From the NCBI GenBank assembly GCA_009729775.1, contig GCA_009729775.1_4081.1: a stretch of DNA of 64,000 nt; one strand, written 5' to 3'. The notes beneath the pieces were generated by a model. The model was not told the origin of the DNA, did not search any database, and was given only the letters and a program-made list of their open reading frames with translations. Positions within the stretch are counted from its first letter, which is position 1, and each line of letters begins with the position of its first letter. Below, in pieces: positions 1 to 64,000 of the stretch. The translations under genes were made by a program, and so were the position numbers. The stretch is from Escherichia coli. GTDB lineage: Bacteria; Pseudomonadota; Gammaproteobacteria; Enterobacterales; Enterobacteriaceae.

Positions 1-2625
1 ATTAACGTTGATAATATCAACGAAACTGATGTATGGGTTCAAGAAATAAATGAAGATGGTATTGTTCGTACCAAATGGACAAAAGTTCCATCAATGGAAA
101 GTATTGCATATAACACTGTTAATCGTCAATTAAAAACAATTTTTGCTGTTACTACTCGTGATAAAGACCAAATAACAATTAAGTACCCAGACTCAAGAAG
201 TGGTGTTGTTCCCCGTGGGACGTTCCGTGTATGGTATCGTGTTAGTAATGGTAAAACATATAACATTAAAACTTCTGAAATTCAAAACAAAAGCGTAAAA
301 TATACATATCGTACAAAAACACAGTCAAGTTATGAATCTAGTACATTGGATATACGTTTTTCATTACAATATGAATCCGACCGTGCACAAAGTGCTGAAA
401 CTATTGAGCAGATTAAAGCACGTGCACCACAAATGTACTATACCCAAAACCGTTTTGTCAATGGTGAAGATTATAATATAGCACCACTTAGTTTAGGAAA
501 TACAGTACTTAAATCTAAAGCTATTAATAGAATTTATAGTGGTCAATCAAGGTTCATTGATATCAATGATCCTACTGGTAAGTATCAGAATACCGACGTT
601 TTTAGTGATGATGGTGCATTATATCAAGAAAACACGCAATTTAATAGATCGTTATTGCTCCCAACTACAAAAACAAATGCTAGTATTGTTATTGACAATA
701 TTCAACCATTGATTGGGGAAAATGCAGTAATACAACGTTACCAAGCGTATCCATCCAATACAATTGGTATTGAAATACAACAAGCATGGACTCCAGTGTA
801 CAATTCAAATTACACAACCAATACATATGGCAGAATTTTGGGTTCGTCTGGAACAGTGTATGGTTCGTATCAGGTAGGTACTCTTATTAAATTTTCTAAT
901 TCTGGTACTACGATATGGGCAAGTGTTGTAAGTGTGTTAGATAATGGTTTTTATGTACTAAGCACATCTGTTCCTAGTGGAATGCAAGCAATAGAGTACA
1001 TATTACCATATAGAACTAGATTTAACACAGTTGAAGTTCAGTCTATTTCTGCTATGTTGGATAAAAAAACCGATTTTGTAATTGTACATGATAAAGAAAC
1101 AACTTCATGGGTTCCAATCGAAGCAAGTACTAATGACGATACTATTGTGTATAATGGTAATGAAGTTTTAATTATAATAAATGTAAAATATACAGCAGAA
1201 ACTTGGGAATTTGATGCTAACGGTATTGAATATATTTTTGTGGGTGGGGAAAAAGTAAGATTTTACTTTGTATCATCTAAAAAAATTACTGATATAAGTA
1301 CTGGTACAGTTCAAAGTGATAAGATTGAAATTTTATCATCTAACACTACTAGTAGTAGTAATTCAGGATTGACAAGTAATATAGATTTTCAAATTTATGA
1401 CACAATTCAACAAGAGAATGGCTATCTAGATGGTTCTCGTGTTATTGTTACATCTAGGAAAGTAGATAGTAATGGTATACCATTGGAACCAAACCAATTT
1501 AAAGAAATTGTTCCTACTTGGACTGGAACCGATGCATTAAAATATGGTGGTATTTTGGTATTTCAGGAAAATAGTGATTTCACTATATCAGTACTGTCGT
1601 TACCAAATGATACCTTCACACTTCTTGATTCATCGTGGTCTTATACAATGGAACAAGCTTTGGCAGAGCCGAATGCATATAAAAGAACTGAATTTGTTAG
1701 AAATAACGCAATTCGTTCAACCACATTGAGTGGATTATATAGTAAAGGTTCTGGATTTTTAGTTGGTTTTAACTATGATGGTAAATATTATTTTATTGAA
1801 CAAACAGTTGGCAATAACAATGATCGTTTGGGACAACTAATTAGTAATTTAACTTATTCCGATGATACTGGCACTGTTAGTCCTGAATTGGCTTTTTATC
1901 GTGCAATTAATAACATGGGAACTAATGCTGACGAGAATCAGAAGCTAGATTATTATGGATACAAAGATGTTACTTCACAGTACACTGTTAAAACTAATGC
2001 ACGTACTAGTATAGACTTCCATTGGAAACACTATGCACCTGACGACAATCGCATTGATCCTAGTAGAACAAACTTAATTGATATGTATGTATTAACCAAT
2101 TCATATAAAACTGAAGTTGACGTTTGGTTGAAAAATAATGCTGTTGGTAGTATTCCTAAACCACCAACATCGGTTGAATTAAAAGATATGTTCAAAGATG
2201 TTGAACAAAAAATAGTCATTAGTGATAGTATCATTTGGCATAGTGCTGAGTACTTACCTTTATTTGGAAACAGTGCTGCTGAAGATTACAAAGCTGATTT
2301 TAAAGTAGTGAAATTACCAAACAGCACAATGAGTGATGATGAAATTCGTCAAAATGTCATAGCATTAACTAATGAATACTTCAATGTTGATAACTGGGAT
2401 TTCGGTGAAAGTTTCTATTATACTGATTTGTGTACTTACATACACTCACAGTTAGGTAGACATATTAGTACTATTGTTATAGTTGCACAAAATCCAAATT
2501 CAAAATTTGGTTCTCTATTTGAAATCCCTTCACGTTCAGACCAAATATTCTTGAGTACTGCATCTGTTGAAAATGTTCAAATTGTTAACTCACTAGCTAA
2601 AAGTAATATTAATATCGGTTCTTAA
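1..2625 (+). CDS. virion structural protein (baseplate/tail-associated?), 5'-partial
   Basis: Frame is open from nt 1 to the ATG at 94 with no stop, so the gene probably starts upstream of the window; 843+ aa; stop at 2623-2625 followed by a terminator hairpin. No recognisable catalytic motif. Confidence 0.65.
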   Translation: MNVDNINETDVWVQEINEDGIVRTKWTKVPSMESIAYNTVNRQLKTIFAVTTRDKDQITIKYPDSRSGVVPRGTFRVWYRVSNGKTYNIKTSEIQNKSVKYTYRTKTQSSYESSTLDIRFSLQYESDRAQSAETIEQIKARAPQMYYTQNRFVNGEDYNIAPLSLGNTVLKSKAINRIYSGQSRFIDINDPTGKYQNTDVFSDDGALYQENTQFNRSLLLPTTKTNASIVIDNIQPLIGENAVIQRYQAYPSNTIGIEIQQAWTPVYNSNYTTNTYGRILGSSGTVYGSYQVGTLIKFSNSGTTIWASVVSVLDNGFYVLSTSVPSGMQAIEYILPYRTRFNTVEVQSISAMLDKKTDFVIVHDKETTSWVPIEASTNDDTIVYNGNEVLIIINVKYTAETWEFDANGIEYIFVGGEKVRFYFVSSKKITDISTGTVQSDKIEILSSNTTSSSNSGLTSNIDFQIYDTIQQENGYLDGSRVIVTSRKVDSNGIPLEPNQFKEIVPTWTGTDALKYGGILVFQENSDFTISVLSLPNDTFTLLDSSWSYTMEQALAEPNAYKRTEFVRNNAIRSTTLSGLYSKGSGFLVGFNYDGKYYFIEQTVGNNNDRLGQLISNLTYSDDTGTVSPELAFYRAINNMGTNADENQKLDYYGYKDVTSQYTVKTNARTSIDFHWKHYAPDDNRIDPSRTNLIDMYVLTNSYKTEVDVWLKNNAVGSIPKPPTSVELKDMFKDVEQKIVISDSIIWHSAEYLPLFGNSAAEDYKADFKVVKLPNSTMSDDEIRQNVIALTNEYFNVDNWDFGESFYYTDLCTYIHSQLGRHISTIVIVAQNPNSKFGSLFEIPSRSDQIFLSTASVENVQIVNSLAKSNINIGS

Positions 2626-2632
2626 TATAACG

Positions 2633-2656
2633 GGCGTTCTTCGGAACGCCTTTTTT
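2633..2656 (+). terminator. intrinsic terminator (GGCGTTC-TTCG-GAACGCC + T6)
   Basis: Perfect 7-bp GC-rich stem, tetraloop, T-run directly after the stop of the first gene. Confidence 0.6.
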
Positions 2657-2674
2657 ATATCATAAATAAATCAA

Positions 2675-5600
2675 ATGAATGAACGAATTATATGGAGTCC
2701 AAAAATGACTAATAATTTTAAGTTTCAACCTACACAGATGGCTGAAGCAGTACAGAAGAAGCTTTTTATTAAAAGATTGCCTGAGTGGATGCAAGGCTTA
2801 GAAGATATTCAAAAAGTCAGTGATGATGTTATTCAACAATGGTTTAATCCGGCTGAAAACGAATTAGTTGACGGCTATATTGGTGATATGGGTTCTCCTG
2901 CCGCTGCTGGTAATATCTTCTTACATGAAAGTACTGTAGCACGTCAACTTTATCAGTTGTCCACTGCTTACGTCTCAAAAAATGATGATTCGACAATTCG
3001 TTCAATTCAATTTTATGATGATCTAGTTGGATACATGAATCATTATGGAGCACTAACCGATAATGAAAGCCGTTTGTTCAACGGTAAGTTTTATGCATGG
3101 ACTCCAGCTATTAACCCAAATAAAATGAACAATTTTAGCTCATATCTTTGGGATACTAAAAACTCTTATAATATTACTTCACCTGATTACATTGTAATGG
3201 AACGTGGAGCACTTAATGGTAATACATGGTCACTACAAAACTTTTGGTATACTTTAGGTGAAACATTAGAAGATGGCTCAATATTAACTGAAGAATTAAT
3301 GCAAGATTCACGTTTTATTCGTGCACGTGCACCAATTATTGAATATAATAAAAATATTGAGCTAATTAACTACGGTACAAAATTCCGTGGAACTGTTGAT
3401 CTGTTCTCTGATATTATTAAACCTGAAGATATCGTTCAAAAAGATATTAATAGTGGTATACGTATTGATGGTATTATTCCGCAAGATGGAATGCGTATTC
3501 TATTCACCAGTATTGGTAACAATGGTGAAAACAATAGAATTTATAATGTATATGTGAAAAAAATGCAAGATGGTACTCGTGTTTATGGTTTAGCACTAGA
3601 TCCAGAAGAAGAAACCGAATCACGCCCAAGTGGTGAACCTCAAGATGGTGATGTTGTTCTAATCACTAAAGGTAATGAGTATGGTAATAGTTCTATGTAC
3701 TGGAATGGTTCTTTGTGGGTTCGTGCACAATCAAAAACTAGTGTTAACGTATTCCCTAAATTCCAACTTTATGATCGTAATGGTATCAAACTTGACAACA
3801 GTACTACATATCCATCAAGTAACTTTAAAGGTTCAGAGTTGTTTGGTTTTAAAATAAATTACAACTATGCAACTGATAGTGTATATGGATATAACATTGA
3901 ACTTGGTGATTATAATTATTACATTTATGAAAACTTTTTACAATCACAACGTTATACCTATGACCATCTTGGAAAAGAAGTTGAAATTGATGGTTTATAC
4001 TATTATAACATTATTGATGAAAATAATGAAATGAATCTTCAAACCGATTGGGTTCGTTCAGAAGAGTACTCTAAACAATTTGTAAAACAAACTCCACAAG
4101 TCCAACGTACTGATATGTATCGTGTATTCAGTACTGTTTATGATATGGAAGTTTTTAAAGAACCAGTTGATGGTATGTATGCATATGTTATTGAAGTTGA
4201 TAGAACATATCAGTACTATAAAGCTGACCGTGAAACTTATCTAGATTGGCATCCAATTACTGGTGATGGTGTTCAGATTGTAAAATATGACCATACATTC
4301 GAATTGGCACAAAAAGTTTTAGATAATGATTCTGATATTATTGAAGTTGTGGTTGATGGTGTTGATGTGTCCAAATATACCAAAAATGTTTCAAAAGGTC
4401 AAGTACAAAGCATCACTCTAGATAGTACTGTAGAATTGGATGAAGATTCTGTTATTCAAATTAGAACTTATAGCAGTACTGTAACACCTGATAAAGAATT
4501 AGGTGCTTATGAAGTTCCAATCAACCTACAAAATAACCCATATAATTCTAATATTATATACATTAACCAAGGTGACTACACTTTACATTTTCAGGATATT
4601 ATTCAAAAGAACATTACACGTGGTTCTTCTGATGATTTCAATGACTATGAAGAACGTTTGGCTAAAGGATTGGTTAATAATGGCGTAGGTACTAAAATTA
4701 TCCAAAATGAAGCATCTATGCTTCCATTGATGGCACATACTGCAAATGAAGATATTGATTTGTTTGAAGCAACTATGTTTATGCAATCTGAATATTTTAG
4801 ATTCATTAATAAATTTAATACACAAATGCTTCGTATGTATGATGAAAATCCATCAGACTTTTTACAAAATAGTGCTGCAAACATTGTTGATGCAATTTTA
4901 ACTACTATTAATATGGGACGTGATAGTTCATTCCCATTCTATTATGATAATGTTGGAAGTACTTCTGGATTCATTCGTGCATTTATACCACCAACACCAC
5001 AGTTCTTAGGTATTCTTCAAGCATATGTACCAGAAAAAGCGACATTCCTCACTGCTGGTAGTAAACCAAGCTGTTATAACATCAGTCATACTGGTATTAT
5101 TTCCAAAGCATACCGTGTTATCAATGGTGTTGATAAAATGGATGATGTTGTATATGAATTAGAAAATAGAATTTTTAATAGTATTGATAATAAATTCAAA
5201 GATGTTGATTACGTACCAGTATTGAATAGTGATGACCTTTTCCCTACACCATATTTCACTAAAACTGAATATAGTGCTGAAGAGAAACAAACATTATTAC
5301 TACGTGGATACATTAACTTCACCGCAACTAATGGTATCAGTAATAGTACACATGATTATGATCCTAACAATTGGAGAACTTGGAACTATACTGGCACTTA
5401 TTATGTAGTTAATGGTCAAAGTACTGAAATTCCTGCACGTGGTTCATGGCGTGCCATTTACACTGACCAATATGGTACATATCGCCCAGCTACCCATCCG
5501 TGGGAAATGTTTGGCTTTACACAACGTCCAACTTGGTGGAACCAAGAATACGAACCAACGGCTGTTCAAGTTGGTGAACGTGATAGTGATGTTGTATATG

Positions 5601-8600
5601 TATATGAAGCACTTGTTATGAATGAGCAAGGTGATTTAGTTCCTAGTGGTCTTTGGGATATTGACGGAACTATTGGAGATAGCAGTACTGGAACTATTTT
5701 ATTTGGTGATCGTCGTGGTCAATATGACAAATATAAAAGATTTGGTGTACAGCCATTCAAAATTACAAAAACTGGAAATAAAACATCTTCTGGTATTGAT
5801 ATTTGTGTGGTTGAATATATTGCACCTGAAATTTTAGGTTTAGTGTCTGGTTCTTTAAATCATAGAGCAGAACCTTGGACATATGGTGATATGGGTGACA
5901 TGGAATTTACATACATGAACACTACATTGTTTGCATATGACCAAATGATGCTTTTGTATAAAGCTAAACCAGCACAATTTGCTAACTATTTCTGGGATAC
6001 CCGCAACGATAACTTAAAAGAAGTATTCACTGATGGTTCACAATTCCTTTATGGTGATACACGTAAGCGTATTAATTTTGATAAAAATACAGTAGTTCAT
6101 GGTGAAAATAGCACAAGAACAATTGGTTATCAAATGTTTGTAAGTGACCATTTGATGTATCAAAATAAAAATATTACCACCAAGTATGGGGATGTAGTTC
6201 GTTCTTCTTATATAAATGTTGGTCATAAAATTGGAGGATTTACTAAAGCAGATCAGCTAACATTCAATGCTAAATCTTTCGGTCTTATTTCACAAGAAAA
6301 CCAAACCATTGGTCTTGTTCGTTCTAATAATATCCGTGATGAGCAAATGAGTGCGATCAAAATTACTTGGAATGGTAGTGCATATCAGATTGATGGATAT
6401 GACCTAGTTGGTGCTAAATTTAAATATAAACTTCCAGTAAAAAATGGTAGAAAAGTAACTCTTAAATTGGAAAACCGTAATGTTGTTCATTATAATGAAT
6501 GGAAGTCTGAAGCTTCAATTGAATATGGTAAAGTTTTCAATAGTTACCAAGAAGTTTATACTTTTATTTGTGGATATGGTGAATATCTTAAAGAACATGG
6601 TTGGATTTTTGAAGATGTAAATGATAGTGGTGCTCAACAAGATTGGAACACTATTGCTAAAGATTTCGTGATCTGGAGTCAGAATTCTCTAGTAACTGGT
6701 GAATTTATTTCTTGTACCCCAAGTGCTGCAAACGCTAAATTTGGGGCAGACTTTGGTTCAGTACAATCTATTACGCAAAATAATGGTGGTGTATGGTCAT
6801 TACTTGATGATAATAACCAAGGTATTCGCCAATATGAAATTGAAACTTCTCGTATTGGAAATATCTTCACTGTTAGAACTTTAGAATCTAATAAACGCAT
6901 TGCATTGATTCGTTTAAGTTTGTGTTCATATGAACATGCTGTTATTTTTGATGATAAAACTATTTTTGGTGATTACATTTATCAGCCAACATATGGTTCT
7001 ATTCAAGAACTAATTAAAATGTATGGATATATTACTGGTTCATGGACTGGTCGCCTACAAGCTCCTGGATTTATTATATTGGAAGCTGGAACACTACCAT
7101 CATTTGAAAAATTAGTGTCGGATTTCCAACATTATTATGATAGTGAAACTCCAGTAAGTGATGTACAATTACAAGAGTTGTCAAACCATTTGATTGGTTA
7201 TCAATCTCGTGATTATCTACAGCGTATGATTAGTAGTGATGTTAGTCGTGTTGATTTCTATAAAGGATTCATTCACGATAAAGGTACTAACCAAGTTTTA
7301 GAACGTGTACTTCGTGTTTCTAAATCATATGACACTGATGAATATAAAGCATTACAAGAATGGGCATTTAAAATTGGTACATATGGTAATATTGATGGTA
7401 AGAAAAACCTTCAATTTAAACTAATCAATGACCAATTTAAACAACAACCTCAAATGGTTTCTTTTGATGTAAATGCAACTTCAAATGGTAATGGTAATCA
7501 TATTGTATACTTCGGTGAGCAGGGTAAAGATCCTCGTTGGATTACACGTCCAAATGGTAAGTTCTCATTCCCAATGCGTAGTGGAAGAAGTGAAAATATC
7601 CAACTTCCAGATATTGGTCCAGTAACATTGGATGAAGTATCGTACACAACAAAAGATTTCAGTACTGCATATAATGACCGCATAACTTATACTAATGGTA
7701 AAGGTGAAAATCCTGAATCTGTGTGGATGTTTAAAGACGGTAATGGTTTGTGGAACATTTTTGAATTGGTTGATACTAATGTGCAAATGGTTTCTATAAC
7801 ACCTATTGAAAATACCGATGTGTATGCTGAACAATTTTGTAAAGTAACTTTAACTGATAATGTGCCACTTGAAGATGGTGATTATTATTATTTTGTTGAT
7901 GAAACTAACTTTATGCCAGATACTTTAACAGTAGAAAGTCAATATTATACTGCTGGTTCTGATCCTAAAGTTATGGTAGTTCCATTTGACACTTCTATTG
8001 ATATTGAATTTACTGATCCAGATACACGTCCACGTTTGTATCGTTATGTATCACGTTTTGCCAGTACTGATGAACGTCAAGCTTACATTGACAAGAAATA
8101 TAGTTTTAAAGCACCACAAAGTACTTTATTTGATCGTCCAACGACATATGATGAACGTACTAACATTACTGAGCTATATCTAAACGTTTATGACCCAATT
8201 AATGGTGTTATTCCAGGTGCGGCTATGCAAAACGTAACATATACTTCACCAGTTGATCCTGCACAGTATAATAGTAATGGAGAGTTAATCCAGGCTTGGG
8301 GTGCTGATAAAGTTGGTCAAGTATGGTGGAACACTAGCACTGCATTTTATTTGGATTATACTCGTGCAATTTATGACGCAGACGGTAATGTTGACATTGA
8401 TGCAACCAATGAATACAAACGTTACAACTGGGGTCGTTTATTACCACATAGTACAATTGATGTGTTAGAGTGGGTTTGTTCACCAGTTGAGCCATATAAC
8501 TGGGACAAATACTGTAAAGATGTTGCTAAGAAAAACAAAAATAATACTATGTATCTACCAAGTGGAACTGCACTTGAAGATAATTATAGTACATTTTTGG

Positions 8601-11600
8601 AATATGATAGTTCAACTGATAGTTATGTGACAAAATACTATTTCTGGGTACGTGATACAATTTATGTACCACCACTACATACCAGAACAAAATCATGTAC
8701 TGACATTGCTCGTATTATTAAAGATCCAACACAGCTAAACATTCCTTGGTTCGCTCCAATCAATGAAAACTCGTTTATTCTTAGTAATATGCAATTTAAA
8801 GTGAATGATGATACCAGTATTTTAACTGTTTCTTATTACATGGATAGTACTGAAGTTGTTAAACATGACCAGTATCAACTATGTAAAGAAGGTGACAGCT
8901 ATAACTTTAACCCACTAATTTGGGATTCAATGTGGAACTCACTAATTGGTCAAGAAACAACTGAATCAGGTTCTGTGATTAATTTATTATATCCAGATGT
9001 TGATAACGGTTTAGGTTCAAACAAAACTTGGTTCCAAAATGTTATAGAAGCTCGTAGAAACTTTGTAGAAAGTGCTAATAATTATTATAGGTCACAAAAC
9101 ATAACCACTAATAGTGTTGTTATGGAAGATGTGTTTAATGTTAAAACCACTGAAGTTAACCCGAATGAAGTTTCTTTCCGTGTATTGTCTTACAATAATG
9201 AATTAGTTATTGCAGTTGAAAGTGATAAATTTAAAGAAAATGACGCTGTTATTTTAAGTACTAGTGGATATCTACCAAATCCATTAACTTCTAGTGCTGT
9301 TTATTTTATTCACTTCGACGAAAATGGATATATTCAGTTAATGAATAGTCCAGCAAACGCGGGTAGTGTTGTTACTATAACGTTAGAGAACAAAGGTGAG
9401 GGACAACATAAAATGATTAAACAATCTGATTATGTTGAATCACTAGGAACTTCATTGGACATGACTCAGTACTGGTCATATGCTGATTGGTATGATGTTG
9501 GGTATGATAGTAACACGACTTATACTCAAGAGTCAAGCTTAGAAGATGCTAATACTAAAAACTACCAAGTTGGCGATATTATCAGAGTTACCGATAGTGA
9601 AAACATTTGGACATTGTATATTAAATCACAATCACGCGATTCAATTTATTGGAAAGCGATTGGTCGTGAAAACAGTACAGTTGAACTCAATGATATGCTT
9701 TACGCAGATTATAGTGTTCATAATGATAATGGTTCACTAAGCAATCGTGAAATCAACGTTCGTAAAGCACTAGCTTTACTCAAAAATTCTTTCGATTTAC
9801 ATCAAAGCGAAATTGTTTTTGATATGGTCAAATATGTACATGTTGAACAAAGTGTTGTGGATTGGGTATTTAAAACATCATATATCTATATTGTTGGTTT
9901 GGAACAATCATTAGTTCAAAACTATTCAAACGATAATTTGATTAATCAAATTGTTGAATATTTTGAAGAAGTTAAACCTTATAGAACTAAAATTCGTTCA
10001 CAAATAGAGCAAAAGACATCTGATGATGATTTAATAAAAGGTCTATGTAATGATTTAGATCCTAATGGATATATTTTCGTTGACGGTTCTTGGATCAAAA
10101 CTGAAAAAGATATTTGGGATTATGAGTACGCTCAATTTAATGAAATTACCCAAAAATGGGAACAGGTAGGTTCACTACCAAGTGATTTCGTTACACCAAA
10201 TAGAAGATTCCAAGAAATTGATATTATTATGCATTATGATAATATTCAGTGTAAACCAAATGAAGATTTGGCAAGCATAAATGAATTAGTAAGTGTTAAT
10301 AACAAATATCAATCCAATGAAAAGGATGCTGTTAGTAACTATGAATTACAACGTTATATATATTCTTTCCCAGAATATAGTGAAGAAACTTTCGATCTTC
10401 TTATTGCTTATCAAATGCAAATCTACTATCCAGAATTGGATGTAACACTAGGAACAGCATATGGCGTTAACCAGTGGTATAAAGACCATGCGGAAGATTT
10501 AGAAGCAACTGATGAATTTACTGCTACATTGGAGCGTGTTTATAAAGAATCAACGCAGAACGATATGTTTACTGACCTTAGACAATATGTTCAGTATAAC
10601 ACATTGGCAAACCGTTTGAAACTTTATAAAGATATAAGTGATGAGAAAATTCACGATGAAGTTGGTTGTGGATTTAGTGGACTTACCTATAATGACAATC
10701 CTAGTACTAGACTTCCATTAGGCTTTTCTTCTAGTAATGATTATAACTATGGATATTTTGAAATAAGCAGTGAACTGTATCAAAAATATATTTCATTAAT
10801 TAAAGATAAAAATCCTGACGCATCAGACTATGAAGTAAAAGTTAAACTTGAAGTTGAGTATGGTGTATATGTTTATCGTTATGATGAAGTAGGTGGTGAT
10901 ACCCGTTTCTATACTGATGCTATTCACGTATTAGCAGGTATGAGAGGGTTATTCGACAAAGACGCTACTGATAAGTACGAAAAAGCTGAAGAGATTCTTA
11001 GTAAGACCCCAATTGATATCTATGCAATTACAATGATTCCACGAAAATATGTTTACTTAAATGTTAACGGTGTATATCAAAGTATACCTGATGAACAAAG
11101 TATTGATGATTTCATGGAAGATTATTTTATCACAAATGGTGAAATGATTGAACTAGCTGAAATAAATCTAGATGATTTACCACTAGATCAAAATAATCCA
11201 ATGTATTCTGATTATCAATATATACTTGATAGTATTACTGAAGCTAAGTACTTCAATGATATGAATGCATTTGATAACCTAGCATTGGAATCTCAAACTT
11301 CTTCAATAAAATGGGAAGTTAAAGATGATGAAGTTGATCCTTATATTGTGGATATATCTGACATAAACCCTTCTGGGCGTGATGTTGGTCAAATTAGATT
11401 TACAGTTGATGGATATGGGTTTGACAATGTATCTCTTGTACAATTACGTGATAACAGCAGATATCAAACTGAAGGTATGGCAATTATCAATCCATATAAA
11501 CATACAGAAGCAATTGTTAGTATTCCTTCATATGCTAAGATTGAAAATGATATTAATAAAACAACATCGAAGTTTGATGAAAAATATTTCTATCGTGTGA

Positions 11601-12676
11601 GATCTATTAATAGCTTAACTGAAGCAGAAATAGTTGACAATGACCTATCTGATGGTGATAAGGTGATGATTTTCACTCCTGATGGTGAAGATTTTGTGAG
11701 ATATCAAAATCACACATGGGAAACAATCTTGCGTGTATCTAACATCAAAAACAATACAACTCCGATCCTATTCACTGTAAGAAATACAGGTAAAGAAACG
11801 ATTGAATTGATTGATGAGAGTACTGGTGCAGTTCTCCGTTATGATAATATCACTCTTGCACAACAAAATGAGCCAGTACAGCCTCTTGCATTGAACATTG
11901 TTCGTGTTAGAACATTTGCTGACCCAGAATTTGTGAAGAATGGTATCAAATTGTACGAACAAAATAGAAATTACACAATTGATGTAATTAATTATGATGT
12001 TTTCTACGATACTACTTTAAATGGTGGTAAGTACAATGACGGAATAACACCAGATGACGTTGACGTTTGGATAATCTCTAACGAAATATTTGATGTTGAT
12101 GGAATTACTATCGACAACGGTTATAACCTACCAATTACTGGTGCGGGAGTTCTTAGTGAATTAGCAAGAACTAAAATGACTGATAGTTTAGAAATCAACG
12201 TTATTGAATATGATTCAAGTGTTATTCAACCGTTTAGAAATAATGAAGGTATATGGGTTTATGGATATCCAATGGTTGACGGTATGTACATCGGTGTTGT
12301 TGGTGGCACGGTTACTAACATCACAACCATTAGTGAAGAAAATACAACCTATGTTTCTCAACCTAAATCAATAAGTCCTTATAGTATTAGAAATAATGTT
12401 TTATCCGGTTCTGCCGCGAACATGAATGATATTATATCGATTGGATATGAAAAAGTTGAAGTTAGAAATGCAAATAATTTACTCCGTGGAGTAATGTATA
12501 GTGCAGAACATGATTTTAAACTTAATACTACATATTCATTCAATGGAATTAATTTAGGTAATTATGATATGTTAAAACGTTACACACAAAATAGTTACAC
12601 TATAGATCTTTCAGTATACACTGATAGTCTACAAGTTAGTGGTAATGATATTAAAAATATATTATTAGTTAAGTAA
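2675..12676 (+). CDS. giant virion-associated protein (3333 aa in ORF track)
   Basis: Uninterrupted 10-kb ORF. The likely true start is the ATG at 2705 (MTNNFKF...), 7 nt after a GGAG motif. Its position between structural genes suggests a tail/baseplate or fibre component; no motif recognised. Confidence 0.85.
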   Translation: MNERIIWSPKMTNNFKFQPTQMAEAVQKKLFIKRLPEWMQGLEDIQKVSDDVIQQWFNPAENELVDGYIGDMGSPAAAGNIFLHESTVARQLYQLSTAYVSKNDDSTIRSIQFYDDLVGYMNHYGALTDNESRLFNGKFYAWTPAINPNKMNNFSSYLWDTKNSYNITSPDYIVMERGALNGNTWSLQNFWYTLGETLEDGSILTEELMQDSRFIRARAPIIEYNKNIELINYGTKFRGTVDLFSDIIKPEDIVQKDINSGIRIDGIIPQDGMRILFTSIGNNGENNRIYNVYVKKMQDGTRVYGLALDPEEETESRPSGEPQDGDVVLITKGNEYGNSSMYWNGSLWVRAQSKTSVNVFPKFQLYDRNGIKLDNSTTYPSSNFKGSELFGFKINYNYATDSVYGYNIELGDYNYYIYENFLQSQRYTYDHLGKEVEIDGLYYYNIIDENNEMNLQTDWVRSEEYSKQFVKQTPQVQRTDMYRVFSTVYDMEVFKEPVDGMYAYVIEVDRTYQYYKADRETYLDWHPITGDGVQIVKYDHTFELAQKVLDNDSDIIEVVVDGVDVSKYTKNVSKGQVQSITLDSTVELDEDSVIQIRTYSSTVTPDKELGAYEVPINLQNNPYNSNIIYINQGDYTLHFQDIIQKNITRGSSDDFNDYEERLAKGLVNNGVGTKIIQNEASMLPLMAHTANEDIDLFEATMFMQSEYFRFINKFNTQMLRMYDENPSDFLQNSAANIVDAILTTINMGRDSSFPFYYDNVGSTSGFIRAFIPPTPQFLGILQAYVPEKATFLTAGSKPSCYNISHTGIISKAYRVINGVDKMDDVVYELENRIFNSIDNKFKDVDYVPVLNSDDLFPTPYFTKTEYSAEEKQTLLLRGYINFTATNGISNSTHDYDPNNWRTWNYTGTYYVVNGQSTEIPARGSWRAIYTDQYGTYRPATHPWEMFGFTQRPTWWNQEYEPTAVQVGERDSDVVYVYEALVMNEQGDLVPSGLWDIDGTIGDSSTGTILFGDRRGQYDKYKRFGVQPFKITKTGNKTSSGIDICVVEYIAPEILGLVSGSLNHRAEPWTYGDMGDMEFTYMNTTLFAYDQMMLLYKAKPAQFANYFWDTRNDNLKEVFTDGSQFLYGDTRKRINFDKNTVVHGENSTRTIGYQMFVSDHLMYQNKNITTKYGDVVRSSYINVGHKIGGFTKADQLTFNAKSFGLISQENQTIGLVRSNNIRDEQMSAIKITWNGSAYQIDGYDLVGAKFKYKLPVKNGRKVTLKLENRNVVHYNEWKSEASIEYGKVFNSYQEVYTFICGYGEYLKEHGWIFEDVNDSGAQQDWNTIAKDFVIWSQNSLVTGEFISCTPSAANAKFGADFGSVQSITQNNGGVWSLLDDNNQGIRQYEIETSRIGNIFTVRTLESNKRIALIRLSLCSYEHAVIFDDKTIFGDYIYQPTYGSIQELIKMYGYITGSWTGRLQAPGFIILEAGTLPSFEKLVSDFQHYYDSETPVSDVQLQELSNHLIGYQSRDYLQRMISSDVSRVDFYKGFIHDKGTNQVLERVLRVSKSYDTDEYKALQEWAFKIGTYGNIDGKKNLQFKLINDQFKQQPQMVSFDVNATSNGNGNHIVYFGEQGKDPRWITRPNGKFSFPMRSGRSENIQLPDIGPVTLDEVSYTTKDFSTAYNDRITYTNGKGENPESVWMFKDGNGLWNIFELVDTNVQMVSITPIENTDVYAEQFCKVTLTDNVPLEDGDYYYFVDETNFMPDTLTVESQYYTAGSDPKVMVVPFDTSIDIEFTDPDTRPRLYRYVSRFASTDERQAYIDKKYSFKAPQSTLFDRPTTYDERTNITELYLNVYDPINGVIPGAAMQNVTYTSPVDPAQYNSNGELIQAWGADKVGQVWWNTSTAFYLDYTRAIYDADGNVDIDATNEYKRYNWGRLLPHSTIDVLEWVCSPVEPYNWDKYCKDVAKKNKNNTMYLPSGTALEDNYSTFLEYDSSTDSYVTKYYFWVRDTIYVPPLHTRTKSCTDIARIIKDPTQLNIPWFAPINENSFILSNMQFKVNDDTSILTVSYYMDSTEVVKHDQYQLCKEGDSYNFNPLIWDSMWNSLIGQETTESGSVINLLYPDVDNGLGSNKTWFQNVIEARRNFVESANNYYRSQNITTNSVVMEDVFNVKTTEVNPNEVSFRVLSYNNELVIAVESDKFKENDAVILSTSGYLPNPLTSSAVYFIHFDENGYIQLMNSPANAGSVVTITLENKGEGQHKMIKQSDYVESLGTSLDMTQYWSYADWYDVGYDSNTTYTQESSLEDANTKNYQVGDIIRVTDSENIWTLYIKSQSRDSIYWKAIGRENSTVELNDMLYADYSVHNDNGSLSNREINVRKALALLKNSFDLHQSEIVFDMVKYVHVEQSVVDWVFKTSYIYIVGLEQSLVQNYSNDNLINQIVEYFEEVKPYRTKIRSQIEQKTSDDDLIKGLCNDLDPNGYIFVDGSWIKTEKDIWDYEYAQFNEITQKWEQVGSLPSDFVTPNRRFQEIDIIMHYDNIQCKPNEDLASINELVSVNNKYQSNEKDAVSNYELQRYIYSFPEYSEETFDLLIAYQMQIYYPELDVTLGTAYGVNQWYKDHAEDLEATDEFTATLERVYKESTQNDMFTDLRQYVQYNTLANRLKLYKDISDEKIHDEVGCGFSGLTYNDNPSTRLPLGFSSSNDYNYGYFEISSELYQKYISLIKDKNPDASDYEVKVKLEVEYGVYVYRYDEVGGDTRFYTDAIHVLAGMRGLFDKDATDKYEKAEEILSKTPIDIYAITMIPRKYVYLNVNGVYQSIPDEQSIDDFMEDYFITNGEMIELAEINLDDLPLDQNNPMYSDYQYILDSITEAKYFNDMNAFDNLALESQTSSIKWEVKDDEVDPYIVDISDINPSGRDVGQIRFTVDGYGFDNVSLVQLRDNSRYQTEGMAIINPYKHTEAIVSIPSYAKIENDINKTTSKFDEKYFYRVRSINSLTEAEIVDNDLSDGDKVMIFTPDGEDFVRYQNHTWETILRVSNIKNNTTPILFTVRNTGKETIELIDESTGAVLRYDNITLAQQNEPVQPLALNIVRVRTFADPEFVKNGIKLYEQNRNYTIDVINYDVFYDTTLNGGKYNDGITPDDVDVWIISNEIFDVDGITIDNGYNLPITGAGVLSELARTKMTDSLEINVIEYDSSVIQPFRNNEGIWVYGYPMVDGMYIGVVGGTVTNITTISEENTTYVSQPKSISPYSIRNNVLSGSAANMNDIISIGYEKVEVRNANNLLRGVMYSAEHDFKLNTTYSFNGINLGNYDMLKRYTQNSYTIDLSVYTDSLQVSGNDIKNILLVK

Positions 12677-12680
12677 TAAA

Positions 12681-12712
12681 AAAGGAGAGCAATATGCTCT
12701 CCTTTTCTTTTT
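12681..12712. terminator. bidirectional intrinsic terminator between convergent genes
   Basis: GGAGAGC-aatat-GCTCTCC hairpin flanked by an A-run upstream and a T-run downstream, between the giant ORF (+) and the clpA-like gene (-). Confidence 0.65.
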
Positions 12713-15000
12713 TATGCCAGTGCTTTATCTACAGCTTTGGAACGTTTCGGTTTAATACCGATTTTACCATCAATAACATCAAATGTAATGTTACCACCAT
12801 TCACAAGTGAACCACACAACATTTCTTTAGCTAGTGGTACACGAATGTTTTGTTCAATGGTACGTTTCATTGGACGTGCACCCATACCAACTTTTACCCC
12901 ATTTTTCGCAAGCCATTCACGTGCAGCTTTTGTCAATGTAACTTTAACATTACGGTCTTTGACTTGTTCATTCAAACCACCCATGAACTTATCAATGATG
13001 CTGTCAATAGCTTCACTGCTTAGGTCTTTAAACGTAACGATACTATCAATACGGTTAATAAACTCTGGTGGCAAGAATGCTTTAATTGCCTTGTCCTGTG
13101 CAGTGTCACTACCGCTCATACCAATGCTACGCTTTGTTGAATCAGCCGCACCAAGGTTTGTAGTCATAATAACAGTTACGTTATTAAAATATACAGTTTT
13201 ACCTTGAGAACCAGTCAGACGACCTTCATCCAAAACCTGTAGGAAGGTTAGTAGTACTTTACGATCTGCTTTTTCAATTTCATCAAGTAACAGTACTGCA
13301 TTAGGGAACTGCTCAATTTTATCCAACAGTAAACCGTTACCAGAATCATGACCAACATAACCTGGAGGTGAACCAATTAGTTTAGAAACAGTATGTTCTT
13401 GAGAAAATTCTGACATATCAAAGCGAATGAGTTCCGCACCAGTTGCGTCTGCTAATGCTTTGGTAATTTCTGTTTTACCAGTACCAGATGGTCCAACAAA
13501 CATAAATGCACCCTGAACACTAGATTTGTCACGCAGTCCTGCACGAGCTACCATCACGTTATCAACTAATTTTTGAATAGCTTCCTCTTGACCGTATACA
13601 CGTGAGCGTAGTGCATCTGGTAGATTACGCATACGATCACTTTCAGTACATGCAACCACGTTGATATCCAAATTGGCAATACCAGCAACAACTTCTTGAA
13701 TCAAATTGGCAGTAATAAGCTTACTATTGTTGTCACGTGAACGAACTTTTGCAGCAGCAGCGTCCATTAGATCAATTGCTTTATCTGGGAAGTGCTTATT
13801 CTTCAGGAATTTATCACTGAGAGAAATTACAGCATCCATTGCATCAGATGTGAACTCAACATTATGGAATTTTTCATACGTTGGTTTCAAACCATTAACA
13901 ATTGCACGAGTTTCATCAATTGACGGCTCAACTACATCAATTTTCATAAAACGACGAGTTAATGCACTATCTTTCTCGATATTTTTACGATATTCATCAT
14001 ATGTTGTTGCACCAATTACACGAATCTCACCACGTGAAAGTGCTGGCTTAAGCATATTGCTCATATCCATAGAACCATTACTTGCGGAACCAGCCCCAAC
14101 CATAATATGAATTTCATCAATGAAAACAATAGTATTTTCACGTTTCTTTAGTTCTTTTAGCAAATTGTCGATGCGTTCTTCAAATTCACCACGATACTTA
14201 GTACCAGCAGTCAATGCACCAACATTTAGTGAAAGAATTTCAACGTCTTTCAGGTGTTCAGGTACGTTACCATCAGCAATAGCTTGTGCAAGCCCGTCGA
14301 TGATTTGTGTTTTACCTACACCAGCTTCACCAGTGAGAATAGCATTCTTTTTGGTTTTGCGAGCAAGAGTCTCAATCAATGCAGACAATTCTTTCTGGCG
14401 ACCAATCATAGGATCTAGTTTGCCTTCTTTTGCAAGAGCAGTTAGATTCGTTGTATAGTCTTCCAAACCTTTTTGTTTAGATGATTGCTGCTGTTGAGCC
14501 ACTTTTTTATCTCCAATCGGTTCGTCATTAATACTTTGTAAGTTGATACCCTTATCAAGTGACTCAACGTGTTTTTGCAATGCACGTGCAGCTTCAGTAC
14601 AGCTAACACCTTCTTCTTTTAACGCAGCTTCTAGTGCTGTGTTAGGGAAAGACAGACATTCGAATAGAACAAAATATGCATCAATCGAAAAATCATCACT
14701 TTTTAGTTGTTCAATAACTGATTTTTTAGAAAGCTCATGTACAACGCGATTCACTAGAAGTGAAGTTCGATTCGCGTCTTCATCTTTAACACTTTTTGGT
14801 GCATGTGGAACTGTTGTATTTTTAAGATAGTTCATCAGGCGGTTGTGCAGTTTGTCTGCATCAATGTTCATATCTTCAAATACGTTCTTGATGCTATCAA
14901 TAGTCAGTACTGTGGCACTTACGTGGTCAATAGTCAAGAATGTATGACCTAGAGATGTTGCCAGTTCGTCGCTTTTTTTGAACAATTGAGTAAGATTCAT
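12712..15000 (-). CDS. clpA: ClpA-like two-ring AAA+ unfoldase (Clp ATPase)
   Basis: Clp N-domain, D1 Walker A GEAGVGKT and D2 Walker A GPSGTGKT, Walker [10 protein letters not shown], no ClpB middle domain. A loop KRSIGMSG sits where ClpA carries its ClpP-docking IGL tripeptide. ORF track begins at GTG 15021; probable start is the ATG at 15000, 5 nt after AGGAG. Confidence 0.85.
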
Positions 15001-15040
15001 GTATTCTCCTATGTGATTCACGTCACTCTAATTAATAAAC

Positions 15041-15068
15041 ATTATATCACATTCTTACGGTTTGTCTA
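15041..15068 (-). promoter_or_regulatory. sigma70-like promoter (TAGACA-N16-TGaTATAAT) for the clpA-like gene
   Basis: Minus-strand reading gives a -35 TAGACA, 16-nt spacer and extended -10 TGATATAAT about 35 nt upstream of the SD/ATG. Confidence 0.5.
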
Positions 15069-15110
15069 CAAGGTAAATAAAGATATACCCGATTTATTTT
15101 GGAGACAAAC

Positions 15111-16604
15111 ATGACATATAGAATGTGGAAAAAAGGGAGAACCAATGATTACAAGTTCATTGATTCTGCCATTGCTGAACAATACAACATTGGTGGAGTT
15201 GACATGTGGCTTTATGCATATGTCGGTCCAAAACAAGTTGCTGACAACACTGACTTATCCTATGGAGGTGATTATACATCTTCAGGATCAGTTGTGTCAA
15301 GTATTGGCGATTTAATTTTTGGTGACACACCAAACAGAAACTACAACCTTGAAGCTATCACACTTAGTTGTGTCTATCAAGTTCAAGAAGCAACTCCAGA
15401 CTTGAAAATCCCAGGATTGTTCTTTAATTTCAACACTATGGACATCACAATCCATTATAATACAATGATGCAGCGTTTAGGTAGAAAAATCATGCCAGGG
15501 GATGTGATAGAACTACCAAATTTACGTGATTTTGATGTATTGGGTAAAGATACAGGTCTAAACCGCTTCTATGTCGTCCAAGATGCATTTCGTACATCTG
15601 AGGGATACTCGGTTACGTGGCAACATCACATTTATAAACTTAGAGTTAAACCGCTAACCGACTCACCTGAGTACTCCGATTTACTCGGTAACAATAATTA
15701 TCCTGATAATCCAGATGACCCTAATAATGGTAATGGAAATACCGATGATGGTTCGTCGGAAAACAGTAACTATGGCAATGAAATGGATATCATGAACCGT
15801 ATCATCATGCAAGCTGATGATGAAGTACCCTATATTCATTATACAAATGAACATTTGTATGATGATCGACCTGATACAGTAGATTTATCAAAATATATGC
15901 TTAACGGTTATGATTTTCCAGAAGAACCTGCCGATGGAATGTATTTTTTGAAAAAAACATACCCAGTACTCAAAGAGTTTGTTAATGATACATGGATTTC
16001 TGTGGAAGTCAAGCGTGGAACCATCTTTCCCAGAAAACCAATGGATGGTGACTTCTTCTTTAAAGAAAATGACGCAGATGTGACAGGTTATACGTTGTAT
16101 CAATATGATAAAAGTGCTAAAAAATGGTTAAATTGTGATGTAGAATATACTACCAGTGATGTTCCACCAGAAGATGTGGAAGATTTTTGTATTTTTTATA
16201 AAGAACCACACATTTATCAGTATAATGATGACAAGTGGGGGGAACCAAAGGTAACTTATGTCAATGAACCATTCACGTCCAATTGTGTATATGGTAATAT
16301 TGATTCGCAACAAGATTATCGTCCTAAAATTCCACCAGCACGAGGTACAGTCCCTGAAGGAAATATGTTCCCAACTGATGCAGTAGATGGTGACTATTTC
16401 TATCGCACCGATTATACTCCAGTTACGTTATGGGAATTCAATGCAACTAAGAATTCATGGGTTATTTTTGATTATGGTGGAAGAAAACCGTGGGAAGGTG
16501 CAGACTTAGCACTTACACAGTTTGTAAATAGTGATAACAAAGTTCCATTACATGACGCAGTTAAACCTAATACTGTTTATCGCATACATAAGGACACAGA
16601 ATGA
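15111..16604 (+). CDS. virion structural protein (neck or baseplate-like?)
   Basis: ORF track starts at TTG 15099; the ATG at 15111 follows GGAGA by 5 nt. Weak by-eye resemblance to T4-type neck proteins; Asp/Asn-rich low-complexity stretch in the middle. Confidence 0.7.
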   Translation: MTYRMWKKGRTNDYKFIDSAIAEQYNIGGVDMWLYAYVGPKQVADNTDLSYGGDYTSSGSVVSSIGDLIFGDTPNRNYNLEAITLSCVYQVQEATPDLKIPGLFFNFNTMDITIHYNTMMQRLGRKIMPGDVIELPNLRDFDVLGKDTGLNRFYVVQDAFRTSEGYSVTWQHHIYKLRVKPLTDSPEYSDLLGNNNYPDNPDDPNNGNGNTDDGSSENSNYGNEMDIMNRIIMQADDEVPYIHYTNEHLYDDRPDTVDLSKYMLNGYDFPEEPADGMYFLKKTYPVLKEFVNDTWISVEVKRGTIFPRKPMDGDFFFKENDADVTGYTLYQYDKSAKKWLNCDVEYTTSDVPPEDVEDFCIFYKEPHIYQYNDDKWGEPKVTYVNEPFTSNCVYGNIDSQQDYRPKIPPARGTVPEGNMFPTDAVDGDYFYRTDYTPVTLWEFNATKNSWVIFDYGGRKPWEGADLALTQFVNSDNKVPLHDAVKPNTVYRIHKDTE

Positions 16605-17944
16605 AAATAGATTATTATTATGACGGTCAATTTCGCAGAGTACTGAAACATCTTATCAGAGTTTTTGGTGAATTTCAAGTACAAAATGGTATTGATGCTA
16701 ATGGAAACCCAAAATACAAAAAGGTTCCATGTCGCTATGCCGATATTTCAAGAATGGCAGCAGCAATTATAAATGGGAATAGTGAAAATGTTCTCCCATC
16801 AGCACCTATAATGACCATAAGTGTTAATCAACTAAAGTTGGATCGTAAAAATATTCGTTCTAATGCCAACGAAACTATAGTAATGGGGTCTAACAAGTCC
16901 CCTGCTATTAATGAGTACACAAAAGATCTTGACACACAATACAAAATTGTAAGACATAACCCAGTACCTTGGACTTTTACGTTTGATTTGAATATTTGGG
17001 TAACTCAAACTCAAACTAAAATGGAATTATTCGAACAAATCTCAACTTTGTTTGCACCTAGTATACAACTTCAATTATCTGATAACCCGTTAGATTGGAC
17101 ATCGCTTAGTGATGTTGAACTAATAGATTGTCAGTTTTCTACTCGTGGTTTTCCACAAGGAACTGACCCAGATTTGGATATAATGGTTTTAACATTTGAA
17201 ACGACAATATGGTTTTCTTTACCAGCTATTGTTGAAAAACCCAAATTAATCCAACAGATTACTACAAATATTAAAGGTGCTCGTGACGAATTTGATTTTG
17301 AAATGGGAAATTATTCAGATATAATAACAGATGTTTTTACACCCAAGAATTTATGCATTAAAGTTGAAGAAATTACTAATTCCAAGTATAATTTACCTGA
17401 TACATACCAACTTACCTTGGTTAGCCAATCGCTATCTGCGGTTTCTCCCAACGGTGGAATATATTCATGGGAAAAATATCTTAAATATCTAGAACCAAAT
17501 TTTGATGACAAAAAAGTAGGGATTAAATTTCAACAATCTATTGAAGAAGACAACCCACTAAAAGGTCATATAGCGTCGTATGGTGAAAATGAAGATGCCA
17601 ACAAAATTATAGTACAGCTTGATAATACCAATTATACTGTTGATTACACTATACATGGGTTTGTGCAGAAAGATTCAGTACTTTCAAGTGCATTACCTGA
17701 ACAATATTATGTAAATAACAGTATACATAACATCATTTATAAAGAAACCGAAATCCCATCAAATTATTTGTTTAAAATTACAAATGACGGTGCACAATTA
17801 ATTGATCCATCTACTGTACGAAATTACATTTATAATAAAGAAGACAATGGTTATTATAGATATAATGACAAATTTAAATGGCATAAAAGTATCATGCCTG
17901 TGTATCGTCAGGGATATTGGAAAATAACTTTCACTGACAAATAA
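16601..17944 (+). CDS. hypothetical virion structural protein
   Basis: ATGA start/stop overlap with the upstream gene (translational coupling), AAGGA SD; 447 aa. Confidence 0.7.
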   Translation: MKIDYYYDGQFRRVLKHLIRVFGEFQVQNGIDANGNPKYKKVPCRYADISRMAAAIINGNSENVLPSAPIMTISVNQLKLDRKNIRSNANETIVMGSNKSPAINEYTKDLDTQYKIVRHNPVPWTFTFDLNIWVTQTQTKMELFEQISTLFAPSIQLQLSDNPLDWTSLSDVELIDCQFSTRGFPQGTDPDLDIMVLTFETTIWFSLPAIVEKPKLIQQITTNIKGARDEFDFEMGNYSDIITDVFTPKNLCIKVEEITNSKYNLPDTYQLTLVSQSLSAVSPNGGIYSWEKYLKYLEPNFDDKKVGIKFQQSIEEDNPLKGHIASYGENEDANKIIVQLDNTNYTVDYTIHGFVQKDSVLSSALPEQYYVNNSIHNIIYKETEIPSNYLFKITNDGAQLIDPSTVRNYIYNKEDNGYYRYNDKFKWHKSIMPVYRQGYWKITFTDK

Positions 17945-17957
17945 AGGAGGTGTTGTT

Positions 17958-18422
17958 ATGAATGAAGCGGTTGGTGCTATATTTTTATCAAAAAGTACTG
18001 GACATATGATGTTAAACTTGCGTTCTGAAAGAAGTACCTATTCTAACAACTGGGCATTTGTTGGTGGAAAGCTTGAACATAACGAAACACCACTACAAGG
18101 TCTGATGCGAGAAATTAAAGAAGAGTTGGGCAACTCAATACCTAACATTATTGATATTATACCGTTTGATGTATTTTGTACAAAAAATGGTAAATTTAAA
18201 TATTATTCATTTGTTATTGTAGTTGAGAATGAATTTGTACCAACTTTAAATCATGAAAGCTCTGGTTATGCTTGGGTTAGAATTGGTTCTTGGCCTAAAC
18301 CATTACACCCTGGTGCTAAAAATACTTTACTTAACACAAACTTAATGAAAGATTTTTACTCACTATGGGAAAGTATACGTGAAGGTACACAGTTTGTCAA
18401 CAGTTTACCATATAGATATTAA
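17958..18422 (+). CDS. Nudix hydrolase
   Basis: Nudix box GGKLEHNETPLQGLMREIKEELG (Gx5Ex7REUxEExGU); AAGGAGG SD. Confidence 0.75.
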   Translation: MNEAVGAIFLSKSTGHMMLNLRSERSTYSNNWAFVGGKLEHNETPLQGLMREIKEELGNSIPNIIDIIPFDVFCTKNGKFKYYSFVIVVENEFVPTLNHESSGYAWVRIGSWPKPLHPGAKNTLLNTNLMKDFYSLWESIREGTQFVNSLPYRY

Positions 18423-18428
18423 AACAAA

Positions 18429-18454
18429 AAGGAGCCGTGTGGCTCCTTTTTTTA
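18429..18454. terminator. bidirectional intrinsic terminator
   Basis: GGAGCC-gtgt-GGCTCC hairpin with an A-run before and T7 after, between the convergent Nudix (+) and fibre-like (-) genes. Confidence 0.6.
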
Positions 18455-19552
18455 TACTCCAATAATCGGAATACCTGTAATATTTAACAACACGGATGCT
18501 TGTAGTTTAACGGATTCACCAGCAGTCAGATTACTAATGCTACCATCAACTCGAAAACCTAAATTTTTATTTGAGTTTAGTGAATTGATAACCCAATTTT
18601 CATAATCAGCTTTAGATGTTCCATTAGGATTTGGGATAGATGGATCTACACCATTAATAACAATATTTACGTCCCAGTTTGGGCGACTACTGGTAATAAC
18701 ATCTTTAATGGATTCTAATTGTGTAATCCTACGTGGGTCTGGCATTTGACTTGCCCCCACCGAACCAGGAACAAAAGTTCCTTGATTATCTACATAAAAT
18801 TGCCCTTTTATAAAAAAGGTTTTGGAATTGTATGGAAGAGAAACTATCTCACCAGAAGAATCATTTACTTCTCTAATCATAATTTTTAATTCATAGAAAT
18901 AGTTGCTACCAAATTCAAAGACACCAGTACCATTAGTTAATGTTGTCCAGTTATTTGTATCTACTTGTGAAGTACCACCTAAGTTAAAATACGCAATCGG
19001 TTTAGTACTATTACTTTGTGTGAACTCTATATATTTTTTACCATTATCATAGTTAATATCTAATAATGATGAATACTCTTTGTTTTCTGGTCTAGATGTT
19101 TGAATTTCACGCCATTCTTTGTTTTTCATTAACACACGAAGAGAATCACCGTTACTAGTTAATACCATACGACCCATAACACTATTTTCACCATCAGGTA
19201 CTGTGTTAAAAACAGTAATCATAGGGATAGACGCCCATTCAGCTTCACTTACCATATCAGCAGGTTGTCTAGCATTATCAACTAATGATATCAATAACTC
19301 ACCAGTACTACCAGTGTTTCTATACCAAAGTTGACCATTGACGTTGCCACGTGGTGCAGATGCTGAACTGAAATTTTCAACTAAATGTAAAAAGTTTTCA
19401 TTCCATGCTTGACCGTAACTTACTTTATTTCTACCAACTAAATTTAACGGAACTGGGTTACTTCCGGGCTGGTTTGGTCCTAAAATAACATTATTTGGAA
19501 TGGTAGCATAAACACTACCATTACTTCTATAAATTGTATAATTAACACTCAT
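18452..19552 (-). CDS. tail fibre-like protein
   Basis: 366 aa. The N-terminus (MSVNYTIYRSNGSVYATIPNNVILGPNQ...) resembles phage fibre N-terminal domains; glycine/asparagine-rich C-terminal part. Confidence 0.6.
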   Translation of the reverse strand: MSVNYTIYRSNGSVYATIPNNVILGPNQPGSNPVPLNLVGRNKVSYGQAWNENFLHLVENFSSASAPRGNVNGQLWYRNTGSTGELLISLVDNARQPADMVSEAEWASIPMITVFNTVPDGENSVMGRMVLTSNGDSLRVLMKNKEWREIQTSRPENKEYSSLLDINYDNGKKYIEFTQSNSTKPIAYFNLGGTSQVDTNNWTTLTNGTGVFEFGSNYFYELKIMIREVNDSSGEIVSLPYNSKTFFIKGQFYVDNQGTFVPGSVGASQMPDPRRITQLESIKDVITSSRPNWDVNIVINGVDPSIPNPNGTSKADYENWVINSLNSNKNLGFRVDGSISNLTAGESVKLQASVLLNITGIPIIGV

Positions 19553-19564
19553 TATATGTCCCCA

Positions 19565-20173
19565 TTATTGTAATTGTACACGAACTGTGTATTTAATTTG
19601 TAAGACACGGTTTGCACTTTTCTCAACTGGGTGAAAAATGATATGGGTTAAAGGAATACCACTATCGCCATCCGTGTACAATCCCAATTCATCAAATACA
19701 TAAGTTCCATCCATGCTTGTCCCTGAGCTTACACCTTGGTCGGATGGTTCACCTAACCCTAGAGTACAAATACATACAATATCAGTATAGGACTGTCCTG
19801 GTATATGTACAGTTGTAATATTATTGTATTGTGAATCAATACCTGCCGTAATTCGTGGGTTGATTTTTTTCAAATATGTTTGTGAATACAAACCACCAAA
19901 TGATGTAACACGTGGTTTTTTATAAGTAACACGACCAGTACTTAAAACTACTGTACCACCATTACCAAAACGCATCTCGCTAATAGAACCAATAGGAATA
20001 CCAGTACTGTCTTGATTATATGCTAACGCATTAGCAATGGCAGTACTCATATTTTCAGGGTGAATAGCGTTAGATTTATCTAAAACGATTTTTTGATTTG
20101 ATGGATCAGTAACGTCAGTAATTAGGACATGACCTTTAACAAATAGTTTTGGTTGTTCTGTTTCTAATTTCAT
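19565..20173 (-). CDS. hypothetical structural protein
   Basis: 202 aa, AAGGAT SD, tightly packed with the flanking fibre-like genes. Confidence 0.6.
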   Translation of the reverse strand: MKLETEQPKLFVKGHVLITDVTDPSNQKIVLDKSNAIHPENMSTAIANALAYNQDSTGIPIGSISEMRFGNGGTVVLSTGRVTYKKPRVTSFGGLYSQTYLKKINPRITAGIDSQYNNITTVHIPGQSYTDIVCICTLGLGEPSDQGVSSGTSMDGTYVFDELGLYTDGDSGIPLTHIIFHPVEKSANRVLQIKYTVRVQLQ

Positions 20174-20182
20174 TTCTAATCC

Positions 20183-20680
20183 TTAGTAGTTAATTAAAAT
20201 TTGTTCTAACTTACCAGCTAAACTTTTCTGGACATCTGATGGGTACTTACTAATATAATCACGGTCGATCCCAACTTTAAGGTATGTAAAGTTTCCAGTT
20301 ACTGTTTCAGCAAATGTTCCGGTAGTTCCTTGTTGTCTAATTAAATCCCCACCATTTGGATTTAAAATAACCATATCAGTAAATTCAAGATAATAATTAC
20401 AACTTTCAGTGAATTTAATTGGAAACCAATCATCATCAGTAGGATTACTAGCTAATGTAGCTAACACATAAATTCTACCAATAAAATTACGTAGTGTAAA
20501 TGAAATAGTATGTAAACCTGTAGTACAGCCATAGTAGCCACCACTTGCGAGTGGTAACGTTTGTTCATTCCAGTGATAATCCAAGTTAGCTGGATACCAG
20601 CTATCAGATTCAGGAAAATCTTGCCATGAACCATCTTTTGTTTTTCTTCTGAAGAGAAAGTCTTTTGATCTTAATGCCAT
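20183..20680 (-). CDS. hypothetical protein
   Basis: 165 aa, first gene of the 3-gene minus-strand unit divergent from the fibre operon. Confidence 0.6.
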   Translation of the reverse strand: MALRSKDFLFRRKTKDGSWQDFPESDSWYPANLDYHWNEQTLPLASGGYYGCTTGLHTISFTLRNFIGRIYVLATLASNPTDDDWFPIKFTESCNYYLEFTDMVILNPNGGDLIRQQGTTGTFAETVTGNFTYLKVGIDRDYISKYPSDVQKSLAGKLEQILINY

Positions 20681-20790
20681 TGTTTAAGCCCTTTTAGTAG
20701 TGAACTTTCATTTATTTATTAATGATAACGAAATGTATTTTGTACTGATAAATATTGGTATATGACATTAACTCATACAAGGGAAATATT

Positions 20791-21906
20791 ATGACAATTT
20801 CATTTAATGGTTCATGTAATAACTCCGGCATCAAAAGTCTAGTTATTAATGGTGCTGGGCATTTAATTGTAACCTATGCAGATAACACAATTCAAGATTT
20901 AGGTCTTGTTGTAGGACAGAATGGCGAGAATGGTAAAAACTTTTATCCTAATGAGATTGGTTTTGAAATTCCTTCCGAACAATTTAAAGTTGGTGAACCA
21001 CTTGGGTGGTGCTACTTAAGCTTGGCTAACAATACCAGTACTCTATACTTTAAATCAAATGATGCACAAGATCCGACAAGTACATGGATTAGTGTTGAGT
21101 TTGGTAAAGGTGATACGGGTGAAGCGGGTAAGCCGTTCCACATTGATAGTGCTGGAACCACTTTCCCAACAACTGGTCTTTTTAATAACTATACATTTTA
21201 TAATACTCAAGATGGTAAACTTTATTTCTATCAAAGTGTAACTGCTACTTGGAGTGATGGTATACCTTTCCGTGGTGAACAAGGTCCGCGTGGTCGTTTC
21301 CATATTGATAGCAGTGGTGATCAATTTCCAAGTATTGAAAATCTTCCAGTTGATTATTGTTTTTATAACAACACTGATGGAAAACTATATTATGTTGATG
21401 AAGTAACTACAACTACCCCTCCTTCAAAAGAGTGGAGTGATGGTATTCTATTCCGTGGTAAAGAAGGTCAGCAAGGTATTCAAGGTATACAAGGCGAACC
21501 AGGTGCACCAGGTAAAGATACAATTTCTATTAGAAATACCATAGATAGCTCATGGACTAACGCACTATTAGTTATTGGTACATGTCCTGCTGGATATGTA
21601 GTTTCTAATATTGATGTAAACGTTATACAACCTTATTCTCTTCCAGTAACTGATATGTTTGTACGTTTTGGTGGTGAAGCACAAGAAGATATTGGCGGGA
21701 CGGTAATTGCACCAACTTCCTACTTTGATATCAATCGTCAGATGCGTTTTATTGTTAATGAAACTAATCATGCAGCATCCGATGTTGATGAAATTATTTC
21801 ATGTGTATTCAACGATTCTGTTAACAACAGTCCTTATGGAAAAATGGAAATTATTTGTACTCTTTCATGGCAAGCTCCTATCCAACCGATTCAAGATAAT
21901 ATTTAA
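20791..21906 (+). CDS. tail fibre protein with short collagen-like Gly-X-Y stretches
   Basis: ORF track start 20755; the ATG at 20791 follows AAGGGA. Internal duplicated module (FHIDSAGTTFP... / FHIDSSGDQFP...) each ending in Gly-X-Y triplets (GEQGPRGR; GKEGQQGIQGIQGEPGAPGKD). Confidence 0.7.
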   Translation: MTISFNGSCNNSGIKSLVINGAGHLIVTYADNTIQDLGLVVGQNGENGKNFYPNEIGFEIPSEQFKVGEPLGWCYLSLANNTSTLYFKSNDAQDPTSTWISVEFGKGDTGEAGKPFHIDSAGTTFPTTGLFNNYTFYNTQDGKLYFYQSVTATWSDGIPFRGEQGPRGRFHIDSSGDQFPSIENLPVDYCFYNNTDGKLYYVDEVTTTTPPSKEWSDGILFRGKEGQQGIQGIQGEPGAPGKDTISIRNTIDSSWTNALLVIGTCPAGYVVSNIDVNVIQPYSLPVTDMFVRFGGEAQEDIGGTVIAPTSYFDINRQMRFIVNETNHAASDVDEIISCVFNDSVNNSPYGKMEIICTLSWQAPIQPIQDNI

Positions 21907-21920
21907 GGGAGGATGTCATA

Positions 21921-24062
21921 ATGGCAGTATTTTCTAATTTTGAAGGAACTATGCAGCCCAAATTCATATTGGGGAAAAAAGGTGCTTCAATAAATTTTAT
22001 CAATGATTCAGTTTCTATAAAAGATTATCTAGGAGAACAGTTCCTACCACTGAAGGTAGGAACTTCATCTGACCCTAATTCAGCAGTTAACGTAAAATAT
22101 CTTGAAGATAACCCTAATGCATTATTTGGTGTTGTACCCCCTACCGATGATGTAGGAAAGAACAATAATACGTATTTTCAAATTGATGAAGATGGTATTG
22201 TTGATATTTTTGCAAAAAGTAATGGTACATGGGTAAAATCATTATACATTAATAAAAAAGTTCTATCCAGTAAAAATGGTGGCGATTTCATCGGACTTAT
22301 TACTGGAGGTACAGTTCAACAGGCCCAGTTTTATATAACACCAGAAGAATTTGGTGCTAAAGGTGATGGCGAAACTGATGACACTGCTGCTGTAAATTTA
22401 TGTGCTGCTTATGCTAAAGAAAATAAAATCCAAATTCAGGCTGGTGGTAATTACCGTATCAAAACTGCAATATACCTAGAAGATGTAACTTGGTTTGGGG
22501 GAACTATTACTGGTAACGGTGGTACTATGGTATCTGTTATTAATTCCCAAATACAATTTGCAACACTTACTGGATGTTATTTAAAATTCTTCGGTGGCGA
22601 TGGTAAGTTTTATTTTAATAAATTTATAAACATCACAAGTACTGCTGCATTTTTAATGCAAGGTATGACACAACCAGGAACAATAGATTTTTGCTTTAAT
22701 GAAATGACCCAATGTAAGTATGGTGTTCTTCAACAAGGTACTGGTGAGAAAATGAAGGTTGGTAGATATTCATATAACCATATTCATGATATCTATGGTG
22801 ATGCAATTGAACTAAACGTAATTAACTCACATTATCCTGATGGTTTTGTGATTGAAGGAAACGTAATTGAAAACGTTGATGGTTCTAACGCTCCAATCCC
22901 ACTTTCAAACTGGGGCATTGGTATTGGCGTTGCTGGTTCTGGTCCTTATGGTTTAGATGCACCAGATACACAATATGTCAGAAACTTTGTTATTAAAAAT
23001 AACAGACTATATAATGTTAGACAATGTATACACGTTGAATTAGGAATGGACTTTAAAATACTTAATAATGAAGTTTATCCATCATCTTTAGTTTCTGTTG
23101 GTACTGGATTAACCACTGCTGGTGTTATAACTTATGGTTCGAAAGAATTCATTATTGATGGGTTGACTGGTCATTTGCTTAATGATCCTTCTATCACAAA
23201 TAGAATGGTTTCAATAAACTGGGGTGTAACTTCTGGTCGTTTTGCTGGACCACCTAGAAACTTTAAAATTTCTAATCTCTATATTCCAGAGTCTTCTATA
23301 CTTGTTTATACTTCCGGTTCTGATAATTGGTTAAATAATACAGAATTGAGCAATATCACTTGTTCTAAAATCCTTTGGCGTGGTTTGCCATCATCATCTA
23401 AATTTAGTGATATTAGAACTAAAGAATTAGATGTAATTGGTCAACACCTCTCTACCGAAGGCGAAGGTGGTGGTATCTATACTCGCTCTAAATATACTTA
23501 TACTAATTGGACTAACTGTGTTGTTCAAGATGATTGTAATGTTTCAAAATATAGTTTTTCTAAAATGTATGTAGACAGAATAGACCAATCATCTAATAAC
23601 TTTAAAGTTACAACTGCAATCGATGGTACAGGTCACCGTGGCCCAGTACTGATACCTGTAGTTGAGCAATATTATATTCCATACGATACTTTTCCTGGGG
23701 GACGCTATTTCTCTGAAGGCACGATTATTCATAAACAATCGGGTGGAAAATATATTGTAACTGTTGGTGGTTCTTTTTTCGGAAAATATGACACAATTAG
23801 ACAAACGGTAGCAGGACAAACATACATAGAAGCATTGGGTGTGTCATGGGGTGAAAACCAATATGCAAAAGCTGCTGGTACTGAGATCATTATATCCGGT
23901 GCTGGTGAAAATGGTGGTGATTTGAGAACGTATATAACTCGTGCAGTGTATGTTGTAAACAACGTATATAGAATTGATATTGCAGATCCTATCATAACAG
24001 CAACTGCCGCTGGTGCAGCATTAAAAGCTGCCCAACCCGTAACTTACATAACCCTACCATAA
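21921..24062 (+). CDS. tailspike with pectate-lyase-type beta-helix (putative polysaccharide depolymerase)
   Basis: Motif PEEFGAKGDGETDDTAAVNLCAAYA, typical of the pectate lyase 3 / tailspike beta-helix start; AAGGGAGG SD. The N-terminal ~45 aa are paralogous to the next gene. Confidence 0.75.
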   Translation: MAVFSNFEGTMQPKFILGKKGASINFINDSVSIKDYLGEQFLPLKVGTSSDPNSAVNVKYLEDNPNALFGVVPPTDDVGKNNNTYFQIDEDGIVDIFAKSNGTWVKSLYINKKVLSSKNGGDFIGLITGGTVQQAQFYITPEEFGAKGDGETDDTAAVNLCAAYAKENKIQIQAGGNYRIKTAIYLEDVTWFGGTITGNGGTMVSVINSQIQFATLTGCYLKFFGGDGKFYFNKFINITSTAAFLMQGMTQPGTIDFCFNEMTQCKYGVLQQGTGEKMKVGRYSYNHIHDIYGDAIELNVINSHYPDGFVIEGNVIENVDGSNAPIPLSNWGIGIGVAGSGPYGLDAPDTQYVRNFVIKNNRLYNVRQCIHVELGMDFKILNNEVYPSSLVSVGTGLTTAGVITYGSKEFIIDGLTGHLLNDPSITNRMVSINWGVTSGRFAGPPRNFKISNLYIPESSILVYTSGSDNWLNNTELSNITCSKILWRGLPSSSKFSDIRTKELDVIGQHLSTEGEGGGIYTRSKYTYTNWTNCVVQDDCNVSKYSFSKMYVDRIDQSSNNFKVTTAIDGTGHRGPVLIPVVEQYYIPYDTFPGGRYFSEGTIIHKQSGGKYIVTVGGSFFGKYDTIRQTVAGQTYIEALGVSWGENQYAKAAGTEIIISGAGENGGDLRTYITRAVYVVNNVYRIDIADPIITATAAGAALKAAQPVTYITLP

Positions 24063-24078
24063 AGGAGATTATATTAAA

Positions 24079-24975
24079 ATGGCAGTTTTTTCTAATTTAG
24101 AAGGAACCATGAAGAAGTCCTTCATTCTTGGGAAGAATGGTGCACAGATTACCACAAATGGTAGTGTTGTGCAAATTCAAAACTACTCAGGGACACAACT
24201 TCTTCCAATTTCAGCAGGTGAACCAACTGCAAACACACACTTGGTTACATTGGGATATTTAAACGCACACAGTGGTGGTGGTAGTTCTGGTATCTTACGT
24301 GGAACAACAGCACCATCCGATTCGATCGGTCTAGATGGTGACGTTTACTTTTTGGTTGATAGTACTAATGTTCTTCAAATTTATATTAAAGACCTTGGTA
24401 TTTGGAAACCATTTAAAGGTAGCTCACCTGGGACTGATAGCTCATATGTAACTACTGAAATAGTTCCTGTTTCTGCATTTACATTAGTACCAGATACTAC
24501 TGATCATTATACTTACACACTACCAGAATCAGTTCATGGTAGAGGTTCTGATATTATGATCCAACTACAAGGTGACCCAGGTAATGTTGCATTGGAATCA
24601 GTATTCCAAACCACAGTAACAGTTAGTGGTATTGGGGATATAACAATTGATGTGATTGGTCAAATCACAGATTATGCAAGTGTTAAAGTAAACATTATAG
24701 GAGCAACAACAATGACAGTACCTTATAGTAAATTGGTAAACCAAGCAGATTGGGTTTCTAGTGCTGGTGATTTTACAATCACTATTCCTGCATCTGAACA
24801 CAATCAAACACCAGATAATTTGTATATTTCAATTTATGCAAATAAAACACCTGGGAGTGTTGCGTCATCTCCATTTGAATTGGTAGTGACTGATACACAA
24901 ATTAGTAGTACTGGTGATGTAATCTTCACTTCTGATATTTCTTTCAGTGGTAAGATTGTCATCTCTGGTAAGTAA
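24079..24975 (+). CDS. tail fibre/spike protein sharing the N-terminal anchor domain with the depolymerase
   Basis: MAVFSNLEGTMKKSFILGKNG... is near-identical to the N-terminus of the 21921 gene; AAGGAGA SD. Confidence 0.7.
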   Translation: MAVFSNLEGTMKKSFILGKNGAQITTNGSVVQIQNYSGTQLLPISAGEPTANTHLVTLGYLNAHSGGGSSGILRGTTAPSDSIGLDGDVYFLVDSTNVLQIYIKDLGIWKPFKGSSPGTDSSYVTTEIVPVSAFTLVPDTTDHYTYTLPESVHGRGSDIMIQLQGDPGNVALESVFQTTVTVSGIGDITIDVIGQITDYASVKVNIIGATTMTVPYSKLVNQADWVSSAGDFTITIPASEHNQTPDNLYISIYANKTPGSVASSPFELVVTDTQISSTGDVIFTSDISFSGKIVISGK

Positions 24976-24982
24976 AAAATTA

Positions 24983-25016
24983 ACCAGACTTGTTCTAAAT
25001 AAGTCTGGTTTTTTAT
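24983..25016 (+). terminator. intrinsic terminator
   Basis: AACCAGACTT ... AAGTCTGGTT stem followed by T6. Confidence 0.55.
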
Positions 25017-25112
25017 TATATTTGCTTTTGTCAAATAACATATTAATTGTTGGATAACAGCATAATAAAACTAAATATATACATATTAACAAGGTTATAA
25101 TGGAGGGTATAA

Positions 25113-28100
25113 ATGTACTCAATAAAAACTGACTTAGATATTACTGGTGCTGGTACGGTTGGTAAGGATCTTTTAGTCAAAGGAAATGCTGTTTTCAACA
25201 ATAACCTAACTGTAAATGGTACTGTAACTTTTGCAAATGCAACTTTTACTGCCATTGAATCATCAACTGCCAATATTACATCTACTTTAGATGTAGGTGG
25301 CAAAGCAACACTTTCTGGTGGTCTTGGTGTTGAGGGTAATACTACAATCGGTAGTGCAGTGGTCGGGTCTGATACAGCAACAATTAATTCAAACGCTACC
25401 TTTAACGGTACTGTATCAGTTGGTTCTGATTTTACACAAACTGCTGGTACAACCACTCTACAAGCAACTAAAGTTAAAAACTTAGAAGTTGCTGAAACAA
25501 CAGCATTTAAAGGTAATATTACTGCTGATGTTGGGACTACTGCTGCATTTGATAAAGTTACTGCTAATACCGCAGAAATTACTAATGTAAGTACAACAGA
25601 TATTAGTAGTACTGGTACTGCTACATTTAAAGATGTGACAATTAGTGGTACACTTGGTGGTGAGTTTAATCTATCTGACTTAAATGCAGTAACATTGAAC
25701 GTTACTGGTGCATCTAACCAACAAGGTGCAGTAACTTTCGGTGCTAACGTAACTGGTATTAACAGTACTGCTACTTTTAAAGACATTCGTATTGGTTCTA
25801 ACTCTGAATCACAAACCTTCAGATTAAGCTTCCCTTACACTGCTCCTGGTAAACGCCCAACTGTTATTCTACAAAACGAAATTCAGTCCGAGCTAATGTC
25901 ACCTGCAAACTTGACAGTATTGACCTCTGCTTCTTTTGGTAATGCGTCATTATCTTCTTATGGTATTACTGGTAATGGTCTAAACAAATTAGATTATCTA
26001 ACAGTTTCTGGTAACAATACACAATCACCAGACACACCACTATTAGAAGTTCAAAAAGGCAAAACTAAAGTTGCGGACTTTGAAGTAACCGGAACTGCAA
26101 CTATTCCAAATATCGAAAGTACTGGTACTGCTAATTTTAATAACATTAATGTTTCTGGTCTTCTTGGTGGAACGTTCCAACTAGACGATATCAATGCAGT
26201 ATCTTTGAACGTTACTGGTGTAACTTCATTAGTTGGTGGTGTTACTCTTGGTTCTAATATTACTGGTTATAACAGTACTGCATCCTTTAAAGCTATCAGC
26301 TTAGGTCAAAATAGTCAAGATGCGGCAGTGAAACTAGGTTTTGGATATACTGCACCAGGTCAACGCCCAACAGTTATTCTACCTAACGAAGTTCAATCAG
26401 AAGTCGTTTCTCCTTCTACATTGAACGTTCTTAAAACAGCAACTTTCGGTAACGCTTCTCTTTCCACTTATGGTATTACTGGTAACGGTCTAAACAAACT
26501 AGATTACCTAACTATTACTGGTAACGAAACACAAGCTCCAGGTACACCATTCCTACAAGTTGGTGGTAAAGCAATTCTTAATGATGTTGAATTTACTGGA
26601 ACAGTAACTGGACTAACTGTTGATGTTAGTGGTCAGGATCTAACACCTAATTCTGTTGTCGCGGCAGCAAATATTAAAGGTGCAACACTTGAAAGTACTG
26701 GTAACACTACCGTGGGTGCTAAACTAACTGTTACTGGTGATATTGCTGGTACAACTGCAACTCTTTCTGGTGCATTATCCGCTGGTTCAGTAAGTTCTGG
26801 TTCTATTACTGGTACAACTTCTGTATCTGCACCAACAATTAGTGCATCTACTGAAGTAACGGCTCCTACTATCACTGCGAGTGGAACTGTAAGTGGACAA
26901 ACAATTAACGGTACTAATATTAGTGCAACAACTCTGACTGCACCAACTATTAGTGGTAATACTAACTTCACAGAAAATGTTGATATTACTGGAAATCTAA
27001 CAGTTACTGGTACAGTAACCCCAGGTACAATTGATTTGAGTACTACTGATGTTAGTGCGAAATCAATCACTACTACCGCTGGTGCAAATATTGGTGGAGA
27101 TCTTGTGGTTCAAGGTTCTTTTGATTTATCAGCAGCAGACATTAACGTTAAATCACTAACTTCTTCTGGTATTGTTAAAAGTAATGACCTTGTTAATGCT
27201 AACGTACTTCCTGTACTTAATAGTACTACCATAACGGCAACTACTGTTAATGCTGATGATATAACTGTTACCGGATCTGCTAATTTGGGTACAATTTACT
27301 CAAGCTCATCTGTTCTAGTTGGGTCAACTTTAACTGTAACTGGTGAAACTACAACTGCATCGTTGGTTACCCCAACCATTTCAAATGCAAGTGGTGTCAC
27401 TATTTCCAATAATACAAATGTAACTGGTGACCTAACCGTTACTGGTGCAGTTATTCCAGGCTCTATCGATCTAGCAACAACTGATGTTAATGCTAAATCC
27501 ATTACTACTACTTCTGGTGCAACTATTGGTGGTAACCTAACTGTTAATGGTACAGTAGATCTTACTACTGCTGATGTTACTGTCAAATCTTTAACTAGTT
27601 CTGGTGCAATTGTTAGTAATGAATCTACAATTAGTAGTGTTCTACCTAAACTTCAAAGTACTGATGCAACTATTGCAACCCTTGGTTCAACAACTGCAAA
27701 TATTACTAATTTGAATGTTACTGGTGCATCTACCGTAGCTGACGTAACTTCTTCAGGTAAAGTTAAAGCAGTTTCTGTAGAAACCCCAACAATTAGTAAC
27801 GTTGATGGTGTATCTATTTCCAATAATACATCTATTACTGGTGACCTAACAGTTTCTGGTACAGTAACACCAGGTGCAATTGATTTGAGCACAACTGATG
27901 TAAGTGCAAAATCCATTACTACTACCGCTGGAGCAAATATTGGTGGAGATCTTGTTGTTTCTGGTACAGTTGATTTAAGTGGTGCTGATGTATCTGTTAA
28001 ATCTCTAACAAGTACTGGTATTATTACAGTTAGTAGTGCAGAAGGTATCAACGTTCTACCTAAAGTTCAAAGTACTGAAGTTACAGTGTCTGCTCTAAAT

Positions 28101-30992
28101 GCAACAAATGCAGTAGTTTCTGGTGATGTTTCAGCAGCAACAGCTTCAATCTCAGGTGCAATTACTGGTGGGTCAGCAACACTATCTGGTGTTGGAACTG
28201 CTCTAAATGTAACTAATAACGCAACTGTTGGTGGTGTACTTACTGTTGGTTCTATTACTTCAGCGGCAGAAAATGTATCCATTACTAAAAATACCGCGAT
28301 TACTGGTAATTTAGCAGTATCTGGAACACTAACTGCGGGTGTTATTGATCTTAGCACAACTGATGTGTCTGTGAAGACATTAACTTCGCTAGGTGATGCA
28401 ACCGTTCAAGGTAACTTAACTGTTGATGGTTCTATTGACCTAAGTTCTGCAAACATCGTCGGTGTAACACTAGAAAGTACTGGCTCTACCACTGTAGGTA
28501 CTGATTTGATTCTAACTACAGGTAACATTACAGGTAGTCCATCTATTTCTGGTAACTTGGGTGTAACTGGAACCACAACGTTAACTGGTGCAACTACAGT
28601 TTCAAATACATTGAATACTGCTGGTAAACTAACAGTTAATACTGGTGGTATTCAAGTAGTTGGTGGTGGTATCCAAGTTGATGCAGGAACTATTACCGCA
28701 CCAAGTGCTAATATTTCTGGTGACTCTACCCTTAATAGTGCAACTGTAACTACTACCCTTGGTGTTACTGGTGCAGCTAGTATGAATGGTGGCCTTACTG
28801 CATCTACCCTAGATGTAACTGGTGACAGTACTGTACAAAAACTAACTGTTAAGGGTGCATTTATTCCTGAAGGTGGTTTGGACCTATCTGGTGCTGATCT
28901 TAACGTGAATAGCGTATCTGCTGCAACCACATTAAGTGTTACTGGTGCTAGTACTCTAACTGGTGGCGTTTCCACTTCAACTGTTACTGCATCCGGTAAG
29001 GTAACCGCACAAGAATTAAGTACTGGTACATTGGCAGTAACCACAAATGGAACAGTTGGTGGTACTTTAGATGTAACTGGAAAGGCAACAGTCGGTTCTC
29101 TTGATTCAGGTGCAATATCTGCAACTTCTGGTACATTTAGTACTACACTAGGTGTAACTGGTGTAGCAACATTTGGTAACAATGTTAATATTACTGGCAC
29201 GTTAACTCCAGGTGCATTGGATTTATCTAGTACTGATGTAGATGCTAACAGTCTTTCTGTTGCAACAACCCTACATTCAAACGGCAATGCAACAATTGGT
29301 GGTACACTAGGTGTAACAGGTGCAGCAACTGCTCCATCAATAGCTCTTAATGGTGAAGGAACTGCATTAGCAGTTACTAACAATGCAACAATTGGTGGCA
29401 CACTAGGTGTAACTGGAAAGGCAACAGTCGGTTCACTAGATTCAGGTGCGGTATCTGCAACTTCTGGTACATTTAGTACTACAATAGATGTAACAGGTGT
29501 AGCAACCTTTGGGAATAATGTTAACATTACTGGTACATTAACTCCAGGTGCATTGGATTTATCTAGTACTGATGTTGTTGCAAACAGTCTTTCTGTTGCA
29601 ACCACACTACATTCAGATGGTAATGCAACAATTGGTGGTACATTAGGTGTAACTGGTGCAGCAACTGCTCCATCAATCACTCTTAATGGTGAAGGAACTG
29701 CATTAGCAGTTACTAACAATGCAACAATTGGTGGTACACTAGGTGTAACTGGTGCAGCAACTTTAGGTTCACTAACAACTTCTGGTGCAGTGAAAACTGG
29801 TTCTAATGTTATTATTGGTACTAAGATCGGTGAACAACCAGAAACAGTTCAGATTTTCCCTAACACTTACATCGCAGGTTCCTTGCGTGTAGACGGTGGT
29901 ATCAACGCTGATATCGATGTTAGTGGTCAAACGATCGAACCATATGCGGTTGTTGCTGCTGATACTATTAGTGCAGCAGGTAATATCACATCTGGTGCAG
30001 AATTGATTTCTAAATCTGCAACTATTGGTGATGTTGGTTCACAAAACAACAACTTAACCATCAATGGTAACGTAGTTAACAATGGTAACTTTACAGTAAC
30101 GGGTGTTCTAAACGCAACGCTAAACCAAGCTAACTCTGATGTGGCTGTTAAATCTTTAACTGCAACTAACAGTGTTGCTGCTGGTACTAGTATTACCGCA
30201 GGAACAAGCATTACTGCAACTGGTTTACTAAAAGGTAACACTCTTGAAGTAACCACTACTGGTTCATTCGGTGGTGCAGTTACTATGTCAAGTGGTGCGA
30301 ATATCACAGGAACTGTTGGTATTACTTCTGGTAACCTAACTGTCGGTGGTGATATTTCTGCAACTGGTACTGCTACCCTTGCTGCTACTTCTGTGACTAC
30401 AATTACTACTTCTGGTGCTGCTACTCTTGCTAGTGCATCTGTAACTGGTGCAGCAACCGTAGGTGGTACTTTAACTGTTACTGGTTTAATGACTGCAAAT
30501 GGTAGTGTTGTTCTAGGTGACGCTGCTGCTGATACATTAACTGTCAATGCAACATCTTCTTTCAAAGAAAATGCAGTATTTGATAAAGATGTAACTGTAA
30601 CTGGTCAATTAACAACTACTAATGCTGACCTAACTACTACAACAGTAACTACTAAAAAATATGATGTTATTCCTAATCAAGTAACTTCTTCTGTTATCGC
30701 ACCAACTGGTACTTGGACCCCAGACGGTACTAGCAACGTATACTTTATCACTCTAGATCAAGATACAACTCTAGCACCAATCACTGGTCTAATCGGGGGT
30801 GGTAAAGCATCTTCAGTATACATTTATGTTAAACAAGATGCAACAGGTAATAGAAACTTTACTACTGATGGTACTTATGCGGTTGTTGATGGTACACTGA
30901 ACAAAACTGCAAACTCTGTAACTATCTACCAAGTCATTTATGACGGTGTGAGTCCAGTAACAGATATGTTTATTGCACAACGTACTGCTTAA
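25113..30992 (+). CDS. giant repetitive tail fibre protein (1959 aa, Thr/Gly/Val/Ser-rich beta-repeat)
   Basis: GGAGGG SD. Multiple internal repeat families, including four ~65-aa modules (xTGDLTVTG...IDLSTTDVSAKSITTT...) and a near-identical tandem 112-aa duplication. Confidence 0.85.
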   Translation: MYSIKTDLDITGAGTVGKDLLVKGNAVFNNNLTVNGTVTFANATFTAIESSTANITSTLDVGGKATLSGGLGVEGNTTIGSAVVGSDTATINSNATFNGTVSVGSDFTQTAGTTTLQATKVKNLEVAETTAFKGNITADVGTTAAFDKVTANTAEITNVSTTDISSTGTATFKDVTISGTLGGEFNLSDLNAVTLNVTGASNQQGAVTFGANVTGINSTATFKDIRIGSNSESQTFRLSFPYTAPGKRPTVILQNEIQSELMSPANLTVLTSASFGNASLSSYGITGNGLNKLDYLTVSGNNTQSPDTPLLEVQKGKTKVADFEVTGTATIPNIESTGTANFNNINVSGLLGGTFQLDDINAVSLNVTGVTSLVGGVTLGSNITGYNSTASFKAISLGQNSQDAAVKLGFGYTAPGQRPTVILPNEVQSEVVSPSTLNVLKTATFGNASLSTYGITGNGLNKLDYLTITGNETQAPGTPFLQVGGKAILNDVEFTGTVTGLTVDVSGQDLTPNSVVAAANIKGATLESTGNTTVGAKLTVTGDIAGTTATLSGALSAGSVSSGSITGTTSVSAPTISASTEVTAPTITASGTVSGQTINGTNISATTLTAPTISGNTNFTENVDITGNLTVTGTVTPGTIDLSTTDVSAKSITTTAGANIGGDLVVQGSFDLSAADINVKSLTSSGIVKSNDLVNANVLPVLNSTTITATTVNADDITVTGSANLGTIYSSSSVLVGSTLTVTGETTTASLVTPTISNASGVTISNNTNVTGDLTVTGAVIPGSIDLATTDVNAKSITTTSGATIGGNLTVNGTVDLTTADVTVKSLTSSGAIVSNESTISSVLPKLQSTDATIATLGSTTANITNLNVTGASTVADVTSSGKVKAVSVETPTISNVDGVSISNNTSITGDLTVSGTVTPGAIDLSTTDVSAKSITTTAGANIGGDLVVSGTVDLSGADVSVKSLTSTGIITVSSAEGINVLPKVQSTEVTVSALNATNAVVSGDVSAATASISGAITGGSATLSGVGTALNVTNNATVGGVLTVGSITSAAENVSITKNTAITGNLAVSGTLTAGVIDLSTTDVSVKTLTSLGDATVQGNLTVDGSIDLSSANIVGVTLESTGSTTVGTDLILTTGNITGSPSISGNLGVTGTTTLTGATTVSNTLNTAGKLTVNTGGIQVVGGGIQVDAGTITAPSANISGDSTLNSATVTTTLGVTGAASMNGGLTASTLDVTGDSTVQKLTVKGAFIPEGGLDLSGADLNVNSVSAATTLSVTGASTLTGGVSTSTVTASGKVTAQELSTGTLAVTTNGTVGGTLDVTGKATVGSLDSGAISATSGTFSTTLGVTGVATFGNNVNITGTLTPGALDLSSTDVDANSLSVATTLHSNGNATIGGTLGVTGAATAPSIALNGEGTALAVTNNATIGGTLGVTGKATVGSLDSGAVSATSGTFSTTIDVTGVATFGNNVNITGTLTPGALDLSSTDVVANSLSVATTLHSDGNATIGGTLGVTGAATAPSITLNGEGTALAVTNNATIGGTLGVTGAATLGSLTTSGAVKTGSNVIIGTKIGEQPETVQIFPNTYIAGSLRVDGGINADIDVSGQTIEPYAVVAADTISAAGNITSGAELISKSATIGDVGSQNNNLTINGNVVNNGNFTVTGVLNATLNQANSDVAVKSLTATNSVAAGTSITAGTSITATGLLKGNTLEVTTTGSFGGAVTMSSGANITGTVGITSGNLTVGGDISATGTATLAATSVTTITTSGAATLASASVTGAATVGGTLTVTGLMTANGSVVLGDAAADTLTVNATSSFKENAVFDKDVTVTGQLTTTNADLTTTTVTTKKYDVIPNQVTSSVIAPTGTWTPDGTSNVYFITLDQDTTLAPITGLIGGGKASSVYIYVKQDATGNRNFTTDGTYAVVDGTLNKTANSVTIYQVIYDGVSPVTDMFIAQRTA
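29076..29747 (+). repeat. near-identical tandem duplication (2 x 336 bp) inside the fibre gene
   Basis: Two consecutive in-frame 112-aa units (KATVGSLDSGA...NATIGGTLGVTG) differing at only a few positions; period 336 bp. Confidence 0.8.
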
Positions 30993-31055
30993 TAATTATA
31001 ATAATAAAGGTGTCACTCTTTTGGGTGACACCATCATAACAAGTGAGGTAGTTAT

Positions 31056-31835
31056 ATGTTCACATATGTGAAAGGAAATTCAAAAGAAAATTATGAATTG
31101 GGTAGCATTATTTCTAACCCAATTGGTGTAAAAGGATTGAAAGAACGTCCAGGTGCTACACCAGAAGATCCACAAACCTATCGTTATCTTTATAGTGATA
31201 TTAGAACTCTTTATGGTATTTCAAGTAAAGATGGTTCTCCAGTGGAACCTAATGATGCTGTTAGAAAAGAAGAAGGTTTTTGGTGGTTAGTGTATAAAAA
31301 TATTGGCAATGTTAATGCTATTGAACAACCATTGGAGTTTATTAAGTTAAAAGATGATAATCAACCAGTTGTTGAATTTATTGAAGAAGCTACATCAGAG
31401 TATAAAGCACTAACAGTACTGAAAACATACCATTACGTTGATATGAATATTACTGATGTGAAATATGATTTAAAATCCAGAACTGTAGCAGAACGTGGTG
31501 AACGTATTAATCGTGGTTATTTGTTTAAAGAACAACGTTATAGTACTGATCTAGCTGGTCGTCAAATGTTACTTAACTATTATACTCAAGTAACTTCTGG
31601 TGCTGAAACTGTATCTATATTTCTCGATGATGCAATAGTTAAACTATCTGCTGCTGAAATGACACAACTATATACTGAAGCATTTGCTATGGTAGAACAG
31701 TTGTTTGCTGAATGTGATCGTCAGTGTGCTGCAATTGATGCAGTTAATGATTTAGATCCTGATGCAATTTATAAAGCACAACAAGCTGCAACTTGGGTAT
31801 ATGAAGGTATTGATATTCCTGAACGTATACGTTAA
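31056..31835 (+). CDS. hypothetical protein (possible fibre assembly/chaperone by position)
   Basis: 259 aa immediately downstream of the giant fibre gene; GAGGT SD. No motif recognised. Confidence 0.65.
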   Translation: MFTYVKGNSKENYELGSIISNPIGVKGLKERPGATPEDPQTYRYLYSDIRTLYGISSKDGSPVEPNDAVRKEEGFWWLVYKNIGNVNAIEQPLEFIKLKDDNQPVVEFIEEATSEYKALTVLKTYHYVDMNITDVKYDLKSRTVAERGERINRGYLFKEQRYSTDLAGRQMLLNYYTQVTSGAETVSIFLDDAIVKLSAAEMTQLYTEAFAMVEQLFAECDRQCAAIDAVNDLDPDAIYKAQQAATWVYEGIDIPERIR

Positions 31836-31843
31836 ATAATAAA

Positions 31844-31867
31844 GGTCAACACTAGTTGGCCTTTTTT
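31844..31867 (+). terminator. intrinsic terminator
   Basis: GGTCAAC-acta-GTTGGCC (one G-U wobble) followed by T6. Confidence 0.5.
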
Positions 31868-31889
31868 GCTTCATTATAAGGAAAAATAT

Positions 31890-32765
31890 ATGTATAATAT
31901 AAGAACAGATATTATTGTAAATGGTGATATCAGTTATGACGGCGAACTAATAGGCAAAATACCAGTACCAGATATTAGTACAAAAAATAAAAATATTTTA
32001 ATTCATGAAAATGATGGTTTATATGTTCCAGATAACACTATTAATTATCAAGGTGGAACTGGTATATCAATAACCTCTAATTTAATATCAACAAAAATAA
32101 GCACAACTCCCGGCAATAGTTTAACATCTGATAGTACTGGATTATTTGTACCTAGTAGTTCATCTTCATATACTGCTGGTAATGGAATATCGATTAACAG
32201 TAATGTGATTTCATCTAAAATAAGTAATACATCTGGTAATATATTAACATCTGATAGTACTGGGCTGTTTGTTAATGGCACTAATACTACTAATTTAGTT
32301 CGTAGAAAAAGAGAACTATATTATTCAAACTTAAATATACAATTTACTGATGGTATTGAACAAAATTTAATTCAAATACTCAAGTCATTGACACCAACAA
32401 GCGGAACACTAGATACATTCTTTAACACTACTAGTAATAAACTAAATGTTTATAATTTTAACTCATCACTCAACTTTAAATTGAATATATATGGAACATG
32501 GACGACAAGTTCATCTAATATGAGTTTTGCTATAAATTTTACAAATACACAATTTAATAATATTAATCAAGTTAGAACACCAACTATTACTGTTGATACT
32601 ATATCATTTAATACATTTTTAAGTGTTGATGAAAATGGTAACCTAGTAACTAATGGAACACCTATTACGTTAATGTCACATGGTGGCAAGTTTACAGTTA
32701 CTAATTTATTATTAATTGCTGAGCAAATCGTTCCACCTTCAATGAGTGGGGTTTCTGTAGTTTAA
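31890..32765 (+). CDS. fibre-like protein with tandem internal repeats
   Basis: ORF track start is TTG 31866; the ATG at 31890 follows AAGGA. Repeated unit G(T/N)GISI(T/N)SN(L/V)IS(T/S)KIS(T/N)T(P/S)GN...LTSDSTGLFV occurs twice. Confidence 0.7.
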   Translation: MYNIRTDIIVNGDISYDGELIGKIPVPDISTKNKNILIHENDGLYVPDNTINYQGGTGISITSNLISTKISTTPGNSLTSDSTGLFVPSSSSSYTAGNGISINSNVISSKISNTSGNILTSDSTGLFVNGTNTTNLVRRKRELYYSNLNIQFTDGIEQNLIQILKSLTPTSGTLDTFFNTTSNKLNVYNFNSSLNFKLNIYGTWTTSSSNMSFAINFTNTQFNNINQVRTPTITVDTISFNTFLSVDENGNLVTNGTPITLMSHGGKFTVTNLLLIAEQIVPPSMSGVSVV

Positions 32766-32775
32766 TAACATATTA

Positions 32776-32806
32776 AGGTCAAGTCTATGCTTGGCCTTTT
32801 CTTTTA
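32776..32806 (+). terminator. intrinsic terminator
   Basis: AGGTCAAG-tctatg-CTTGGCCT hairpin then a T-rich tract. Confidence 0.5.
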
Positions 32807-32852
32807 ACTAAAATAAATACATCATATAAATCTATTCTGAGGAAATATTTAA

Positions 32853-34817
32853 ATGAGTATAAATCGAATTAGAGGTGATGGTGGTGTAATTATTGATAGT
32901 AAATCTTTTTTAGAGTTACCGAAAGCACCATCAAAAGAAACCGCTGATGTAATAAGATCAGGGATGATTAGATACAATAAGGAATGGAAATCATTTGAAG
33001 GTGTTCTGGATTTTGAAGATGGTACTATGGCATATCGCCGCTTTGCAAACTTAGATGCAAATGGTAAACTTCTTACTTCCCAATTACCAGATTCAGTAAC
33101 TAGTGGTTTGCAGTTTGTTGGTACATATAATCCTATTCCAGATGATATTGACCCACCTTTAGCACAAACGCCACTACCAGCACCATCAGCATCACTAAAT
33201 GGTGATTATTATGTTGTTCGTGGTATTATGGATGCAGCACAAGCACACTTTGAAGCAAATAACCCACAAACAAGTCCGGTTACATTTACACCTACGAACC
33301 CAACTGGTCAAGGTAATTGGATTGAAATTTTATATTATGTTGACTCCAATCCAAATATATCTGGTGCTAAACTTGTAACATACGCTTTTGCAAGAATTAT
33401 TACTGCATCTATTCCTAGTACTGGTCATGATGGTCTTAAAAATTTAGCAACAGATGCTGACTTAACCAAACCATTTGCTTCAGGCGTTCCAATGAACCAA
33501 ACCGCACTATCAGATGGTGATTGGATCATTATAACTGAAGATAAAAACATACGTCTACGCCAGTCAAGAACAAGCATTTCTGCTGCTTCTGTATTATATG
33601 ACAATACAGTAATGATTGCAAACCATCGTCAATTTAGAACGAACGCAGGAACCGTACAAACATCCATAGATAACGTTGTGATTGAATGTTTACGTAGAAC
33701 TGGTGATTCCATGTATAATGATGGAACAAGCGGCTCAGGGCGTTTTGGTGTGGTGTATGGTAGTGCAGCAGCACCAGCATTGACATTTAATAACAATCCA
33801 TTTGATCCAACCAATAACCCAGGTAATGACCCAGCTAAGTGGTCCGATGCTAATACTGGTATATTTCATCCAGCCGATGACGCAATTGGGTTCAGTACTG
33901 CTGGTACAGAACGTGTTCGAATTAATAATTCAACACTAACATTATATCAATCAACATCAACACCTGCATCAACACCAGTACTAAGATTTGATAATGCAAC
34001 TAATACTAATGTGGGATTAAGTGCTAGTAGTAATATTATTTCATTTAGTTCAATGAATAAAGTTCAAGTTGAATTTAAAAATGGCGAAAGTGCGTTTCAT
34101 GGTAATATTGTTGTTGATGGTACAAGTACATTAACTGGGGATACATCAGCTAGTAATATAACTGCTAGTGGTAATTTAAACATTCAAGGTAATACCACAT
34201 TAGGTGATGCTGCATCAGATACCATTACAGTTAATGGTGTTAGTACTTTTACAGCTAATACTAATTTTAATGGAACAACTAATAAATTTAAAAATATAAA
34301 TCTATTAGCTAATGGTATAATTACATTAGAAAGTACTACTAATCAAAGTACAATCCAATTAGTTAGTTCTGATTTAAAACTATCAATGGGTAATTATGCT
34401 GATGTAAGTATCTATGATAATGGAACTATAAGAACACGTTTTAATAGATATGGTATCCAATTACCAGTACTAGCTACTATTGATAACTCTGTTGGCGTTG
34501 ATGGTATGATTGCATACTCCAATACCGAGCGTACTTCAATGCAAAAAGTTCAAGGTCAATGGGTTCCAATTGGTTCAGGTTCAGTGAGAACCGATGCTTT
34601 TACCATTTCATCTTGGGTATTAAGTGGTGACTACTACACCCTTACTGTAACAGCCTCAAACATCGTCACAGCAGAGATACAGGAACAGGTTAGTCCTGGT
34701 GTCTATACTCGTGTTGAGGTCGATAGCGTGACGTTTAACGGCACTAACGTAGTGTTCAGTATACCTTCAACACCTGATGTACGTTTCGACGGAAGAACAT
34801 TGGTAACAATTAGATAA
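32853..34817 (+). CDS. tail fibre-like protein
   Basis: 654 aa, GAGGAAA SD, Thr/Asn/Gly-rich beta-type composition, last gene of the + strand fibre cluster. Confidence 0.7.
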   Translation: MSINRIRGDGGVIIDSKSFLELPKAPSKETADVIRSGMIRYNKEWKSFEGVLDFEDGTMAYRRFANLDANGKLLTSQLPDSVTSGLQFVGTYNPIPDDIDPPLAQTPLPAPSASLNGDYYVVRGIMDAAQAHFEANNPQTSPVTFTPTNPTGQGNWIEILYYVDSNPNISGAKLVTYAFARIITASIPSTGHDGLKNLATDADLTKPFASGVPMNQTALSDGDWIIITEDKNIRLRQSRTSISAASVLYDNTVMIANHRQFRTNAGTVQTSIDNVVIECLRRTGDSMYNDGTSGSGRFGVVYGSAAAPALTFNNNPFDPTNNPGNDPAKWSDANTGIFHPADDAIGFSTAGTERVRINNSTLTLYQSTSTPASTPVLRFDNATNTNVGLSASSNIISFSSMNKVQVEFKNGESAFHGNIVVDGTSTLTGDTSASNITASGNLNIQGNTTLGDAASDTITVNGVSTFTANTNFNGTTNKFKNINLLANGIITLESTTNQSTIQLVSSDLKLSMGNYADVSIYDNGTIRTRFNRYGIQLPVLATIDNSVGVDGMIAYSNTERTSMQKVQGQWVPIGSGSVRTDAFTISSWVLSGDYYTLTVTASNIVTAEIQEQVSPGVYTRVEVDSVTFNGTNVVFSIPSTPDVRFDGRTLVTIR

Positions 34818-34820
34818 TAA

Positions 34821-34851
34821 AAAAGGGAGAACTGATGTTCTCCCTTTTCTT
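34821..34851. terminator. bidirectional intrinsic terminator
   Basis: GGGAGAAC-tgat-GTTCTCCC hairpin with an A-run before and a T-run after, between the convergent fibre (+) and thyA (-) genes. Confidence 0.65.
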
Positions 34852-35781
34852 TTATACAGCCATCGGTGCTTTAATTGTTGGCATTGGATTGTAATTCACT
34901 AATTTGAAAGAATCCATTGTGAAATCTTCAATATTAGTAATTGTAGGATCAAGCCATAATTCAGGTAATTCACGAGGTTTTCTCTGTAGTTGTTCTTTTA
35001 CTTGTTCAACGTGGTTTTTATAAATGTGGCAATCACCACCATTCCAAATAAATTCTCCAACATCTAAACCAGTAATTTGTGCAATCATATGAGTTAGTAG
35101 TGAATAACTACTGATATTAAATGGAACTCCCAAAAATAGATCAGCGGATCTTTGATGTAGAATGCAGCTTAGTTTCCCTTGTACTACACAAAATTGTACA
35201 AAGCTATGACAAGGTGGCAACGTCATATCATCAAGCTCACCAACGTTCCATGCACTTAGAATATGGCGACGACCATATGGATCGGACTTTATACCATTGA
35301 TTAGTTCCTGTAATTGGTCAGTTGTACGTTTCATAACAACACCATGTGAACCAGTATAATCGATAACTTTGTATCCTTTATCTTTTAATTCTTGAATTTC
35401 TTCAGTACTGGAACTAAATTTATAATCTTCCCATTCACGCCATTGCTTACCATACACTGGACCTAACTCACCATCAGTATAACCAAGAGCAACGCCTTGA
35501 TTTAGGTAATTATCTGTCCAAATAGTTTTCTTTTCTGTATCACGAGTTCCATGCAAAATTTCACAAAGGCGACGCTCATCATGGGAACCTTCAATAAACC
35601 ATAGTAATTCTGAAGTCATTGCTTTCCAAGCTAGACGTTTTGTCGTCACTGCTGGGAAACCATCTTTAAGGTCAAAACGCATTTGTTGACCGATAAGTTT
35701 GATTGTTCCAACACCAGTACGGTCAACGCTTTCTACGCCTTCATCTAGAATTTTTTGATATAGTTCTTGTAGTTGTTTCAT
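34852..35781 (-). CDS. thyA: thymidylate synthase (ThyA family, T4 td-like with insertions)
   Basis: Aligns by eye along its whole length with E. coli ThyA: catalytic PCH, conserved HQRSADLFLGVPFNISSY with the uracil-specifying Asn retained, C-terminal IKAPMAV. Confidence 0.9.
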   Translation of the reverse strand: MKQLQELYQKILDEGVESVDRTGVGTIKLIGQQMRFDLKDGFPAVTTKRLAWKAMTSELLWFIEGSHDERRLCEILHGTRDTEKKTIWTDNYLNQGVALGYTDGELGPVYGKQWREWEDYKFSSSTEEIQELKDKGYKVIDYTGSHGVVMKRTTDQLQELINGIKSDPYGRRHILSAWNVGELDDMTLPPCHSFVQFCVVQGKLSCILHQRSADLFLGVPFNISSYSLLTHMIAQITGLDVGEFIWNGGDCHIYKNHVEQVKEQLQRKPRELPELWLDPTITNIEDFTMDSFKLVNYNPMPTIKAPMAV

Positions 35782-36374
35782 TATTCTTCCTTGAAAAATG
35801 TAATAAAATGTTCCATATGTTTTTCTGTGGCATTGCGTGAACCAATACCAGTCCAGTTACCATGTGGTGCTGGAACGACGAATGTTTGTGTGAACTCTTT
35901 CAGTACTGTATCGAAATAAAATACTGAACGTGAATTCATATCATAACAATAAATTTCAGGATTTTCAACTGAATCCATATACATCTGTACTGCCCATGCA
36001 GTACCACCACTTACCTTAGTTGGTGATGTGATATTTGCAATACAATATATTCTTTCTGTATTAAGTATCTGATAACTATTCCTTGCAAGTAAGTTGTAAA
36101 CATAAGAACCTGGCTTTGGTACTTTTCGCTGCAACGAGTAACATGCAATGTTTAGTTGATTTAATATAGAAATATCAGATAGAATATTGGATGGTATTTC
36201 TAATATAGTACTTTCATCTACACTATGCTCATGACCTTTGAATGAAAAATTAATAACTTCAAATCCATTATTTTTTGCATAGATAGAAAAAAGGCGGTCA
36301 GCACCTGCTGCCCCGCCACTAAAACATACATTAGATAAACCTTTAATTGCTTCATCTAATTCATTCTTTTTCAT
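35781..36374 (-). CDS. SLOG-like (LOG/DprA/YpsA-type Rossmann) nucleotide-processing protein
   Basis: Gly-rich motif FSGGAAGAD near the N-terminus and a second SGGTAWAV motif, as in SLOG-superfamily proteins; TAATG overlap with thyA. Confidence 0.45.
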   Translation of the reverse strand: MKKNELDEAIKGLSNVCFSGGAAGADRLFSIYAKNNGFEVINFSFKGHEHSVDESTILEIPSNILSDISILNQLNIACYSLQRKVPKPGSYVYNLLARNSYQILNTERIYCIANITSPTKVSGGTAWAVQMYMDSVENPEIYCYDMNSRSVFYFDTVLKEFTQTFVVPAPHGNWTGIGSRNATEKHMEHFITFFKEE

Positions 36375-36377
36375 ATT

Positions 36378-37034
36378 TTATTTTGCTTTACGTTCTGCAA
36401 ATAGTTGTTTTACTTTCTCAATAGCTTTAGTCTGTGAAATACCTTCTGGAATTTCTAGATAAATTGTTTTACTATCTTTCGGTTGTTCAACAACTTGTGT
36501 TTGCGGACGCAAGCTTGGCTCTAAATTGTATGCACGTTCATAATGTTCTTTAGCCAGTTTTTCATATTTTTGTGCATCAGTGAGAAGTTGTTCTACAATA
36601 GTAGCTTCTTCTACTTTAGTGTCTGCTTCTTGTGGATTGAATGGGTTAAAGTCTTTTACTTTACCATCTTCTTGTACTTTCGCTTGATTTTCATCTAATG
36701 CTTTGTTTAGAACATCAAGAGAAATTTTATTATTACCACCAGTGTGCATATCAATATCACAAGTACGAACGCGACGTAGATGCTGCATGTTGTGTAGAAC
36801 ATCTAGCATTTTGCGTCCATCGAGATAACCAATTTTATGCATTACTTCCCACAAATCAATATTAGATTGACCATGACCCATAACAATATCAGTTACTGCG
36901 TGTACATATGCTTCTGGTAGTGAATCACGATAAACGATAAGGCAGTGTTCAGGATCATCTGGTAGTGAACGCCAAACAACAAAAACACGAGAACCTGTAT
37001 TACGCATTACACCAACATGACGAATAGCTGCCAT
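36378..37034 (-). CDS. hypothetical protein
   Basis: 218 aa, AAAGGAGA SD, 3 nt from the next gene. Confidence 0.65.
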   Translation of the reverse strand: MAAIRHVGVMRNTGSRVFVVWRSLPDDPEHCLIVYRDSLPEAYVHAVTDIVMGHGQSNIDLWEVMHKIGYLDGRKMLDVLHNMQHLRRVRTCDIDMHTGGNNKISLDVLNKALDENQAKVQEDGKVKDFNPFNPQEADTKVEEATIVEQLLTDAQKYEKLAKEHYERAYNLEPSLRPQTQVVEQPKDSKTIYLEIPEGISQTKAIEKVKQLFAERKAK

Positions 37035-37036
37035 AA

Positions 37037-37297
37037 TTATTCTCCTTTATCTTCTTGAGTTTCACTATCTTGTGATTCAGCTTCTTCTTTAGCTGCATCT
37101 TCTTGTGCTTTAATATCTTCAAGAGCTACATTTGCAAAAGAAACAAATTTAGATACAACTGGAGCAACCTCAACAAGTTCTTCAACTTTAAAGGTGTTTC
37201 GTGCAACAGCAGCTTCCATGATTTTTGCAGCATTGATTAGGTCTAGAAGGGTTAGTTGAATTTGATTATTTTCTTGTTCCATTTTAATACTCTCCAT
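37037..37297 (-). CDS. small acidic hypothetical protein
   Basis: 86 aa, acidic C-terminal tail; preceded by an extended -10 element and a short leader without SD. Confidence 0.5.
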   Translation of the reverse strand: MESIKMEQENNQIQLTLLDLINAAKIMEAAVARNTFKVEELVEVAPVVSKFVSFANVALEDIKAQEDAAKEEAESQDSETQEDKGE

Positions 37298-37391
37298 GTA
37301 TATTGGTACATTAACTATTATATCATATTTTTATAAGTTGTCCCACTTATAAAAGAAGAGAACGGAAAATTCCGTTCTCATTATTTAGTAC

Positions 37392-38816
37392 TTAACTACG
37401 TTGACGCTTTTTATCAGCTTCATATTCGTAGTGTACAGTCTCACCAAATGGTGCAACTTTATTTGGGTTACTGTGAATCACGAACAGTGTTTTACAGTAG
37501 TTTGGATCACCCCATGACTGCCACGGTTCACCATCAGTAAACATTACAAGCTGTTTAGGCTTGTAGTTGTCGTTCTTCATATGAACCCATACTGCTTCAA
37601 AGTCAGTACCACCACCACCTTTTACTGGATATTCCAGAATCTTACGTTCTTCGCCAGTTTTGTAATCCTTTACAGTATAAACTTCAGTATCAAAAGTCAT
37701 GATACGAATCTTAAACTGTTTGAATTGTTTAGTGATGCCAAGAACTTCACTAATGAAATCACGAAGCATATCTTCAGAAATAGACCCAGAAGCATCTAGT
37801 GCAATCGCAATATCAATATCATCATCTGGTTTCATCCCTGGGTAAATTGGATTACCATAGAATGAACCATTAGAACCAAAACCTGCACCCCAAGAACGAC
37901 GATTAGGATTTTGATATGTTGCATCAGACTTCAACCAACTACGAAGTGTACGTTGAAGTTTTGAACGCCAGTCAATCTTTGGTTCTTTAAAGTTGTTAAT
38001 CATACGAGCGATTTCTGCTGGTGTACCACCTGCACGAGCAGCATTCATCATTGCTGTTTTGAAATCATCCATGTAATCACGTTTTTGCTGTTCACTTGAA
38101 CCACCCTCTTGACCTTCTTGTGGAACGTCATGCTGGTCAATGGTAGTACCTTTTGGTTTACCCTTACCATCTTTAATATCGCCAAAAGTACCGCGATTTT
38201 TACCTTCACCTTCGCCACCACCACTTTGTGGTTGACCTTCACCTTCACCATCTTCTTTTTGTTCTTCTTCTTCAAGAAGAATGTAAATCTCTTCTGCGGT
38301 CATACCTTCATATTTTTTATCATACAACCATGAACTTTGGATTTTTCCAATTTTCTCACGAACGATGATTTGGTTAATGGCATAATCCGCTGCACGGTTA
38401 TAACGTTGTGGATCACGCATACCACGACGAAGGAAGTGATCGTAAGCACAGTGTAGAATTTCATGACAAATTACAGCAATAAGGTTTTCATCAGTCAAAC
38501 CTTCAGTCATTTCTTTTAATTGTTCGTCTGTAACTTCAGGATGCTTTTCACGAATAGCTTCTTCATATTCTTTCTTTTTAGATGGGTCTTGAATACCCAT
38601 TACAAATTCTACGTTGTAGAATAGATGTTTACCATCAACTGCTAGAGTACGACACCATGTATTATTAGCAACTGGACGTAAACGTGAAGCGAGTACACCA
38701 AAGAATGGTGCAGTTAACATCAAAGATGTACGAGCCAGAACCAGACGATCTTGACATTCTTTCTGGAGTGCCGGAGATACTTCATTGAATCTGGAAGTAG
38801 ATTTGTTATCTGACAT
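37392..38816 (-). CDS. vWA-domain protein with N-terminal HExxH metallopeptidase-like domain (MoxR-partner type)
   Basis: HEILHCAYDH (HExxH) in the N-terminal half; C-terminal vWA with MIDAS DASGS (IAIALDASGSISE) and a downstream FTDGEP. Confidence 0.8.
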   Translation of the reverse strand: MSDNKSTSRFNEVSPALQKECQDRLVLARTSLMLTAPFFGVLASRLRPVANNTWCRTLAVDGKHLFYNVEFVMGIQDPSKKKEYEEAIREKHPEVTDEQLKEMTEGLTDENLIAVICHEILHCAYDHFLRRGMRDPQRYNRAADYAINQIIVREKIGKIQSSWLYDKKYEGMTAEEIYILLEEEEQKEDGEGEGQPQSGGGEGEGKNRGTFGDIKDGKGKPKGTTIDQHDVPQEGQEGGSSEQQKRDYMDDFKTAMMNAARAGGTPAEIARMINNFKEPKIDWRSKLQRTLRSWLKSDATYQNPNRRSWGAGFGSNGSFYGNPIYPGMKPDDDIDIAIALDASGSISEDMLRDFISEVLGITKQFKQFKIRIMTFDTEVYTVKDYKTGEERKILEYPVKGGGGTDFEAVWVHMKNDNYKPKQLVMFTDGEPWQSWGDPNYCKTLFVIHSNPNKVAPFGETVHYEYEADKKRQRS

Positions 38817-38837
38817 GTATATTTCCTCGTTTAGTTA

Positions 38838-38869
38838 AGATAAAAGAAGGATACCATTAGGCATCCTTC
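38838..38869 (-). terminator. hairpin/attenuator between the MoxR-like and vWA genes
   Basis: 10-bp stem with one mismatch, followed on the minus strand by CTTTTATCTT directly ahead of the vWA SD. Confidence 0.4.
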
Positions 38870-38890
38870 TTGTCAACAACTCTTTGTTAA

Positions 38891-40216
38891 TTAGCCAAGA
38901 GAGCGTGCTTTACGTACAAGTTCAGAGTACTTAGCGATGAAATCTTTAAACGCTGGTACATCTTTAATGGAAATCGCAACCTTATGAAGCGTGATGGTAC
39001 GAATTGCCAGTACTGCCAGTTCTGCTTGAGTTGCAGAGAAGTTATGGTCTAGGAAGGTGATGAAGTTGTTACACAGTTTACCCCATTCTTCCACTGGTAG
39101 ACGTTGTTCTTGCTTCTCATTGAACAGGTCGATAATTTTATAAACCAAGTTCAGAGTGATAAAGTAGTTCGCAGAAATATCCAGAGTTGCGTCGATTTCT
39201 TTGATTTCACCAGACAGAATAGACATAGTATCTGGTAGTTTAGCAACGTTCTCAACGTACTCAATGTATTCAGTTGCAACACCTTCACCAACACGACCAG
39301 CAATCATTGCACGGAACACTTCTTTATCAATTGTCTTAGTTTTCTTGAGATCTTCGTAGCGTGCTACTGCTTCCCATGAACGTGGAGAAGTACCACCGCT
39401 GTGAGAAGGATCTTGTGGACTAAGTGTGTTAAAGTACTTAGAACCAGTGTTGTTGATGAACGCAACAGTTGCTGGGTTCAAACGTTTTGCAATCGCATAA
39501 TCGTTAATCCAATCTTGATGGTAAGGAATCATCTCAATGTGAGTCATACGGTCACGCAGTGGTGTAGCAAGAGAGAAAGTTACACCGCCATCAGTTTCAC
39601 GGTTACCTGCTGCAAGAATCAGTGCAGTCTTAGGTAGCTTCATCTCACCAACACAACGGTCGAGGATTAGCTGATAAGACGCTGCCTGAACAATAGGCAT
39701 TGCAGAGTTAATTTCGTCAAACAGAATAACACCTTTCCAATCTTCGGACAATTTCAGAACTTTAGGTGCAGCCCATACTACCGCAGTTTCAGCTACATAA
39801 TCTTTTGCTTCGGCAAGCTCAGATTCTTTCAGAAGAGAACCGTCAGTTTTACGGAAAAGCTTCTCTGGTACTGGAATACCGCGAAGGTCACTTGGTTCGA
39901 TTTGAGACAAACGGAAATCGATAAAGTTAGTATCTTGGTCGATTAGTTTTGCTTCAAATGCAGCCAGTTCACGGCGTAGCTGATCAGCATTTTCAGGGTC
40001 AGCTTCGATTTGTTGTTTCATGAACTCGATTTTAGCTACGTTATCTTTACGCAGTGGGTAATTTTCATCAGCATATTGACGAGCGATAGCAGACTTACCG
40101 ATACCTGGGCTACCCCAAATCATCAGGCTATCTTGAATCATGTCAGCCAGTGCCATTGCTTCTTTAGCTTTCTTTGGAGTCAGTTTAACGTTCAGGATAT
40201 CGTTTTGAGTAGTCAT
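38891..40216 (-). CDS. MoxR-like AAA+ ATPase (AAA_5 / CobS-like)
   Basis: Walker A GSPGIGKS, Walker B ILFDEINSA, sensor region LILAAGNRETDGG; single AAA+ module plus C-terminal helical domain. Confidence 0.8.
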   Translation of the reverse strand: MTTQNDILNVKLTPKKAKEAMALADMIQDSLMIWGSPGIGKSAIARQYADENYPLRKDNVAKIEFMKQQIEADPENADQLRRELAAFEAKLIDQDTNFIDFRLSQIEPSDLRGIPVPEKLFRKTDGSLLKESELAEAKDYVAETAVVWAAPKVLKLSEDWKGVILFDEINSAMPIVQAASYQLILDRCVGEMKLPKTALILAAGNRETDGGVTFSLATPLRDRMTHIEMIPYHQDWINDYAIAKRLNPATVAFINNTGSKYFNTLSPQDPSHSGGTSPRSWEAVARYEDLKKTKTIDKEVFRAMIAGRVGEGVATEYIEYVENVAKLPDTMSILSGEIKEIDATLDISANYFITLNLVYKIIDLFNEKQEQRLPVEEWGKLCNNFITFLDHNFSATQAELAVLAIRTITLHKVAISIKDVPAFKDFIAKYSELVRKARSLG

Positions 40217-40385
40217 GTATATATTTCCTTTTGTTGGATAAAATCGTTTAAGTTTCTATTATAGCCAATCCGTGGGCAAAAGTAAAGGAACTGTGTTAAA
40301 ATAATTTAACTTATCAGTTCCTTTGTTACTTCATGAATCATCCGTGTGTTTAAAAGGTAAATCTCTTTGCTGTCTTGATGTGAAC

Positions 40386-40413
40386 ATTATATCACATCGT
40401 TTCAACTTGTCAA
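40386..40413 (-). promoter_or_regulatory. sigma70-like promoter P1 (TTGACA-N16-TGaTATAAT)
   Basis: Consensus -35 and extended -10 when read on the minus strand; about 170 nt upstream of the MoxR-like start. Confidence 0.55.
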
Positions 40414-40478
40414 TCACTTTTTTTCTTTTTTTTCAAACTCACATCTTGTGTCGCTTGAAAACTTTATGTCTGATGCTT

Positions 40479-40506
40479 ATTGTATCACATCATTCTATCT
40501 TGTCAA
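40479..40506 (-). promoter_or_regulatory. sigma70-like promoter P2 (TTGACA-N16-TGaTACAAT)
   Basis: Second copy of the same promoter architecture, about 90 bp upstream of P1. Confidence 0.5.
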
Positions 40507-40529
40507 CATTTATTTTTAATTCATTTTTC

Positions 40530-40910
40530 TTACATATGAATAGAAAATAACTGTTTAAAATCATCACAACACAATGTTAATTCAGTTATTATCATTGCAT
40601 CTGTCAGATATATGTACTGACCTTCAACATAATAAGGTGAAGTACATATTCTGTCAAGTGATGTAAACATTATAGAACTTTTAAATTCTCTTTGCAAGGG
40701 GATTTTTGTAAATTCATAAAGATTATTTTCTTTACAAATTCCATACCCAAACTTGCTAAGACGTAAACCACCGCCAGTTCTGAAATTTTCAAAAATTGAC
40801 ATCAGAAGCATACGGTCTGTTATTTCTGAATCTGATTCATGTACTTCCCTAACTTTGGAAAGTACATTATTTTGATATTCAGTACTGTTATGTGATGGTT
40901 CTGGAAACAT
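40530..40910 (-). CDS. hypothetical protein
   Basis: 126 aa ORF, 3 nt from the upstream gene. Confidence 0.6.
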   Translation of the reverse strand: MFPEPSHNSTEYQNNVLSKVREVHESDSEITDRMLLMSIFENFRTGGGLRLSKFGYGICKENNLYEFTKIPLQREFKSSIMFTSLDRICTSPYYVEGQYIYLTDAMIITELTLCCDDFKQLFSIHM

Positions 40911-40913
40911 ATA

Positions 40914-41309
40914 TTAGTCTCCAACAAAACCTTGACGTGCAGCATAAGATGGTGCACCAGGTTCATTATAGTGTTGTACACCTTCTTTGTCAATTGTTGG
41001 TCCCATACCTTCAGTACCAAAACAACCTGCAATGGCTTCCAACACTTCGTCATCAGCAACTTCAGTACTTTCATCATTATATCGAATATCAGACAAAATG
41101 TCACAGGCTTTTTGTAGTTTATCTACAATTTCTTTTTGGTCTTCACCAGATTTAATCTTATCAACAATGTTAATAAGACATTTGGTAATATCCTTAAGAA
41201 CATCAACTGCTACAACATCGGATTCAACTTCAACTGAAAAACTTTCGTCTTCATCTCTTCCGGTAATTTCGTCTAACGCTTCAACTAGTTCACGATAATT
41301 ATATTGCAT
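40914..41309 (-). CDS. acidic hypothetical protein
   Basis: 131 aa, Asp/Glu-rich. Confidence 0.6.
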   Translation of the reverse strand: MQYNYRELVEALDEITGRDEDESFSVEVESDVVAVDVLKDITKCLINIVDKIKSGEDQKEIVDKLQKACDILSDIRYNDESTEVADDEVLEAIAGCFGTEGMGPTIDKEGVQHYNEPGAPSYAARQGFVGD

Positions 41310-41310
41310 A

Positions 41311-42291
41311 TTATTTGTCTCCTAAAAATTTCTTGTATTTTTCTTGGAGACTTTCAAAAATATCTTCTACTTCTTCATCAGAATCATCTTCCAAGTCAAT
41401 GTTACCTTCAGGTGAATCATCTTCTTCACTTTCATTAACATTTAGTGGGTTATCTCCTAATGCAGTGCCTGGGAATTTTGGTTCAAATTTATGAACACGA
41501 TTTTCGTTCCCTTCATTATCATAATACTCAGGTTCTGGACGATTGTCAAGATCTTCATCTACAACACGTCTCCAATAAAACTGATTGCCTTTTGCAATTA
41601 CAACAAAATGGTCACCTTCAACACCATTAGTCTTTAGTTGACCATCACGAACTGCATCAGCTTCTGTTCCATATGGACCGTAATCAGTACTGTTAGATGG
41701 TTCTTCATCTTCAGAGATACTTAGATCTGGTAGAAATTGGGTATCTTTCATTTCTTTATCGGTGGCAGGATTACCCTCTACGGAAAAATCTTCGTCTTCT
41801 TCTTCGTTAATACCAGCAAGGGATAGCATACGACTAAAATCGAATTCTTCTTCAATAATTTCTTCTTCTTCCTCATCGTCTTCTTCAACTGATTCTAGTT
41901 GAGGTTGACCACTAAGGTCAAGAGAAAAATCTTCTTCACCTTCTACACCTGGTTCTGAAAATTCAGCATCCATACTAACTTCATCTGAGTCAGCACCAAA
42001 ATCACCAACATCAGCGGAAAGATCATCAACTGCCGCTGCTAGTGGGTCTTCAACTGAAGTTTCAATTCCACCAATTTCTTCTTCAGCACCAATAGAATCT
42101 AGATCTAGTGGAGCAATAGGTGGAAGAGATGGAGTCATAGACCCCATTGATGGTACTGGAGCAGCAACAACTGGGTCTTGACGTTCAGCTTGACCAGCAA
42201 GTGCTAACATACGTGATAGTGTTTCCAAATCATCAGATTCTAAACCTGCGATATCGATTTTAACTTGTGCTTCATTAATTTTTTTAGCCAT
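41311..42291 (-). CDS. hyper-acidic protein with Glu/Asp runs
   Basis: 326 aa with EEDDEEEEEIIEEE and many D/E clusters; duplicated SRML(A/S)LAG motif. Confidence 0.7.
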   Translation of the reverse strand: MAKKINEAQVKIDIAGLESDDLETLSRMLALAGQAERQDPVVAAPVPSMGSMTPSLPPIAPLDLDSIGAEEEIGGIETSVEDPLAAAVDDLSADVGDFGADSDEVSMDAEFSEPGVEGEEDFSLDLSGQPQLESVEEDDEEEEEIIEEEFDFSRMLSLAGINEEEDEDFSVEGNPATDKEMKDTQFLPDLSISEDEEPSNSTDYGPYGTEADAVRDGQLKTNGVEGDHFVVIAKGNQFYWRRVVDEDLDNRPEPEYYDNEGNENRVHKFEPKFPGTALGDNPLNVNESEEDDSPEGNIDLEDDSDEEVEDIFESLQEKYKKFLGDK

Positions 42292-42313
42292 TTTAAATAA
42301 ATCCTTTTAGTTA

Positions 42314-43831
42314 TCAATCATTATTATTTAATGATTTTAAAATTTGCACTGTTTCATCCTTTTTACCTGAAAGTAAAATGTCAGCAGCAAGTAGAGAAAC
42401 CTCATCACCACGAGTTAGTAGCACTGTGATTTTTTTAGCATAAGGTGACTCTTTAATTTTAGAAGCTAATGATTGTACGTCATCACCAGCAATTGTTTCA
42501 GATTTAGTTTCTGGTTCAGAAACTTCGTCTGGTTTTTGTTCAGATTCTGGTTCTTTCTTAGGTTCTTCTTTTGATTGAATTTGCTCAGTACCAGAGTCTA
42601 CTTCAGGTGTTTCATCACTTTTAACTTCTTTATCTTGTTCATATTTGGCAAGTAATTTAGCAGCAGTTGCTTTTGGTATAAACTTACCATCAGCACTAAT
42701 GAATCTGTCACCACCAACATACGAATATTCTTTGCCTTGTTTGGATTTAACTTTTGTACCGATTTTCATAGCACCGGAATTGTTATGACGGAAAATATCA
42801 CGCTGTGCTGCTCGTTCAACACTTTTAGAAGCACTTGTGTTAAGTTGCTTTTTACTTTCGATATCATACCACAAGTTATTTTTCTTAGCGTATGTTTTTC
42901 CTTTAGAAGAAGTCATTCTATAACCGTCAGGAACAGTAATGCTTTCAAATTCTTCAATTTCTTCATCTGCTTCATTAATTGATTCTTTAGTTGCAAATAC
43001 TGGCTGTTTAGCAGGTTGTGAAGCTTGTTGTGGCTTTTCACCTGAACCAAAACGTTGCTCACTATGTTCTTGTTCACCCGTTAATGTTGGAAAATCACTT
43101 GGGTTATTCTTAACAAATTGCTGATATGCATTAATAATTGCATGTGCATTTTGTTCTGGAATTACTACATTACCATCATTATCACAAAATTCTTTACCAT
43201 TCCACTCACAACGTGTATTGCCTTGTACTAAGGTTGATTTGATTGGAATTAGTTTATTTTTAGAAGCTAACTGACGAGCAATACGCATACCTTCATCTGA
43301 TAGTTTACGGGTCATTGCTGGATCAACTGCTCGGCCTGATTTCATATCAACAAAACGGTGATTCTTTGGAACAAATTTAAAACCACTTACTTCCATACCT
43401 GCTGGAATTGATATATCATCAGCATATGGTGGAAGAATGTAAAATTTTAATGCATTCCATTCTTTTTGTAGTGTTTCTTTAGAAACATTATATACTCGAT
43501 GATCATCTGCCATTAATTCAGTGATGAATTCACTTTCAGTTAATAGAATTCCATCTTTTGAATTGAAACGGTTTTCACCAATAAATGTACACTCTTTACC
43601 TTCAACAATATATTTGTTACCAATCTTATATTCATTTGAAGCTAGATTGTGCTCGACAATCTGTTGTCGAGCACTTGCGTACATGGATGGGTATTTTCTA
43701 GGGTCTACCATTAACATATTATTGTCATTGAACCAGAATCCTTCAAGAAATACATATTTTGCACCAGTATGTGACGTATATACATATCCATTAGGAACTG
43801 TGGTAGTTTCAGTACTGAAAAAATTATCCAT
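42314..43831 (-). CDS. hypothetical protein with internal domain duplication and Lys/Glu-rich linker
   Basis: 505 aa; the N-terminal module (PNGYVYTSHTGAKYVF...GNKYIVEGKECTFIGENRF) recurs in the C-terminal half (PDGYRMTSSKGKTYAK...GTKVKSKQGKEYSYVGGDRF). Confidence 0.7.
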   Translation of the reverse strand: MDNFFSTETTTVPNGYVYTSHTGAKYVFLEGFWFNDNNMLMVDPRKYPSMYASARQQIVEHNLASNEYKIGNKYIVEGKECTFIGENRFNSKDGILLTESEFITELMADDHRVYNVSKETLQKEWNALKFYILPPYADDISIPAGMEVSGFKFVPKNHRFVDMKSGRAVDPAMTRKLSDEGMRIARQLASKNKLIPIKSTLVQGNTRCEWNGKEFCDNDGNVVIPEQNAHAIINAYQQFVKNNPSDFPTLTGEQEHSEQRFGSGEKPQQASQPAKQPVFATKESINEADEEIEEFESITVPDGYRMTSSKGKTYAKKNNLWYDIESKKQLNTSASKSVERAAQRDIFRHNNSGAMKIGTKVKSKQGKEYSYVGGDRFISADGKFIPKATAAKLLAKYEQDKEVKSDETPEVDSGTEQIQSKEEPKKEPESEQKPDEVSEPETKSETIAGDDVQSLASKIKESPYAKKITVLLTRGDEVSLLAADILLSGKKDETVQILKSLNNND

Positions 43832-43844
43832 GTGTTGATTCTCC

Positions 43845-44387
43845 TTAAGAAAGCATACGTAACAGTTGGTCGCGTTGCTCTGGACTTAATTTTTGTAGAG
43901 CATCAGGGATACTGGAACCTTGTGCTTTTGGTTGTTCTTGTTGTGCTGGTTGCTCAGTTGAGGTCGATTGTGATGGTTGTGATTCTGAACTTTCTTCGCC
44001 ACCTTGTTGGTCACGGTAGTCATTCATTATATCACGAGCAGCATTTAATAGAGCAGTACCTACATCTTTTGGTGTAAAAGAACGACGAGGATTGTTCCCT
44101 AAATGTTTAATATCAAGATTGTTACCTTTAAAAAACTGTGCCACATCAGCGTAAGGTACTGATGGTTGAGCTTTACCATATTTACGTCCAACATAACGTT
44201 TAAACTCTGCCCATAAGCGGTTGGCTTCAGCACCAACTTCTTGTGCACCTTGTTCAATCTGTCCACTACCAAAAAAGCCTTTTACTTTTCCTTTTGCACT
44301 ATCAACTGCACTTTGTGAACGACTATAAGGACGAGCTTCATTTAACTCATTGTCTTCATAATCTAACATTTCATTAAGTATACTCAT
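43845..44387 (-). CDS. hypothetical protein
   Basis: 180 aa ORF with ATG start, packed 3 nt from the next gene. Confidence 0.65.
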   Translation of the reverse strand: MSILNEMLDYEDNELNEARPYSRSQSAVDSAKGKVKGFFGSGQIEQGAQEVGAEANRLWAEFKRYVGRKYGKAQPSVPYADVAQFFKGNNLDIKHLGNNPRRSFTPKDVGTALLNAARDIMNDYRDQQGGEESSESQPSQSTSTEQPAQQEQPKAQGSSIPDALQKLSPEQRDQLLRMLS

Positions 44388-44390
44388 GTG

Positions 44391-44927
44391 TTAATCCTTT
44401 TTACCAAAACCAGCACTCATATATTGAGAGTATTTATTGTCTTTTTTCGATGCTTCAATTGCATCATCAACGGCAGTGTCTGCACGTTGTTGTCCAGCTA
44501 AGTCATAACTGTCTTCTGGTTTGCCAAAATCCACTCCAATAACTGGTTCATCAACATCATCAAAATCGATATCATCTTCCAAATCAGTCATTTCAATTTG
44601 ACGAGGTTCATCTTTACTACGAACACGAATCAATGCTTCTGTCATGCTTAGTAAATTGCCAATTTCATACATTAGTACATTTGATTGAACGCCACGATGA
44701 CATTTAAAGTCAAACATCCAAATTTCACCACAATCTAATTCATAGAAATCTAATGGTTTTTCCATAAAAATTGTTTTCTTTAGTGCTCCAATTTCAAACG
44801 CATCATAGCGATCCATTAGTCGCTGTGTTACTTTACTAAGTTGTTCAGGTGTTGGTTCAACTGCAAACTTAACTCGGTATTCATAAACTGGTTTCTTTTC
44901 AGTTAGGATTTGTTGTAATCTATTCAT
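44391..44927 (-). CDS. hypothetical protein
   Basis: 178 aa ORF, acidic C-terminal half. Confidence 0.65.
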   Translation of the reverse strand: MNRLQQILTEKKPVYEYRVKFAVEPTPEQLSKVTQRLMDRYDAFEIGALKKTIFMEKPLDFYELDCGEIWMFDFKCHRGVQSNVLMYEIGNLLSMTEALIRVRSKDEPRQIEMTDLEDDIDFDDVDEPVIGVDFGKPEDSYDLAGQQRADTAVDDAIEASKKDNKYSQYMSAGFGKKD

Positions 44928-44954
44928 TTTAATAACTCCATAAGGTCGTTTAAG

Positions 44955-47062
<2,108 letters not shown>

Positions 47063-47073
47063 TCATTATCTCC

Positions 47074-47850
47074 TTAAAATCCTACACTACCAAAAACACG
47101 ATCAATGATATCTAAACCTTGATTGACATTTTCAGGTAAAAGTGAATTAATTCTGGTACTATACATTTCTTCAATGTTATCAAATTGTATACAATTATCT
47201 GGTTTGATAGTCACTACCATTTCAACTGGAGAACTTGAACTATAGTCTAATGAATCGTATGATATGTTTTGAATAACACATCCGGTTAAAACAAAGTATT
47301 CCATAACACCAGCACTGTTATAAGAAGAACCACCAATAAATTGATCTACTGCATTTACTAAGCCAGCATTATTTGTTGCAGCAGTTGCAGCATCTACTAG
47401 TGTATCTCTTCCTAGATTTTCTAGTGTATCATCTGAGTTACGACCACTCAACATCTGTATAACTAAACCAAATTTATAAGAACCATAATCTTGGTCATTT
47501 CTTGAAGTTATTCTGCGTTGAAAGTCAAGTTGTTTTTGTAGTTGGCGTGATAATGCTTTTGCTGATGCATTTCCAACTGAATCACGTATAGATATAGTAA
47601 TTGGTTCCCAATCATGACTACCTATATAGGAAGTATTAGTTGTAAATTGATATAGTTTATGAGTACTAAATGTTACAGTAGGTCTATCAATTTTATCAAC
47701 ATCTAATGCGATGTGATCACGTTCATCTATATCAGTACCGAAATTATACACAATAACACGAAACTTGTATTTTGCTTTCGGTTGTAGCATTGAACGATTA
47801 CGCCCCGATGGTAAAGGAACGCCATATTTATTAATCATGTTATTTGCCAT
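47074..47850 (-). CDS. tail tube protein paralogue 2 (gp19-like)
   Basis: Paralogous to the 47945 gene (MANNMINKYGVPLPSGRNRSMLQPKAKYKFRVI...), immediately downstream of the sheath gene as in T4 (gp18-gp19). Confidence 0.6.
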   Translation of the reverse strand: MANNMINKYGVPLPSGRNRSMLQPKAKYKFRVIVYNFGTDIDERDHIALDVDKIDRPTVTFSTHKLYQFTTNTSYIGSHDWEPITISIRDSVGNASAKALSRQLQKQLDFQRRITSRNDQDYGSYKFGLVIQMLSGRNSDDTLENLGRDTLVDAATAATNNAGLVNAVDQFIGGSSYNSAGVMEYFVLTGCVIQNISYDSLDYSSSSPVEMVVTIKPDNCIQFDNIEEMYSTRINSLLPENVNQGLDIIDRVFGSVGF

Positions 47851-47895
47851 AGCAACCTCTTTTTATTTTATAAGGCATTATACTTTATTTAGCAT

Positions 47896-47922
47896 AAAAA
47901 AAGCCCCGAATAGATTCGAGGC
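47896..47922 (-). terminator. intrinsic terminator between the two tube paralogues
   Basis: On the minus strand GCCUCGAA-ucua-UUCGGGGC followed by U7. Confidence 0.6.
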
Positions 47923-47944
47923 TATATATTAAGTTTAAATAAAA

Positions 47945-48631
47945 TTAATTTTCGTAGAAGTTACTATCTGGTAGAGTAGTACTACTAATATTAGTTTGTG
48001 CACCAGAAATAGAGGTAGCAGTTGATGGATTACCGAAACCACTAACTTCATCACCGAACGCTTCGCCATTTGGACCCAATTTAGCACAACCATCTGGTTG
48101 AACTGTCATTGAAATAACTTGTGCTTCACTTGAGGAATAATCCCAATCACCAAAGTTGCTGGATTCAATAAAGCAACCTTGACATACCCAAGTACTCAAT
48201 GTTCCTTCAAACAAGTTTGTTGTATTTTCACTATTAGAACCATCAAGCTCTTGAATCCACATTTCAAATTTAAATTGTGAATCTGTCATGCGAGATTCTT
48301 GACTGTAGTAGTTAAATTCTTTACGCATTTGGTTGTATAGTGCTTTAGCAGAAGCATTACCTACAGAGTCACGGAAAGCAACATCAATTGTATCCCAAGT
48401 GTATTTCCCTTTGTAGTGTGCAGAACTGTTGTAACTATGAACAGTGACGTTTTCATGTGATACAGATACTGCCCCAACTGTATTGGTGTCTAGTGTAATC
48501 ATATTACCATCATCATTAGTACCAAAACCAAAGAAAATAACACGAAATTTGTATTTTGCTTTTGGTTGTTTCATAGAGATACGACCACCGCCAGCGAGCG
48601 GTACGCCATATCGATCAAGCATTGTAGCCAT
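47945..48631 (-). CDS. tail tube protein paralogue 1 (gp19-like)
   Basis: MATMLDRYGVPLAGGGRISMKQPKAKYKFRVIFFGFG...; AGGAGA SD; position after the sheath. Confidence 0.6.
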   Translation of the reverse strand: MATMLDRYGVPLAGGGRISMKQPKAKYKFRVIFFGFGTNDDGNMITLDTNTVGAVSVSHENVTVHSYNSSAHYKGKYTWDTIDVAFRDSVGNASAKALYNQMRKEFNYYSQESRMTDSQFKFEMWIQELDGSNSENTTNLFEGTLSTWVCQGCFIESSNFGDWDYSSSEAQVISMTVQPDGCAKLGPNGEAFGDEVSGFGNPSTATSISGAQTNISSTTLPDSNFYEN

Positions 48632-48992
48632 TTATATTCTCCTATTATGGAATGACATCTTTATATTATTTATCTATCTGGAAGTATATTTTTAATTAAC
48701 TAAAGTGTCATCAACAGGGAACCAATTAATATTAACACAATATAAGTATCTTTTTCGTTTAGTGTGGTCAATATAGTTTACTGATATAGACCATTTTCCA
48801 TTTGTGTATACTTCGTATTTTTCAATTATACCGACAATCTTCTAAATTTTTTAAAAATATATTTAGTATGTGTATTGATTCTAACTGAGTTAAAACTATT
48901 TTACTGACATCTTGTATTGTTCTTTTTAGTATTTCTTCCATATCCATAATGTCCCTTTATAACATCAATATAAAGGTATTTAATTTTAAACA

Positions 48993-49020
48993 ATAAAAAA
49001 GGGAACCAAAAGGTTCCCTT
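48993..49020 (-). terminator. intrinsic terminator downstream of the sheath gene
   Basis: GGGAACC-aaaa-GGTTCCC hairpin flanked by A- and T-runs, starting a few nt after the sheath stop. Confidence 0.6.
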
Positions 49021-49026
49021 AGTGTT

Positions 49027-51690
49027 TTATTGAGTTTTTTCGATACGGATTGGTACGTAAATGAAGTTAATACTCTTAGTTGGTTGGATTGCAATATCCA
49101 TCCAAAGTTCATTACGGTCAATACGCTCTGCGGTATTGTTACTTTCATCACAAACTACTGCGAAGTTATAAAGACCCTGTTGTTGAACAATTTCAGCCAA
49201 GAAACTATTAACTACACCACTAAATTCCTGACGAGTACTTGGAGTATTCAAACGGAATAGGAATGGTTCGGAAATAATTTCTAGTTGACGACGAATATAA
49301 ACAACTAAACGAGCAACGTTAACACGACTTAGTGCAGAAGTTTGATTAGCAGATAGAGTTTTATCTCCATAAACAAGCAAACCACGGTTAGGACGCATTG
49401 CAATTGGGTTAATGTTGTTAGTATACATAACGTCACGTTGACCTTGGTTATATACTACTGGTTGATATTCACCTTCGCTGTTGATAAAACCAGTACTTGC
49501 AGCGTTTGTTACAACACCACGAGTTGTACCAGCAGGTGGATACCATACATAACTAACACTATCGCTATATGCATATGTACGCATTGCAATAGTACTACCA
49601 GGAACTGCAACCTCTTCACCATCAACGTTAGTACTTAGACACCAACCCATATACTGAGCAGCATAATCATAAGCAGTTGTACGACCAACTGAACCGTTAC
49701 TTGGTGCATTGTTAGCATTAGTAGCCCATTGTTGTACAGCACTACCGTTTCCGGTTGGATTCAAACGTGCTGGAACGTCAGTAACAATAAATGCAGTTTC
49801 TTTACGATCAGTGTTTAAAGTTACACATTCATCAAGTGTTTCAACATAACCAGGTACACAAATTAGGTTAAAATCAATAAATTCAGAACGAATGTCATCA
49901 TTACCAATAATAACAGCAGCTAGTGCTTCAACTACTAGTTGACGTTGTGCAGCACGACCAAATAGGCCAGCACCATCAAGACTTACACCACTAACAACTT
50001 CCCATTGACCATTAACCATTTTCTTAACAACACCTTCAGTGTTACCTAGGTCAACAGCAAGCATACCATTTTGATACAATGCCGCAGCAGGAACTTGGCT
50101 TGGGAAATTAAAGTCTTGGAAAATCATACCATTTAGTGTACTTTGGTCAGTACTGTCAAGTTTAACCCATTCACCATCAACGTTACGATAGAAATCATAA
50201 CCATCAATGCCTTGAGACAAAGGACAAACCCAAATTAAACGGTCAGCCGCTGGTTCATCAACTTGTACATATTTGTTTTCTTCTTGTACTAGATCCCATT
50301 CATCATTAGCAACATCAGCAACATACATAGTTACAGTTAGATTATCGGAGTTCCCGAAATCATACCAGAGAGTTCCTTCTTTTGCTACACTACGTGGTAC
50401 TGAATAACTAACACGGAAGTTATTAACGTTAATTAGAGAGTAGTTGTTACTATCTACTGTTAGTTTTTGTAGTTCAGATTCAGCAAAAATATCATCACCA
50501 CTTTGTGTGATTTTGAAACTGTAACCTTTTGTATTGGAAACAACTAAACCACCATTAGTTTCACGTTTAAATTTAAAACCATCGTTAATAATTTCAGCAT
50601 TTGCATTTAGATTATTGATGATAGTTTGGGTATTAATAACACCGCCTTGTGGAACTGCTAGTACTTTAACTGATTTATTCAAATAAACAAAAGTCATATA
50701 ACTATCAGCACCTGCTTGTTCAATAATAGTTTCACCAAGTGGCAAAGCAGGAGCACTAATTGTTGTTAGTTTTGCACTTTGAATATAGAAAGAGAAACTC
50801 TTACTATCTTCATCAAAACGAGATGCGATATAACTATTGTTTAGTACACCACTTTTCGCTTCAATTTCTTGGAATGAATTACCAGTATATGCTGGTACAA
50901 TATTCCAAACTTGAGTTAGGGATGCATAACGTTTAATAACAAAACGAGTACCAAAATAGTTTGAACCATTTTGGGTGTAACCATCACGAATCCAAATGTT
51001 ACCTTTTTCTACAGTTGAGCCAACTGGAACTTTGTTAATTGGTGATAGGTAAGTTTCCATTTGCACTAGCCCAGAAGCAGAACGTTTATACATTAGCATC
51101 TGACCATTGCTTGGTTTGTAACGTAGAACTAAATCATCAACATTTAAACCTACTAGACTTACATCTTCAACTTCTTCAGCACTTACAATAGTTACTGGCT
51201 TAAGTTGCCAATCATAAAAACTGCTTGGACTATCTTTCTTCGCTACATACGCTTCTACTTGTGATTGTGCGGTATCAAACCACAAAGTACCATTGGATAC
51301 TGGGCCAGTTGGTGCTTCAGCACTTGGTGCTAGTTGTGCTAGATCGATATCAGCACGAATTACATATGCACGGTTAGTAATGCCTAGATAAGAATATACT
51401 GCATGTAGGCCATATTCGTTTAGTTCATCACCTTGAACAACAGAACCGTTATTCATTTGAAAAATTGGTGTACCATAGGTATCAAGTGAACTTTTTTGTG
51501 ATGTTAGAAGCTGTAGTTTTCCAGCGTTTGCTTTAGTAGTTCCCGCAGCTATTGCACTGCTTCCTGGGACAAGTTTGTCTTCAGCAGTAGCGATTACAAA
51601 TAGTGGTACAGTGCCAGGAGCAGCAGCGGTACTCATACTTTCATCAGTTACTGAAATGGAAACGCCAGGTGAGAGTAGATCTCCTGCCAT
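49027..51690 (-). CDS. contractile tail sheath protein (T4 gp18 family)
   Basis: N-terminus MAGDLLSPGVSISVTDES parallels T4 gp18 MTLLSPGIELKETT; C-terminus ...VVCDESNNTAERIDRNELWMDIAIQPTKSINFIYV parallels gp18 ...VVCDTTNNTPSVIDRNEFVATFYIQPARSINYITL; GGAGGA SD. Confidence 0.92.
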   Translation of the reverse strand: MAGDLLSPGVSISVTDESMSTAAAPGTVPLFVIATAEDKLVPGSSAIAAGTTKANAGKLQLLTSQKSSLDTYGTPIFQMNNGSVVQGDELNEYGLHAVYSYLGITNRAYVIRADIDLAQLAPSAEAPTGPVSNGTLWFDTAQSQVEAYVAKKDSPSSFYDWQLKPVTIVSAEEVEDVSLVGLNVDDLVLRYKPSNGQMLMYKRSASGLVQMETYLSPINKVPVGSTVEKGNIWIRDGYTQNGSNYFGTRFVIKRYASLTQVWNIVPAYTGNSFQEIEAKSGVLNNSYIASRFDEDSKSFSFYIQSAKLTTISAPALPLGETIIEQAGADSYMTFVYLNKSVKVLAVPQGGVINTQTIINNLNANAEIINDGFKFKRETNGGLVVSNTKGYSFKITQSGDDIFAESELQKLTVDSNNYSLINVNNFRVSYSVPRSVAKEGTLWYDFGNSDNLTVTMYVADVANDEWDLVQEENKYVQVDEPAADRLIWVCPLSQGIDGYDFYRNVDGEWVKLDSTDQSTLNGMIFQDFNFPSQVPAAALYQNGMLAVDLGNTEGVVKKMVNGQWEVVSGVSLDGAGLFGRAAQRQLVVEALAAVIIGNDDIRSEFIDFNLICVPGYVETLDECVTLNTDRKETAFIVTDVPARLNPTGNGSAVQQWATNANNAPSNGSVGRTTAYDYAAQYMGWCLSTNVDGEEVAVPGSTIAMRTYAYSDSVSYVWYPPAGTTRGVVTNAASTGFINSEGEYQPVVYNQGQRDVMYTNNINPIAMRPNRGLLVYGDKTLSANQTSALSRVNVARLVVYIRRQLEIISEPFLFRLNTPSTRQEFSGVVNSFLAEIVQQQGLYNFAVVCDESNNTAERIDRNELWMDIAIQPTKSINFIYVPIRIEKTQ

Positions 51691-51784
51691 ATTAAATCCT
51701 CCAAAAATAATTGGTTATTCGAAATATATTCGTATAGTCTTATTTATTGAAGGATTTAATTGTCCAGTCCTTATTGTTTATAAT

Positions 51785-52411
51785 TTATGTATTAGAATAA
51801 ATAATGTCCATTGCTTTTTTATGTAAATCATCAATAGTACTGTTATTCTGTACAATTATATCAGGATTGTTTATTCCAATCCAAGCCCACTCAGATTCGT
51901 GTACTGATTCTAGTTCAACTGGTTTAATATTAATATCCCCTTTATTATAAGAGGCAGCCAAACCATACCAATGTGGTAGAACACGTTGAACTTCAATAAT
52001 AGTCCCATTATTCGATCTAATCATTTTTAATTCATTTGGAAAACGGCAATCAGTGATGATAATATTTCCATCTATGTCTTGCATTGATTTTTCTAAACTG
52101 AATACCCAAATATCATTATGAAAATACTTACGCAAAATATTAGTACCATAATTCTGCAATACCCATCGAGGGGATACATCATTACGACCTAACTTATCAC
52201 ACCAGTACTGATCCGGTTCTTCACGAATCTTACGACTTTCCTTAGTTGACCCCTCAAGCATTTCACGGTCCCATCCAAAGATGGCAGCAACTGAATCTTT
52301 TAGATTGGTTGCGAATGACATTCGTGTGTAACCATTATTAATAAAAGATTCACCAAATGTATCTTTACCACTTCCAATAGTTCCGTTAATTGCAATTATT
52401 TGTCTTCCCAT
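51785..52411 (-). CDS. deoxynucleoside monophosphate kinase (T4 gp1-like)
   Basis: P-loop GTIGSGKDT at the N-terminus; overall similarity to T4 gene 1 dNMP kinase (IITDCRFPNE region). Confidence 0.7.
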   Translation of the reverse strand: MGRQIIAINGTIGSGKDTFGESFINNGYTRMSFATNLKDSVAAIFGWDREMLEGSTKESRKIREEPDQYWCDKLGRNDVSPRWVLQNYGTNILRKYFHNDIWVFSLEKSMQDIDGNIIITDCRFPNELKMIRSNNGTIIEVQRVLPHWYGLAASYNKGDINIKPVELESVHESEWAWIGINNPDIIVQNNSTIDDLHKKAMDIIYSNT

Positions 52412-52429
52412 TATACTACTCCATGTATT

Positions 52430-52699
52430 TTATATAATTTCTATTAAATCCTTTCCTACTAAACTTTCAAGTAATCCAAGAATTGACTCATTACCATAAT
52501 ATATAGAAACATAAGTAATAAAAAATGTTTCCCCATCATCATCACGATATATACTCGCCCATGCATTTATTCGATCTCTACCGATAACATCAATGATTGA
52601 ATCTTTGATAAATTTCCAGTACTTTTCAGTTGATTCATAATCAAGCGTTGGTCTACCACAACGATATCTGTTATACGTTACATTTATGTTATTATTCAT
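52430..52699 (-). CDS. hypothetical protein
   Basis: 89 aa ORF with ATG start; preceded by an extended -10 (TGaTATAAT) at ~52727-52735 and a terminator hairpin at ~52745-52772. Confidence 0.55.
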   Translation of the reverse strand: MNNNINVTYNRYRCGRPTLDYESTEKYWKFIKDSIIDVIGRDRINAWASIYRDDDGETFFITYVSIYYGNESILGLLESLVGKDLIEII

Positions 52700-52744
52700 G
52701 ACAAGTTCCTTTAGATTAATATTATCATTATATCACATAATATG

Positions 52745-52772
52745 AAAAAAGACTCCATATAGGAGTCCTTTT
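52745..52772 (-). terminator. intrinsic terminator (GACTCC-atat-GGAGTC + T-run)
   Basis: Palindromic hairpin flanked by A6 and T-runs, directly after the stop of the neck-like gene. Confidence 0.5.
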
Positions 52773-52775
52773 AAT

Positions 52776-53567
52776 TTAACCAATAATCATACCGAGTGGT
52801 TCAGCACCATCTTGATAACGTTTCAAACGCTCTTTAAGCTGTTCTTGAAGCTGTAAACCTTCATTGCGTAAGGTATCACCATCCATAGAAAACGTTCCCT
52901 GTGGTCCAGGAAGCGATGCAAATTTAGCACGGTTACGACCCAACATAATCATTGCTTCGGATAAAGCCCAATCACGCAACCAAGGATAACTTTGCTGCCT
53001 TTGGAACAACAATGGTTCAGGAATATTATGATAGACGTGTAATAGTACTTCTTCAGTACCACGAATATCACGATCTATAATTAATTTTTTGGTCATTGGG
53101 TTAAATTGAAATATAATATCACGACCAAACATACGACCTACCAGTTCTTGGAACTGAAAACTAAAATCATATGTAGTTAGATCATATCCACCAGCATTTC
53201 GTGCTGAAGTCAATAAGTAAGTGTTGGTGAATGCTAGAGAGAACGGGTCTACTGAGTTCCCACTACCAGAACTTAAGTAACCATTACCATAACGATAAAT
53301 CTTTTTAACAATTTCAACTTCAGTTGGTAGCATATATACAGATTGTGAATCATAAAATTTCATATTTAAAAATGCTTCTTCTTTAGAAGCAGAACTCCAC
53401 GCTCTGTAATTCGATACCGCATTATCAATTGCAATTTCTAATTGACCATCAGTAATTTCTACCTCAACGGCCCCAGCACCCAACATTTGAGTGATAACAT
53501 CTTTCAGTTTTTCACGATGGTCAAAGTTAGGAGCAGCAGGGTTTCCACCCATATAATCGTAAGACAT
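52776..53567 (-). CDS. neck (head-tail joining) protein, T4 gp13-like
   Basis: N-terminal ...REKLKDVITQMLGAGAVEVEITDGQLEIAIDNAVSNY resembles the T4 gp13 N-terminus as recalled from memory. ORF track starts at ATG 53582; the ATG at 53567 follows GAGGTG by 7 nt. Confidence 0.5.
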   Translation of the reverse strand: MSYDYMGGNPAAPNFDHREKLKDVITQMLGAGAVEVEITDGQLEIAIDNAVSNYRAWSSASKEEAFLNMKFYDSQSVYMLPTEVEIVKKIYRYGNGYLSSGSGNSVDPFSLAFTNTYLLTSARNAGGYDLTTYDFSFQFQELVGRMFGRDIIFQFNPMTKKLIIDRDIRGTEEVLLHVYHNIPEPLLFQRQQSYPWLRDWALSEAMIMLGRNRAKFASLPGPQGTFSMDGDTLRNEGLQLQEQLKERLKRYQDGAEPLGMIIG

Positions 53568-53617
53568 AAAAAAGCACCTCATTAATGTTTATATACATTA
53601 TTTAGAGGTGCTAATAG

Positions 53618-53836
53618 TTATTTTGAATTATACAAGCAGTACAGGTATACCAATGGAGTAAAATGTTCGGAATCTATTATATATATTAACTGAGTAACAT
53701 ATATTCCATATAGATCTCGTGATTTATCTCTGTACATTAACAATGATTTATTTAAGTAAGGATCAACCCAGTACTTAATATCATTGTACTTCAACGTGTT
53801 GTTACGGTAACCTGATAGTTTTGAATTTTTATTCAA
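53618..53836 (-). CDS. hypothetical small protein
   Basis: 72 aa; 8-nt overlap with the upstream gene. Confidence 0.5.
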   Translation of the reverse strand: MNKNSKLSGYRNNTLKYNDIKYWVDPYLNKSLLMYRDKSRDLYGIYVTQLIYIIDSEHFTPLVYLYCLYNSK

Positions 53837-54206
53837 TTTTCTTACAATTACTCAGTAAGTGAATGATATCATCAGCAGTGAATGGTCCCAATACCAGAAC
53901 TTCTTCACCATTACCGAAAATGCTCAATGGCACTGATTGTTGACCAGCTAGATATTCAATTTGTTCCAGTTCGAAAATGTCATCAGCAGCATATACTACC
54001 TGCTCCATTTCATTATCTTTAATCCATGACTGCCAATGTTCTTTAAACTTCTTAGCTTCGTATTCTTGAACATAGTTAGGTGATTCAGGGTTGTATTGAT
54101 GTAACATAGTCATCCCAGCCATTACTAATTCTTTAGGGGATGGTGTAGAATCTTTCAGTACTACGATAGCTTGGATAGTTTTTACTTTAACGTCATTAGC
54201 AGCCAT
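53829..54206 (-). CDS. peptidyl-tRNA hydrolase PTH2-like protein
   Basis: N-terminal VKTIQAIVVLKDSTPSPKELVMAGMTMLHQY and C-terminal EEVLVLGPFTADDIIHLLSN resemble the Pth2 fold signature (VVVR.DL.M..GK.AAQ..HA / TVLA.GP...LID.VTGHLKL). Confidence 0.45.
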   Translation of the reverse strand: MAANDVKVKTIQAIVVLKDSTPSPKELVMAGMTMLHQYNPESPNYVQEYEAKKFKEHWQSWIKDNEMEQVVYAADDIFELEQIEYLAGQQSVPLSIFGNGEEVLVLGPFTADDIIHLLSNCKKIE

Positions 54207-54218
54207 TATATACCTCTA

Positions 54219-54536
54219 TTATAGAATGATTTTATTCTCAGGAACGAAAACTTTTGGAGTGTTTTCGATTGCTTTAATAGCATCAACATAAGCATCAACT
54301 AATGCAGGGTTTGCATCACTAACACTAATAATGTTGGATTTATAAAAAATAACATTTTTCTCCATACTAACAAACTCTAGATAATCACGAAGAATGATTT
54401 CACCATTTTCGTCAGTCCCTAGTTGTGCTGGGTAGTTAACTACAACAGCTTCAGCAGAATCGGTTTGAAGAACTGCTAGTACTGGGCCAATGTTATTGAT
54501 GTTTAGTAGTTTAACGGTCATAGTCATTTTTGTCAA
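54219..54536 (-). CDS. hypothetical protein
   Basis: 105 aa ORF packed between the macrodomain and Pth2-like genes. Confidence 0.6.
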   Translation of the reverse strand: MTKMTMTVKLLNINNIGPVLAVLQTDSAEAVVVNYPAQLGTDENGEIILRDYLEFVSMEKNVIFYKSNIISVSDANPALVDAYVDAIKAIENTPKVFVPENKIIL

Positions 54537-54546
54537 GTCCTTTTGT

Positions 54547-55023
54547 TTATTTTAGAATGTATAAGTGTTTTTCTGCATTGACCAGACGGTGATCAATGAT
54601 TTCTTTGATAACGTTCCAGTTACCGCCGCCCAAATCGGCTCCAATTTTCGGGAAATGTACATGAACATCTCGATCAACTTTACAAAAATAATTTAGATGT
54701 TTGAACACATCGTCAATTGCATCATAACTGACATATTTAGCACCGTCATTACCGTACATTTTTTGGGTAATACAGTTTGCAATAATCAAATTATCGTTAA
54801 TTGCTGAATATGCAATTTGTCCAATTCTAAGAAATCCCATTTCCTTTTCATATGCTTTATAATCATCATATGCCATTGGATAACGATTTCTTAGTTCTTT
54901 TGCAAAACCTGAACCCATTTTACCCTGTGCGTTACAACCATGAGCAATTATATGTAATGCATTTTGATCATCGGTAACAGTACTGAACAATTCAAACAGA
55001 TTACCTCTGTGTTCATGTATCAT
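54547..55023 (-). CDS. macrodomain protein (TARG1/OARD1-like ADP-ribosyl hydrolase)
   Basis: ALHIIAHGCNAQGKMGSGFAKELRNRYP and FPKIGADLGGGNW match the TARG1-type motifs (AHCISEDCRMGAGIA ... PRIGCGLDRLQW). Confidence 0.75.
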   Translation of the reverse strand: MIHEHRGNLFELFSTVTDDQNALHIIAHGCNAQGKMGSGFAKELRNRYPMAYDDYKAYEKEMGFLRIGQIAYSAINDNLIIANCITQKMYGNDGAKYVSYDAIDDVFKHLNYFCKVDRDVHVHFPKIGADLGGGNWNVIKEIIDHRLVNAEKHLYILK

Positions 55024-55033
55024 TATATTCTCC

Positions 55034-55063
55034 GAAAAGAAAGGACTCTTTTACAGAGTCCTT
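55034..55063 (-). terminator. terminator/attenuator hairpin upstream of the macrodomain gene
   Basis: AAGGACTCT-tttac-AGAGTCCTT stem followed on the minus strand by UCUUUUC, then GGAGAA SD and ATG. Confidence 0.45.
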
Positions 55064-55071
55064 ATTTTAAA

Positions 55072-55314
55072 TTATTCTTCTTCACCGAAACGGATTTTCT
55101 TTAATTCTTTTCGATGCTTTCTAGCTATTGTACTTTTGTGAAGTCTATTACTGCGTTTTGTGTCTTTTGTAATGTACCATGAATCTTCTGGTGCATCATA
55201 ATCACAAAATCCATCTTCCGTAATTGTTCCTAAAAATGCAGATTTTTTAGGAATATTAGTTTGAGCTTTAGCCTGAAATTGACCTTTTGCTAATTGTTCA
55301 CGAAAACTGAGCAT
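55072..55314 (-). CDS. hypothetical small basic protein
   Basis: ORF track start is TTG 55329; the ATG at 55314 (MLSFREQ...) follows GGGAGA by 7 nt. Confidence 0.5.
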   Translation of the reverse strand: MLSFREQLAKGQFQAKAQTNIPKKSAFLGTITEDGFCDYDAPEDSWYITKDTKRSNRLHKSTIARKHRKELKKIRFGEEE

Positions 55315-55360
55315 AATAGTATCTCCCAAATTGTTAAGAAGAACTTTTTGTTCTTCACAT

Positions 55361-55603
55361 TTATTTAGGGTTGCCAGAAACCTTCACATATTTGATAAAT
55401 GCCAAAATATCATCTTTACTAAAAGATTTTACAATAAATTCGACAGCCGAATCATACTGTTCTTGTTTAGATAGATATTCTTTCATTTTGTTAATTTTAA
55501 TCTGGGCTTTTTCTTTAGCTATTGAAATATCAGGAATTTTGAACTCTACTCCCAACGTATCAGCTAGTTGTTTTGCACGAGATGATACTTTTTCAATATC
55601 CAT
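55361..55603 (-). CDS. hypothetical small protein
   Basis: ORF track start is TTG 55612; the ATG at 55603 forms a TAATG stop/start overlap with the glutaredoxin gene. Confidence 0.55.
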   Translation of the reverse strand: MDIEKVSSRAKQLADTLGVEFKIPDISIAKEKAQIKINKMKEYLSKQEQYDSAVEFIVKSFSKDDILAFIKYVKVSGNPK

Positions 55604-55851
55604 TAGTTCCAACGACCTTCTTTAAGACCTTCAATAAATCCAGTACAACCACCTGGTACATAAATGTCATTTACGAAAATTTGAGGAACTTGACGAACTG
55701 GTTCACCACAAATTTCAGACAGTTTTGAACCATCGATACCTTCAGCAACAATATCTACAAACTCCATTTCAAATTTATTTTGTTCACATACAGCTTTTGC
55801 AGTGTCGCAAAATTTACAACCAGTCTTGCGACCATAAATTTTAACTTTCAT
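55603..55851 (-). CDS. glutaredoxin (T4 NrdC-like)
   Basis: 82 aa; CxxC active site in IYGRKTGCKFCDTAKAV; resembles T4 NrdC (CVYCDNAK). Confidence 0.75.
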   Translation of the reverse strand: MKVKIYGRKTGCKFCDTAKAVCEQNKFEMEFVDIVAEGIDGSKLSEICGEPVRQVPQIFVNDIYVPGGCTGFIEGLKEGRWN

Positions 55852-55852
55852 G

Positions 55853-56251
55853 TTATTTCCTTCTATTTCTTTGAAAAGCTTTAACAGCTTTAATAATACT
55901 GTTACACATTCGTTCAGTCAAATACTTTTGACATTCTCGTACATCAATGTACATGAACTTATCCAATTCTGGATGACTCTTACCATATCTATTAGTGTAA
56001 GTACTTTTACAAACTAATTCATCTGGTATTGGTTTGTCTTTGGCAGTATAAAAGAAAAGTACTAACCTTTTTCCCTTTCTATAGGATACATCACCAAGAA
56101 ACAGAAGATCATCTTCATCGATTTCGTATCCTGTCTCTTCGAAACATTCACGTACAGCAGCTTCTTTGAAAGTTTCATTACCCTCAGCTTTCCCTTTAGG
56201 TAAATCCCAATGATTCTGTCCGTGTTGTATGTCCGATAAGTATCTGACCAT
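55853..56251 (-). CDS. Nudix hydrolase
   Basis: Nudix box GKAEGNETFKEAAVRECFEETGYEI. ORF track begins with GTG 56254; ATG at 56251. An extended -10 (TGgTATAAT) lies ~12 nt upstream, suggesting a near-leaderless mRNA. Confidence 0.75.
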   Translation of the reverse strand: MVRYLSDIQHGQNHWDLPKGKAEGNETFKEAAVRECFEETGYEIDEDDLLFLGDVSYRKGKRLVLFFYTAKDKPIPDELVCKSTYTNRYGKSHPELDKFMYIDVRECQKYLTERMCNSIIKAVKAFQRNRRK

Positions 56252-56362
56252 CACGATAAAATATTATACCACAACTATAACGCATATCTTATCTCTTTGT
56301 CATCAATCGATGTTCAGATACTAATAATTATATCAGTTATTGGTTTTTTGTCCCACTATTTT

Positions 56363-57475
56363 TTAGAACATTTGTTTGATTGCTTCGTAACGAAGTTCAC
56401 AAACAAAATCACGAATTTCTGACGTTTCAAGTTCACCATCTTTGACCATTTGCTGAATATCAGGCAATTCAACATCAGTATAACGATCATAAACTTTAAT
56501 AATTAGATCTTCAAGTTCTAAATCAATTTCTTTTCGCAAAATGAAGTATTCCAAAACTTTATAAAGGAATTCTTCACCTCCGTTATTTTTAATATTCATA
56601 TCCAATAAAATATTACCCATTTCAATAGGGGTCTTTTTACGGAATGTTTTGATATCATCACGGAAACGTTTGATATAATTACTAAATTTAACATACTTAA
56701 CTGGAACTTTAATAGCACCGTTAAGTACTGAATCATTATTTACTTCTTCATTTTCAAGAAGAATAGACCACAGAAAATATGGTTTATATACATCCGTACA
56801 GTTCTCTGCAATATAATCAATAAGGTCTAAATTCTTTTTGGTCAAAGATGTATTAAACACCTTTTCGTAATAACCAAATTTACTTAGCGTCTTAAGGAAC
56901 TTTGCAGGCTTTTCTTCGGAAAATGCTTTTTCGAATTCCACAAAAACACGGTCAGGAACAAGATGATTTAGTTCACCACTATTGACCATTCCAATAGCGA
57001 GTTCCTCAGTGCTTTCATGGATAGTAAAGTCTGAATAACGAGTAGCAAATCGAGCAAGACGTAACACGCGTAATGGATCTTCTTTAAAATGGTCAGAAAC
57101 ATGACGTAGTATCTTGTTCTTGATATCAGCTTTACCACCGTATGGATCGATGTGAATTTGTAGTACTGGATCATACGCAATTGCATTAATTGTAAGGTCA
57201 CGGCGATACAAATCTTGTTCTAGTGTTACGCCTTTTGTATCCACTTCAAAGCCACCATATCCAGTACCAGTTTTACGCTCAGTACGGGCTAATGCGTGTT
57301 CATTACCTTCTGGACTTAGATATACTGGGAAATCCTTACCTACTTGCTTATAGCCAATACTTTGCAAGTACTTAAGATCAGATTCGGATGCACCAACAAT
57401 GACATAATCTTTGTCTTTTGCACGGATGCCCATTAAACGGTCACGGACGTAACCGCCAACCAAATACTTTTTCAT
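56363..57475 (-). CDS. cca: CCA-adding tRNA nucleotidyltransferase (class II head domain)
   Basis: MKKYLVGGYVRDRLMGIRAKDKDYVIVGAS parallels E. coli Cca MKIYLVGGAVRDALLG...DRDWVVVG; the RRDLTINA motif is present. At 370 aa it is shorter than E. coli Cca, so an HD domain is probably absent. Confidence 0.85.
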   Translation of the reverse strand: MKKYLVGGYVRDRLMGIRAKDKDYVIVGASESDLKYLQSIGYKQVGKDFPVYLSPEGNEHALARTERKTGTGYGGFEVDTKGVTLEQDLYRRDLTINAIAYDPVLQIHIDPYGGKADIKNKILRHVSDHFKEDPLRVLRLARFATRYSDFTIHESTEELAIGMVNSGELNHLVPDRVFVEFEKAFSEEKPAKFLKTLSKFGYYEKVFNTSLTKKNLDLIDYIAENCTDVYKPYFLWSILLENEEVNNDSVLNGAIKVPVKYVKFSNYIKRFRDDIKTFRKKTPIEMGNILLDMNIKNNGGEEFLYKVLEYFILRKEIDLELEDLIIKVYDRYTDVELPDIQQMVKDGELETSEIRDFVCELRYEAIKQMF

Positions 57476-57476
57476 G

Positions 57477-57599
57477 TTATTCCCCCATCAGCCAATCACG
57501 TAGACGTTCCCAGAAGCCTTTTGGTTGGTATTCTGGGTATTCATATTCATCTGTGCCTTGCTCGGAAACACCCCAATCTTCTTCTAACATAGCAATCAT
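57477..57599 (-). CDS. small ORF (40 aa, acidic, Trp-containing) not in ORF track
   Basis: MIAMLEEDWGVSEQGTDEYEYPEYQPKGFWERLRDWLMGE; GGAGG 4 nt upstream; exactly fills the gap between two genes, with TAACATG-type junction to the cca start. Confidence 0.3.
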   Translation of the reverse strand: MIAMLEEDWGVSEQGTDEYEYPEYQPKGFWERLRDWLMGE

Positions 57600-57610
57600 A
57601 ATGCCTCCAA

Positions 57611-58033
57611 TTAAATTAATCTATCACGTAGACGGTCGTAATATTTTTTGTGTATAGCTAGTATACACTGATATGCAGAATAGTCAATACCAAATGTATC
57701 ATCAATGAACATGTACTGATCAAGTGTTTCCGGTCCATTATCATCAACTGGTAATGTCCCTTCTTTTTTTGATAGTGTGTGCCACATCAACTCACTTTCA
57801 ATATGGTGAGTTGCGTATGTCAATTCTATCTTACTTTTTCGTAGTAAAATTAACAATTCATCATTGTCGTCGAGTGCATTACGAAATTTAATACGAACTG
57901 TACCCTGGAAATTATTAGTGTACATAACACGATGATGATTGTATGAAATCAAACCACGTCTTTCAGTACTGATTTCGTGTTCAGCAAAGTACTTTAACGT
58001 TTCATTAAATTTTGGAATTTTAGTAACGTCCAA
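57611..58033 (-). CDS. hypothetical protein, paralogue B
   Basis: C-terminal EGTLPVDDNGPETLDQYMFIDDTFGIDYSAYQ is paralogous to the upstream gene; apparent TTG start behind GAGGA, overlapping the upstream gene by 14 nt. Confidence 0.6.
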   Translation of the reverse strand: MDVTKIPKFNETLKYFAEHEISTERRGLISYNHHRVMYTNNFQGTVRIKFRNALDDNDELLILLRKSKIELTYATHHIESELMWHTLSKKEGTLPVDDNGPETLDQYMFIDDTFGIDYSAYQCILAIHKKYYDRLRDRLI

Positions 58034-58436
58034 TCACATAATCCTCATAAAGTTCGTATACCCTCATTATACTCTGATATGTATCAAAGTCAATACCAAA
58101 GGTATCCTCAATGAACTGATATTGCAAAAACTCTTCCTCTGTAGCAGCAATAGGAAGAGTCCCGTTTCGTTGTTCTGTGGATTGAACATCCTCAATATAC
58201 ATCAACACTATACCTTCATCCAGATTTATATCTATCATAAAAACATCTTCACTATAAAATATGTTATATGTACGGATGAAGAGATTTCCTGTTCTATCAT
58301 AACTTGACACGTGTGTTTCATAATACATTTTATCTAAACTAAAGAACAAACCTGTACTATCTGGCTTTTTAGTATTTTTTAATTTAATTTCGATAGCATC
58401 AATAATAGGTTTAATATCAAATTTTTTCATAGACAA
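58020..58436 (-). CDS. hypothetical protein, paralogue A
   Basis: NGTLPIAATEEEFLQYQFIEDTFGIDFDTYQ; 138 aa. Confidence 0.6.
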   Translation of the reverse strand: MSMKKFDIKPIIDAIEIKLKNTKKPDSTGLFFSLDKMYYETHVSSYDRTGNLFIRTYNIFYSEDVFMIDINLDEGIVLMYIEDVQSTEQRNGTLPIAATEEEFLQYQFIEDTFGIDFDTYQSIMRVYELYEDYVIGRY

Positions 58437-58612
58437 ATCTCATATCGATTAGTGTTTGGATCATAGCAATAATTATCATTAACTTTAACACCAGGTTTAA
58501 GTGTTATTGTTGTTCCTACTTCAGTACTGGATTCCGCATCACAGTAAATCATCACACCAACTCCTGCGAGTAAGGCTACGATACATACAATTACACCAAT
58601 GGTATATTCCAT
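58427..58612 (-). CDS. small single-pass membrane protein
   Basis: 61 aa; N-terminal hydrophobic helix IGVIVCIVALLAGVGVMIY; Cys-rich C-terminus. Confidence 0.5.
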   Translation of the reverse strand: MEYTIGVIVCIVALLAGVGVMIYCDAESSTEVGTTITLKPGVKVNDNYCYDPNTNRYEICL

Positions 58613-58625
58613 TTCAATTCCTCGG

Positions 58626-59021
58626 TTATAAAAAGTAATTATACAGTTTATTGTACAATATAAAAAGGTCTTTCACATTATCATAAGTAATATCAGATAC
58701 ATCATGAATTAATGATAACTGAAAAAATGAAGCTTCGTCTATTTCTGCTGGAATTATAACATCACCATCGTCTTCGTCCATTTTATTAGTGTAGTATTTT
58801 ATGTGATCTACATTCAACTCAATAGAGAACGCAATGTTGGTTTTTGTATAATCTTCAATTAATCCAATATATTGAGATTTTTCATTAATAAAAAATCCAA
58901 TCCCAACACAACGGTTATCTGGATATGGATAGTACCATCTATTAATAACTAGGTGTTCAGGTAAGTCCATATCATGTGTTGATATTATAGATTTTACAAT
59001 TTCCATCCAGGAATAATTCAT
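58626..59021 (-). CDS. hypothetical protein
   Basis: 131 aa; GGAG SD; downstream of the HPF terminator. Confidence 0.6.
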   Translation of the reverse strand: MNYSWMEIVKSIISTHDMDLPEHLVINRWYYPYPDNRCVGIGFFINEKSQYIGLIEDYTKTNIAFSIELNVDHIKYYTNKMDEDDGDVIIPAEIDEASFFQLSLIHDVSDITYDNVKDLFILYNKLYNYFL

Positions 59022-59033
59022 AATTAAAACTCC

Positions 59034-59065
59034 ATAAGAAAAGGGACAGAATTAATCTGTCCCTT
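59034..59065 (-). terminator. terminator hairpin downstream of hpf
   Basis: AAGGGACAG-aattaat-CTGTCCCTT followed by a U-rich tract on the minus strand. Confidence 0.45.
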
Positions 59066-59074
59066 TAGTATATA

Positions 59075-59407
59075 TTACTCTTCGTTTTCTGTCAAATCAT
59101 CAAGAACTGGGTGTTCTGGATGGTTTCGGCGGTGTAATTTAATGCTTTTGTCTTTACTGAATACAGTTTCCATTTTTTCAAATGAATCACCAATTGCTTT
59201 GTATAAATCTGCTGCATCGGCAGTAACTGATTTACTACCTGATGTTAGAGTCACAGAGTATTGAGACTTATGCTCTTTCTTCACATGAACTTCAATATCC
59301 ATTACAGTTGAAGTACGGAACTTTTCAAGACATTTAGCACCATCGTAAATTGCATCTTGAATTGCTGTAGTAAAATCAACATTACCTTGAATATTTAATT
59401 TTAGCAT
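59075..59407 (-). CDS. hpf: ribosome hibernation promoting factor (HPF/RaiA/YfiA family)
   Basis: MLKLNIQGNVDFTTAIQDAIYDGAKCLEKF... aligns with E. coli HPF MQLNITGNNVEITEALREFVTAKFAKLEQYF and the C-terminal LYKAIGDSFEKMETVFSKDK with DMYAAIDGLIDKLARQLTKHK; AAGGTAGG SD. Confidence 0.75.
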   Translation of the reverse strand: MLKLNIQGNVDFTTAIQDAIYDGAKCLEKFRTSTVMDIEVHVKKEHKSQYSVTLTSGSKSVTADAADLYKAIGDSFEKMETVFSKDKSIKLHRRNHPEHPVLDDLTENEE

Positions 59408-59423
59408 AATTTACCTACCTTTT

Positions 59424-60383
59424 TTAGAGTGAACTTAACAACAAATCTGCTCGGTTTGTAACTTGACGATACCATAAGGAATTCATTATTTCTTTTTTAA
59501 ATTTCTTAGGGTTATCATTTTTTACACTGTTCCAAAGTTTATTAAACGAAGCTAACTTATCTACTCCCATTGTATAGCACATTTCAAAAAGAATACGTTG
59601 TTGTTCTTTGGTCAGATTTACTGCTTGTTTTTTCTGCATCAATAATAAAAAGTCATCATATGTTCTTTTCATATCTTGCATTAAAAGTTTGTTGGCTTGA
59701 GCTTTGGTAATACCGTTTCTGTACTTGATAGCATCAGATTCTTTTCTTCCCAAATAATGCCCATAACCGATTGTATAATTACCTTTCATATCCTTGTAAG
59801 GATGAAATTTAGAATTGTGGAAAGGAACTCCGACTTTCCCACCAAGTAAACGGCGTTTGTTCTTGGACTGAAATTCAATTGAACCTTCAGCTTCTTTGAT
59901 GTGATTGACAATTTCTGGATCATTATAATCAAACTGTACAGTCACATCTGGTAACAATACGTTCTTCAAATCCTCTTTTGTTGGGATAAAGATACCCTGA
60001 GAAGTATGAAGAGTAGCATTTAAATTGATATTTTTCAACAAAATAACATACTCTTCAAGTTGTACATTTTTAGGTTTAAACTTTTTAGCAATAGAATAAT
60101 AACTATCACCAGGTTGAACCGTATAATGCTTCTCGCCGCGTGGAACATCCTTTGATATTTCTACCTTTGGTAATTCCTGCTTTTGAATTTGCGTAACTTG
60201 TGGTTTTAAATTGTGTACCTGACTTTCGTCCGATGATGATACACGATCATTTTGAGAAAAACCATAAAATCCAATCGCAGCGACAAGTACTGTGCAAACT
60301 AGAACACCATAAGTAGTCTTAGTTTTCAGTGCTTTTTTCGCTTGTTTCAAAACGCCTCCTTTGTTGATTGTTAAGATGGGCAA
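59424..60383 (-). CDS. membrane-anchored lysozyme: signal-anchor + LysM + GH24 (T4 lysozyme-like) domain
   Basis: GNYTIGYGHYLG and SLWYRQVTNRADLL parallel T4 lysozyme YTIGIGHLL and SRWYNQTPNRAKRV; LysM-like YTVQPGDSYYSIAKKF; N-terminal TM helix YGVLVCTVLVAAIGFYGF. No ATG before residue ~200; candidate starts are the TTG at 60383 or the TTG at 60350, which lies 4 nt after AAAGGAGG. Confidence 0.85.
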   Translation of the reverse strand: MPILTINKGGVLKQAKKALKTKTTYGVLVCTVLVAAIGFYGFSQNDRVSSSDESQVHNLKPQVTQIQKQELPKVEISKDVPRGEKHYTVQPGDSYYSIAKKFKPKNVQLEEYVILLKNINLNATLHTSQGIFIPTKEDLKNVLLPDVTVQFDYNDPEIVNHIKEAEGSIEFQSKNKRRLLGGKVGVPFHNSKFHPYKDMKGNYTIGYGHYLGRKESDAIKYRNGITKAQANKLLMQDMKRTYDDFLLLMQKKQAVNLTKEQQRILFEMCYTMGVDKLASFNKLWNSVKNDNPKKFKKEIMNSLWYRQVTNRADLLLSSL

Positions 60384-60466
60384 TCACAAAGATGGCAAAG
60401 AGGCCATTTGCAAAAGCCTCATCGGACTTTCTACAGTACAAAAACGTTCTTTTCAAATGTTTAAGT

Positions 60467-60494
60467 AGTATAGCATATTTTTATTTTATTACAA
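60467..60494 (-). promoter_or_regulatory. sigma70-like promoter (TTGTAA-N16-TGcTATACT) upstream of the lysozyme gene
   Basis: Minus-strand -35/-10 pair with extended -10 TG; ~115-nt leader containing a GAGGC...GCCTC hairpin. Confidence 0.4.
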
Positions 60495-60518
60495 GACATA
60501 TTTACTGTAAAAACCACA

Positions 60519-60929
60519 TTAATCGTAGTAGGTTCTACCTACAGTTATGTGATATTTAAAGTACTTGGTTGGTAGTCCTAGTTCATTTCTAATATGTGTG
60601 ATGAAATCATCTTCAAATTCAATGATAAAGAATGAACCTGGATTCTTTTTATCTTTTACTATCTCAATACAAGGATTGAACTTTATCTTTACTTTCATTC
60701 CATCGTATTTTTTCCAGAACTCTTCATGTGGTGGTACTTCACCACGCACTATACTAACATGTGCTCCCCATTGAGGATCTTTAACGTCAATATGTAAATC
60801 AGTTCTGATGAAGTACTGGTAGTATCTAACCAACTGTAATGGAAGTTGCAGTACTAACCAGAAGTCCTTCTTCTTTTTCATAGTGCCACGGTCTGGATCA
60901 TACACCAGAGTTCCTTCCATTTCAATCAT
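60519..60929 (-). CDS. 2H phosphoesterase (LigT/Acb1-like cyclic phosphodiesterase fold)
   Basis: Two H-x-[ST]-x motifs about 70 aa apart (GAHVSIVRG and KYHITVGR), the hallmark of the 2H superfamily; 136 aa. Confidence 0.5.
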   Translation of the reverse strand: MIEMEGTLVYDPDRGTMKKKKDFWLVLQLPLQLVRYYQYFIRTDLHIDVKDPQWGAHVSIVRGEVPPHEEFWKKYDGMKVKIKFNPCIEIVKDKKNPGSFFIIEFEDDFITHIRNELGLPTKYFKYHITVGRTYYD

Positions 60930-60936
60930 ATTTTAC

Positions 60937-61140
60937 CTATAAAATTACATATATGTTTTTATTTTCAATACGAACATATGTTTCCAAAACATCTTTCGGA
61001 ATTTTATTACTTGTTTTGAACCATGTAGTATTCTCTACTAAAACAAAAGTTTCACCTTCAGTTTCACCAAATGTACTTAGTGCATAAATGAAGTAATTTG
61101 GTGCTGCACTACAATAGATATCAGCATTAATTTCAATCAT
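60937..61140 (-). CDS. hypothetical small protein
   Basis: 67 aa ORF. Confidence 0.5.
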   Translation of the reverse strand: MIEINADIYCSAAPNYFIYALSTFGETEGETFVLVENTTWFKTSNKIPKDVLETYVRIENKNIYVIL

Positions 61141-61143
61141 ATG

Positions 61144-61275
61144 TTACACCACAATAAAGCTTAATACAACGAGTGTAATAAACACACCCACAATAGCAGT
61201 CATTTCTGGGTTTGCATCATATGTATAGCGTATACATTTTAGAAAATCTTTACCAAATTTCTTTAGTCCATTCAT
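61144..61275 (-). CDS. small membrane protein ORF (43 aa) not in ORF track
   Basis: MNGLKKFGKDFLKCIRYTYDANPEMTAIVGVFITLVVLSFIVV; AAGGA SD 6 nt upstream; C-terminal TM helix; stop abuts the next start. Confidence 0.3.
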   Translation of the reverse strand: MNGLKKFGKDFLKCIRYTYDANPEMTAIVGVFITLVVLSFIVV

Positions 61276-61286
61276 ATATTTTCCTT

Positions 61287-61643
61287 TTATTTCTTGTGTA
61301 AAGGTTCATCACTTTCATAATAAATTGTATCATTATTTCGCTCTATAGTAAAGCTCTTTTGACACAACTCTTCAGCTAAACCCTTTGCATAGTTTAATAC
61401 ATCTCGGTTGAGATATACTTCTTCTTTTGGAAAGCGTGGGTACTGAATAATACGAGCACACATCCCACTTTCAAGACCGCCAGTGTAGATATATTCACAG
61501 GGAATTAATTGTACACAAAAGCCATACTTAAACGCAAATTTTCTTGTGTACTCTCTTGCTGTTTGAATATCACCAGCAATATGGATATTCCAGTACTGTG
61601 TCTCCACTGTACCTTTATCGATGTATTTCATACTCATCTCCAA
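61287..61643 (-). CDS. hypothetical protein
   Basis: 118 aa ORF. Confidence 0.6.
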   Translation of the reverse strand: MEMSMKYIDKGTVETQYWNIHIAGDIQTAREYTRKFAFKYGFCVQLIPCEYIYTGGLESGMCARIIQYPRFPKEEVYLNRDVLNYAKGLAEELCQKSFTIERNNDTIYYESDEPLHKK

Positions 61644-61660
61644 TTATAGCACTAAAAATC

Positions 61661-62050
61661 TCACTTTCCCAACTCTTCTATGATTCTTTTTATTGAATCA
61701 TGATTTTCCAGACATAAAGTACTGTAATTTCTGCCAGTTTTTTCATTGAGGTCGTCGATTTCAATCATAAGATATCCATATGTAATATCTTGAACCCTAC
61801 TTCGTTTTACCCTTGAGTACAGCTTGATTGGTACTGATACACGAGTATTCAAAAACAATTCAGATAAATCATAACGATACACCTGGTATTCATTCTTGGA
61901 ACGCTTACGACTGTACGATTCTAAACACTGCGGATAACGTCTATCAAAAATACTGGTCCTTAGCTGAAGAATCATCGGATCTAACTTATGTGAGTAATAT
62001 TTTTTAATTATTTTCTCAAAACGCTTAATGTGACGTTTCTTCCATCTCAT
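61661..62050 (-). CDS. basic hypothetical protein (possible nucleic-acid binding)
   Basis: 129 aa, Lys/Arg-rich N-terminal half; 4-nt overlap with the upstream gene. Confidence 0.6.
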   Translation of the reverse strand: MRWKKRHIKRFEKIIKKYYSHKLDPMILQLRTSIFDRRYPQCLESYSRKRSKNEYQVYRYDLSELFLNTRVSVPIKLYSRVKRSRVQDITYGYLMIEIDDLNEKTGRNYSTLCLENHDSIKRIIEELGK

Positions 62051-62544
62051 GTTCTAACTCCTTTCAATAATACAATAGGAAAATACTGTGTATCTCTATC
62101 AGAAATACTATTACAGTACTCAATAATTTCTTGATGGAGTGTGTTTATATAAATGCTAGGATATGGAATTGGTGTTTGTATTAGTCCAGAACTATAAACA
62201 CAATCAGTTCTTTGACAATCAATATAGTGTGTTGTTGGTATACCTTTACCACGTTCCTCAACTACAATTGAGTACGTGTCAGCAATAAAGATGAACGCAT
62301 TGTTAATTGATACATATTGGAGGGAATACACATCATCATGAACTTCAATCAAAGGACCATCAAAATTCATCAATACCGAACGGCGATATCCTAACACATC
62401 ACTCATTGCATCGAACTGTTCTTGTGATGAAAGAAAACAAAAACACGTATCACGACATACGTCTATAAAACGCTTAAATGTTTCTGTTTCTATAAGCATA
62501 TAATTTTCCTTAAAAAAGACCCCACATAGTGAGGTCAAATACAT
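62047..62544 (-). CDS. hypothetical protein
   Basis: 165 aa ORF; stop abuts the upstream gene. Confidence 0.6.
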   Translation of the reverse strand: MYLTSLCGVFFKENYMLIETETFKRFIDVCRDTCFCFLSSQEQFDAMSDVLGYRRSVLMNFDGPLIEVHDDVYSLQYVSINNAFIFIADTYSIVVEERGKGIPTTHYIDCQRTDCVYSSGLIQTPIPYPSIYINTLHQEIIEYCNSISDRDTQYFPIVLLKGVRT

Positions 62545-62769
62545 TTAATCGTTATCATCATCCAATGCGTCACGGTAAACATAATAAACATGTGCACCTA
62601 GCAAAGCAATAAGTACAATAAAGACTAACCAGAATGGTACAAAATGCAGTACTAGAGAAAATGCCAGTACTGTAATAACCATTACAACTGAACTGAAAAT
62701 AAGACGGACTGCTTTTTCAAATCCAGATAGTAAATTTTTAAAGATTTTTTTCATAAATGAATCAACCAT
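62545..62769 (-). CDS. two-TM small membrane protein (holin-like)
   Basis: 74 aa; two hydrophobic helices (AVRLIFSSVVMVITVLAFSLVL, FWLVFIVLIALLGAHVYYVY) and a charged C-terminal tail RDALDDDND; GAGGAT SD. Confidence 0.5.
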   Translation of the reverse strand: MVDSFMKKIFKNLLSGFEKAVRLIFSSVVMVITVLAFSLVLHFVPFWLVFIVLIALLGAHVYYVYRDALDDDND

Positions 62770-63112
62770 TTTTAATCCTCAAGAAAGTATGCTTACATTT
62801 TAGTTTATTACCATAGAATGAAATAGGAACATTAAACATTTCAATCTTATCTTCTTTCAACAAACGTAGAATATCAGGATCATTTTTTGTTTGAATACAA
62901 TGAAGACCATTAACCTGAATTTCTAAACCTTTCTTTAGATATTCATAAATTTTTTGACGACGCATCCCGCCATAACTATCATTATGTACCACATCACGTA
63001 GTTCTTTATATTCTTCCTTTAATGTTCGGTCTACAAGTGTTCCATCTTTCTTCCTGATCTCTGCAATACATTTATATTGATTTGAACCTCTAAGAGCCAT
63101 GTTGTACCTCAT
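62762..63112 (-). CDS. hypothetical protein
   Basis: 116 aa ORF, basic. Confidence 0.6.
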   Translation of the reverse strand: MRYNMALRGSNQYKCIAEIRKKDGTLVDRTLKEEYKELRDVVHNDSYGGMRRQKIYEYLKKGLEIQVNGLHCIQTKNDPDILRLLKEDKIEMFNVPISFYGNKLKCKHTFLRIKNG

Positions 63113-63569
63113 TAGGGTATTTTTTCATCAATTCGTGTAAACGCTGAATCTCTTGTTCTTTTTTTCTATCACTCTCGTATTTTCGAGAAAGTTTCTTTTT
63201 TGTATTTGCTTCTTCTAATCTAATATCAGTACAGAATTTGTCATTTTTTAAAAAATTGATACGCAATGCATTGTAAACAGCATTGAAATCGTTTCCTAAT
63301 TCTTTAGACGTGTCAGTGTAATTATGAAAATACATGTTATTTGTCATATTTACATGTTCAATTACTGCACCATTATGAGTTACGATAAACATTATATCGC
63401 CATACTGTTCATGTGGTTTTGAACGATATAGATATATATGTTGACGTAAATAATCTTTTAATTCATGTTCAATGCCACTTTGTTCATAACTTTGATATAC
63501 TAAAACCTCACCATCAGTTGAACTGTTGTCAGATTCATATGGTTCGCGGATAATTATAAGATTATACAT
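63090..63569 (-). CDS. hypothetical protein
   Basis: 159 aa ORF, Lys/Glu-rich C-terminus. Confidence 0.6.
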   Translation of the reverse strand: MYNLIIIREPYESDNSSTDGEVLVYQSYEQSGIEHELKDYLRQHIYLYRSKPHEQYGDIMFIVTHNGAVIEHVNMTNNMYFHNYTDTSKELGNDFNAVYNALRINFLKNDKFCTDIRLEEANTKKKLSRKYESDRKKEQEIQRLHELMKKYPNEVQHGS

Positions 63570-63577
63570 ATTACTCC

Positions 63578-63859
63578 TTATACCGGAGATACGGTACTCA
63601 ACATTAGTAAAGCTGTATTTTCATCAATTTCATGATAGTTGTCGCATACAAGTGTTTCCAACAAATCAGGATGATAATAATAATGTTCATAATCAGTATC
63701 ATTAGGAATATGATGATATACAAATACAATATCAAAAACATCATCATCATTTTCACACTTGAAACGCTTTAATTCATCGACACTTTCAACAAAGCCATAT
63801 TCTTCAAAAGCAGTTGTACCATCTGGTAGTTTCATCCATGCACTTGCAACAATTTTCAT
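63578..63859 (-). CDS. hypothetical acidic protein
   Basis: 93 aa ORF. Confidence 0.55.
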   Translation of the reverse strand: MKIVASAWMKLPDGTTAFEEYGFVESVDELKRFKCENDDDVFDIVFVYHHIPNDTDYEHYYYHPDLLETLVCDNYHEIDENTALLMLSTVSPV

Positions 63860-63876
63860 AAATTTGTGAATCCTTA

Positions 63877-64000
63877 TTATTTTGTAATGTTTAGTTTAGA
63901 AACGAAGTATTCTTTGGCTTCTTCATATGTCATTGAAGTATACATAGGATTCCATTTATCGTCAATATCGATAAGTACTTTAACTTCCATTACATCTTCT
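63877..64000 (-). CDS. possible small ORF running off the window edge (partial)
   Basis: Minus-strand frame ...MEVKVLIDIDDKWNPMYTSMTYEEAKEYFVSKLNITK-stop is open to the window end; the start may lie beyond the window. Confidence 0.25.
   Translation of the reverse strand, partial: EDVMEVKVLIDIDDKWNPMYTSMTYEEAKEYFVSKLNITK

What the first reader, a model, noticed from the sequence alone, without database searches (positions are those of the whole stretch)
2675..12676. 3333-aa giant ORF in the virion module
A single uninterrupted 10-kb gene with no recognisable enzymatic motif and no obvious repeats is unusual; giant phage proteins are typically tail, baseplate or injected proteins and can harbour multiple undescribed domains.
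Basis: seen in the sequence. Interest (0 to 1): 0.5.

Follow-up and report, generated by a model that had tools for sequence, protein, structure and literature searches.

The report
Giant baseplate protein of jumbo phage
The 10-kb gene is real and encodes a 382-kDa virion protein of a 121Q/PBECO4-type jumbo coliphage; it always sits just after the baseplate wedge genes, so it is most likely the outer building block of the tail baseplate, yet its 2,450-residue conserved core resembles no solved structure.

The parts
2675..12676 (+). Giant ORF: 3333 codons plus stop. It is PBECO4 gp538, 121Q gp582, phAPEC6 gp245, RaK2 gp070w and CBB_236.
   Evidence: PHROG 10938 'virion structural protein', full length
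2694..2707 (+). GGAG Shine-Dalgarno (2694-2697) and the probable true start codon ATG 2705-2707 (residue M11), giving a 3323-aa, 381.9-kDa product.
   Evidence: Sequence read; homologues start at query residue 11; the mass matches phAPEC6 gp245
1..2625 (+). 3' part of the gp6-like baseplate wedge gene (PBECO4 gp537, 1153 aa; its start lies upstream of the window). It is the constant upstream neighbour of the giant gene.
   Evidence: phrog_10646, and for full-length gp537 phrog_219 'baseplate wedge subunit' E 1.2e-20 at aa 26-125; hhalign to the T4 gp6 N-terminal helical region E 0.0012; annotation
2632..2657 (+). Terminator-like hairpin plus T-run between the gp6-like gene and the giant gene.
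2705..3154 (+). N-terminal module (aa 11-160), conserved in all relatives and followed by the first insertion hotspot. Residues 1-30 and 45-82 are low-confidence in the monomer model.
2714..10054 (+). Conserved family core (aa ~14-2460), mixed alpha/beta and multi-domain. Relatives carry insertions near aa 160, 470-590, 760, 1600-1825 and 2150-2260.
   Evidence: models; insertions carrying CBM_5_12 and FG-GAP in relatives
6983..7405 (+). Helical block aa ~1437-1577. It overlaps the most conserved stretch of the family but is the least confident part of the monomer model, so it is a candidate inter-chain interface (inference).
   Evidence: Conservation; pLDDT below 50 over much of model residues 260-397
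10082..12673 (+). Clade-specific C-terminal region (aa 2470-3333). It is conserved only among RaK2-like enterobacterial phages and replaced by other sequence in distant relatives.
12680..12712 (.). Hairpin with T-runs on both sides, shared by the giant gene and the convergent ClpA/B-like gene.

Best explanation
The ORF encodes a structural protein of the tail baseplate. It is the lineage-specific giant subunit occupying the place of T4 gp7 / P2 gpI, that is, the third wedge component beside two copies of the gp6-like protein. Probably six copies per virion form most of the outer baseplate. A conserved core of about 2,450 residues acts as a rigid scaffold. Exposed loops and the variable C-terminal third serve as docking or host-contact surfaces for the fibre apparatus. 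Shown: the gene is real, and its product is in virions. It is invariably linked to gp25-like and gp6-like genes. The family is huge and always giant. The core has no detectable relative among solved structures. Inferred: its location in the wedge or periphery, the copy number, contact with the gp6-like protein, and the fibre-platform role.
For: (1) Virion presence is published for three phages. In each, sequence coverage is lower than for the neighbouring gp6-like protein: 7.6 vs 24.2%, 7.7 vs 12.5%, and 2.2 vs 18.8%. That is compatible with a lower copy number, though coverage is not quantification.
(2) Synteny. PBECO4 has gp53-like, a 749-aa protein, a gp5-like spike-lysozyme, a lysozyme, gp25-like, gp6-like, then the giant. 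The gp25-like, ~1,100-aa wedge protein (DUF8360), giant order recurs in five metagenomic loci at 24-28% identity. In three of them tail-fibre genes lie downstream.
(3) In four of those five loci the giant's start overlaps the stop of the gp6-like gene, which suggests translational coupling.
(4) No other gp7 or gpI candidate is annotated in the PBECO4 baseplate module.
(5) The model of aa 1-1200 is compact and confident (pLDDT 81.9, pTM 0.78). Independent BFVD models of relatives agree with it (TM 0.73-0.81). It is a large globular scaffold, not a fibre.
(6) In relatives, carbohydrate-binding modules sit in insertions and in the C-terminal region. CBM_5_12 lies at query ~1265-1276, FG-GAP in the 1600-1825 hotspot, and a second CBM_5_12 C-terminal to the core; Laminin_G_3 is recorded in P0094. 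This argues that those sites are surface-exposed.
(7) In eCIS baseplates the gp7-like part is the laterally exposed, fibre-binding region and a recognised evolutionary hotspot (PMC8894135). Extreme expansion at this position therefore has precedent.
Confidence: 0.6

Rival explanations
1. It is a host-adhesion or fibre-type protein attached to the baseplate, for example a proximal fibre, a fibre hub or a secondary receptor-binding protein. On this reading it is not an integral wedge subunit.
Against: There are no repeats, coiled coils or beta-helix signature. The first 1,200 aa form a compact globular model with pTM 0.78. A core of about 2,450 aa is conserved across some 1,000 clusters, whereas receptor-binding proteins usually vary fastest. 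The gene is tightly linked to, and overlaps, the gp6-like gene, not the fibre genes. RaK2's fibre components have been mapped to gp098 and gp526-534 without this protein (PMC10253068).
Confidence: 0.17
2. It is an internal or ejected virion protein, such as a tape-measure-like, channel-forming or enzyme-carrying protein delivered into the host, comparable to the giant virion proteins of N4 or T7-like phages.
For: Its giant size and virion association. The coverage in proteomics is low. There is a borderline sequence match to the GCN5 acetyltransferase motif-A region at aa ~2230-2290 (E 0.06-0.3).
Confidence: 0.06
3. The ORF is an artefact: a fusion of neighbouring genes through sequencing or assembly error.
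For: A few database records split the region into 3-9 'hypothetical proteins', for example Salmonella phages SD-1_S14 and SD-2_S15 and Escherichia phage CMSTMSU.
Against: Thirty-five independent records carry the intact ORF at the DNA level and 73 at the protein level. Full-length collinear homologues of 3,310-3,361 aa exist down to 44% identity. Peptides from the ~382-kDa product are found in three phages.
Confidence: 0.01

Closest known systems
T4 gp7 (baseplate wedge protein, 1032 aa; Pfam Gp7_helical, Gp7_5th, Gp7_6th)
   Same: Its gene lies immediately downstream of the gp6-type wedge gene. It is a virion structural protein, the largest wedge-module protein of its phage, and multi-domain with no enzymatic motif.
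   Different: The giant is three times larger. It has no Pfam gp7 domain (T4 gp7 control). There is no profile-profile similarity and no fold match. Phages of this group have no annotated gp8-gp11 equivalents, so the giant chain may cover the role of several T4 proteins (inference).
Minimal gp7-type subunits: P2 gpI, XM1 gp17 (242 aa), Pam3 gp23, pyocin PA0619, T6SS TssG
   Same: They occupy the same slot in the V-W-J-I-H gene order. Their expected role is to link the wedge to fibres or spikes (PMC10457771, PMC9942802).
   Different: [quoted passage not shown] No such paralogy or clear motif is seen in the giant. The size differs more than 10-fold.
gp7-like part of the eCIS proteins Alg12, Afp12 and Pvc12
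   Same: It is the laterally exposed, fibre-binding part of the wedge, described as an evolutionary hotspot (PMC8894135). The giant shows the same pattern of a variable periphery on a conserved frame.
   Different: In eCIS the gp7-like part is fused to a gp6-like part in one chain. Here the gp6-like protein is separate, and no sequence or fold similarity was found.
phiKZ baseplate: wedge gp87/gp128 plus outer-periphery scaffold gp27, gp26, gp139, gp130 (PMC13250141)
   Different: phiKZ builds the periphery from many medium-sized proteins. This lineage appears to use one ~380-kDa chain. The similarity is not significant.

Membership tests
T4 gp7 baseplate wedge family | Pfam domains Gp7_helical (PF21428), Gp7_5th (PF21427) and Gp7_6th (PF21456) | tested here: not met
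   T4 gp7 hits all three (E 5e-30 to 2e-47). The giant has no Pfam hit at E<=1.
T4 gp7 baseplate wedge family | Profile-level sequence similarity to gp7 homologues | tested here: not met
   hhalign of the giant family (A1, 40 sequences) against a gp7 family alignment (A8, 17 sequences) gives probability 0.6%. Against single T4 gp7 it gives 0.3%. Sliding blocks give a best P of 0.01-0.03 among 33 tests, and the N-terminal hit was not reproduced with alignment A6.
gp7 / gpI / TssG-type wedge subunit (structural class) | Fold similarity to solved wedge subunits (core-bundle helices plus trifurcation unit) | tested here: inconclusive
   [not shown]
gp7 / gpI / TssG-type wedge subunit (structural class) | N-terminal helix-turn-helix paralogous to that of the gp6-type partner | tested here: not met
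   hhalign of the N-terminal module (A6) against N-termini of the adjacent gp6-like proteins (A7) gives probability 0.2%. The model shows only short helices at 31-34, 43-57, 75-80 and 88-92.
gp7 / gpI / TssG-type wedge subunit (structural class) | Gene directly downstream of the gp25-type and gp6-type genes | tested here: met
   Seen in PBECO4, RaK2 and five metagenomic loci, L004-L008. Start and stop overlap in four of those five.
gp7 / gpI / TssG-type wedge subunit (structural class) | Physical 1:2 complex with the gp6-type protein in the wedge | not testable with these tools
   This needs cryo-EM, cross-linking MS or a multimer structure prediction.
P2 gpI family (Pfam Tail_P2_I) | Match to the Pfam model | tested here: not met
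   The family is not listed for the whole protein or for any of 31 N-terminal modules scanned at E<=1. That the model belongs to the Pfam-A copy scanned is from my own knowledge.
Tail fibre / tailspike proteins | Repetitive or trimeric fibrous architecture (coiled coil, beta-helix, collagen-like or fibre repeats) | tested here: not met
   No internal repeat. The model is compact and globular with pTM 0.78. Only small local matches to fibre N-terminal domains were found.
Tape measure proteins | Predominantly alpha-helical chain; gene between tube/chaperone genes and hub genes | tested here: not met
   aa 1-1200 are 25% helix and 23% strand. The gene lies after the wedge genes.
PHROG 10938 (RaK2-like giant virion structural protein) | Full-length match to the family profile | tested here: met
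   E = 0, aa 11-3330 aligned to profile positions 1-3324 of 3324.

The most novel reading that the evidence does not exclude
In this very large clade of jumbo and mega-phages, the supposedly universal gp7/TssG-type third wedge subunit has been replaced by an unrelated ~2,450-residue protein core, or diverged beyond recognition into one. This single chain would build the whole baseplate periphery that T4 assembles from gp7, gp8, gp9, gp10 and gp11. It would be a new architectural solution for contractile-tail baseplates, made of folds absent from the PDB.
Probability: 0.2. Interest if true: 0.7.

Novelty: new variant of a known kind. Interest (0 to 1): 0.45.

Why it matters
The baseplate decides when a contractile tail fires and what it binds. 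All solved baseplates share a (gp6)2-gp7-type wedge. This protein is the hallmark of a clade with about 1,000 sequence clusters, running from RaK2, 121Q and PA5oct to ~500-kb megaphages. It is the largest gene of these genomes and has no assigned role. If it is the wedge/periphery subunit, it shows how baseplates scale up in giant phages. It would also give a defined target for cryo-EM and for engineering the host range of therapeutic jumbo phages. Its insertion hotspots are natural sites for grafting binding modules.

Tried and rejected
(1) T4 gp7 homology was tested by Pfam, by hhalign with single sequences and with family profiles, and by sliding blocks. All were negative or at noise level.

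(2) I considered the conserved helical block aa 1437-1577 as the equivalent of Gp7_helical. This was prompted by a top but insignificant alignment to gp7 662-693. In the sliding control the block does not stand out (P 0.2), so I rejected it as evidence and kept it only as a candidate interface.

(3) The N-terminal module was tested as a paralogue of the gp6-like N-terminus. The result was negative.

(4) PDB sequence searches found nothing convincing. I ran them with the whole protein, with the N-terminal profile and with a clade-level full-length profile. The GCN5 motif-A-like hit (E 0.06-0.3) is rejected as chance.

(5) The giant shares no domain with any other ORF of the window.

(6) A T4-type late promoter was sought upstream. 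Only CATAAATA is present at 2661-2668, and TATAAATA is absent from the whole window, so no promoter assignment is made.

(7) A homologue search with the C-terminal 864 aa alone returned nothing, not even the known full-length relatives. This is a tool limitation and is uninformative.

Full report
**Observation.** The window contains an uninterrupted ORF at 2675..12676 on the + strand, 3333 codons plus stop. The window has about 33% G+C, so an open frame of this length cannot arise by chance. Self-comparison finds no internal repeat. Pfam finds no domain at E<=1. The described features are therefore real. One refinement concerns the start. The ATG at 2705 (residue M11) is preceded by GGAG 7 nt upstream, whereas the ATG at 2675 has no such site. 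Homologues begin at query residue 11. The mass calculated from M11, 381.89 kDa, matches the published 381.88 kDa of phAPEC6 gp245. Terminator-like hairpins lie just upstream (2632-2651) and just downstream (12680-12706) of the gene.

**Identity of the window.** The DNA is 98-99.4% identical to Escherichia phages phAPEC6, PBECO4, 121Q, SP27, G17 and others of the genus Asteriusvirus. The ORF is PBECO4 gp538, 121Q gp582, phAPEC6 gp245 and RaK2 gp070w. It is annotated everywhere as 'hypothetical' or 'virion structural protein'. It matches PHROG 10938 over its full length.

**Not an artefact, and present in virions.** Thirty-five records hold the intact gene at the DNA level and 73 at the protein level. 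Full-length collinear homologues of 3,310-3,361 aa exist down to 44% identity. A few records split the gene into several ORFs, most likely through sequencing errors. Virion proteomics detected the orthologue in three phages:
- phAPEC6 gp245: 17 unique peptides, 7.6% coverage (PMC7247149).
- CBB_236: 21 peptides, 7.7% coverage (PMC5259590).
- RaK2 gp070w: 382 kDa, 7 peptides, 2.2% coverage (PMC3622015 Table S3).

**The family.** A word-indexed search found 198 relatives, all 2,780-5,638 aa. An exhaustive search with aa 11-1200 found 997 cluster representatives at 50% identity, 584 of them at E<=1e-30. Most are 2,000-6,300 aa. Among cultured phages the family is confined to the RaK2-like supergroup. 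This includes Asteriusvirus, Alcyoneusvirus, Munch/7t3, GAP32, CBB, Eneladusvirus, Yersinia fHe-Yen9-03/04, Vibrio 2.275.O, PA5oct-like phages, Atu_ph07, Phosso and RsoM2USA. The conserved core is query aa ~14-2460. Relatives carry insertions near aa 160, 470-590, 760, 1600-1825 and 2150-2260. The last ~870 aa are specific to the enterobacterial clade. In relatives, carbohydrate-binding modules sit in these variable places. CBM_5_12 is inserted at query ~1265-1276, FG-GAP repeats lie in the 1600-1825 hotspot, and another CBM_5_12 lies C-terminal to the core; Laminin_G_3 is recorded in P0094.

**Context.** In PBECO4 the gene order is as follows:
- gp53-like (Pfam Phage_gp53);
- a 749-aa virion protein;
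- a gp5-like spike-lysozyme (Phage_base_V, DUF2345, Phage_lysozyme);
- a small lysozyme;
- gp25-like (GPW_gp25);
- a 1153-aa gp6-like wedge protein;
- the giant.

The gp6-like assignment rests on phrog_219 'baseplate wedge subunit' (E 1.2e-20, aa 26-125). It also rests on a collinear hhalign match to the N-terminal helical region of T4 gp6 (E 0.0012). The trio of gp25-like, ~1,100-aa wedge protein (DUF8360) and giant recurs in five metagenomic loci whose giants are only 24-28% identical to ours. In three of them tail-fibre genes (Gp34_trimer, Peptidase_S74, Collar) lie further downstream. In four of the five, the giant's start overlaps the stop of the wedge gene. PA5oct shows the same adjacency: gp128, one of its two largest proteins, lies next to gp129 'baseplate wedge' (PMC7318152). 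This is the order V-W-J-I-H of P2 and 6-7 of T4, so the giant occupies the gp7/gpI slot. No other candidate for that subunit is annotated in the module.

Foldseek against BFVD returned only fragments of the same family, for example Atu_ph07 'Structural protein' with TM 0.73-0.81. This independently supports the fold. Beyond the family there were only marginal local hits to fibre proteins. No transmembrane-like segment exists.

**Is it a gp7?** Position says yes, but homology could not be shown.
- T4 gp7 carries Pfam Gp7_helical (643-689), Gp7_5th and Gp7_6th. The giant hits none of them.
- hhalign of the giant family against T4 gp7, and against a 17-member gp7 family profile, gives probabilities below 1%.
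- An early, insignificant alignment of aa 1475-1506 to gp7 662-693 looked suggestive because it falls in Gp7_helical. In a sliding-block control this block does not stand out (P 0.2).
- The best blocks (N-terminal module, P 0.025; aa 2411-2480, P 0.01) are at the level expected for 33 tests. The N-terminal hit also moves elsewhere with a more diverse alignment.
- The N-terminal module shows no similarity to the N-terminus of the gp6-like protein. That differs from the gp17/gp16 paralogy of XM1 (PMC10457771).

I therefore do not file the protein as a member of the gp7 family. I propose that it works in the gp7 position.

**Mechanism proposed.** Six copies of the 382-kDa chain, together with twelve gp6-like chains and six gp25-like chains, would form the wedge ring and most of the baseplate periphery. 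The conserved core would be the rigid frame. The hotspots and the variable C-terminal third would be exposed surfaces that dock the fibre apparatus or touch the host envelope. The baseplates of RaK2 and CBB measure about 35-36 nm across, and that of CBB about 15 nm high. By my volume estimate this can hold six such chains (2.3 MDa). Precedent for extreme elaboration at this position comes from eCIS, where the gp7-like part is the exposed, fibre-binding evolutionary hotspot (PMC8894135). Further precedent comes from phiKZ, which builds a huge periphery from many proteins (PMC13250141). Shown are virion presence, linkage and conservation. Location, stoichiometry and contacts are inferred.

**Rivals.**
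- A baseplate-attached adhesin or fibre hub (confidence 0.17) is favoured by the fibre-like small-domain hits and the CBM insertions. It is disfavoured by the globular, highly conserved core, by the coupling to the wedge gene, and by the mapping of RaK2 fibres to other proteins (PMC10253068).
- An ejected or internal protein (0.06) lacks any support beyond size.
- An assembly artefact (0.01) is excluded.

**Novelty and interest.** The gene and its virion association are in the literature, where it is used merely as 'the largest ORF' for aligning genomes (PMC5259590). Its role, its family breadth, its architecture of a conserved core with hotspots, and the absence of any solved structural relative have not been described in the papers I could search. 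It is best rated as a new variant of a known kind, namely a baseplate wedge/periphery protein. Interest is moderate. It would be higher if cryo-EM showed that it replaces the universal gp7-type subunit with unrelated folds.

Noticed in passing
window 12712..15021 (-): A 769-aa ClpA/ClpB-type double AAA+ protein (Clp_N, AAA, AAA_lid_9, AAA_2 E 2.4e-49, ClpB_D2-small). It is convergent with the giant gene and shares its terminator hairpin. PBECO4 annotates it 'ATP-dependent protease' and RaK2 'ClpA-like'. The adjacency holds in RaK2 but not in the distant metagenomic loci. A chaperone role for folding the 382-kDa chain is conceivable but untested.
   Followed up: partly
whole window (1..64000): The T4 late-promoter octamer TATAAATA is completely absent (0 found, 10.9 +/- 2.9 expected), although the phage encodes a gp55-like late sigma factor. 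TATAAAT occurs 27 times and is never followed by A. Only CATAAATA is found, at 2661-2668 upstream of the giant gene. This remains unexplained.
   Followed up: partly
loci L004, L005, L006, L008 at about 10001; window 2626..2704: In four distant megaphage loci the giant gene's start overlaps the stop of the gp6-like gene. In this window the two genes are separated by 49-79 nt holding a terminator-like hairpin (2632-2651). The operon structure therefore differs between clades.
   Followed up: partly
alignment A7 (L001, L004-L008) versus the giant family: The N-termini of the gp6-like proteins are 40-48% identical between phages whose giant proteins are only 24-28% identical. The partner protein evolves much more slowly than the giant.
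   Followed up: no
[not shown]
   Followed up: partly
window 25113..30992 (+): A second very large ORF (1959 aa) matches the tail-fibre family phrog_4549 in seven stretches, so it is internally repetitive. It lies in the most G+C-rich part of the window (0.41 at 28-30 kb) and has several long antisense ORFs. It is probably the main fibre shaft. It is flanked by a pectate-lyase-like tailspike at 21921..24062 (PHROG description 'colanic acid degradation') and by a protein with a tail-needle-knob-like C-terminus (31866..32765).
   Followed up: no
window 37392..40216 (-): A pair of genes encodes a DUF2201_N metallopeptidase plus VWA-like protein (474 aa) and an AAA ATPase (441 aa). This resembles a MoxR/VWA-type pair, and it sits next to thymidylate synthase (34852..35781).
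   Followed up: no
window 56363..57475 (-) and 17958..18422 (+): A PolyA_pol head-domain protein, like a CCA-adding enzyme or poly(A) polymerase. Separately, a NUDIX hydrolase gene is embedded between tail genes. The NUDIX gene is conserved at this position in PBECO4 and RaK2.
   Followed up: no
GenBank OQ411014.1 (Escherichia phage EJP2), 147505-154887: The orthologue of the giant protein is annotated 'D-alanyl-D-alanine carboxypeptidase'. Nothing in my Pfam or PDB searches supports a peptidase domain, so this is probably a misannotation.
   Followed up: no
window 10082..12673 used as query: A homologue search with the C-terminal 864 aa alone returned no hit at all, although 99%-identical full-length proteins are in the same database. 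This is a behaviour of the word-index tool and not a biological result.
   Followed up: no

Follow-up and report, generated by a model that had tools for sequence, protein, structure and literature searches.

A conserved ClpA-type unfoldase gene of a 121Q/PBECO4-like jumbo coliphage and its probable phage-encoded Clp protease partners

ClpA has been described as highly conserved in most Rak2-like phages (Attai et al. 2018) and was included among the AAA+ chaperones of jumbo phages by Iyer et al. 2021 (PMC7824862). We analyzed a stretch of DNA of 64,000 nucleotides, here termed the window, that is approximately 99% identical to the Asteriusvirus phages 121Q and PBECO4, in which the gene under study is annotated "ClpA-like". 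The protein encoded in the window shares 99.6% identity with 121Q gp581. The gene defines PHROG 4871, whose profile the protein matches at 1036 bits over positions 11-761 of 764. The gene is thus already known, having been correctly recognised, annotated and noted in two papers. Phage-encoded AAA+ proteases are nevertheless almost unstudied, and the literature searched yielded no experimental work or transcriptome for phage ClpA, ClpP or ClpS.

Gene and domain architecture of the ClpA-like protein

The clpA-like gene, the homologue of 121Q gp581, occupies positions 12712..15000 on the (-) strand and encodes 762 amino acids. The intact ORF reported for this strand in the ORF listing of the window spans 12712..15021. 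Translation most likely begins with the ATG at 15000, because an AGGAG ribosome-binding site, read from the sequence at approximately 15004..15011 (-), lies 6 nt upstream of it and because this start agrees with the 762-aa annotation of 121Q gp581. The alternative start, a GTG at 15021, would add 7 residues and is without a comparable ribosome-binding site.

The original prediction was of a complete double-ring Clp ATPase with N-domain, D1 and D2, and on this point Pfam, the alignment to 1ksf and an AlphaFold model agree. The N-domain is placed at residues ~1-150, a linker at ~155-178, D1 at ~180-440 and D2 at ~445-750, with Pfam matches to Clp_N, AAA, AAA_lid_9, AAA_2 and ClpB_D2-small. The Clp_N match is weak (21.7 bits vs a cutoff of 20.7) and comprises a single repeat; residues 24-145 align to the N-domain of E. 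coli ClpA with 21% identity, and the region is modelled as an 8-helix bundle with pLDDT ~80 except in two loops. The whole model has a pLDDT of 79, with a disordered linker between the N-domain and D1/D2. Compared with the ClpA chains of ClpAP cryo-EM structures, the modelled D1-D2 portion gives target-normalised TM scores of 0.82-0.88.

Alignment to E. coli ClpA (1ksf) runs in one stretch (query 24-748, chain 20-734, E 8e-181), whereas the matches to ClpB, ClpC and Hsp104 are each broken into two. Because the ClpB and ClpC matches break in this way, the protein lacks an M-domain, and the AlphaFold model contains no additional coiled coil. An M-domain had been named as a feature that would contradict a ClpA-type assignment; with the M-domain absent and a docking-type loop present, a ClpB-type disaggregase is ruled out. 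ClpA is the top-scoring NCBIfam model, with a full-length match, even though the scores miss the equivalog cutoffs of TIGR02639 (755 vs 993 bits) and NF008263 (656 vs 1350 bits).

Among 114 phage-clade sequences that range from 53 to 100% identity, no variation is seen in Walker A and B of D1 and D2, in the Arg fingers, in sensor-2 or in the pore-loop Tyr of D2, and the D1 pore-loop Tyr is replaced by Phe in 11 of these. The residues concerned are K230, E296 and Y269 in D1, K509, E574 and Y548 in D2, together with R349/R350, R650 and R709. The invariance of these ATPase and pore motifs indicates purifying selection on what is predicted to be an active motor. It also bears on the idea that the gene is what is left of a captured bacterial clpA, decaying or without function; only the divergent N-domain and the sub-threshold NCBIfam scores speak for this. 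The frame is intact, the motifs are kept throughout the 114 homologues, and the promoter, ribosome-binding site and terminator (see below) are conserved as well; the conservation data effectively refute this reading, which we regard as extremely improbable. Judged by its sequence, the gene is real and intact and encodes, in a jumbo coliphage resembling 121Q and PBECO4, a protein unfoldase of the ClpA type.

Genomic position and transcription signals

The clpA gene lies antisense amid late structural genes, with structural genes on both flanks. Convergent with it is the gene for a 3333-aa virion structural protein (121Q gp582; 2675..12676, (+) strand), and divergent from it is a second virion structural protein gene (121Q gp580; 15111..16604, (+) strand), for whose product no Pfam family was found. 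Four distant relatives have a gene of 3322-3342 aa at the position equivalent to that of the giant neighbour, for which a 381.9-kDa protein detected in phAPEC6 virions (PMC7247149) is taken. The slot of clpA between the ~3330-aa virion gene and gp580/gp15-like genes is kept in RaK2-like, SE_PL, GAP32 and XaC1 genomes and is unchanged in lineages down to 53% identity. The description of the gene as "inserted" among structural operons is therefore not borne out, since distant relatives carry it in the same place. Recent capture from the host was also considered and is ruled out by the 42% identity to E. coli ClpA and by the occurrence of the gene, always in the same slot, throughout the clade, in members as distant as 53% identity.

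The original prediction also gave the gene a near-consensus sigma70 promoter of its own inside the late structural module, and this was confirmed. Promoter P1 (15041..15068, (-) strand) reads TAGACA-16-TATAAT, an 11/12 match, and has an extended -10 element with an upstream TG (TGTGATATAAT). A P1-type site is found at the same position, -65 to -77, in five lineages, including RaK2-like, SE_PL, GAP32 and XaC1. In 121Q, TGTGATATAAT occurs in 10 copies on one strand and 0 on the other, where 0.5 per strand is expected, and sites matching at least 11/12 positions number 118 genome-wide vs ~28 expected, an enrichment of ~4-fold. A candidate second promoter, P2 (15271..15300, (-) strand), is a perfect TTGACA-18-TATAAT situated ~300 nt upstream of clpA and antisense within the neighbouring structural ORF. 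Its hexamers are retained in SE_PL and GAP32 (12/12) and in a RaK2-like genome (11/12), although the amino-acid stretch that the ORF encodes there is hypervariable. The transcription starts predicted from the two promoters lie at about 15034 (P1) and about 15264 (P2). At the other end, a bidirectional intrinsic terminator (12680..12706, both strands) is common to clpA (-) and the 3333-aa virion gene (+); its hairpin has a 12-bp stem with T-runs on both sides (-19.1 kcal/mol, z -7.1).

The constancy of the slot beside the ~3330-aa virion gene, down to 53% identity, would be in keeping with a ClpP-independent unfoldase or chaperone that folds, translocates or assembles virion parts such as the 3333-aa protein, the baseplate or the tail. 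A translocase or assembly role of this kind was proposed for jumbo-phage ClpA/ClpX by Iyer et al. 2021 (PMC7824862), and the degeneracy of the docking tripeptide in part of the clade, described below, points the same way. However, the region is broadly syntenic in these genomes, so that position by itself says little, and clpA has a sigma70-type promoter to itself, on the strand opposite to that of the late genes and apart from them. ClpA is not among the 62 virion proteins of phAPEC6, while the giant neighbour is (PMC7247149). Moreover, no homologue has lost the docking helix-loop-helix, and ClpA occurs together with ClpP and a ClpS-like protein. We consider an assembly role unlikely. Packaging of ClpA itself in the virion is not supported, the protein being missing from the phAPEC6 virion table (PMC7247149).

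Phage ClpP and ClpS-like proteins and the docking loop

Within the 64-kb window no clpP or clpS was found, tblastn giving nothing better than E 0.3, just as the original prediction had it. The search of the rest of the genome for a phage clpP that it proposed was successful: 121Q encodes a ClpP, gp464, as well as a ClpS-domain protein, gp48, both outside the window and both conserved in the same clade. The view of a stand-alone unfoldase must accordingly be corrected, since the remaining genome supplies the partners.

The Pfam match of gp464 to PF00574 (CLP_protease) is full length, with an E value of 4e-41, and the protein shares 35% identity with E. coli ClpP. It scores 151 bits on the TIGR00493 clpP model vs 51 bits on a ClpP-related head-maturation model, and the Ser-His-Asp triad is invariant in ~70 clade homologues. 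RefSeq and PHROG label gp464 a capsid maturation protease. This is unlikely, as true ClpP models score three times higher and 121Q has another protease for capsid maturation, the T4 gp21-like gp601, so that gp464 is not needed as a head protease. In virions of phage CBB, ClpP was detected by one peptide only. Two further annotated 121Q proteins were inspected: gp473 ("ClpP-like") was set aside as a second ClpP subunit, its Pfam match being partial (E 0.007) and its N-terminus resembling a signal peptide, and gp475 ("HslV family") reached only E ~1e-3.

The ClpS-like protein gp48 was detected by profile methods and is missed by tblastn with E. coli ClpS. Its Pfam ClpS score is 24.7 bits vs a cutoff of 23; the gp48 family profile searched against the PDB gives ClpS as the only significant match, with the top ten all ClpS (best E 4e-8), and hhalign against E. 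coli ClpS gives a probability of 95%. Among the E. coli ClpS positions that we take to be N-degron or ClpA contacts, D35, T38 and E79 are kept in gp48, while others are changed (N34D, D36P, M40A, H66N, K84F). ClpS-like matches come from 72 genomes, all of them Rak2-like (Escherichia 34, Klebsiella 10, Salmonella 8, Erwinia 8, and others). Matches to ClpP-like proteins and to ClpA show near-identical per-genus counts in Rak2-like genomes and extend to other phages. The three genes are scattered in 121Q (~34 kb, 214 kb and 298 kb) and do not form one operon. Like clpA, each of the other two has a promoter match: TGGACA-16-TG-TATAAT at -63 for gp464, and a 12/12 match at -74 for the IF3-ClpS operon.

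In D2, the tripeptide I626-G627-M628 (codons at 13117..13125 on the (-) strand, computed from residue numbers) aligns with I617-G618-L619 of E. coli ClpA, in the E. coli stretch KSIGLIHQD. The predicted tripeptide at the IGL site is therefore there, whereas its agreement with the docking motif is incomplete. That motif, reportedly published by Kim et al. in 2001, is [LIV]-G-[FL], and the Met in the third position of IGM falls outside it. The phage loop is 2-3 residues shorter than that of E. coli ClpA and is without an equivalent of I620; residues 624-630 of the AlphaFold model have low pLDDT, as would suit a flexible loop. All homologues keep the docking helix-loop-helix. Across the clade the first position is I, M, L, V or T, the second is G in 95/114, and the third is M in 59/114, with V, F, L, A, G, I or H in the others, giving the variants IGM, LGM, MGM, IGV, IGA, IGG, VGF, IGL, LGL and MNM/MSM. 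Gly is missing in 19/114 homologues (MNM/MSM in the SE_PL/7t3 clade, for example), and some others have Ala or Gly in third place, so that strict docking on ClpP may not be kept everywhere in the clade.

The ClpP side of the interface has changed as well. Twelve E. coli ClpP residues touch the IGL loop in ClpAP (10.1101/820209), and 9/12 are hydrophobic or conservatively substituted in phage ClpP. The remaining positions are replaced clade-wide: F82 by S, N, C, G, M or Y, L114 by G or T, and Y60 by T, V or S. The drift of the ClpA tripeptide together with this altered pocket would fit a private interface, without being proof of one. Covariation of the tripeptide with the ClpP pocket or the R192 equivalent showed no clear residue-level pattern in 12 genome-matched pairs.

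These data bear on the suggestion that phage ClpA docks through IGM on host ClpP and redirects host proteolysis, with phage ClpP irrelevant or serving another partner. A hydrophobic-Gly-hydrophobic tripeptide does stand precisely where E. coli ClpA has IGL, in a flexible loop, and host ClpP would be abundant at the stage when a promoter of early type fires. The host protein need not be the partner, however, because the phage genome encodes its own ClpP, which is predicted to be catalytically intact and is conserved alongside ClpA in the clade. The ClpP proteins of Escherichia, Klebsiella and Salmonella hosts are taken to be near-identical, yet phages of these Enterobacteriaceae differ in the tripeptide (IGM, IGV, LGL, IGA, MNM), which would be unexpected if all addressed a single conserved host pocket. 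The departure of IGM from the published motif, the shortened loop and the missing I620 equivalent also argue against host docking, as do findings on ClpX, whose binding to E. coli ClpP suffers severely from I268L, from F270L or from an altered length of the loop (PMC7112951). We consider docking on host ClpP improbable, more so than an assembly role. It is compatible with a phage Clp protease, and mixed use is conceivable.

The preferred reading, to which we assign a probability of roughly 0.6, is that clpA supplies the unfoldase of a ClpA-ClpP(-ClpS) protease which the phage itself encodes and probably expresses early. Its observed basis is that the gene is intact, with a ClpA-type order of domains and conserved motifs, that the three genes are conserved together, and that promoters and gene order are preserved; that ClpA physically pairs with ClpP and with ClpS, that the timing is early and that the outcome is proteolysis is what we infer from sequence. 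Proteins would be unfolded by a ClpA hexamer in which both AAA+ rings are active and would be passed from there into a ClpP tetradecamer, for which the phage's own ClpP of the gp464 family is the most likely peptidase, with the I-G-M loop of D2 making the docking contact. The divergent N-domain may serve as a platform for the ClpS-domain protein of the gp48 family, or may bind substrate directly. Since all three genes stand behind strong sigma70-type promoters, they are probably transcribed early by the RNA polymerase of the host, ahead of the late structural genes that surround clpA. The substrates could be host proteins, regulators of the phage, or giant structural proteins that are misfolded or in surplus.

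A more far-reaching version can be put forward only tentatively. Here the Rak2-like phages would possess an orthogonal, self-contained ClpA-ClpP-ClpS machine with an interface remodelled and insulated from host ClpX, ClpA and ClpP, and a ClpS-like adaptor of new specificity; made early from promoters of host type, it might remodel the proteome of the infected cell, for instance by destroying defence or regulatory proteins. We think this doubtful, if somewhat less so than an assembly role.

If the three genes do form one machine, jumbo phages of Escherichia, Klebsiella, Salmonella, Erwinia, Cronobacter and Xanthomonas import their own regulated proteolysis. The clade is a large one and consists of therapeutic-candidate jumbo phages, and such a machine could bear on host takeover, on counter-defence or on keeping giant virion proteins under quality control. 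In addition, a ClpA-ClpP interface that has diverged in nature would offer a useful case in which to examine how docking loops and ClpP pockets co-evolve. Features cited for a remodelled interface are the [ILM]-G-M loops, the shortened helix-loop-helix, the replaced F82, L114 and Y60, the variable R192 equivalent and the C-terminal extension of ClpP.

Comparison with known Clp systems

Among cellular proteins, the unfoldase of ClpAP, E. coli ClpA (PDB 1ksf, 1r6b, 6w1z, 7uiv), has the same N-D1-D2 order as the phage protein, and neither carries an M-domain. The two share the Walker, Arg-finger, sensor-2 and pore-loop residues, with 51% identity in D1 and 45% in D2, but overall identity is only 42%. 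Unlike E. coli clpA, the phage gene has an early-type promoter and no adjacent clpS. ClpB/Hsp104 and ClpC likewise have two AAA+ rings of the Hsp100 class, and their D1 and D2 align well. The phage protein is ~100 residues shorter than ClpB, is without its M-domain and carries in D2 a helix-loop-helix with a hydrophobic-Gly-hydrophobic tip, an element that ClpB is not known to have.

Cellular ClpP, as represented by E. coli, shares with gp464 the full-length Clp_protease fold and the Ser-His-Asp triad. It differs in that phage ClpP has a conserved C-terminal extension of ~25 residues and a variable equivalent of R192 (R, K, Q or P), although 121Q keeps the Arg, in GPRN. From the ClpA-like proteins of Rak2-like phages assembled in PHROG 4871 (121Q gp581, RaK2_00069, Atu_ph07 gp292, and those of GAP32, SE_PL and XaC1), the gene in the window is indistinguishable.

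The clpA gene and its genomic slot

The clpA ORF occupies 12712..15021 (-), and its start is likely the ATG at 15000, because AGGAG stands 6 nt upstream and the product then has 762 aa, as has gp581 of phage 121Q. Over bases 12000-16000 the window shares 99.0-99.3% identity with about twenty Asteriusvirus jumbo myoviruses, among them phages 121Q, PBECO4 and phAPEC6 of Escherichia and the SD series of Salmonella; the window corresponds to 121Q ~313258-250541 in reverse orientation. Window identity to 121Q is 98.6-99% except in the partly rearranged stretch 29382-32773 (~91%), which lies in the tail-fibre region and is possibly a host-range cassette.

The product had been predicted to be a double-ring ClpA-type ATPase with an N-domain, D1 and D2, and this is borne out by Pfam, alignment and modelling. 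Pfam domains are Clp_N (weak), AAA, AAA_lid_9, AAA_2 and ClpB_D2-small, and PHROG 4871 ("ATP-dependent protease") is matched end to end. E. coli ClpA aligns in a single stretch (query 24-748, chain 20-734, E 8e-181), whereas ClpB, ClpC and Hsp104 align in two pieces; the M-domain is therefore absent and the protein is not of the ClpB type. Identity to E. coli ClpA is 42% overall (N-domain 21%, D1 51%, D2 45%). The AlphaFold model (pLDDT 79, from 51 homologues) has an N-domain of eight helices and a disordered linker besides D1 and D2; its D1-D2 part reaches target-normalised TM scores of 0.82-0.88 against ClpA chains of ClpAP cryo-EM structures. Across 114 phage homologues there is no variation in Walker A or B of either ring, in the arginine fingers, in sensor-2 or in the D2 pore tyrosine, so the ClpA motor is under purifying selection.

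The gene had been described as inserted between structural operons, but any such insertion is not recent. Four relatives, with ClpA identities of 75%, 70%, 62% and 53%, carry clpA in the same slot, convergent with a gene of 3322-3342 aa and divergent from a ~495-aa structural gene that is followed by a gp15-like gene. The list of ClpA homologues runs unbroken from 93% to 53% identity on ~350 kb contigs and then drops to 46% or less, where the matches are probably non-clade, cellular ClpA. The convergent window gene (2675-12676, +) encodes a 3333-aa virion protein with no Pfam domain on record, and its length is kept at 3322-3342 aa in relatives as far as XaC1.

Transcription signals around clpA

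The proposal that clpA has its own near-consensus sigma70 promoter also stands. P1 (15068..15041, -) consists of TAGACA, a 16-nt spacer and the extended -10 TGTGATATAAT, an 11/12 match. Taken alone, such a match means little in AT-rich DNA, and a looser promoter scan found no excess over shuffles. P1 is credible because its position is kept in relatives, matches of at least 11/12 are enriched, and TGTGATATAAT is strand-biased. The RaK2-like, SE_PL, GAP32 and XaC1 genomes have a promoter of the same architecture (-65 to -77 relative to clpA), although the remaining spacer has diverged. The 121Q genome contains 118 sigma70 matches of at least 11/12 against ~28 expected (about four-fold) and 32 perfect ones against ~1.4, and those of at least 11/12 fall almost all on the coding strand of non-structural genes. 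Of the exact TGTGATATAAT, that strand has ten copies, P1 among them (121Q 298206, window ~15051-15041), and the opposite strand has none, where 0.5 would be expected on each. TGNTATAAT is found 85 times on one strand and 16 times on the other. These biases define a strand-coherent promoter class of the phage.

A further candidate, P2 (15300..15271, -), is a perfect TTGACA-18-TATAAT ~300 nt 5' of clpA, antisense in the 5' part of the structural ORF 15111..16604 (+). Both hexamers are retained (12/12 in SE_PL and GAP32, 11/12 in the RaK2-like genome) despite the hypervariable amino-acid segment of that ORF. P2 could act as a second promoter for clpA or regulate the late gene in antisense. Downstream of clpA, a ~14-bp hairpin flanked by A/T runs (12680-12706, both strands; -19.1 kcal/mol, z -7.1) can serve as a predicted terminator for both convergent genes. 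On the + strand of 15022-15110, 5' of the divergent structural gene, AAATAAATAC stands a few bases 5' of TATA(T/A)AA. This element, which may be a phage late promoter, was read by eye in most of the five lineages and takes looser forms in the RaK2-like genome and in the window itself.

Elsewhere in the window, a gene for an AAA ATPase (38891..40216, -) stands before one for a protein with metallopeptidase (DUF2201_N) and VWA-like domains (37392..38816, -). The pair (37392-40216) matches the MoxR-vWA-peptidase pair of group 2.2 jumbo phages (Iyer et al.). Upstream of it stand two strong sigma70 promoters in tandem (40506..40479 and 40413..40386, -), one of which matches perfectly, with TGTGATATAAT. 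A cluster of six sigma70-like sites scoring 11/12 or better lies within ~1.2 kb at 40386-41549 (-), several of them inside ORFs annotated as virion structural in 121Q (gp560-562).

Putative Clp partners encoded elsewhere in the phage genome

As originally noted, neither clpP nor clpS is present in the 64-kb window. The search for Clp partners, which the original prediction had proposed for clpP, covered the whole 121Q genome and identified a phage ClpP, gp464, and a ClpS-like protein, gp48, so that the unfoldase is not stand-alone. The earlier interpretation was thus right about the ClpA type, the docking-type loop and the early-type promoter, but missed these two proteins.

The first, gp464 (121Q 214364..215059), is a full-length ClpP (Pfam CLP_protease 4e-41, profile positions 2-179 of 182), 35% identical to the E. 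coli protein and the only ClpP-like tblastn match in the genome. True ClpP models give it 151-155 bits and a ClpP-related head-maturation model 51 bits; a separate T4 gp21-like capsid protease, gp601, is also encoded. The Ser-His-Asp triad is intact and does not vary among about 70 homologues of the clade. Its promoter is TGGACA-16-TG-TATAAT at -63. At 218420..219952, the annotations of gp473 as "ClpP-like" (a marginal partial Clp_protease match, E 0.007, with an N-terminus resembling a signal peptide) and of gp475 as "HslV family" (E only about 1e-3) are not well supported.

The second, gp48 (34461..35006), has a ClpS core (Pfam 24.7 bits, cutoff 23) flanked by conserved clade-specific extensions of ~70 N-terminal and ~40 C-terminal residues. 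A profile of 15 family members retrieved ClpS as all of its top ten PDB matches (best E 4e-8) and nothing else significant, and hhalign against E. coli ClpS gave 95% probability. Its operon (33944..35623) has a 12/12 sigma70 promoter at -74 and places gp48 directly after an IF3 homologue (IF3_N and IF3_C) and before a KTSC-domain protein. ClpS-like matches are confined to 72 Rak2-like genomes, in which per-genus ClpP-like and ClpA counts nearly equal the ClpS-like ones (Escherichia ~34, Klebsiella 10-11, Salmonella 8-10, Erwinia 8; also Yersinia, Pectobacterium, Serratia, Cronobacter and Xanthomonas phages). ClpA and ClpP matches also occur in other phages.

The simplest reading would be a phage-encoded ClpA-ClpP(-ClpS) set produced by host RNA polymerase. 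We put at about 0.6 the probability that the clpA product is the unfoldase of a phage-encoded Clp protease. The chief alternative, an assembly chaperone independent of ClpP, seems to us doubtful. Iyer et al. (2021; PMC7824862), who described jumbo-phage ClpP, ClpS and ClpA/ClpX chaperones, suggested that ClpA works as a translocase or in assembly and that ClpP and ClpS serve in host targeting. The phAPEC6 virion proteome (PMC7247149) lacks ClpA and includes its 382-kDa neighbour; CBB virions yielded a single ClpP peptide.

The putative docking interface compared with known Clp systems

The predicted docking-type loop is present: a ten-residue segment aligns with E. coli KSIGLIHQD, placing I626-G627-M628 at I617-G618-L619. 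The loop is modelled at low confidence and is presumably flexible. In E. coli ClpAP, I617, G618, L619 and I620 insert into a ClpP pocket formed by A52, L48, F49 and F82 of one protomer and L23, Y60, Y62, I90, M92, F112, L114 and L189 of the next; the C-terminal strand of ClpP is part of this pocket (10.1101/820209). ClpX binding to ClpP is severely weakened by I268L, F270L or altered loop length in ClpX and abolished by ClpP R192K (PMC7112951).

The phage loop is 2-3 residues shorter than that of E. coli ClpA. Tripeptide position 1 is I, M, L, V or T; at position 2, 95 of the 114 homologues have Gly and 19 have Ser, Asn or Ala; at position 3, 59 have Met and the rest V, F, L, A, G, I or H; the SE_PL/7t3 clade has MNM or MSM. 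In phage ClpP the majority of pocket residues are still hydrophobic, but F82 is replaced by S, N, C, G, M or Y, L114 by G or T and Y60 by T, V or S, and R, K, Q or P stands at the R192 position. The phage ClpP clade also has a conserved C-terminal extension of ~25 residues (..NE.G..LV.RRGG..) past the E. coli end. Both putative faces thus drift, whereas the catalytic residues do not. This pattern fits an interface private to the phage better than it fits a loop tied to one conserved host pocket, and docking of phage ClpA on host ClpP, for all its docking-type loop, appears unlikely. The argument is only suggestive, because no residue-level covariation between ClpA loop and ClpP pocket was seen in 12 matched genomes.

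No experiments on the phage ClpA, ClpP or ClpS-like protein were found in the literature searched. Neither clpA nor its family is new, both being annotated already, and Attai et al. (2018) reported ClpA as highly conserved in most Rak2-like phages. To these accounts our analysis adds the clade-wide co-conservation of three genes, their common promoter type and a drifting interface, which together make a testable hypothesis rather than a discovery.

Follow-up and report, generated by a model that had tools for sequence, protein, structure and literature searches.

The DNA analyzed here, a window of 64,000 nucleotides, belongs to an Asteriusvirus jumbo coliphage and is 99.9% identical to PBECO4 and CRJP21 and 99.8% identical to 121Q. 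Two open reading frames encoding proteins of 713 and 298 aa were found exactly where the original prediction had placed them. We refer to these as genes A and B and list them below with their parts and neighbors.

20791..21906, plus strand: upstream "tail protein" gene, 371 aa if read from the ATG of the 121Q gp574 annotation (phrog_13565 "tail protein", E = 2e-220)
21921..24062, plus strand: gene A, putative colanidase-type tailspike, 713 aa (phrog_6117, E = 3e-264; 6e0v, E = 1.8e-235; WcaM, E = 2e-26)
21921..22115, plus strand: A residues 1-65, N-terminal module (MAVFSNFEGTMQPKFILGKKGA...), putative docking part (module profile HMM, E = 4e-25)
22116..22244, plus strand: A residues 66-108, one copy of a widespread fiber repeat unit (repeat HMM, residues ~66-104, E = 8e-15)
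22206..24059, plus strand: A residues 96-713, neck, beta-helix catalytic body and C-terminal domain, by homology to phi92 gp150 (alignment 96-712)
24079..24975, plus strand: gene B, virion structural protein conserved in RaK2-like jumbo phages, 298 aa (phrog_10468, E = 5.5e-100)
24079..24273, plus strand: B residues 1-65, N-terminal module, a paralogue of the A module (module profile HMM, E = 3e-31)
24274..24414, plus strand: B residues 66-112, one copy of the fiber repeat unit (repeat HMM, E = 7e-27)
24415..24972, plus strand: B residues 113-298, C-terminal part rich in beta-strands, interpreted as a pair of beta-sandwich (Ig-like) domains
24982..25010, plus strand: intrinsic-terminator-like hairpin 7 nt past the B stop codon, with a T run after its 13-bp stem

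The hairpin after B suggests that the tail protein gene, A and B are transcribed as a unit, apart from the long fiber gene that starts at 25113. A promoter scan was uninformative (22 sites vs. 20.9 expected). The tail protein gene lies directly upstream of an N-module gene in 121Q, RaK2, CBB, JP4, JNE01, and A4, and the order of tail protein followed by one or two N-module genes was kept in all six phages examined; among these, only Asteriusvirus genomes have two copies. The tail protein itself contains a collagen-like stretch (a weak Collagen match), and its orthologues phAPEC6 gp253 and CBB CBB_228 have been found in virions. A PDB search with the 371-aa protein gave no significant match. 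The mechanically called open reading frame for this gene begins earlier, at a TTG at position 20755.

Comparison of A with B by BLASTP returned a single significant alignment, located at the N-termini (38% identity, E = 1e-19), and tblastn with the first 110/115 residues gave 37.6% identity across 109 columns (E = 7e-21). When the alignment was divided for shuffle tests, residues 1-22 were 77% identical (z = 18.8), residues 23-66 were 27% identical (z = 8.6), and residues 67-108 were 29% identical (z = 11.8). The shared N-terminus that had been predicted is therefore real, but it is longer than the ~45 residues claimed, extending from residue 1 to ~108. Past residue ~112 the two proteins resembled each other no more than shuffled sequence (z = 0.3), which bears out the prediction that their remainders are unrelated. 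The same N-terminal element is carried by two putatively virion-associated proteins of one genome. The suggested search for more genes with this N-terminus yielded no third copy in Asteriusvirus genomes, the search having covered the window, the first 99 kb of PBECO4 (by HMM) and three tblastn queries of Asteriusvirus records. Neither tblastn nor the module profile HMM detected further copies in the 64-kb window, and the three tblastn queries placed the element at no more than two positions per Asteriusvirus record. An origin of the A N-domain by recent tandem duplication of B was rejected (bootstrap of 0.01 for the grouping of A with Asteriusvirus B); the alternative grouping of the A N-domain with metagenomic spikes was weakly supported, with a bootstrap of 0.27.

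The shared N-domain consists of two parts. One, the module, takes up the first ~65 residues and shows the pattern MA(V/I)FSN.EGTM...LGK.G, in which the first ~20 residues are near-invariant, and the second part is a single ~45-residue copy of a fiber repeat (G..G..Y...D....I...K..G.W) that is present in 2-15 copies in long fiber proteins. The ~65-residue module had no Pfam or PDB match, including in a PDB profile search with the N-domain, and neither a T4 gp10-like branching domain nor a known anchor fold was detected. PF27114 ("Phage_tail_beta") appears in the precomputed annotations of two metagenomic spikes and is recorded on no B orthologue; we suspect that it covers the region after the module and not the module itself.

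An exhaustive profile search of representative sequences located the module strictly at position 1 of each of its carriers, including at least five other architectures in metagenomic phages. The bodies joined to it were pectate-lyase-like with an S74 chaperone, Beta_helix, BNR propeller fibers of 1204-1366 aa, and several proteins of ~270-300 aa. These architectures were revealed by the exhaustive search, whereas a word-indexed search with the N-domain profile had returned 8 short proteins only; a related-locus search with a narrower module alignment recovered mostly B orthologues. One contig (L009) from an Asteriusvirus relative (NrdD 73% identical) carries the module on two different beta-helix spikes, and another (L029) holds a further module-bearing spike. 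Conversely, the body of A is attached to an unrelated N-terminus of 188 aa in gp032 of the phi92-like phage muut. Across phages, then, the module is joined to different bodies and the colanidase body to different N-termini, supporting the prediction of a modular, separable N-terminus.

The N-domain can also stand alone, as in the 115-aa protein RaK2 gp474, and such an N-domain-only protein of 115 aa is retained in both RaK2 and K64-1. In phage JP4, the module of A has outlasted the in-frame loss of residues 152-659, and each Asteriusvirus lineage examined has a recognizable, intact A module (57-100% identity). The module changes faster than the catalytic body (67.5% vs. 88.8%, window vs. JNE01), which is unusual for an anchor.

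The body of A has a well-characterized relative. With phmmer against the PDB, A residues 96-712 aligned to residues 11-623 of 6e0v_A, the crystal structure of phi92 gp150, so that homology to a solved and characterized enzyme spans the whole catalytic body. The same body is 57% identical to muut gp032 residues 189-801, the protein also matches the host protein WcaM, and A is annotated as functioning in colanic acid degradation in PBECO4/121Q. A Pfam match to the pectate-lyase-like family PF12708 fell under the cut-off (24.3 vs. 27 bits). We infer a right-handed parallel beta-helix fold for A from its high identity to the crystallized protein, and the predicted identity of A as a beta-helix-type polysaccharide depolymerase tailspike is supported by this alignment. 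According to a report cited in PMC13450770, phi92 gp150 cleaves the beta-1,4 Glc-Fuc bond of colanic acid (Xu et al. 2025). By homology, colanic acid is the predicted substrate of A as well. The phi92-like homologues of A are located in tail-fiber clusters, and a more distant relative of the body (28% identity), GAP32_128, is encoded at another locus without the module. The JNE01 counterpart of A is annotated as two split open reading frames. By their position between gp253 and gp256, A and B are absent from the phAPEC6 virion mass-spectrometry table, in which gp253 and gp256 are both present.

Gene B has 73 homologues, and 71 of the aligned orthologues are full-length (284-309 aa). Domain replacement was seen in none of these orthologues, which span the whole RaK2-like clade and whose phages infect Escherichia, Cronobacter, Yersinia, Erwinia, and Salmonella. 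Their N-domains are 64-68% identical vs. 45-50% for the rest of the protein, and residues 1-20 make up the most conserved block, as might be expected of an anchor. The B orthologue CBB_227 (53% identical to B) was detected in CBB virions with 5 peptides and 32% coverage (PMC5259590), which identifies the B family as a virion component, while B was not detected in phAPEC6. In RaK2 and K64-1, the C-terminal part of B has been deleted altogether. We modeled B as a monomer with AlphaFold2 using a 76-sequence alignment, as single-sequence input gave a pLDDT of 33. The model places strands at residues 72-75, 89-93, 98-105, and 108-112 in the fiber repeat region, and residues 113-298 may correspond to a pair of beta-sandwich (Ig-like) domains. 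The monomer is disordered at residues 1-8, as a docking peptide would be expected to be. A Foldseek search of the PDB found nothing significant. The original prediction had described B as a second fiber, but its family shows neither a variable, host-specific distal domain nor an elongated fiber or spike fold: the orthologues are full-length without domain replacement, and the model consists of beta-sandwich domains. B is an ordinary member of a virion structural protein family, PHROG 10468. Within this family, which includes CBB_227, GAP32_221, and 121Q gp572, it is a full-length member that differs in nothing notable; its neighbor A alone is lineage-specific.

Phi92 gp150 (PDB 6e0v/6e0w; PHROG 6117) and its Justusliebigvirus orthologues, such as muut gp032, are the closest known counterparts of A, with a homologous neck, beta-helix body and C-terminal domain over ~617 residues, the same PHROG and the same relationship to host WcaM. 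The attachment region differs, being 188 unrelated residues in muut gp032 and a RaK2-clade domain of ~95-108 residues in A. The phage background differs as well, since A is encoded by a ~350-kb jumbo phage, whereas the counterpart comes from a ~148-kb myophage. Systems with multiple receptor-binding proteins (RBPs), namely K1-5/SP6, the KP32/KP34 groups, CBA120 TSP1-4, and RaK2/K64-1 gp526-534 (reviewed by Latka et al. 2019, PMC6872550, and Noreika et al. 2023, PMC10253068), likewise have a conserved N-terminal element on different virion proteins, recombined with different enzymatic bodies. Truncated genes that keep only the module persist here (RaK2 gp474, JP4), as Latka et al. 2019 proposed for truncated second RBPs (PMC6872550). 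Unlike in those systems, however, the other carrier of the element here is not a second depolymerase but B, which is conserved and non-enzymatic, and the branching domain or anchor fold of such systems has no detectable equivalent. The A/B locus is also separate from the RaK2 gp526-534 fiber cluster, and attachment at this locus is presumed. The literature searched contained no structural or biochemical data on an element that attaches these proteins to the baseplate, an adaptor or another RBP.

Taken together, we think it reasonably probable that A is a virion tailspike that would hydrolyze colanic acid, which E. coli and related bacteria produce as a slime exopolysaccharide, that B is a small, conserved structural component at the tail or baseplate periphery, and that their common two-part N-domain serves for docking. 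The most likely role of this domain would be to dock both proteins, with trimer formation presumed, on a conserved site of the baseplate or fiber network, and the upstream 371-aa tail protein is the first candidate for the docking partner. If A and B used one site, they would compete for it. Across the RaK2-like jumbo phages as a whole, B may be the carrier that is ancestral and constitutive. For Asteriusvirus, the E. coli lineage, a phi92-like colanidase body may have been fused at ~residue 96-105 to a second, paralogous module; the resulting gene A lies directly upstream of B.

The N-domain might instead be a trimerization or folding nucleus, or an assembly-chaperone tag, and not a virion-binding surface, with attachment through another part of each protein or no attachment at all. 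We regard this as unlikely, since the ~65-aa module stands strictly at position 1 of bodies that have trimerizing folds of their own (beta-helices and S74 chaperone domains), since RaK2 and K64-1 keep the N-domain without any body, and since the extreme conservation of residues 1-20 fits a common partner better than self-association. A less probable proposal still is that A is a soluble enzyme freed at lysis, clearing colanic acid for the progeny, its N-terminus being a functionless leftover of fusion with a copy of the neighboring gene. The absence of A from the phAPEC6 virion proteome table, the viability of JP4 after loss of most of the A body and the annotation of the JNE01 gene as two open reading frames would all fit such an enzyme. 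Against this stand the tail-fiber location of the homologous phi92-like proteins, the intact A module in every Asteriusvirus lineage examined, even after the JP4 deletion, and the failure of the phylogeny to support a recent local duplication from B.

The full model of the original prediction, in which A and B are two true RBPs providing two receptor specificities through one adaptor, appears to us very improbable. It accounts for the common N-domain, for the position of both genes in the tail-fiber region in apparently one transcription unit, and for the Ig-like domains of B, which could bind carbohydrate. However, the C-terminal part of B is maintained at full length and 45-50% identity across at least five host genera, which is the opposite of what a host-range determinant would show, its outright loss in RaK2 and K64-1 argues in the same direction, and across the window, the 99 kb of PBECO4 and the Asteriusvirus records searched, a single enzymatic protein per genome bears the module. 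Nor does the multi-capsule host range that had been predicted follow from the data, because the substrate assigned to A by homology is a common enterobacterial exopolysaccharide and not a serotype capsule. As a general barrier, and not a serotype determinant, colanic acid leaves host range unexplained by this finding alone. We conclude that one N-terminal module has been put to use on different proteins here, as is ordinary for phages, and that this does not prove a multi-capsule host range.

The colanidase tailspike and structural protein reading, with docking through the common N-domain, is one more specific instance of the known principle that phages assemble adsorption devices from exchangeable N-terminal anchors and C-terminal enzymes, and it draws attention to a domain family without a name in current Pfam and PHROG annotation. 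Several testable points follow for RaK2-like jumbo phages, which are poorly understood: the splice at ~residue 96-105, the sharing of a presumed docking site by B and the 371-aa tail protein as partner. The junction in A could also serve for grafting other depolymerases onto Asteriusvirus phages. More speculatively, and with greater doubt than for the core reading, the module may be an undescribed but widespread docking plug for one conserved socket on jumbo-phage baseplates and in some unrelated phages, with B as the constitutive occupant, depolymerase spikes as facultative ones, and module-only proteins (RaK2 gp474, JP4 gp667) as caps or placeholders. In that case, the re-targeting of jumbo phages would have a natural splice point at residue ~100.

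The 3,055-bp region that holds the two genes under study, A and B, matches ~350-kb jumbo myophages of Escherichia that belong to Asteriusvirus, a genus of the "RaK2-like" clade: PBECO4 and CRJP21 at 99.9% identity, and 121Q, G17, and Sharanji at 99.8%. Both open reading frames lie where they had been placed, and in the records of these phages A is labeled "colanic acid degradation" (121Q gp573) and B "virion structural protein" (gp572).

20791-21906, plus strand: "tail protein" gene, 371 aa
21921-24062, plus strand: A, 713 aa
24079-24975, plus strand: B, 298 aa
24982-25010, plus strand: strong terminator-like hairpin (13-bp stem and T run), immediately after B

The hairpin stands between these three genes and the long-fiber gene and, together with the 16-nt gap between A and B, suggests that the tail protein gene is transcribed together with A and B as a single unit.

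When A was compared with B by BLASTP, only the N-termini aligned significantly, in one alignment (E 1e-19), and tblastn with the first 110/115 residues gave 37.6% identity across 109 columns (E 7e-21). The original prediction of a shared N-terminus was borne out, whereas its limit of ~45 residues was not, as residues 1-22 (77% identical, z 18.8), 23-66 (27%, z 8.6), and 67-108 (29%, z 11.8) were each significant in shuffle tests. Beyond the shared region, the remainders showed no similarity above shuffles (z 0.3), and neither tblastn nor a profile HMM found a further copy of the shared N-terminus in the 64-kb window.

The homology break in A falls at residue ~96. Residues 96-712 can be aligned along their whole length with the crystallized phi92 gp150 (PDB 6e0v/6e0w; E 1.8e-235), an enzyme that reportedly cleaves colanic acid at its beta-1,4 glucose-fucose linkage (Xu et al. 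2025, as cited in PMC13450770). The body is 57% identical to its orthologue in the phi92-like phage muut, A is a member of PHROG 6117 (E 3e-264), and host WcaM, from the colanic-acid gene cluster, is distantly related (E 2e-26); the Pfam pectate-lyase-like match was below threshold. By homology, and given the reported gp150 activity, the earlier designation of A as a depolymerase tailspike is well supported.

A profile of the shared N-domain was searched exhaustively against 1.84 billion representative proteins; the 336 hits divided the domain in two. Positions 1 to ~66, hereafter the module, matched only extreme N-termini, on proteins with very different remainders.

Proteins carrying the module
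723 aa: colanidase variant
780 aa: pectate-lyase-like protein with an S74 chaperone domain
705 aa: Beta_helix protein
1204-1366 aa: BNR-propeller fibers, six clusters
270-300 aa: several proteins
99 aa: one protein

Positions ~66-114 are a single copy of a repeat, G..G..Y...D...I...K..G.W, that occurs in 2-15 copies inside long fiber and collagen-like proteins. No sequence match covering the module was found in Pfam-A, NCBIfam, or the PDB; the sole match was a weak one to PHROG 4302 ("unknown function"), at that family's own N-terminus. We found no resemblance of the N-domain to a known anchor fold.

B had been taken for a second fiber; the alignments show that it is not a variable one. Of 73 homologues, 71 full-length orthologues were aligned, all 284-309 aa long and 41-85% identical over full length; they derive from metagenomes and from jumbo phages that infect Escherichia, Cronobacter, Yersinia, Erwinia, or Salmonella. 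Conservation is highest in the N-domain (mean identity 64-68%), and the remainder is 45-50% conserved and never replaced. Since the CBB orthologue, CBB_227, was also found in virions by mass spectrometry (PMC5259590), we conclude that B is a conserved structural protein. In an AlphaFold2 model of B (76 sequences, pLDDT 84.6), the N-domain is rich in beta-strand and its tip (residues 1-8) is disordered; residues 124-297, also beta-rich and confidently modeled, we read as two putative beta-sandwich domains.

The gene order of 121Q and CBB runs from ClpA-like, structural, gp15-like, and MutT genes through three reverse genes to the "tail protein," followed by one or two module genes, the long fiber, a DUF4376 protein, a structural gene, and thyA. 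JP4, JNE01, and A4, whose loci are shorter, agree with it over the stretch that starts with the structural/gp15-like genes and ends with the long fiber gene. RaK2 keeps it as far as its single module gene, after which an unrelated 510-aa hypothetical gene replaces the long fiber and DUF4376 genes. Because two module genes occur only in Asteriusvirus genomes, and in all other genera the B orthologue is the single one, A is a lineage-specific addition beside a core gene. A recent local duplication as the source of A's module appears unlikely, since a rough bootstrapped neighbor-joining analysis of the 66-residue module supported an A-type clade (0.83) and an Asteriusvirus B clade (0.76) and grouped A with B at 0.01. 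Between the window and JNE01, A's module has diverged faster than its body (67.5% vs. 88.8% identity). The JNE01 colanidase (L005, 6001-8143) is annotated as two overlapping ORFs of 141 and 588 aa; the gene is frameshifted or a pseudogene, unless the split comes from a sequencing error.

That the module is swappable, as originally proposed, is supported by its presence on diverse bodies and by muut, in which the colanidase body sits behind an unrelated 188-aa N-terminus; a 28%-identical relative at another locus, in GAP32, also lacks the module. A relative of Asteriusvirus (L009, Logan SRR18476386_53; NrdD 73% and NrdG 80% identical) encodes two different module-bearing spikes (8001-10343 and 16571-18343) on either side of a three-gene block homologous to PBECO4 gp071-073, and a further 684-aa carrier (L029, 1172-3226) has the same position. 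In these uncultivated relatives, beta-helix spikes with the module adjoin nrdG; the nrdG/gp071-073 region is a second insertion site for such spikes. Both L009 spikes have a precomputed PF27114 ("Phage_tail_beta") match. Two further loci (L012 and L013) carry the module within tail-fiber clusters otherwise unrelated to those of the window phage. RaK2 and K64-1 retain a 115-aa gene for the N-domain alone; this gene (RaK2 gp474, L002 9001-9348; same position in K64-1) is the Alcyoneusvirus B orthologue cut down to its N-domain, and its product may be a placeholder or docking-site cap. In JP4, the A gene (L004, 6001-6606) has lost residues 152-659 in frame and encodes 201 aa, in which the N-domain and the C-terminal 54 residues remain; a protein of the same length under an E. 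coli assembly (P0002) matches A's N-domain at 100% identity.

It is well established that receptor-binding proteins can share N-terminal anchors or peptides, that these recombine with a variety of depolymerase bodies, and that truncated "placeholder" genes persist, as in the KP32/KP34 groups, K1-5, CBA120, and the RaK2/K64-1 fiber cluster (PMC6872550, PMC10253068). The A/B pair resembles these in having an N-terminal element common to different proteins; the literature searched held no published description of the pair or of the module. Best supported is a model in which the N-domain would tether A and B to a conserved site of the baseplate or fiber network, with the probably co-transcribed, virion-detected tail protein as the first candidate partner. 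Alternatively, the N-domain may be a folding or trimerization nucleus, or A may be a soluble enzyme; by position, both A and B are absent from the phAPEC6 virion proteome table.

The long tail-fiber gene (25113-30992, plus strand; 1959 aa, many internal repeats) measures 5,880 bp in the window and 5,526 bp in 121Q, and the PBECO4 record opens inside it; long minus-strand ORFs over it (e.g., 25043-25786) are probably artifacts of repetitive composition. A 3,333-aa (382 kDa) virion protein gene (2675-12676, plus strand) directly follows a gp6-like baseplate wedge gene; its phAPEC6 counterpart, gp245, was detected by mass spectrometry, and the records seen give no function. Between the DUF4376 gene and a 654-aa structural gene, a 299-aa ORF (31866-32765, plus strand) encodes an Sf6-type tail-needle-knob domain (PF16532, E 2.9e-28). 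This slot is empty in 121Q, SHEFM2K, G17, phAPEC6, and SP27 and holds a longer, 455-aa version in PBECO4, CRJP21, and UB (86-89% DNA identity). Being present or absent and variable in length, this gene seems a likelier candidate than B for a real determinant of host range.

The multi-receptor or multi-capsule host range originally proposed is unsupported, because the genome has one enzymatic carrier (in the window, the first 99 kb of PBECO4, and tblastn of Asteriusvirus records), its substrate is by homology a general exopolysaccharide, and the second carrier is not variable. A would strip colanic acid so that the phage reaches its real receptor, and the JP4 deletion form provides a natural control for the contribution of the enzyme body.

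Follow-up and report, generated by a model that had tools for sequence, protein, structure and literature searches.

Gene content of the fibre locus

One large open reading frame dominates the region (Table 1). The window, meaning the whole 64-kb stretch of DNA that was analysed, had been predicted to encode a 1959-aa fibre here; the frame is intact, and its product matches the PHROG 4549 "tail fiber protein" profile (E 3.8e-231, 770.7 bits, nine matched stretches). The Shine-Dalgarno sequence lies downstream of an AT-rich intergenic region and of the hairpin and T-run terminator of the previous gene (24981-25015). The hairpin directly 3' of the fibre stop codon carries no T-run; it may terminate transcription weakly or stabilise the RNA. 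The protein specified by the knob-tipped fibre gene downstream starts MYNIRTDI, resembling the MYSIKTDL of the large fibre. No paralogues of fibre segments were found elsewhere in the window at E < 1e-3. ORFs of 132-355 aa that run antisense within the gene were considered as real genes and rejected, none having a PHROG match. They are consistent with the low number of stop codons in one antisense frame (30, compared to 136 and 245 in the remaining frames), a by-product of ACT/GGT/GCA/GTT codon usage.

Table 1. Features of the fibre gene and its surroundings (aa, residues of the 1959-aa protein)
Feature	Position	Strand	Remarks	Basis
Shine-Dalgarno sequence	25102-25107	+	GGAGGG, 5 nt 5' of ATG	direct sequence reading
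Tail-fibre ORF, complete	25113-30992	+	1959 aa; ATG 25113, stop 30990-30992	
N-terminal conserved region	25113-25598	+	aa 1-162, starts MYSIKTDL	23-homologue alignment
Module A1	25599-26108	+	aa 163-332	diagonal score 511; hmmsearch 331 bits
Module A2	26109-26618	+	aa 333-502	diagonal scan, hmmsearch
Module B1	26952-27386	+	aa 614-758, first of four	repeat family D4, diagonal scan, hmmsearch
18-bp (6-aa) stretch	27006-27023	+	without counterpart in 121Q and phAPEC6 alleles	MAFFT gene alignment
Module B2	27387-27800	+	aa 759-896	repeat scan, diagonal scan, hmmsearch
Module B3	27801-28265	+	aa 897-1051	repeat scan, diagonal scan, hmmsearch
Module B4	28266-28682	+	aa 1052-1190, most diverged copy	repeat scan, diagonal scan, hmmsearch
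Module C, copy A	29046-29381	+	aa 1312-1423	TRF period 336
Module C, copy B	29382-29717	+	aa 1424-1535	TRF period 336
Distal shaft segment	29913-30512	+	most private part of the allele	windowed identity table
C-terminal tip domain and stop codon	30657-30992	+	aa ~1849-1959	phmmer, tblastn, pLDDT
GC-rich hairpin	31009-31032	+	GGTGTCAC...GTGACACC, directly 3' of fibre stop	direct sequence reading
DUF4376 protein gene	31056-31835		downstream of fibre gene	
Knob-tipped fibre gene	31890-32765		downstream of fibre gene; Sf6-type knob	

Based on sequence homology, the ORF is the large tail-fibre protein, already annotated, of a 121Q/PBECO4-type (Asteriusvirus) jumbo coliphage. Orthologues with 94-98% protein identity are gp571 of 121Q, Gp256 of phAPEC6, AXC36801 of UB and gp_304 of CRJP21, and DNA identity to the genes of relatives is 95-97%. 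More than 20 Asteriusvirus genomes annotate the orthologue as a tail fibre and share one gene order, in which genes for a depolymerase-like protein and a 298-aa structural protein precede it and a DUF4376 gene follows. All four named orthologues occupy the same locus and have the same termini and the same three module families, and UB AXC36801 has an identical 1959-aa architecture. Gp256 of phAPEC6 (180 kDa) was found in virions by ESI-MS/MS with 15 peptides and 15.9% coverage (PMC7247149), and W70_107, a Septuagintavirus fibre listed as phrog_4549, is abundant in virions (PMC11370258). Full-length homologues occur in the Rak2-like jumbo phages Klebsiella fENko-Kae01 (WNV47359), Salmonella 7t3, GAP32, CBB and Serratia BF; these are far more diverged (33-40% identical, with 57-89% of the query aligned) and have other lengths and module counts. 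No Pfam or NCBIfam family matched the fibre protein at its curated cut-off. Bactofilin (PF04519), at 18.4 bits against a gathering threshold of 27.9, was set aside as a compositional, beta-helix-like resemblance only.

Protein architecture and relation to other fibres

The invariant positions in 23 homologues include M1, Y2, S3, I4, K5, D7, L8 and G12, and the N-terminal ~160 residues are presumably the virion attachment end of the fibre. At the opposite end the tip domain is kept in the fibres of phiTE and, by tblastn matches over aa 1848-1958, of CR3, CR8, POP15, W70, A7_1 and Av-05, and shows many invariant columns across the 23 homologues; receptor contact would be made by this C-terminal tip of ~110 aa. 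The shaft is very long, all-beta and rich in Thr, Gly, Ser, Val and Ala. Its hydrophobic autocorrelation peaks at 6, 12 and 18 residues, indicating a strand period of ~6 residues, of which the 18-bp stretch listed in Table 1 represents one unit.

AlphaFold2 monomers were modelled from a 23-sequence alignment with a mean pLDDT of 50.8 for aa 760-1959 and 50.2 for aa 1-800, and their use is limited to secondary structure and to the ~90 residues at the C-terminus. Most of these last 90 residues reached a pLDDT of ~78-85 and are the sole confidently modelled part. The models are strand-only, but at a pLDDT of ~50; the ~6-residue hydrophobic period is compatible with a beta-helical shaft. A Foldseek search of the PDB with the poor AlphaFold2 model gave no match at E < 0.1; its top rows, a phage capsid spike and a tailspike C-terminus (E 0.12-0.25), were too weak to be retained.

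The nearest solved relative is the tail fibre of Pectobacterium phage phiTE (PDB 9CUY/9MJN chain g, 793 aa), which most probably corresponds to the "LTF" described by Hodgkinson-Bean et al. 2025. Homology to 9cuy_g was detected at E 7.6e-30 with the single sequence and 3.6e-72 with a profile; phmmer aligned aa 1775-1956 to residues 612-792 of the chain, and module A2 is homologous to residues ~205-445. The two proteins share the 170-aa module, the C-terminal tip and PHROG 4549, whereas the window protein is 2.5 times as long and has two further families of modules, B and C. The long fibre of phiTE is described as a trimer, for which a long, flexible and highly extended beta-helix is predicted; only N-terminal residues were modelled in the map, the regions homologous to the window protein being outside the resolved part (PMC11972413). 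By homology, the window protein would likewise have a trimeric beta-helical shaft. No evidence of an N-terminal alpha-helical "rip-cord" bundle of the phiTE type was obtained for it, its N-terminus not being homologous: the 9cuy_g alignments start at chain residue 180-205, and the N-terminus is predicted by the AlphaFold2 monomer to be strand or coil, with no helices. In phiTE the alpha-helical bundle of the LTF docks on the wedge and sheath-initiator proteins (PMC11972413).

In virions of phAPEC6 and CBB the baseplate fibres are six in number and short (28.6 nm in CBB), as opposed to hairs of 119 +/- 10 nm, and neither paper assigns the hairs a gene (PMC7247149 for phAPEC6). The window protein could be imagined as the ~120-nm hair or whisker found on the tail sheath and capsid of these hairy Rak2-like phages. 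Scaling from the 512 A of the phiTE fibre (a predicted value, with a 793-aa chain assumed) gives ~120-126 nm for 1841-1959 aa, CBB encodes a homologue, and phAPEC6 Gp256 is a virion protein (PMC7247149). This is nevertheless unlikely: the length scaling is rough and built on a predicted model, the gene sits in a tail-fibre/tailspike cluster, a homologue is also encoded by GAP32, for which no hairs are reported, and the closest characterised homologue, the phiTE fibre, is attached to the baseplate (PMC11972413). In addition, Gp256 had a mass-spectrometric coverage of 15.9% (PMC7247149), which is modest if the protein had to be present in many dozens of copies.

Less probable still is a proximal subunit resembling gp34 of T4, with the distal receptor-binding half encoded downstream. 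The records of UB, 121Q, SP27 and ph0011 do carry the label "long tail fiber proximal subunit", which is widespread without support from homology, and small structural or fibre-like genes (DUF4376 protein, knob-tipped fibre) do follow the gene. However, no Pfam or NCBIfam match to gp34 was obtained. The PDB contains T4 gp34 fragments, yet a profile of the 23 homologues searched against all PDB sequences returned the phiTE fibre alone at E <= 0.1, and the single-sequence search likewise gave no other fibre or protein. The protein also has its own conserved C-terminal tip, homologous to the C-termini of the phiTE, CR8 and W70 fibres, and the knob gene is missing from 121Q-type phages. Neither the DUF4376 protein nor the Sf6-type knob fibre matches the gp35-37 families. 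Gp34 and gp37 of T4 and the mosaic fibre genes of T-even phages give long trimeric fibres with repeated motifs and undergo recombination between repeats and alleles. The window protein is similar to gp34 and gp37 in this general working but shows no detectable sequence homology to them, and, unlike the T4 long fibre, it is a single polypeptide from attachment end to tip.

Repeat modules and length alleles

Internal repeats were scored by a BLOSUM62 diagonal scan; blastp of the protein against itself gave the self-match only, contained HSPs being culled. The three repeat families scored 616, 511 and 183-379, far above chance as judged from 30 composition-preserving shuffles (mean 77, maximum 93). 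This self-comparison, suggested along with the original prediction, confirmed all three families, and the repeat coordinates given there were right to within about 30-100 bp. A1 and A2 are tandem modules at a 510-bp offset with 63% amino acid and ~75% nucleotide identity; a pair of modules had been correctly foreseen, but their size is 170 rather than ~160 aa and their span 25599-26618. The four tandem B modules (26952-28682) are 138-155 aa in length, are spaced by 435, 414 and 465 bp and share 45-57% amino acid identity. Their number and approximate spacing of ~430 bp had been recognized, whereas the units of ~65 aa described earlier are the conserved cores of these larger modules.

TRF reported a period of 336 bp at 29046-29752, with 2.1 copies and 91% matches, the last ~35 bp forming a partial third unit. 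The 2 x 336-bp tandem duplication is therefore real, but the description "near-identical" was wrong, since copies A and B in the window differ at 9.2% of nucleotides and 8% of amino acids. The codon changes comprise 21 synonymous and 9 non-synonymous ones, and the longest exact run common to both copies is 55 nt. Both copies are read as being under purifying selection. Among the window, UB and CRJP21, orthologous distances (A-A and B-B) are 0.3-2.7%, the A copies of UB and CRJP21 differing by 2.4-2.7% from that of the window, while the A-B distance within each is 8-9.5%. Small distances between orthologous copies, against a constant distance between A and B, indicate that the duplication predates the divergence of the window, UB and CRJP21 and was not followed by homogenisation; the view of it as recent is thus contradicted. 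Five other independently sequenced phages keep both copies as orthologues (copy distances were measured in UB and CRJP21), so a recent origin and an assembly artefact are both excluded. The repeat had also been proposed as a source of assembly collapse, which is unlikely given the 55-nt maximum exact run and the fact that UB, PBECO4, CRJP21, JP4 and SD-6_S16 match the query ungapped, in one piece, through both units. The 336-bp duplication is an old event, and the allele lineage of PBECO4, UB and CRJP21 is fixed for it. A simple A/B crossover deletion of a window-like allele was considered as the origin of the single-copy allele and rejected, because the A/B-informative sites of the latter are interleaved.

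Two 336-bp units are present in the window, UB, PBECO4, CRJP21, JP4 and SD-6_S16. One unit was found in 11 records, equal to 10 phages (121Q as two records), the one-unit phages being 121Q, phAPEC6, SP27, G17, Sharanji, SHEFM2K, slurp01, ELP-22, ECO103 4-12-1, EC22.5-2 and E9.1. The one-unit protein, read in 121Q and phAPEC6, is 1841 aa in length, these alleles lacking one 336-bp unit and the 18-bp stretch relative to the window. CRJP21 gp_304 has a third 170-aa module (+510 bp; 6390-bp gene, 2129 aa) compared to two in the window, and the match of JP4 to the query, its gene itself being unread, spans the same extent as that of CRJP21. Comparison of copy number among relatives, likewise suggested with the original prediction, thus revealed one-module differences of 336 and 510 bp. 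Allele lengths among the sister phages are 1827, 1834, 1841, 1959 and 2129 aa. Homologues further away are 1175 to 2120 aa long, with other module counts; the search that located them was limited to 8000 candidates sharing words with the query, and the close GenBank orthologues were not among its results. A precomputed domain, PF26209, accompanies that search. A scan of IMG/VR with the duplicated region returned 121Q and four weak partial matches, and nothing else.

In the module C segment the one-copy alleles are ~10-12% diverged from the two-copy ones, and all five other phages with a 96-97% identical allele of this segment are two-copy. Since copy number differs only between lineages ~10-12% apart, the predicted length variation holds as whole-module differences between allele lineages, with no sign of a fast hotspot. 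A recent, near-identical duplication acting as an active copy-number hotspot, perhaps as an artefact or the cause of one, is very improbable: a tandem 2.1-copy repeat is present, relatives hold one or two copies, and an exact run of 55 nt is in principle long enough for homologous recombination, but the differences between the copies lie mostly at synonymous sites, the distances reveal no turnover or gene conversion since the UB/CRJP21 divergence, the single-copy allele mixes A and B states, and the five other two-copy phages match without gaps over both units.

The window allele is a patchwork, with segments closest to different relatives in a windowed identity table covering six of them, and is a mosaic in which recombination has joined 121Q-like segments to others like those of CRJP21 and UB. 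Its distal shaft segment (Table 1) shows ~90-93% identity to the closest of the six relatives and 77-86% to ph0011 and UE-S1.

Shaft evolution and a possible part in host finding

Taken as a whole, the ORF is most plausibly an Asteriusvirus long tail fibre with a module-duplicated shaft, length alleles differing by whole modules, an old 336-bp event and a mosaic history (probability roughly 0.85). Against this, among other points, only short baseplate fibres are seen in TEM of phAPEC6 and CBB, which fits a 1959-aa baseplate fibre badly, and the N-terminus is unlike the alpha-helical bundle by which the long fibre of phiTE is attached. The shaft of such a long tail fibre would have grown via tandem duplication of super-modules, namely 2 x 170 aa, 4 x ~140 aa and 2 x 112 aa. 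Unequal homologous recombination could then add or remove whole modules while leaving the fibre unbroken, such changes being tolerated because every module would be complete in itself and made of the same repetitive fold. Module gain and loss over evolutionary time may have produced the length alleles of the sister phages. Each module would change the length by very roughly 7 nm (112 aa) or 11 nm (170 aa), as scaled from the predicted 512 A of the phiTE long fibre on the assumption that this fibre is the 793-aa chain.

Fibre genes that are modular and mosaic are familiar from phage textbooks. The present gene is already known: it is annotated, an orthologue has been confirmed by mass spectrometry, and over 20 sequenced relatives carry it. 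For the most part the finding is ordinary. For typing Asteriusvirus fibre alleles, the polymorphisms of 336 and 510 bp offer clean module markers.

PHROG 4549 fibres are encoded by flagellum-dependent phages of several kinds: phiTE and CR8 (both Certrevirus), fENko-Kae01 among the jumbo phages, and SHEFM2K, an Asteriusvirus with an orthologue that shares 94% identity with the window protein. Flagellotropism of SHEFM2K is attributed to Alsharif et al. (2025, Microbiol Res) as that work is cited in PMC11895373, and fENko-Kae01 is flagellum-specific, with WNV47359 as its only annotated long fibre. Tentatively, PHROG 4549 fibres might be the flagellum-engaging organelle of flagellum-dependent myophages, in which case the number of modules, in steps of 112 and 170 aa, would tune the reach or flexibility of a long filament capturing the rotating flagellum. 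The co-occurrence with flagellum dependence and a predicted length that fits the hairs lead to two hypotheses on how giant coliphages may find their hosts.

Identity and surroundings of the fibre gene

The window derives from a jumbo coliphage of Asteriusvirus type, in the 121Q/PBECO4/phAPEC6 group. Based on megablast, the fibre gene matched 33 phage records, 31 of which were Escherichia jumbo phages, at 95-97% identity over most or all of its length. The gene is of a known, annotated kind, and its architecture is the same as that in phage UB. It is preceded by the hairpin and T-run terminator of the upstream gene and followed by a GC-rich hairpin; its product contains 19% Thr, 12% Gly, 11% Ser, 10% Val and 10% Ala.

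The protein matched PHROG 4549 "tail fiber protein" (E 3.8e-231), while no Pfam family reached threshold (bactofilin, 18 bits versus a cut-off of 27.9) and no NCBIfam match was found. Mass spectrometry of purified virions detected its phAPEC6 orthologue, Gp256 (180 kDa), which is listed among three putative tail-fibre proteins (PMC7247149). Among solved structures the sole relative was PDB 9CUY/9MJN chain g, which is annotated "putative tail fiber protein" and has 793 aa (Pectobacterium phage phiTE). A single-sequence search gave E 7.6e-30 and a profile of 23 sequences 3.6e-72; the aligned parts are the 170-aa module and, at the C-terminal tip, aa 1775-1956 with residues 612-792. By its sequence character chain g is most probably the phiTE long tail fibre, described as a trimer, the C-terminal part of which was predicted, not resolved, as a highly extended flexible beta-helix (512 A in total; PMC11972413). 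AlphaFold2 monomer models of our fibre were poor (mean pLDDT 50.8 and 50.2), with beta-strands, no regular helix and moderate confidence only in the last ~90 residues, and Foldseek of these models against the PDB returned nothing at E < 0.1. None of the searches with the fibre protein matched T4 gp34, which leaves the common GenBank label "long tail fiber proximal subunit" without support.

The products of two consecutive structural genes upstream share the N-terminus MAVFSN(F/L)EGTM..FILGK.GA, which has the look of a shared adaptor through which one scaffold carries different receptor-binding proteins. A giant ORF lies further upstream in the same structural region; gp245 (382 kDa) in the phAPEC6 mass spectrometry table is of similar size and is a candidate counterpart (PMC7247149). 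The DUF4376 protein keeps its place in every relative examined, and its annotation in 121Q is "structural protein"; a role as fibre partner or as assembly factor is possible. Five antisense ORFs of 132-355 aa in the fibre gene were rejected as genes, since none had a PHROG match. Fibre codon usage is dominated by ACT, GGT, GCA and GTT, which leaves one antisense frame with only 30 stops in 1959 codons; the other two have 136 and 245.

Features of the fibre region and segments of the mosaic fibre allele
Feature	Position	Strand	Remarks
Giant ORF	2675-12676	+	3333 aa
Structural gene 1	21921-24062	+	pectate-lyase-like "colanic acid-degrading" depolymerase; PHROG 6117, E 3e-264
Structural gene 2	24079-24975	+	
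Ribosome-binding site	25102-25107	+	GGAGGG; fibre gene
Fibre ORF	25113-30992	+	ATG 25113, stop 30990-30992; 1959 aa
DUF4376 protein	31056-31835	+	259 aa; E 3.8e-9; directly downstream of fibre
Knob fibre	31866-32765	+	likely true start ATG 31890; Sf6-type tail-needle-knob domain, PF16532, E 2.9e-28
Antisense ORFs	25043-25786, 26633-27070, 27653-28051, 28652-29719, 29927-30565	-	artefacts
Mosaic segment	25113-26900	+	99-100% identical to 121Q and phAPEC6
Mosaic segment	26700-28400	+	99-100% identical to CRJP21
Mosaic segment	28400-29900	+	96-98% to UB and CRJP21; only 88-92% to 121Q
Mosaic segment	29913-30512	+	distal shaft just before tip domain; about 90-93% to closest of six relatives compared; 77-86% to ph0011, UE-S1
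Mosaic segment	30513-30992	+	121Q-like once more

The small knob-tipped fibre has 291 aa in the window versus 455 aa in UB and CRJP21, the deficit of 164 aa being about four ~41-aa serial repeats. In ELP-22 the matching region is another about 350 bp longer, and the gene is absent in 121Q and phAPEC6. Repeat-number polymorphism is clearer here than in the large fibre gene. The N-terminus of the knob fibre, MYNIRTDIIVNG, resembles that of the large fibre, MYSIKTDLDITG, and this resemblance suggests a common attachment motif.

Distribution of the fibre family

Using tblastn, full-length homologues were identified in GAP32, CBB, Serratia BF, Erwinia and Yersinia jumbo phages, Salmonella 7t3, PHA46 and Klebsiella fENko-Kae01, and the C-terminal tip only in Certrevirus (CR3, CR8, POP15), Septuagintavirus (W70, A7_1, A73) and Av-05. 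The PHROG 4549 fibre W70_107 is common to Certrevirus and Septuagintavirus and absent from rV5 and PVP-SE1 (PMC11370258). Several phages with homologues depend on the flagellum: phiTE, CR8, unable to plate on a delta-flgK host (PMC11659082), Certrevirus in general (PMC11370258), fENko-Kae01, whose sole annotated long fibre is the homologue (PMC11218385), and the Asteriusvirus SHEFM2K, as cited in PMC11895373. The phiTE authors prefer the short fibre for first flagellum contact. A link between PHROG 4549-type fibres and flagellum dependence is a correlation, possible but unproven.

Phage phAPEC6 (PMC7247149) and CBB have only short baseplate fibres, yet carry ~119-nm "hairs" to which no gene has been assigned. 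If the phiTE prediction is scaled to 1841-1959 aa, the fibre would match these hairs in length, and this protein is their possible but unproven source.

Repeat families and age of the 336-bp duplication

Self-repeats were scored by a BLOSUM62 diagonal scan of the fibre protein against 30 shuffles of the same protein (maximum score 93, mean 77). The highest score, 616, was at an offset of 112 aa (aa 1284-1450 versus 1396-1562), followed by 511 at 170 aa (aa 163-313 versus 333-483, 63% identity). Four modules (aa 614-1190) are related to one another by scores of 183-379, at offsets of 138-155 aa and at sums of these (283, 293, 438). In the DNA, a repeat search placed copies 510 bp apart in family D14, 435/414/465 bp apart in D4 and 336 bp apart in D7, and Tandem Repeats Finder reported 29046-29752 (period 336, 2.1 copies, 91% matches). 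The repeats are real, and the coordinates of the original prediction were good. Its four "~65-aa modules" exist as a related set, 65 aa being the conserved cores only of contiguous modules of about 140 aa. Beneath these super-modules hydrophobic residues recur with a spacing of 6, 12 and 18 positions.

The two 336-bp copies, described earlier as near-identical and recent, are neither. Divergence between unit A (29046-29381) and unit B (29382-29717) is 9.2% in nucleotides and 8% in amino acids, with a longest in-register exact run of 55 nt; 21 of the 30 changed codons are synonymous, and both copies are retained under purifying selection. Both are also present in UB and CRJP21. Among these two phages and the window, A-A and B-B distances are 0.3-2.7%, whereas A-B distances within each are 8-9.5%; the duplication is therefore older than the split of the three. 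The same distances gave no sign of gene conversion between the units. The single unit of 121Q and phAPEC6 differs from A or B by 10-12%, slightly above the A-B distance. That the single-copy allele arose from a window-like one by simple, recent crossover deletion was rejected, because A and B states are interleaved in it at the 39 sites separating the units.

Module number and mosaicism among relatives

Alignment of phAPEC6 and 121Q to the fibre gene left exactly two gaps, of 336 bp in the duplicated region and 18 bp (27006-27023). Megablast of 28800-30000 sorted the relatives by unit number: two units in five phages (PBECO4, CRJP21, UB, JP4 and SD-6_S16; ungapped span about 1190-1201 bp) and one in SP27, ELP-22, slurp01, phAPEC6, SHEFM2K, G17, Sharanji and ECO103 4-12-1 (336 bp shorter where the query matched whole). 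The match was partial only in 121Q, EC22.5-2 and E9.1; the 121Q gene alignment gives a single unit, and the other two show the same megablast pattern. The CRJP21 gene (6390 bp) has one additional 510-bp module of the 170-aa family, and JP4, judged by megablast span only, matches over the same part of the query as CRJP21. The fibre is 1834 aa in ph0011 and 1827 aa in UE-S1. Profile searches of 22 remoter homologues, taken from genomes and metagenomes and 1175-2120 aa long, found two or three 170-aa modules along with varying numbers of modules like the ~140-aa (B) and 112-aa (C) ones.

In the PBECO4 record (KC295538.1) the fibre gene crosses the ends of the linear record (343191-348098 plus the record start) and its annotation is split over three "hypothetical protein" CDSs. 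SD-6_S16 is similar, its match reaching the record end with two CDSs. Both point to frameshift errors in these assemblies or to records that begin at an arbitrary place, not to biology.

The proposed recombinational length variation is true on an evolutionary scale, as whole-module differences among relatives and a mosaic allele. A fast hotspot with an actively unstable repeat is not supported, the units being old and without gene conversion between them, nor is assembly collapse. The window allele is a mosaic of segments resembling different relatives (see table). The flanks of the distal shaft segment 29913-30512 have 97-100% identity to at least one relative; the segment itself possibly derives from an allele lineage not yet sampled, and it could bear on host range.
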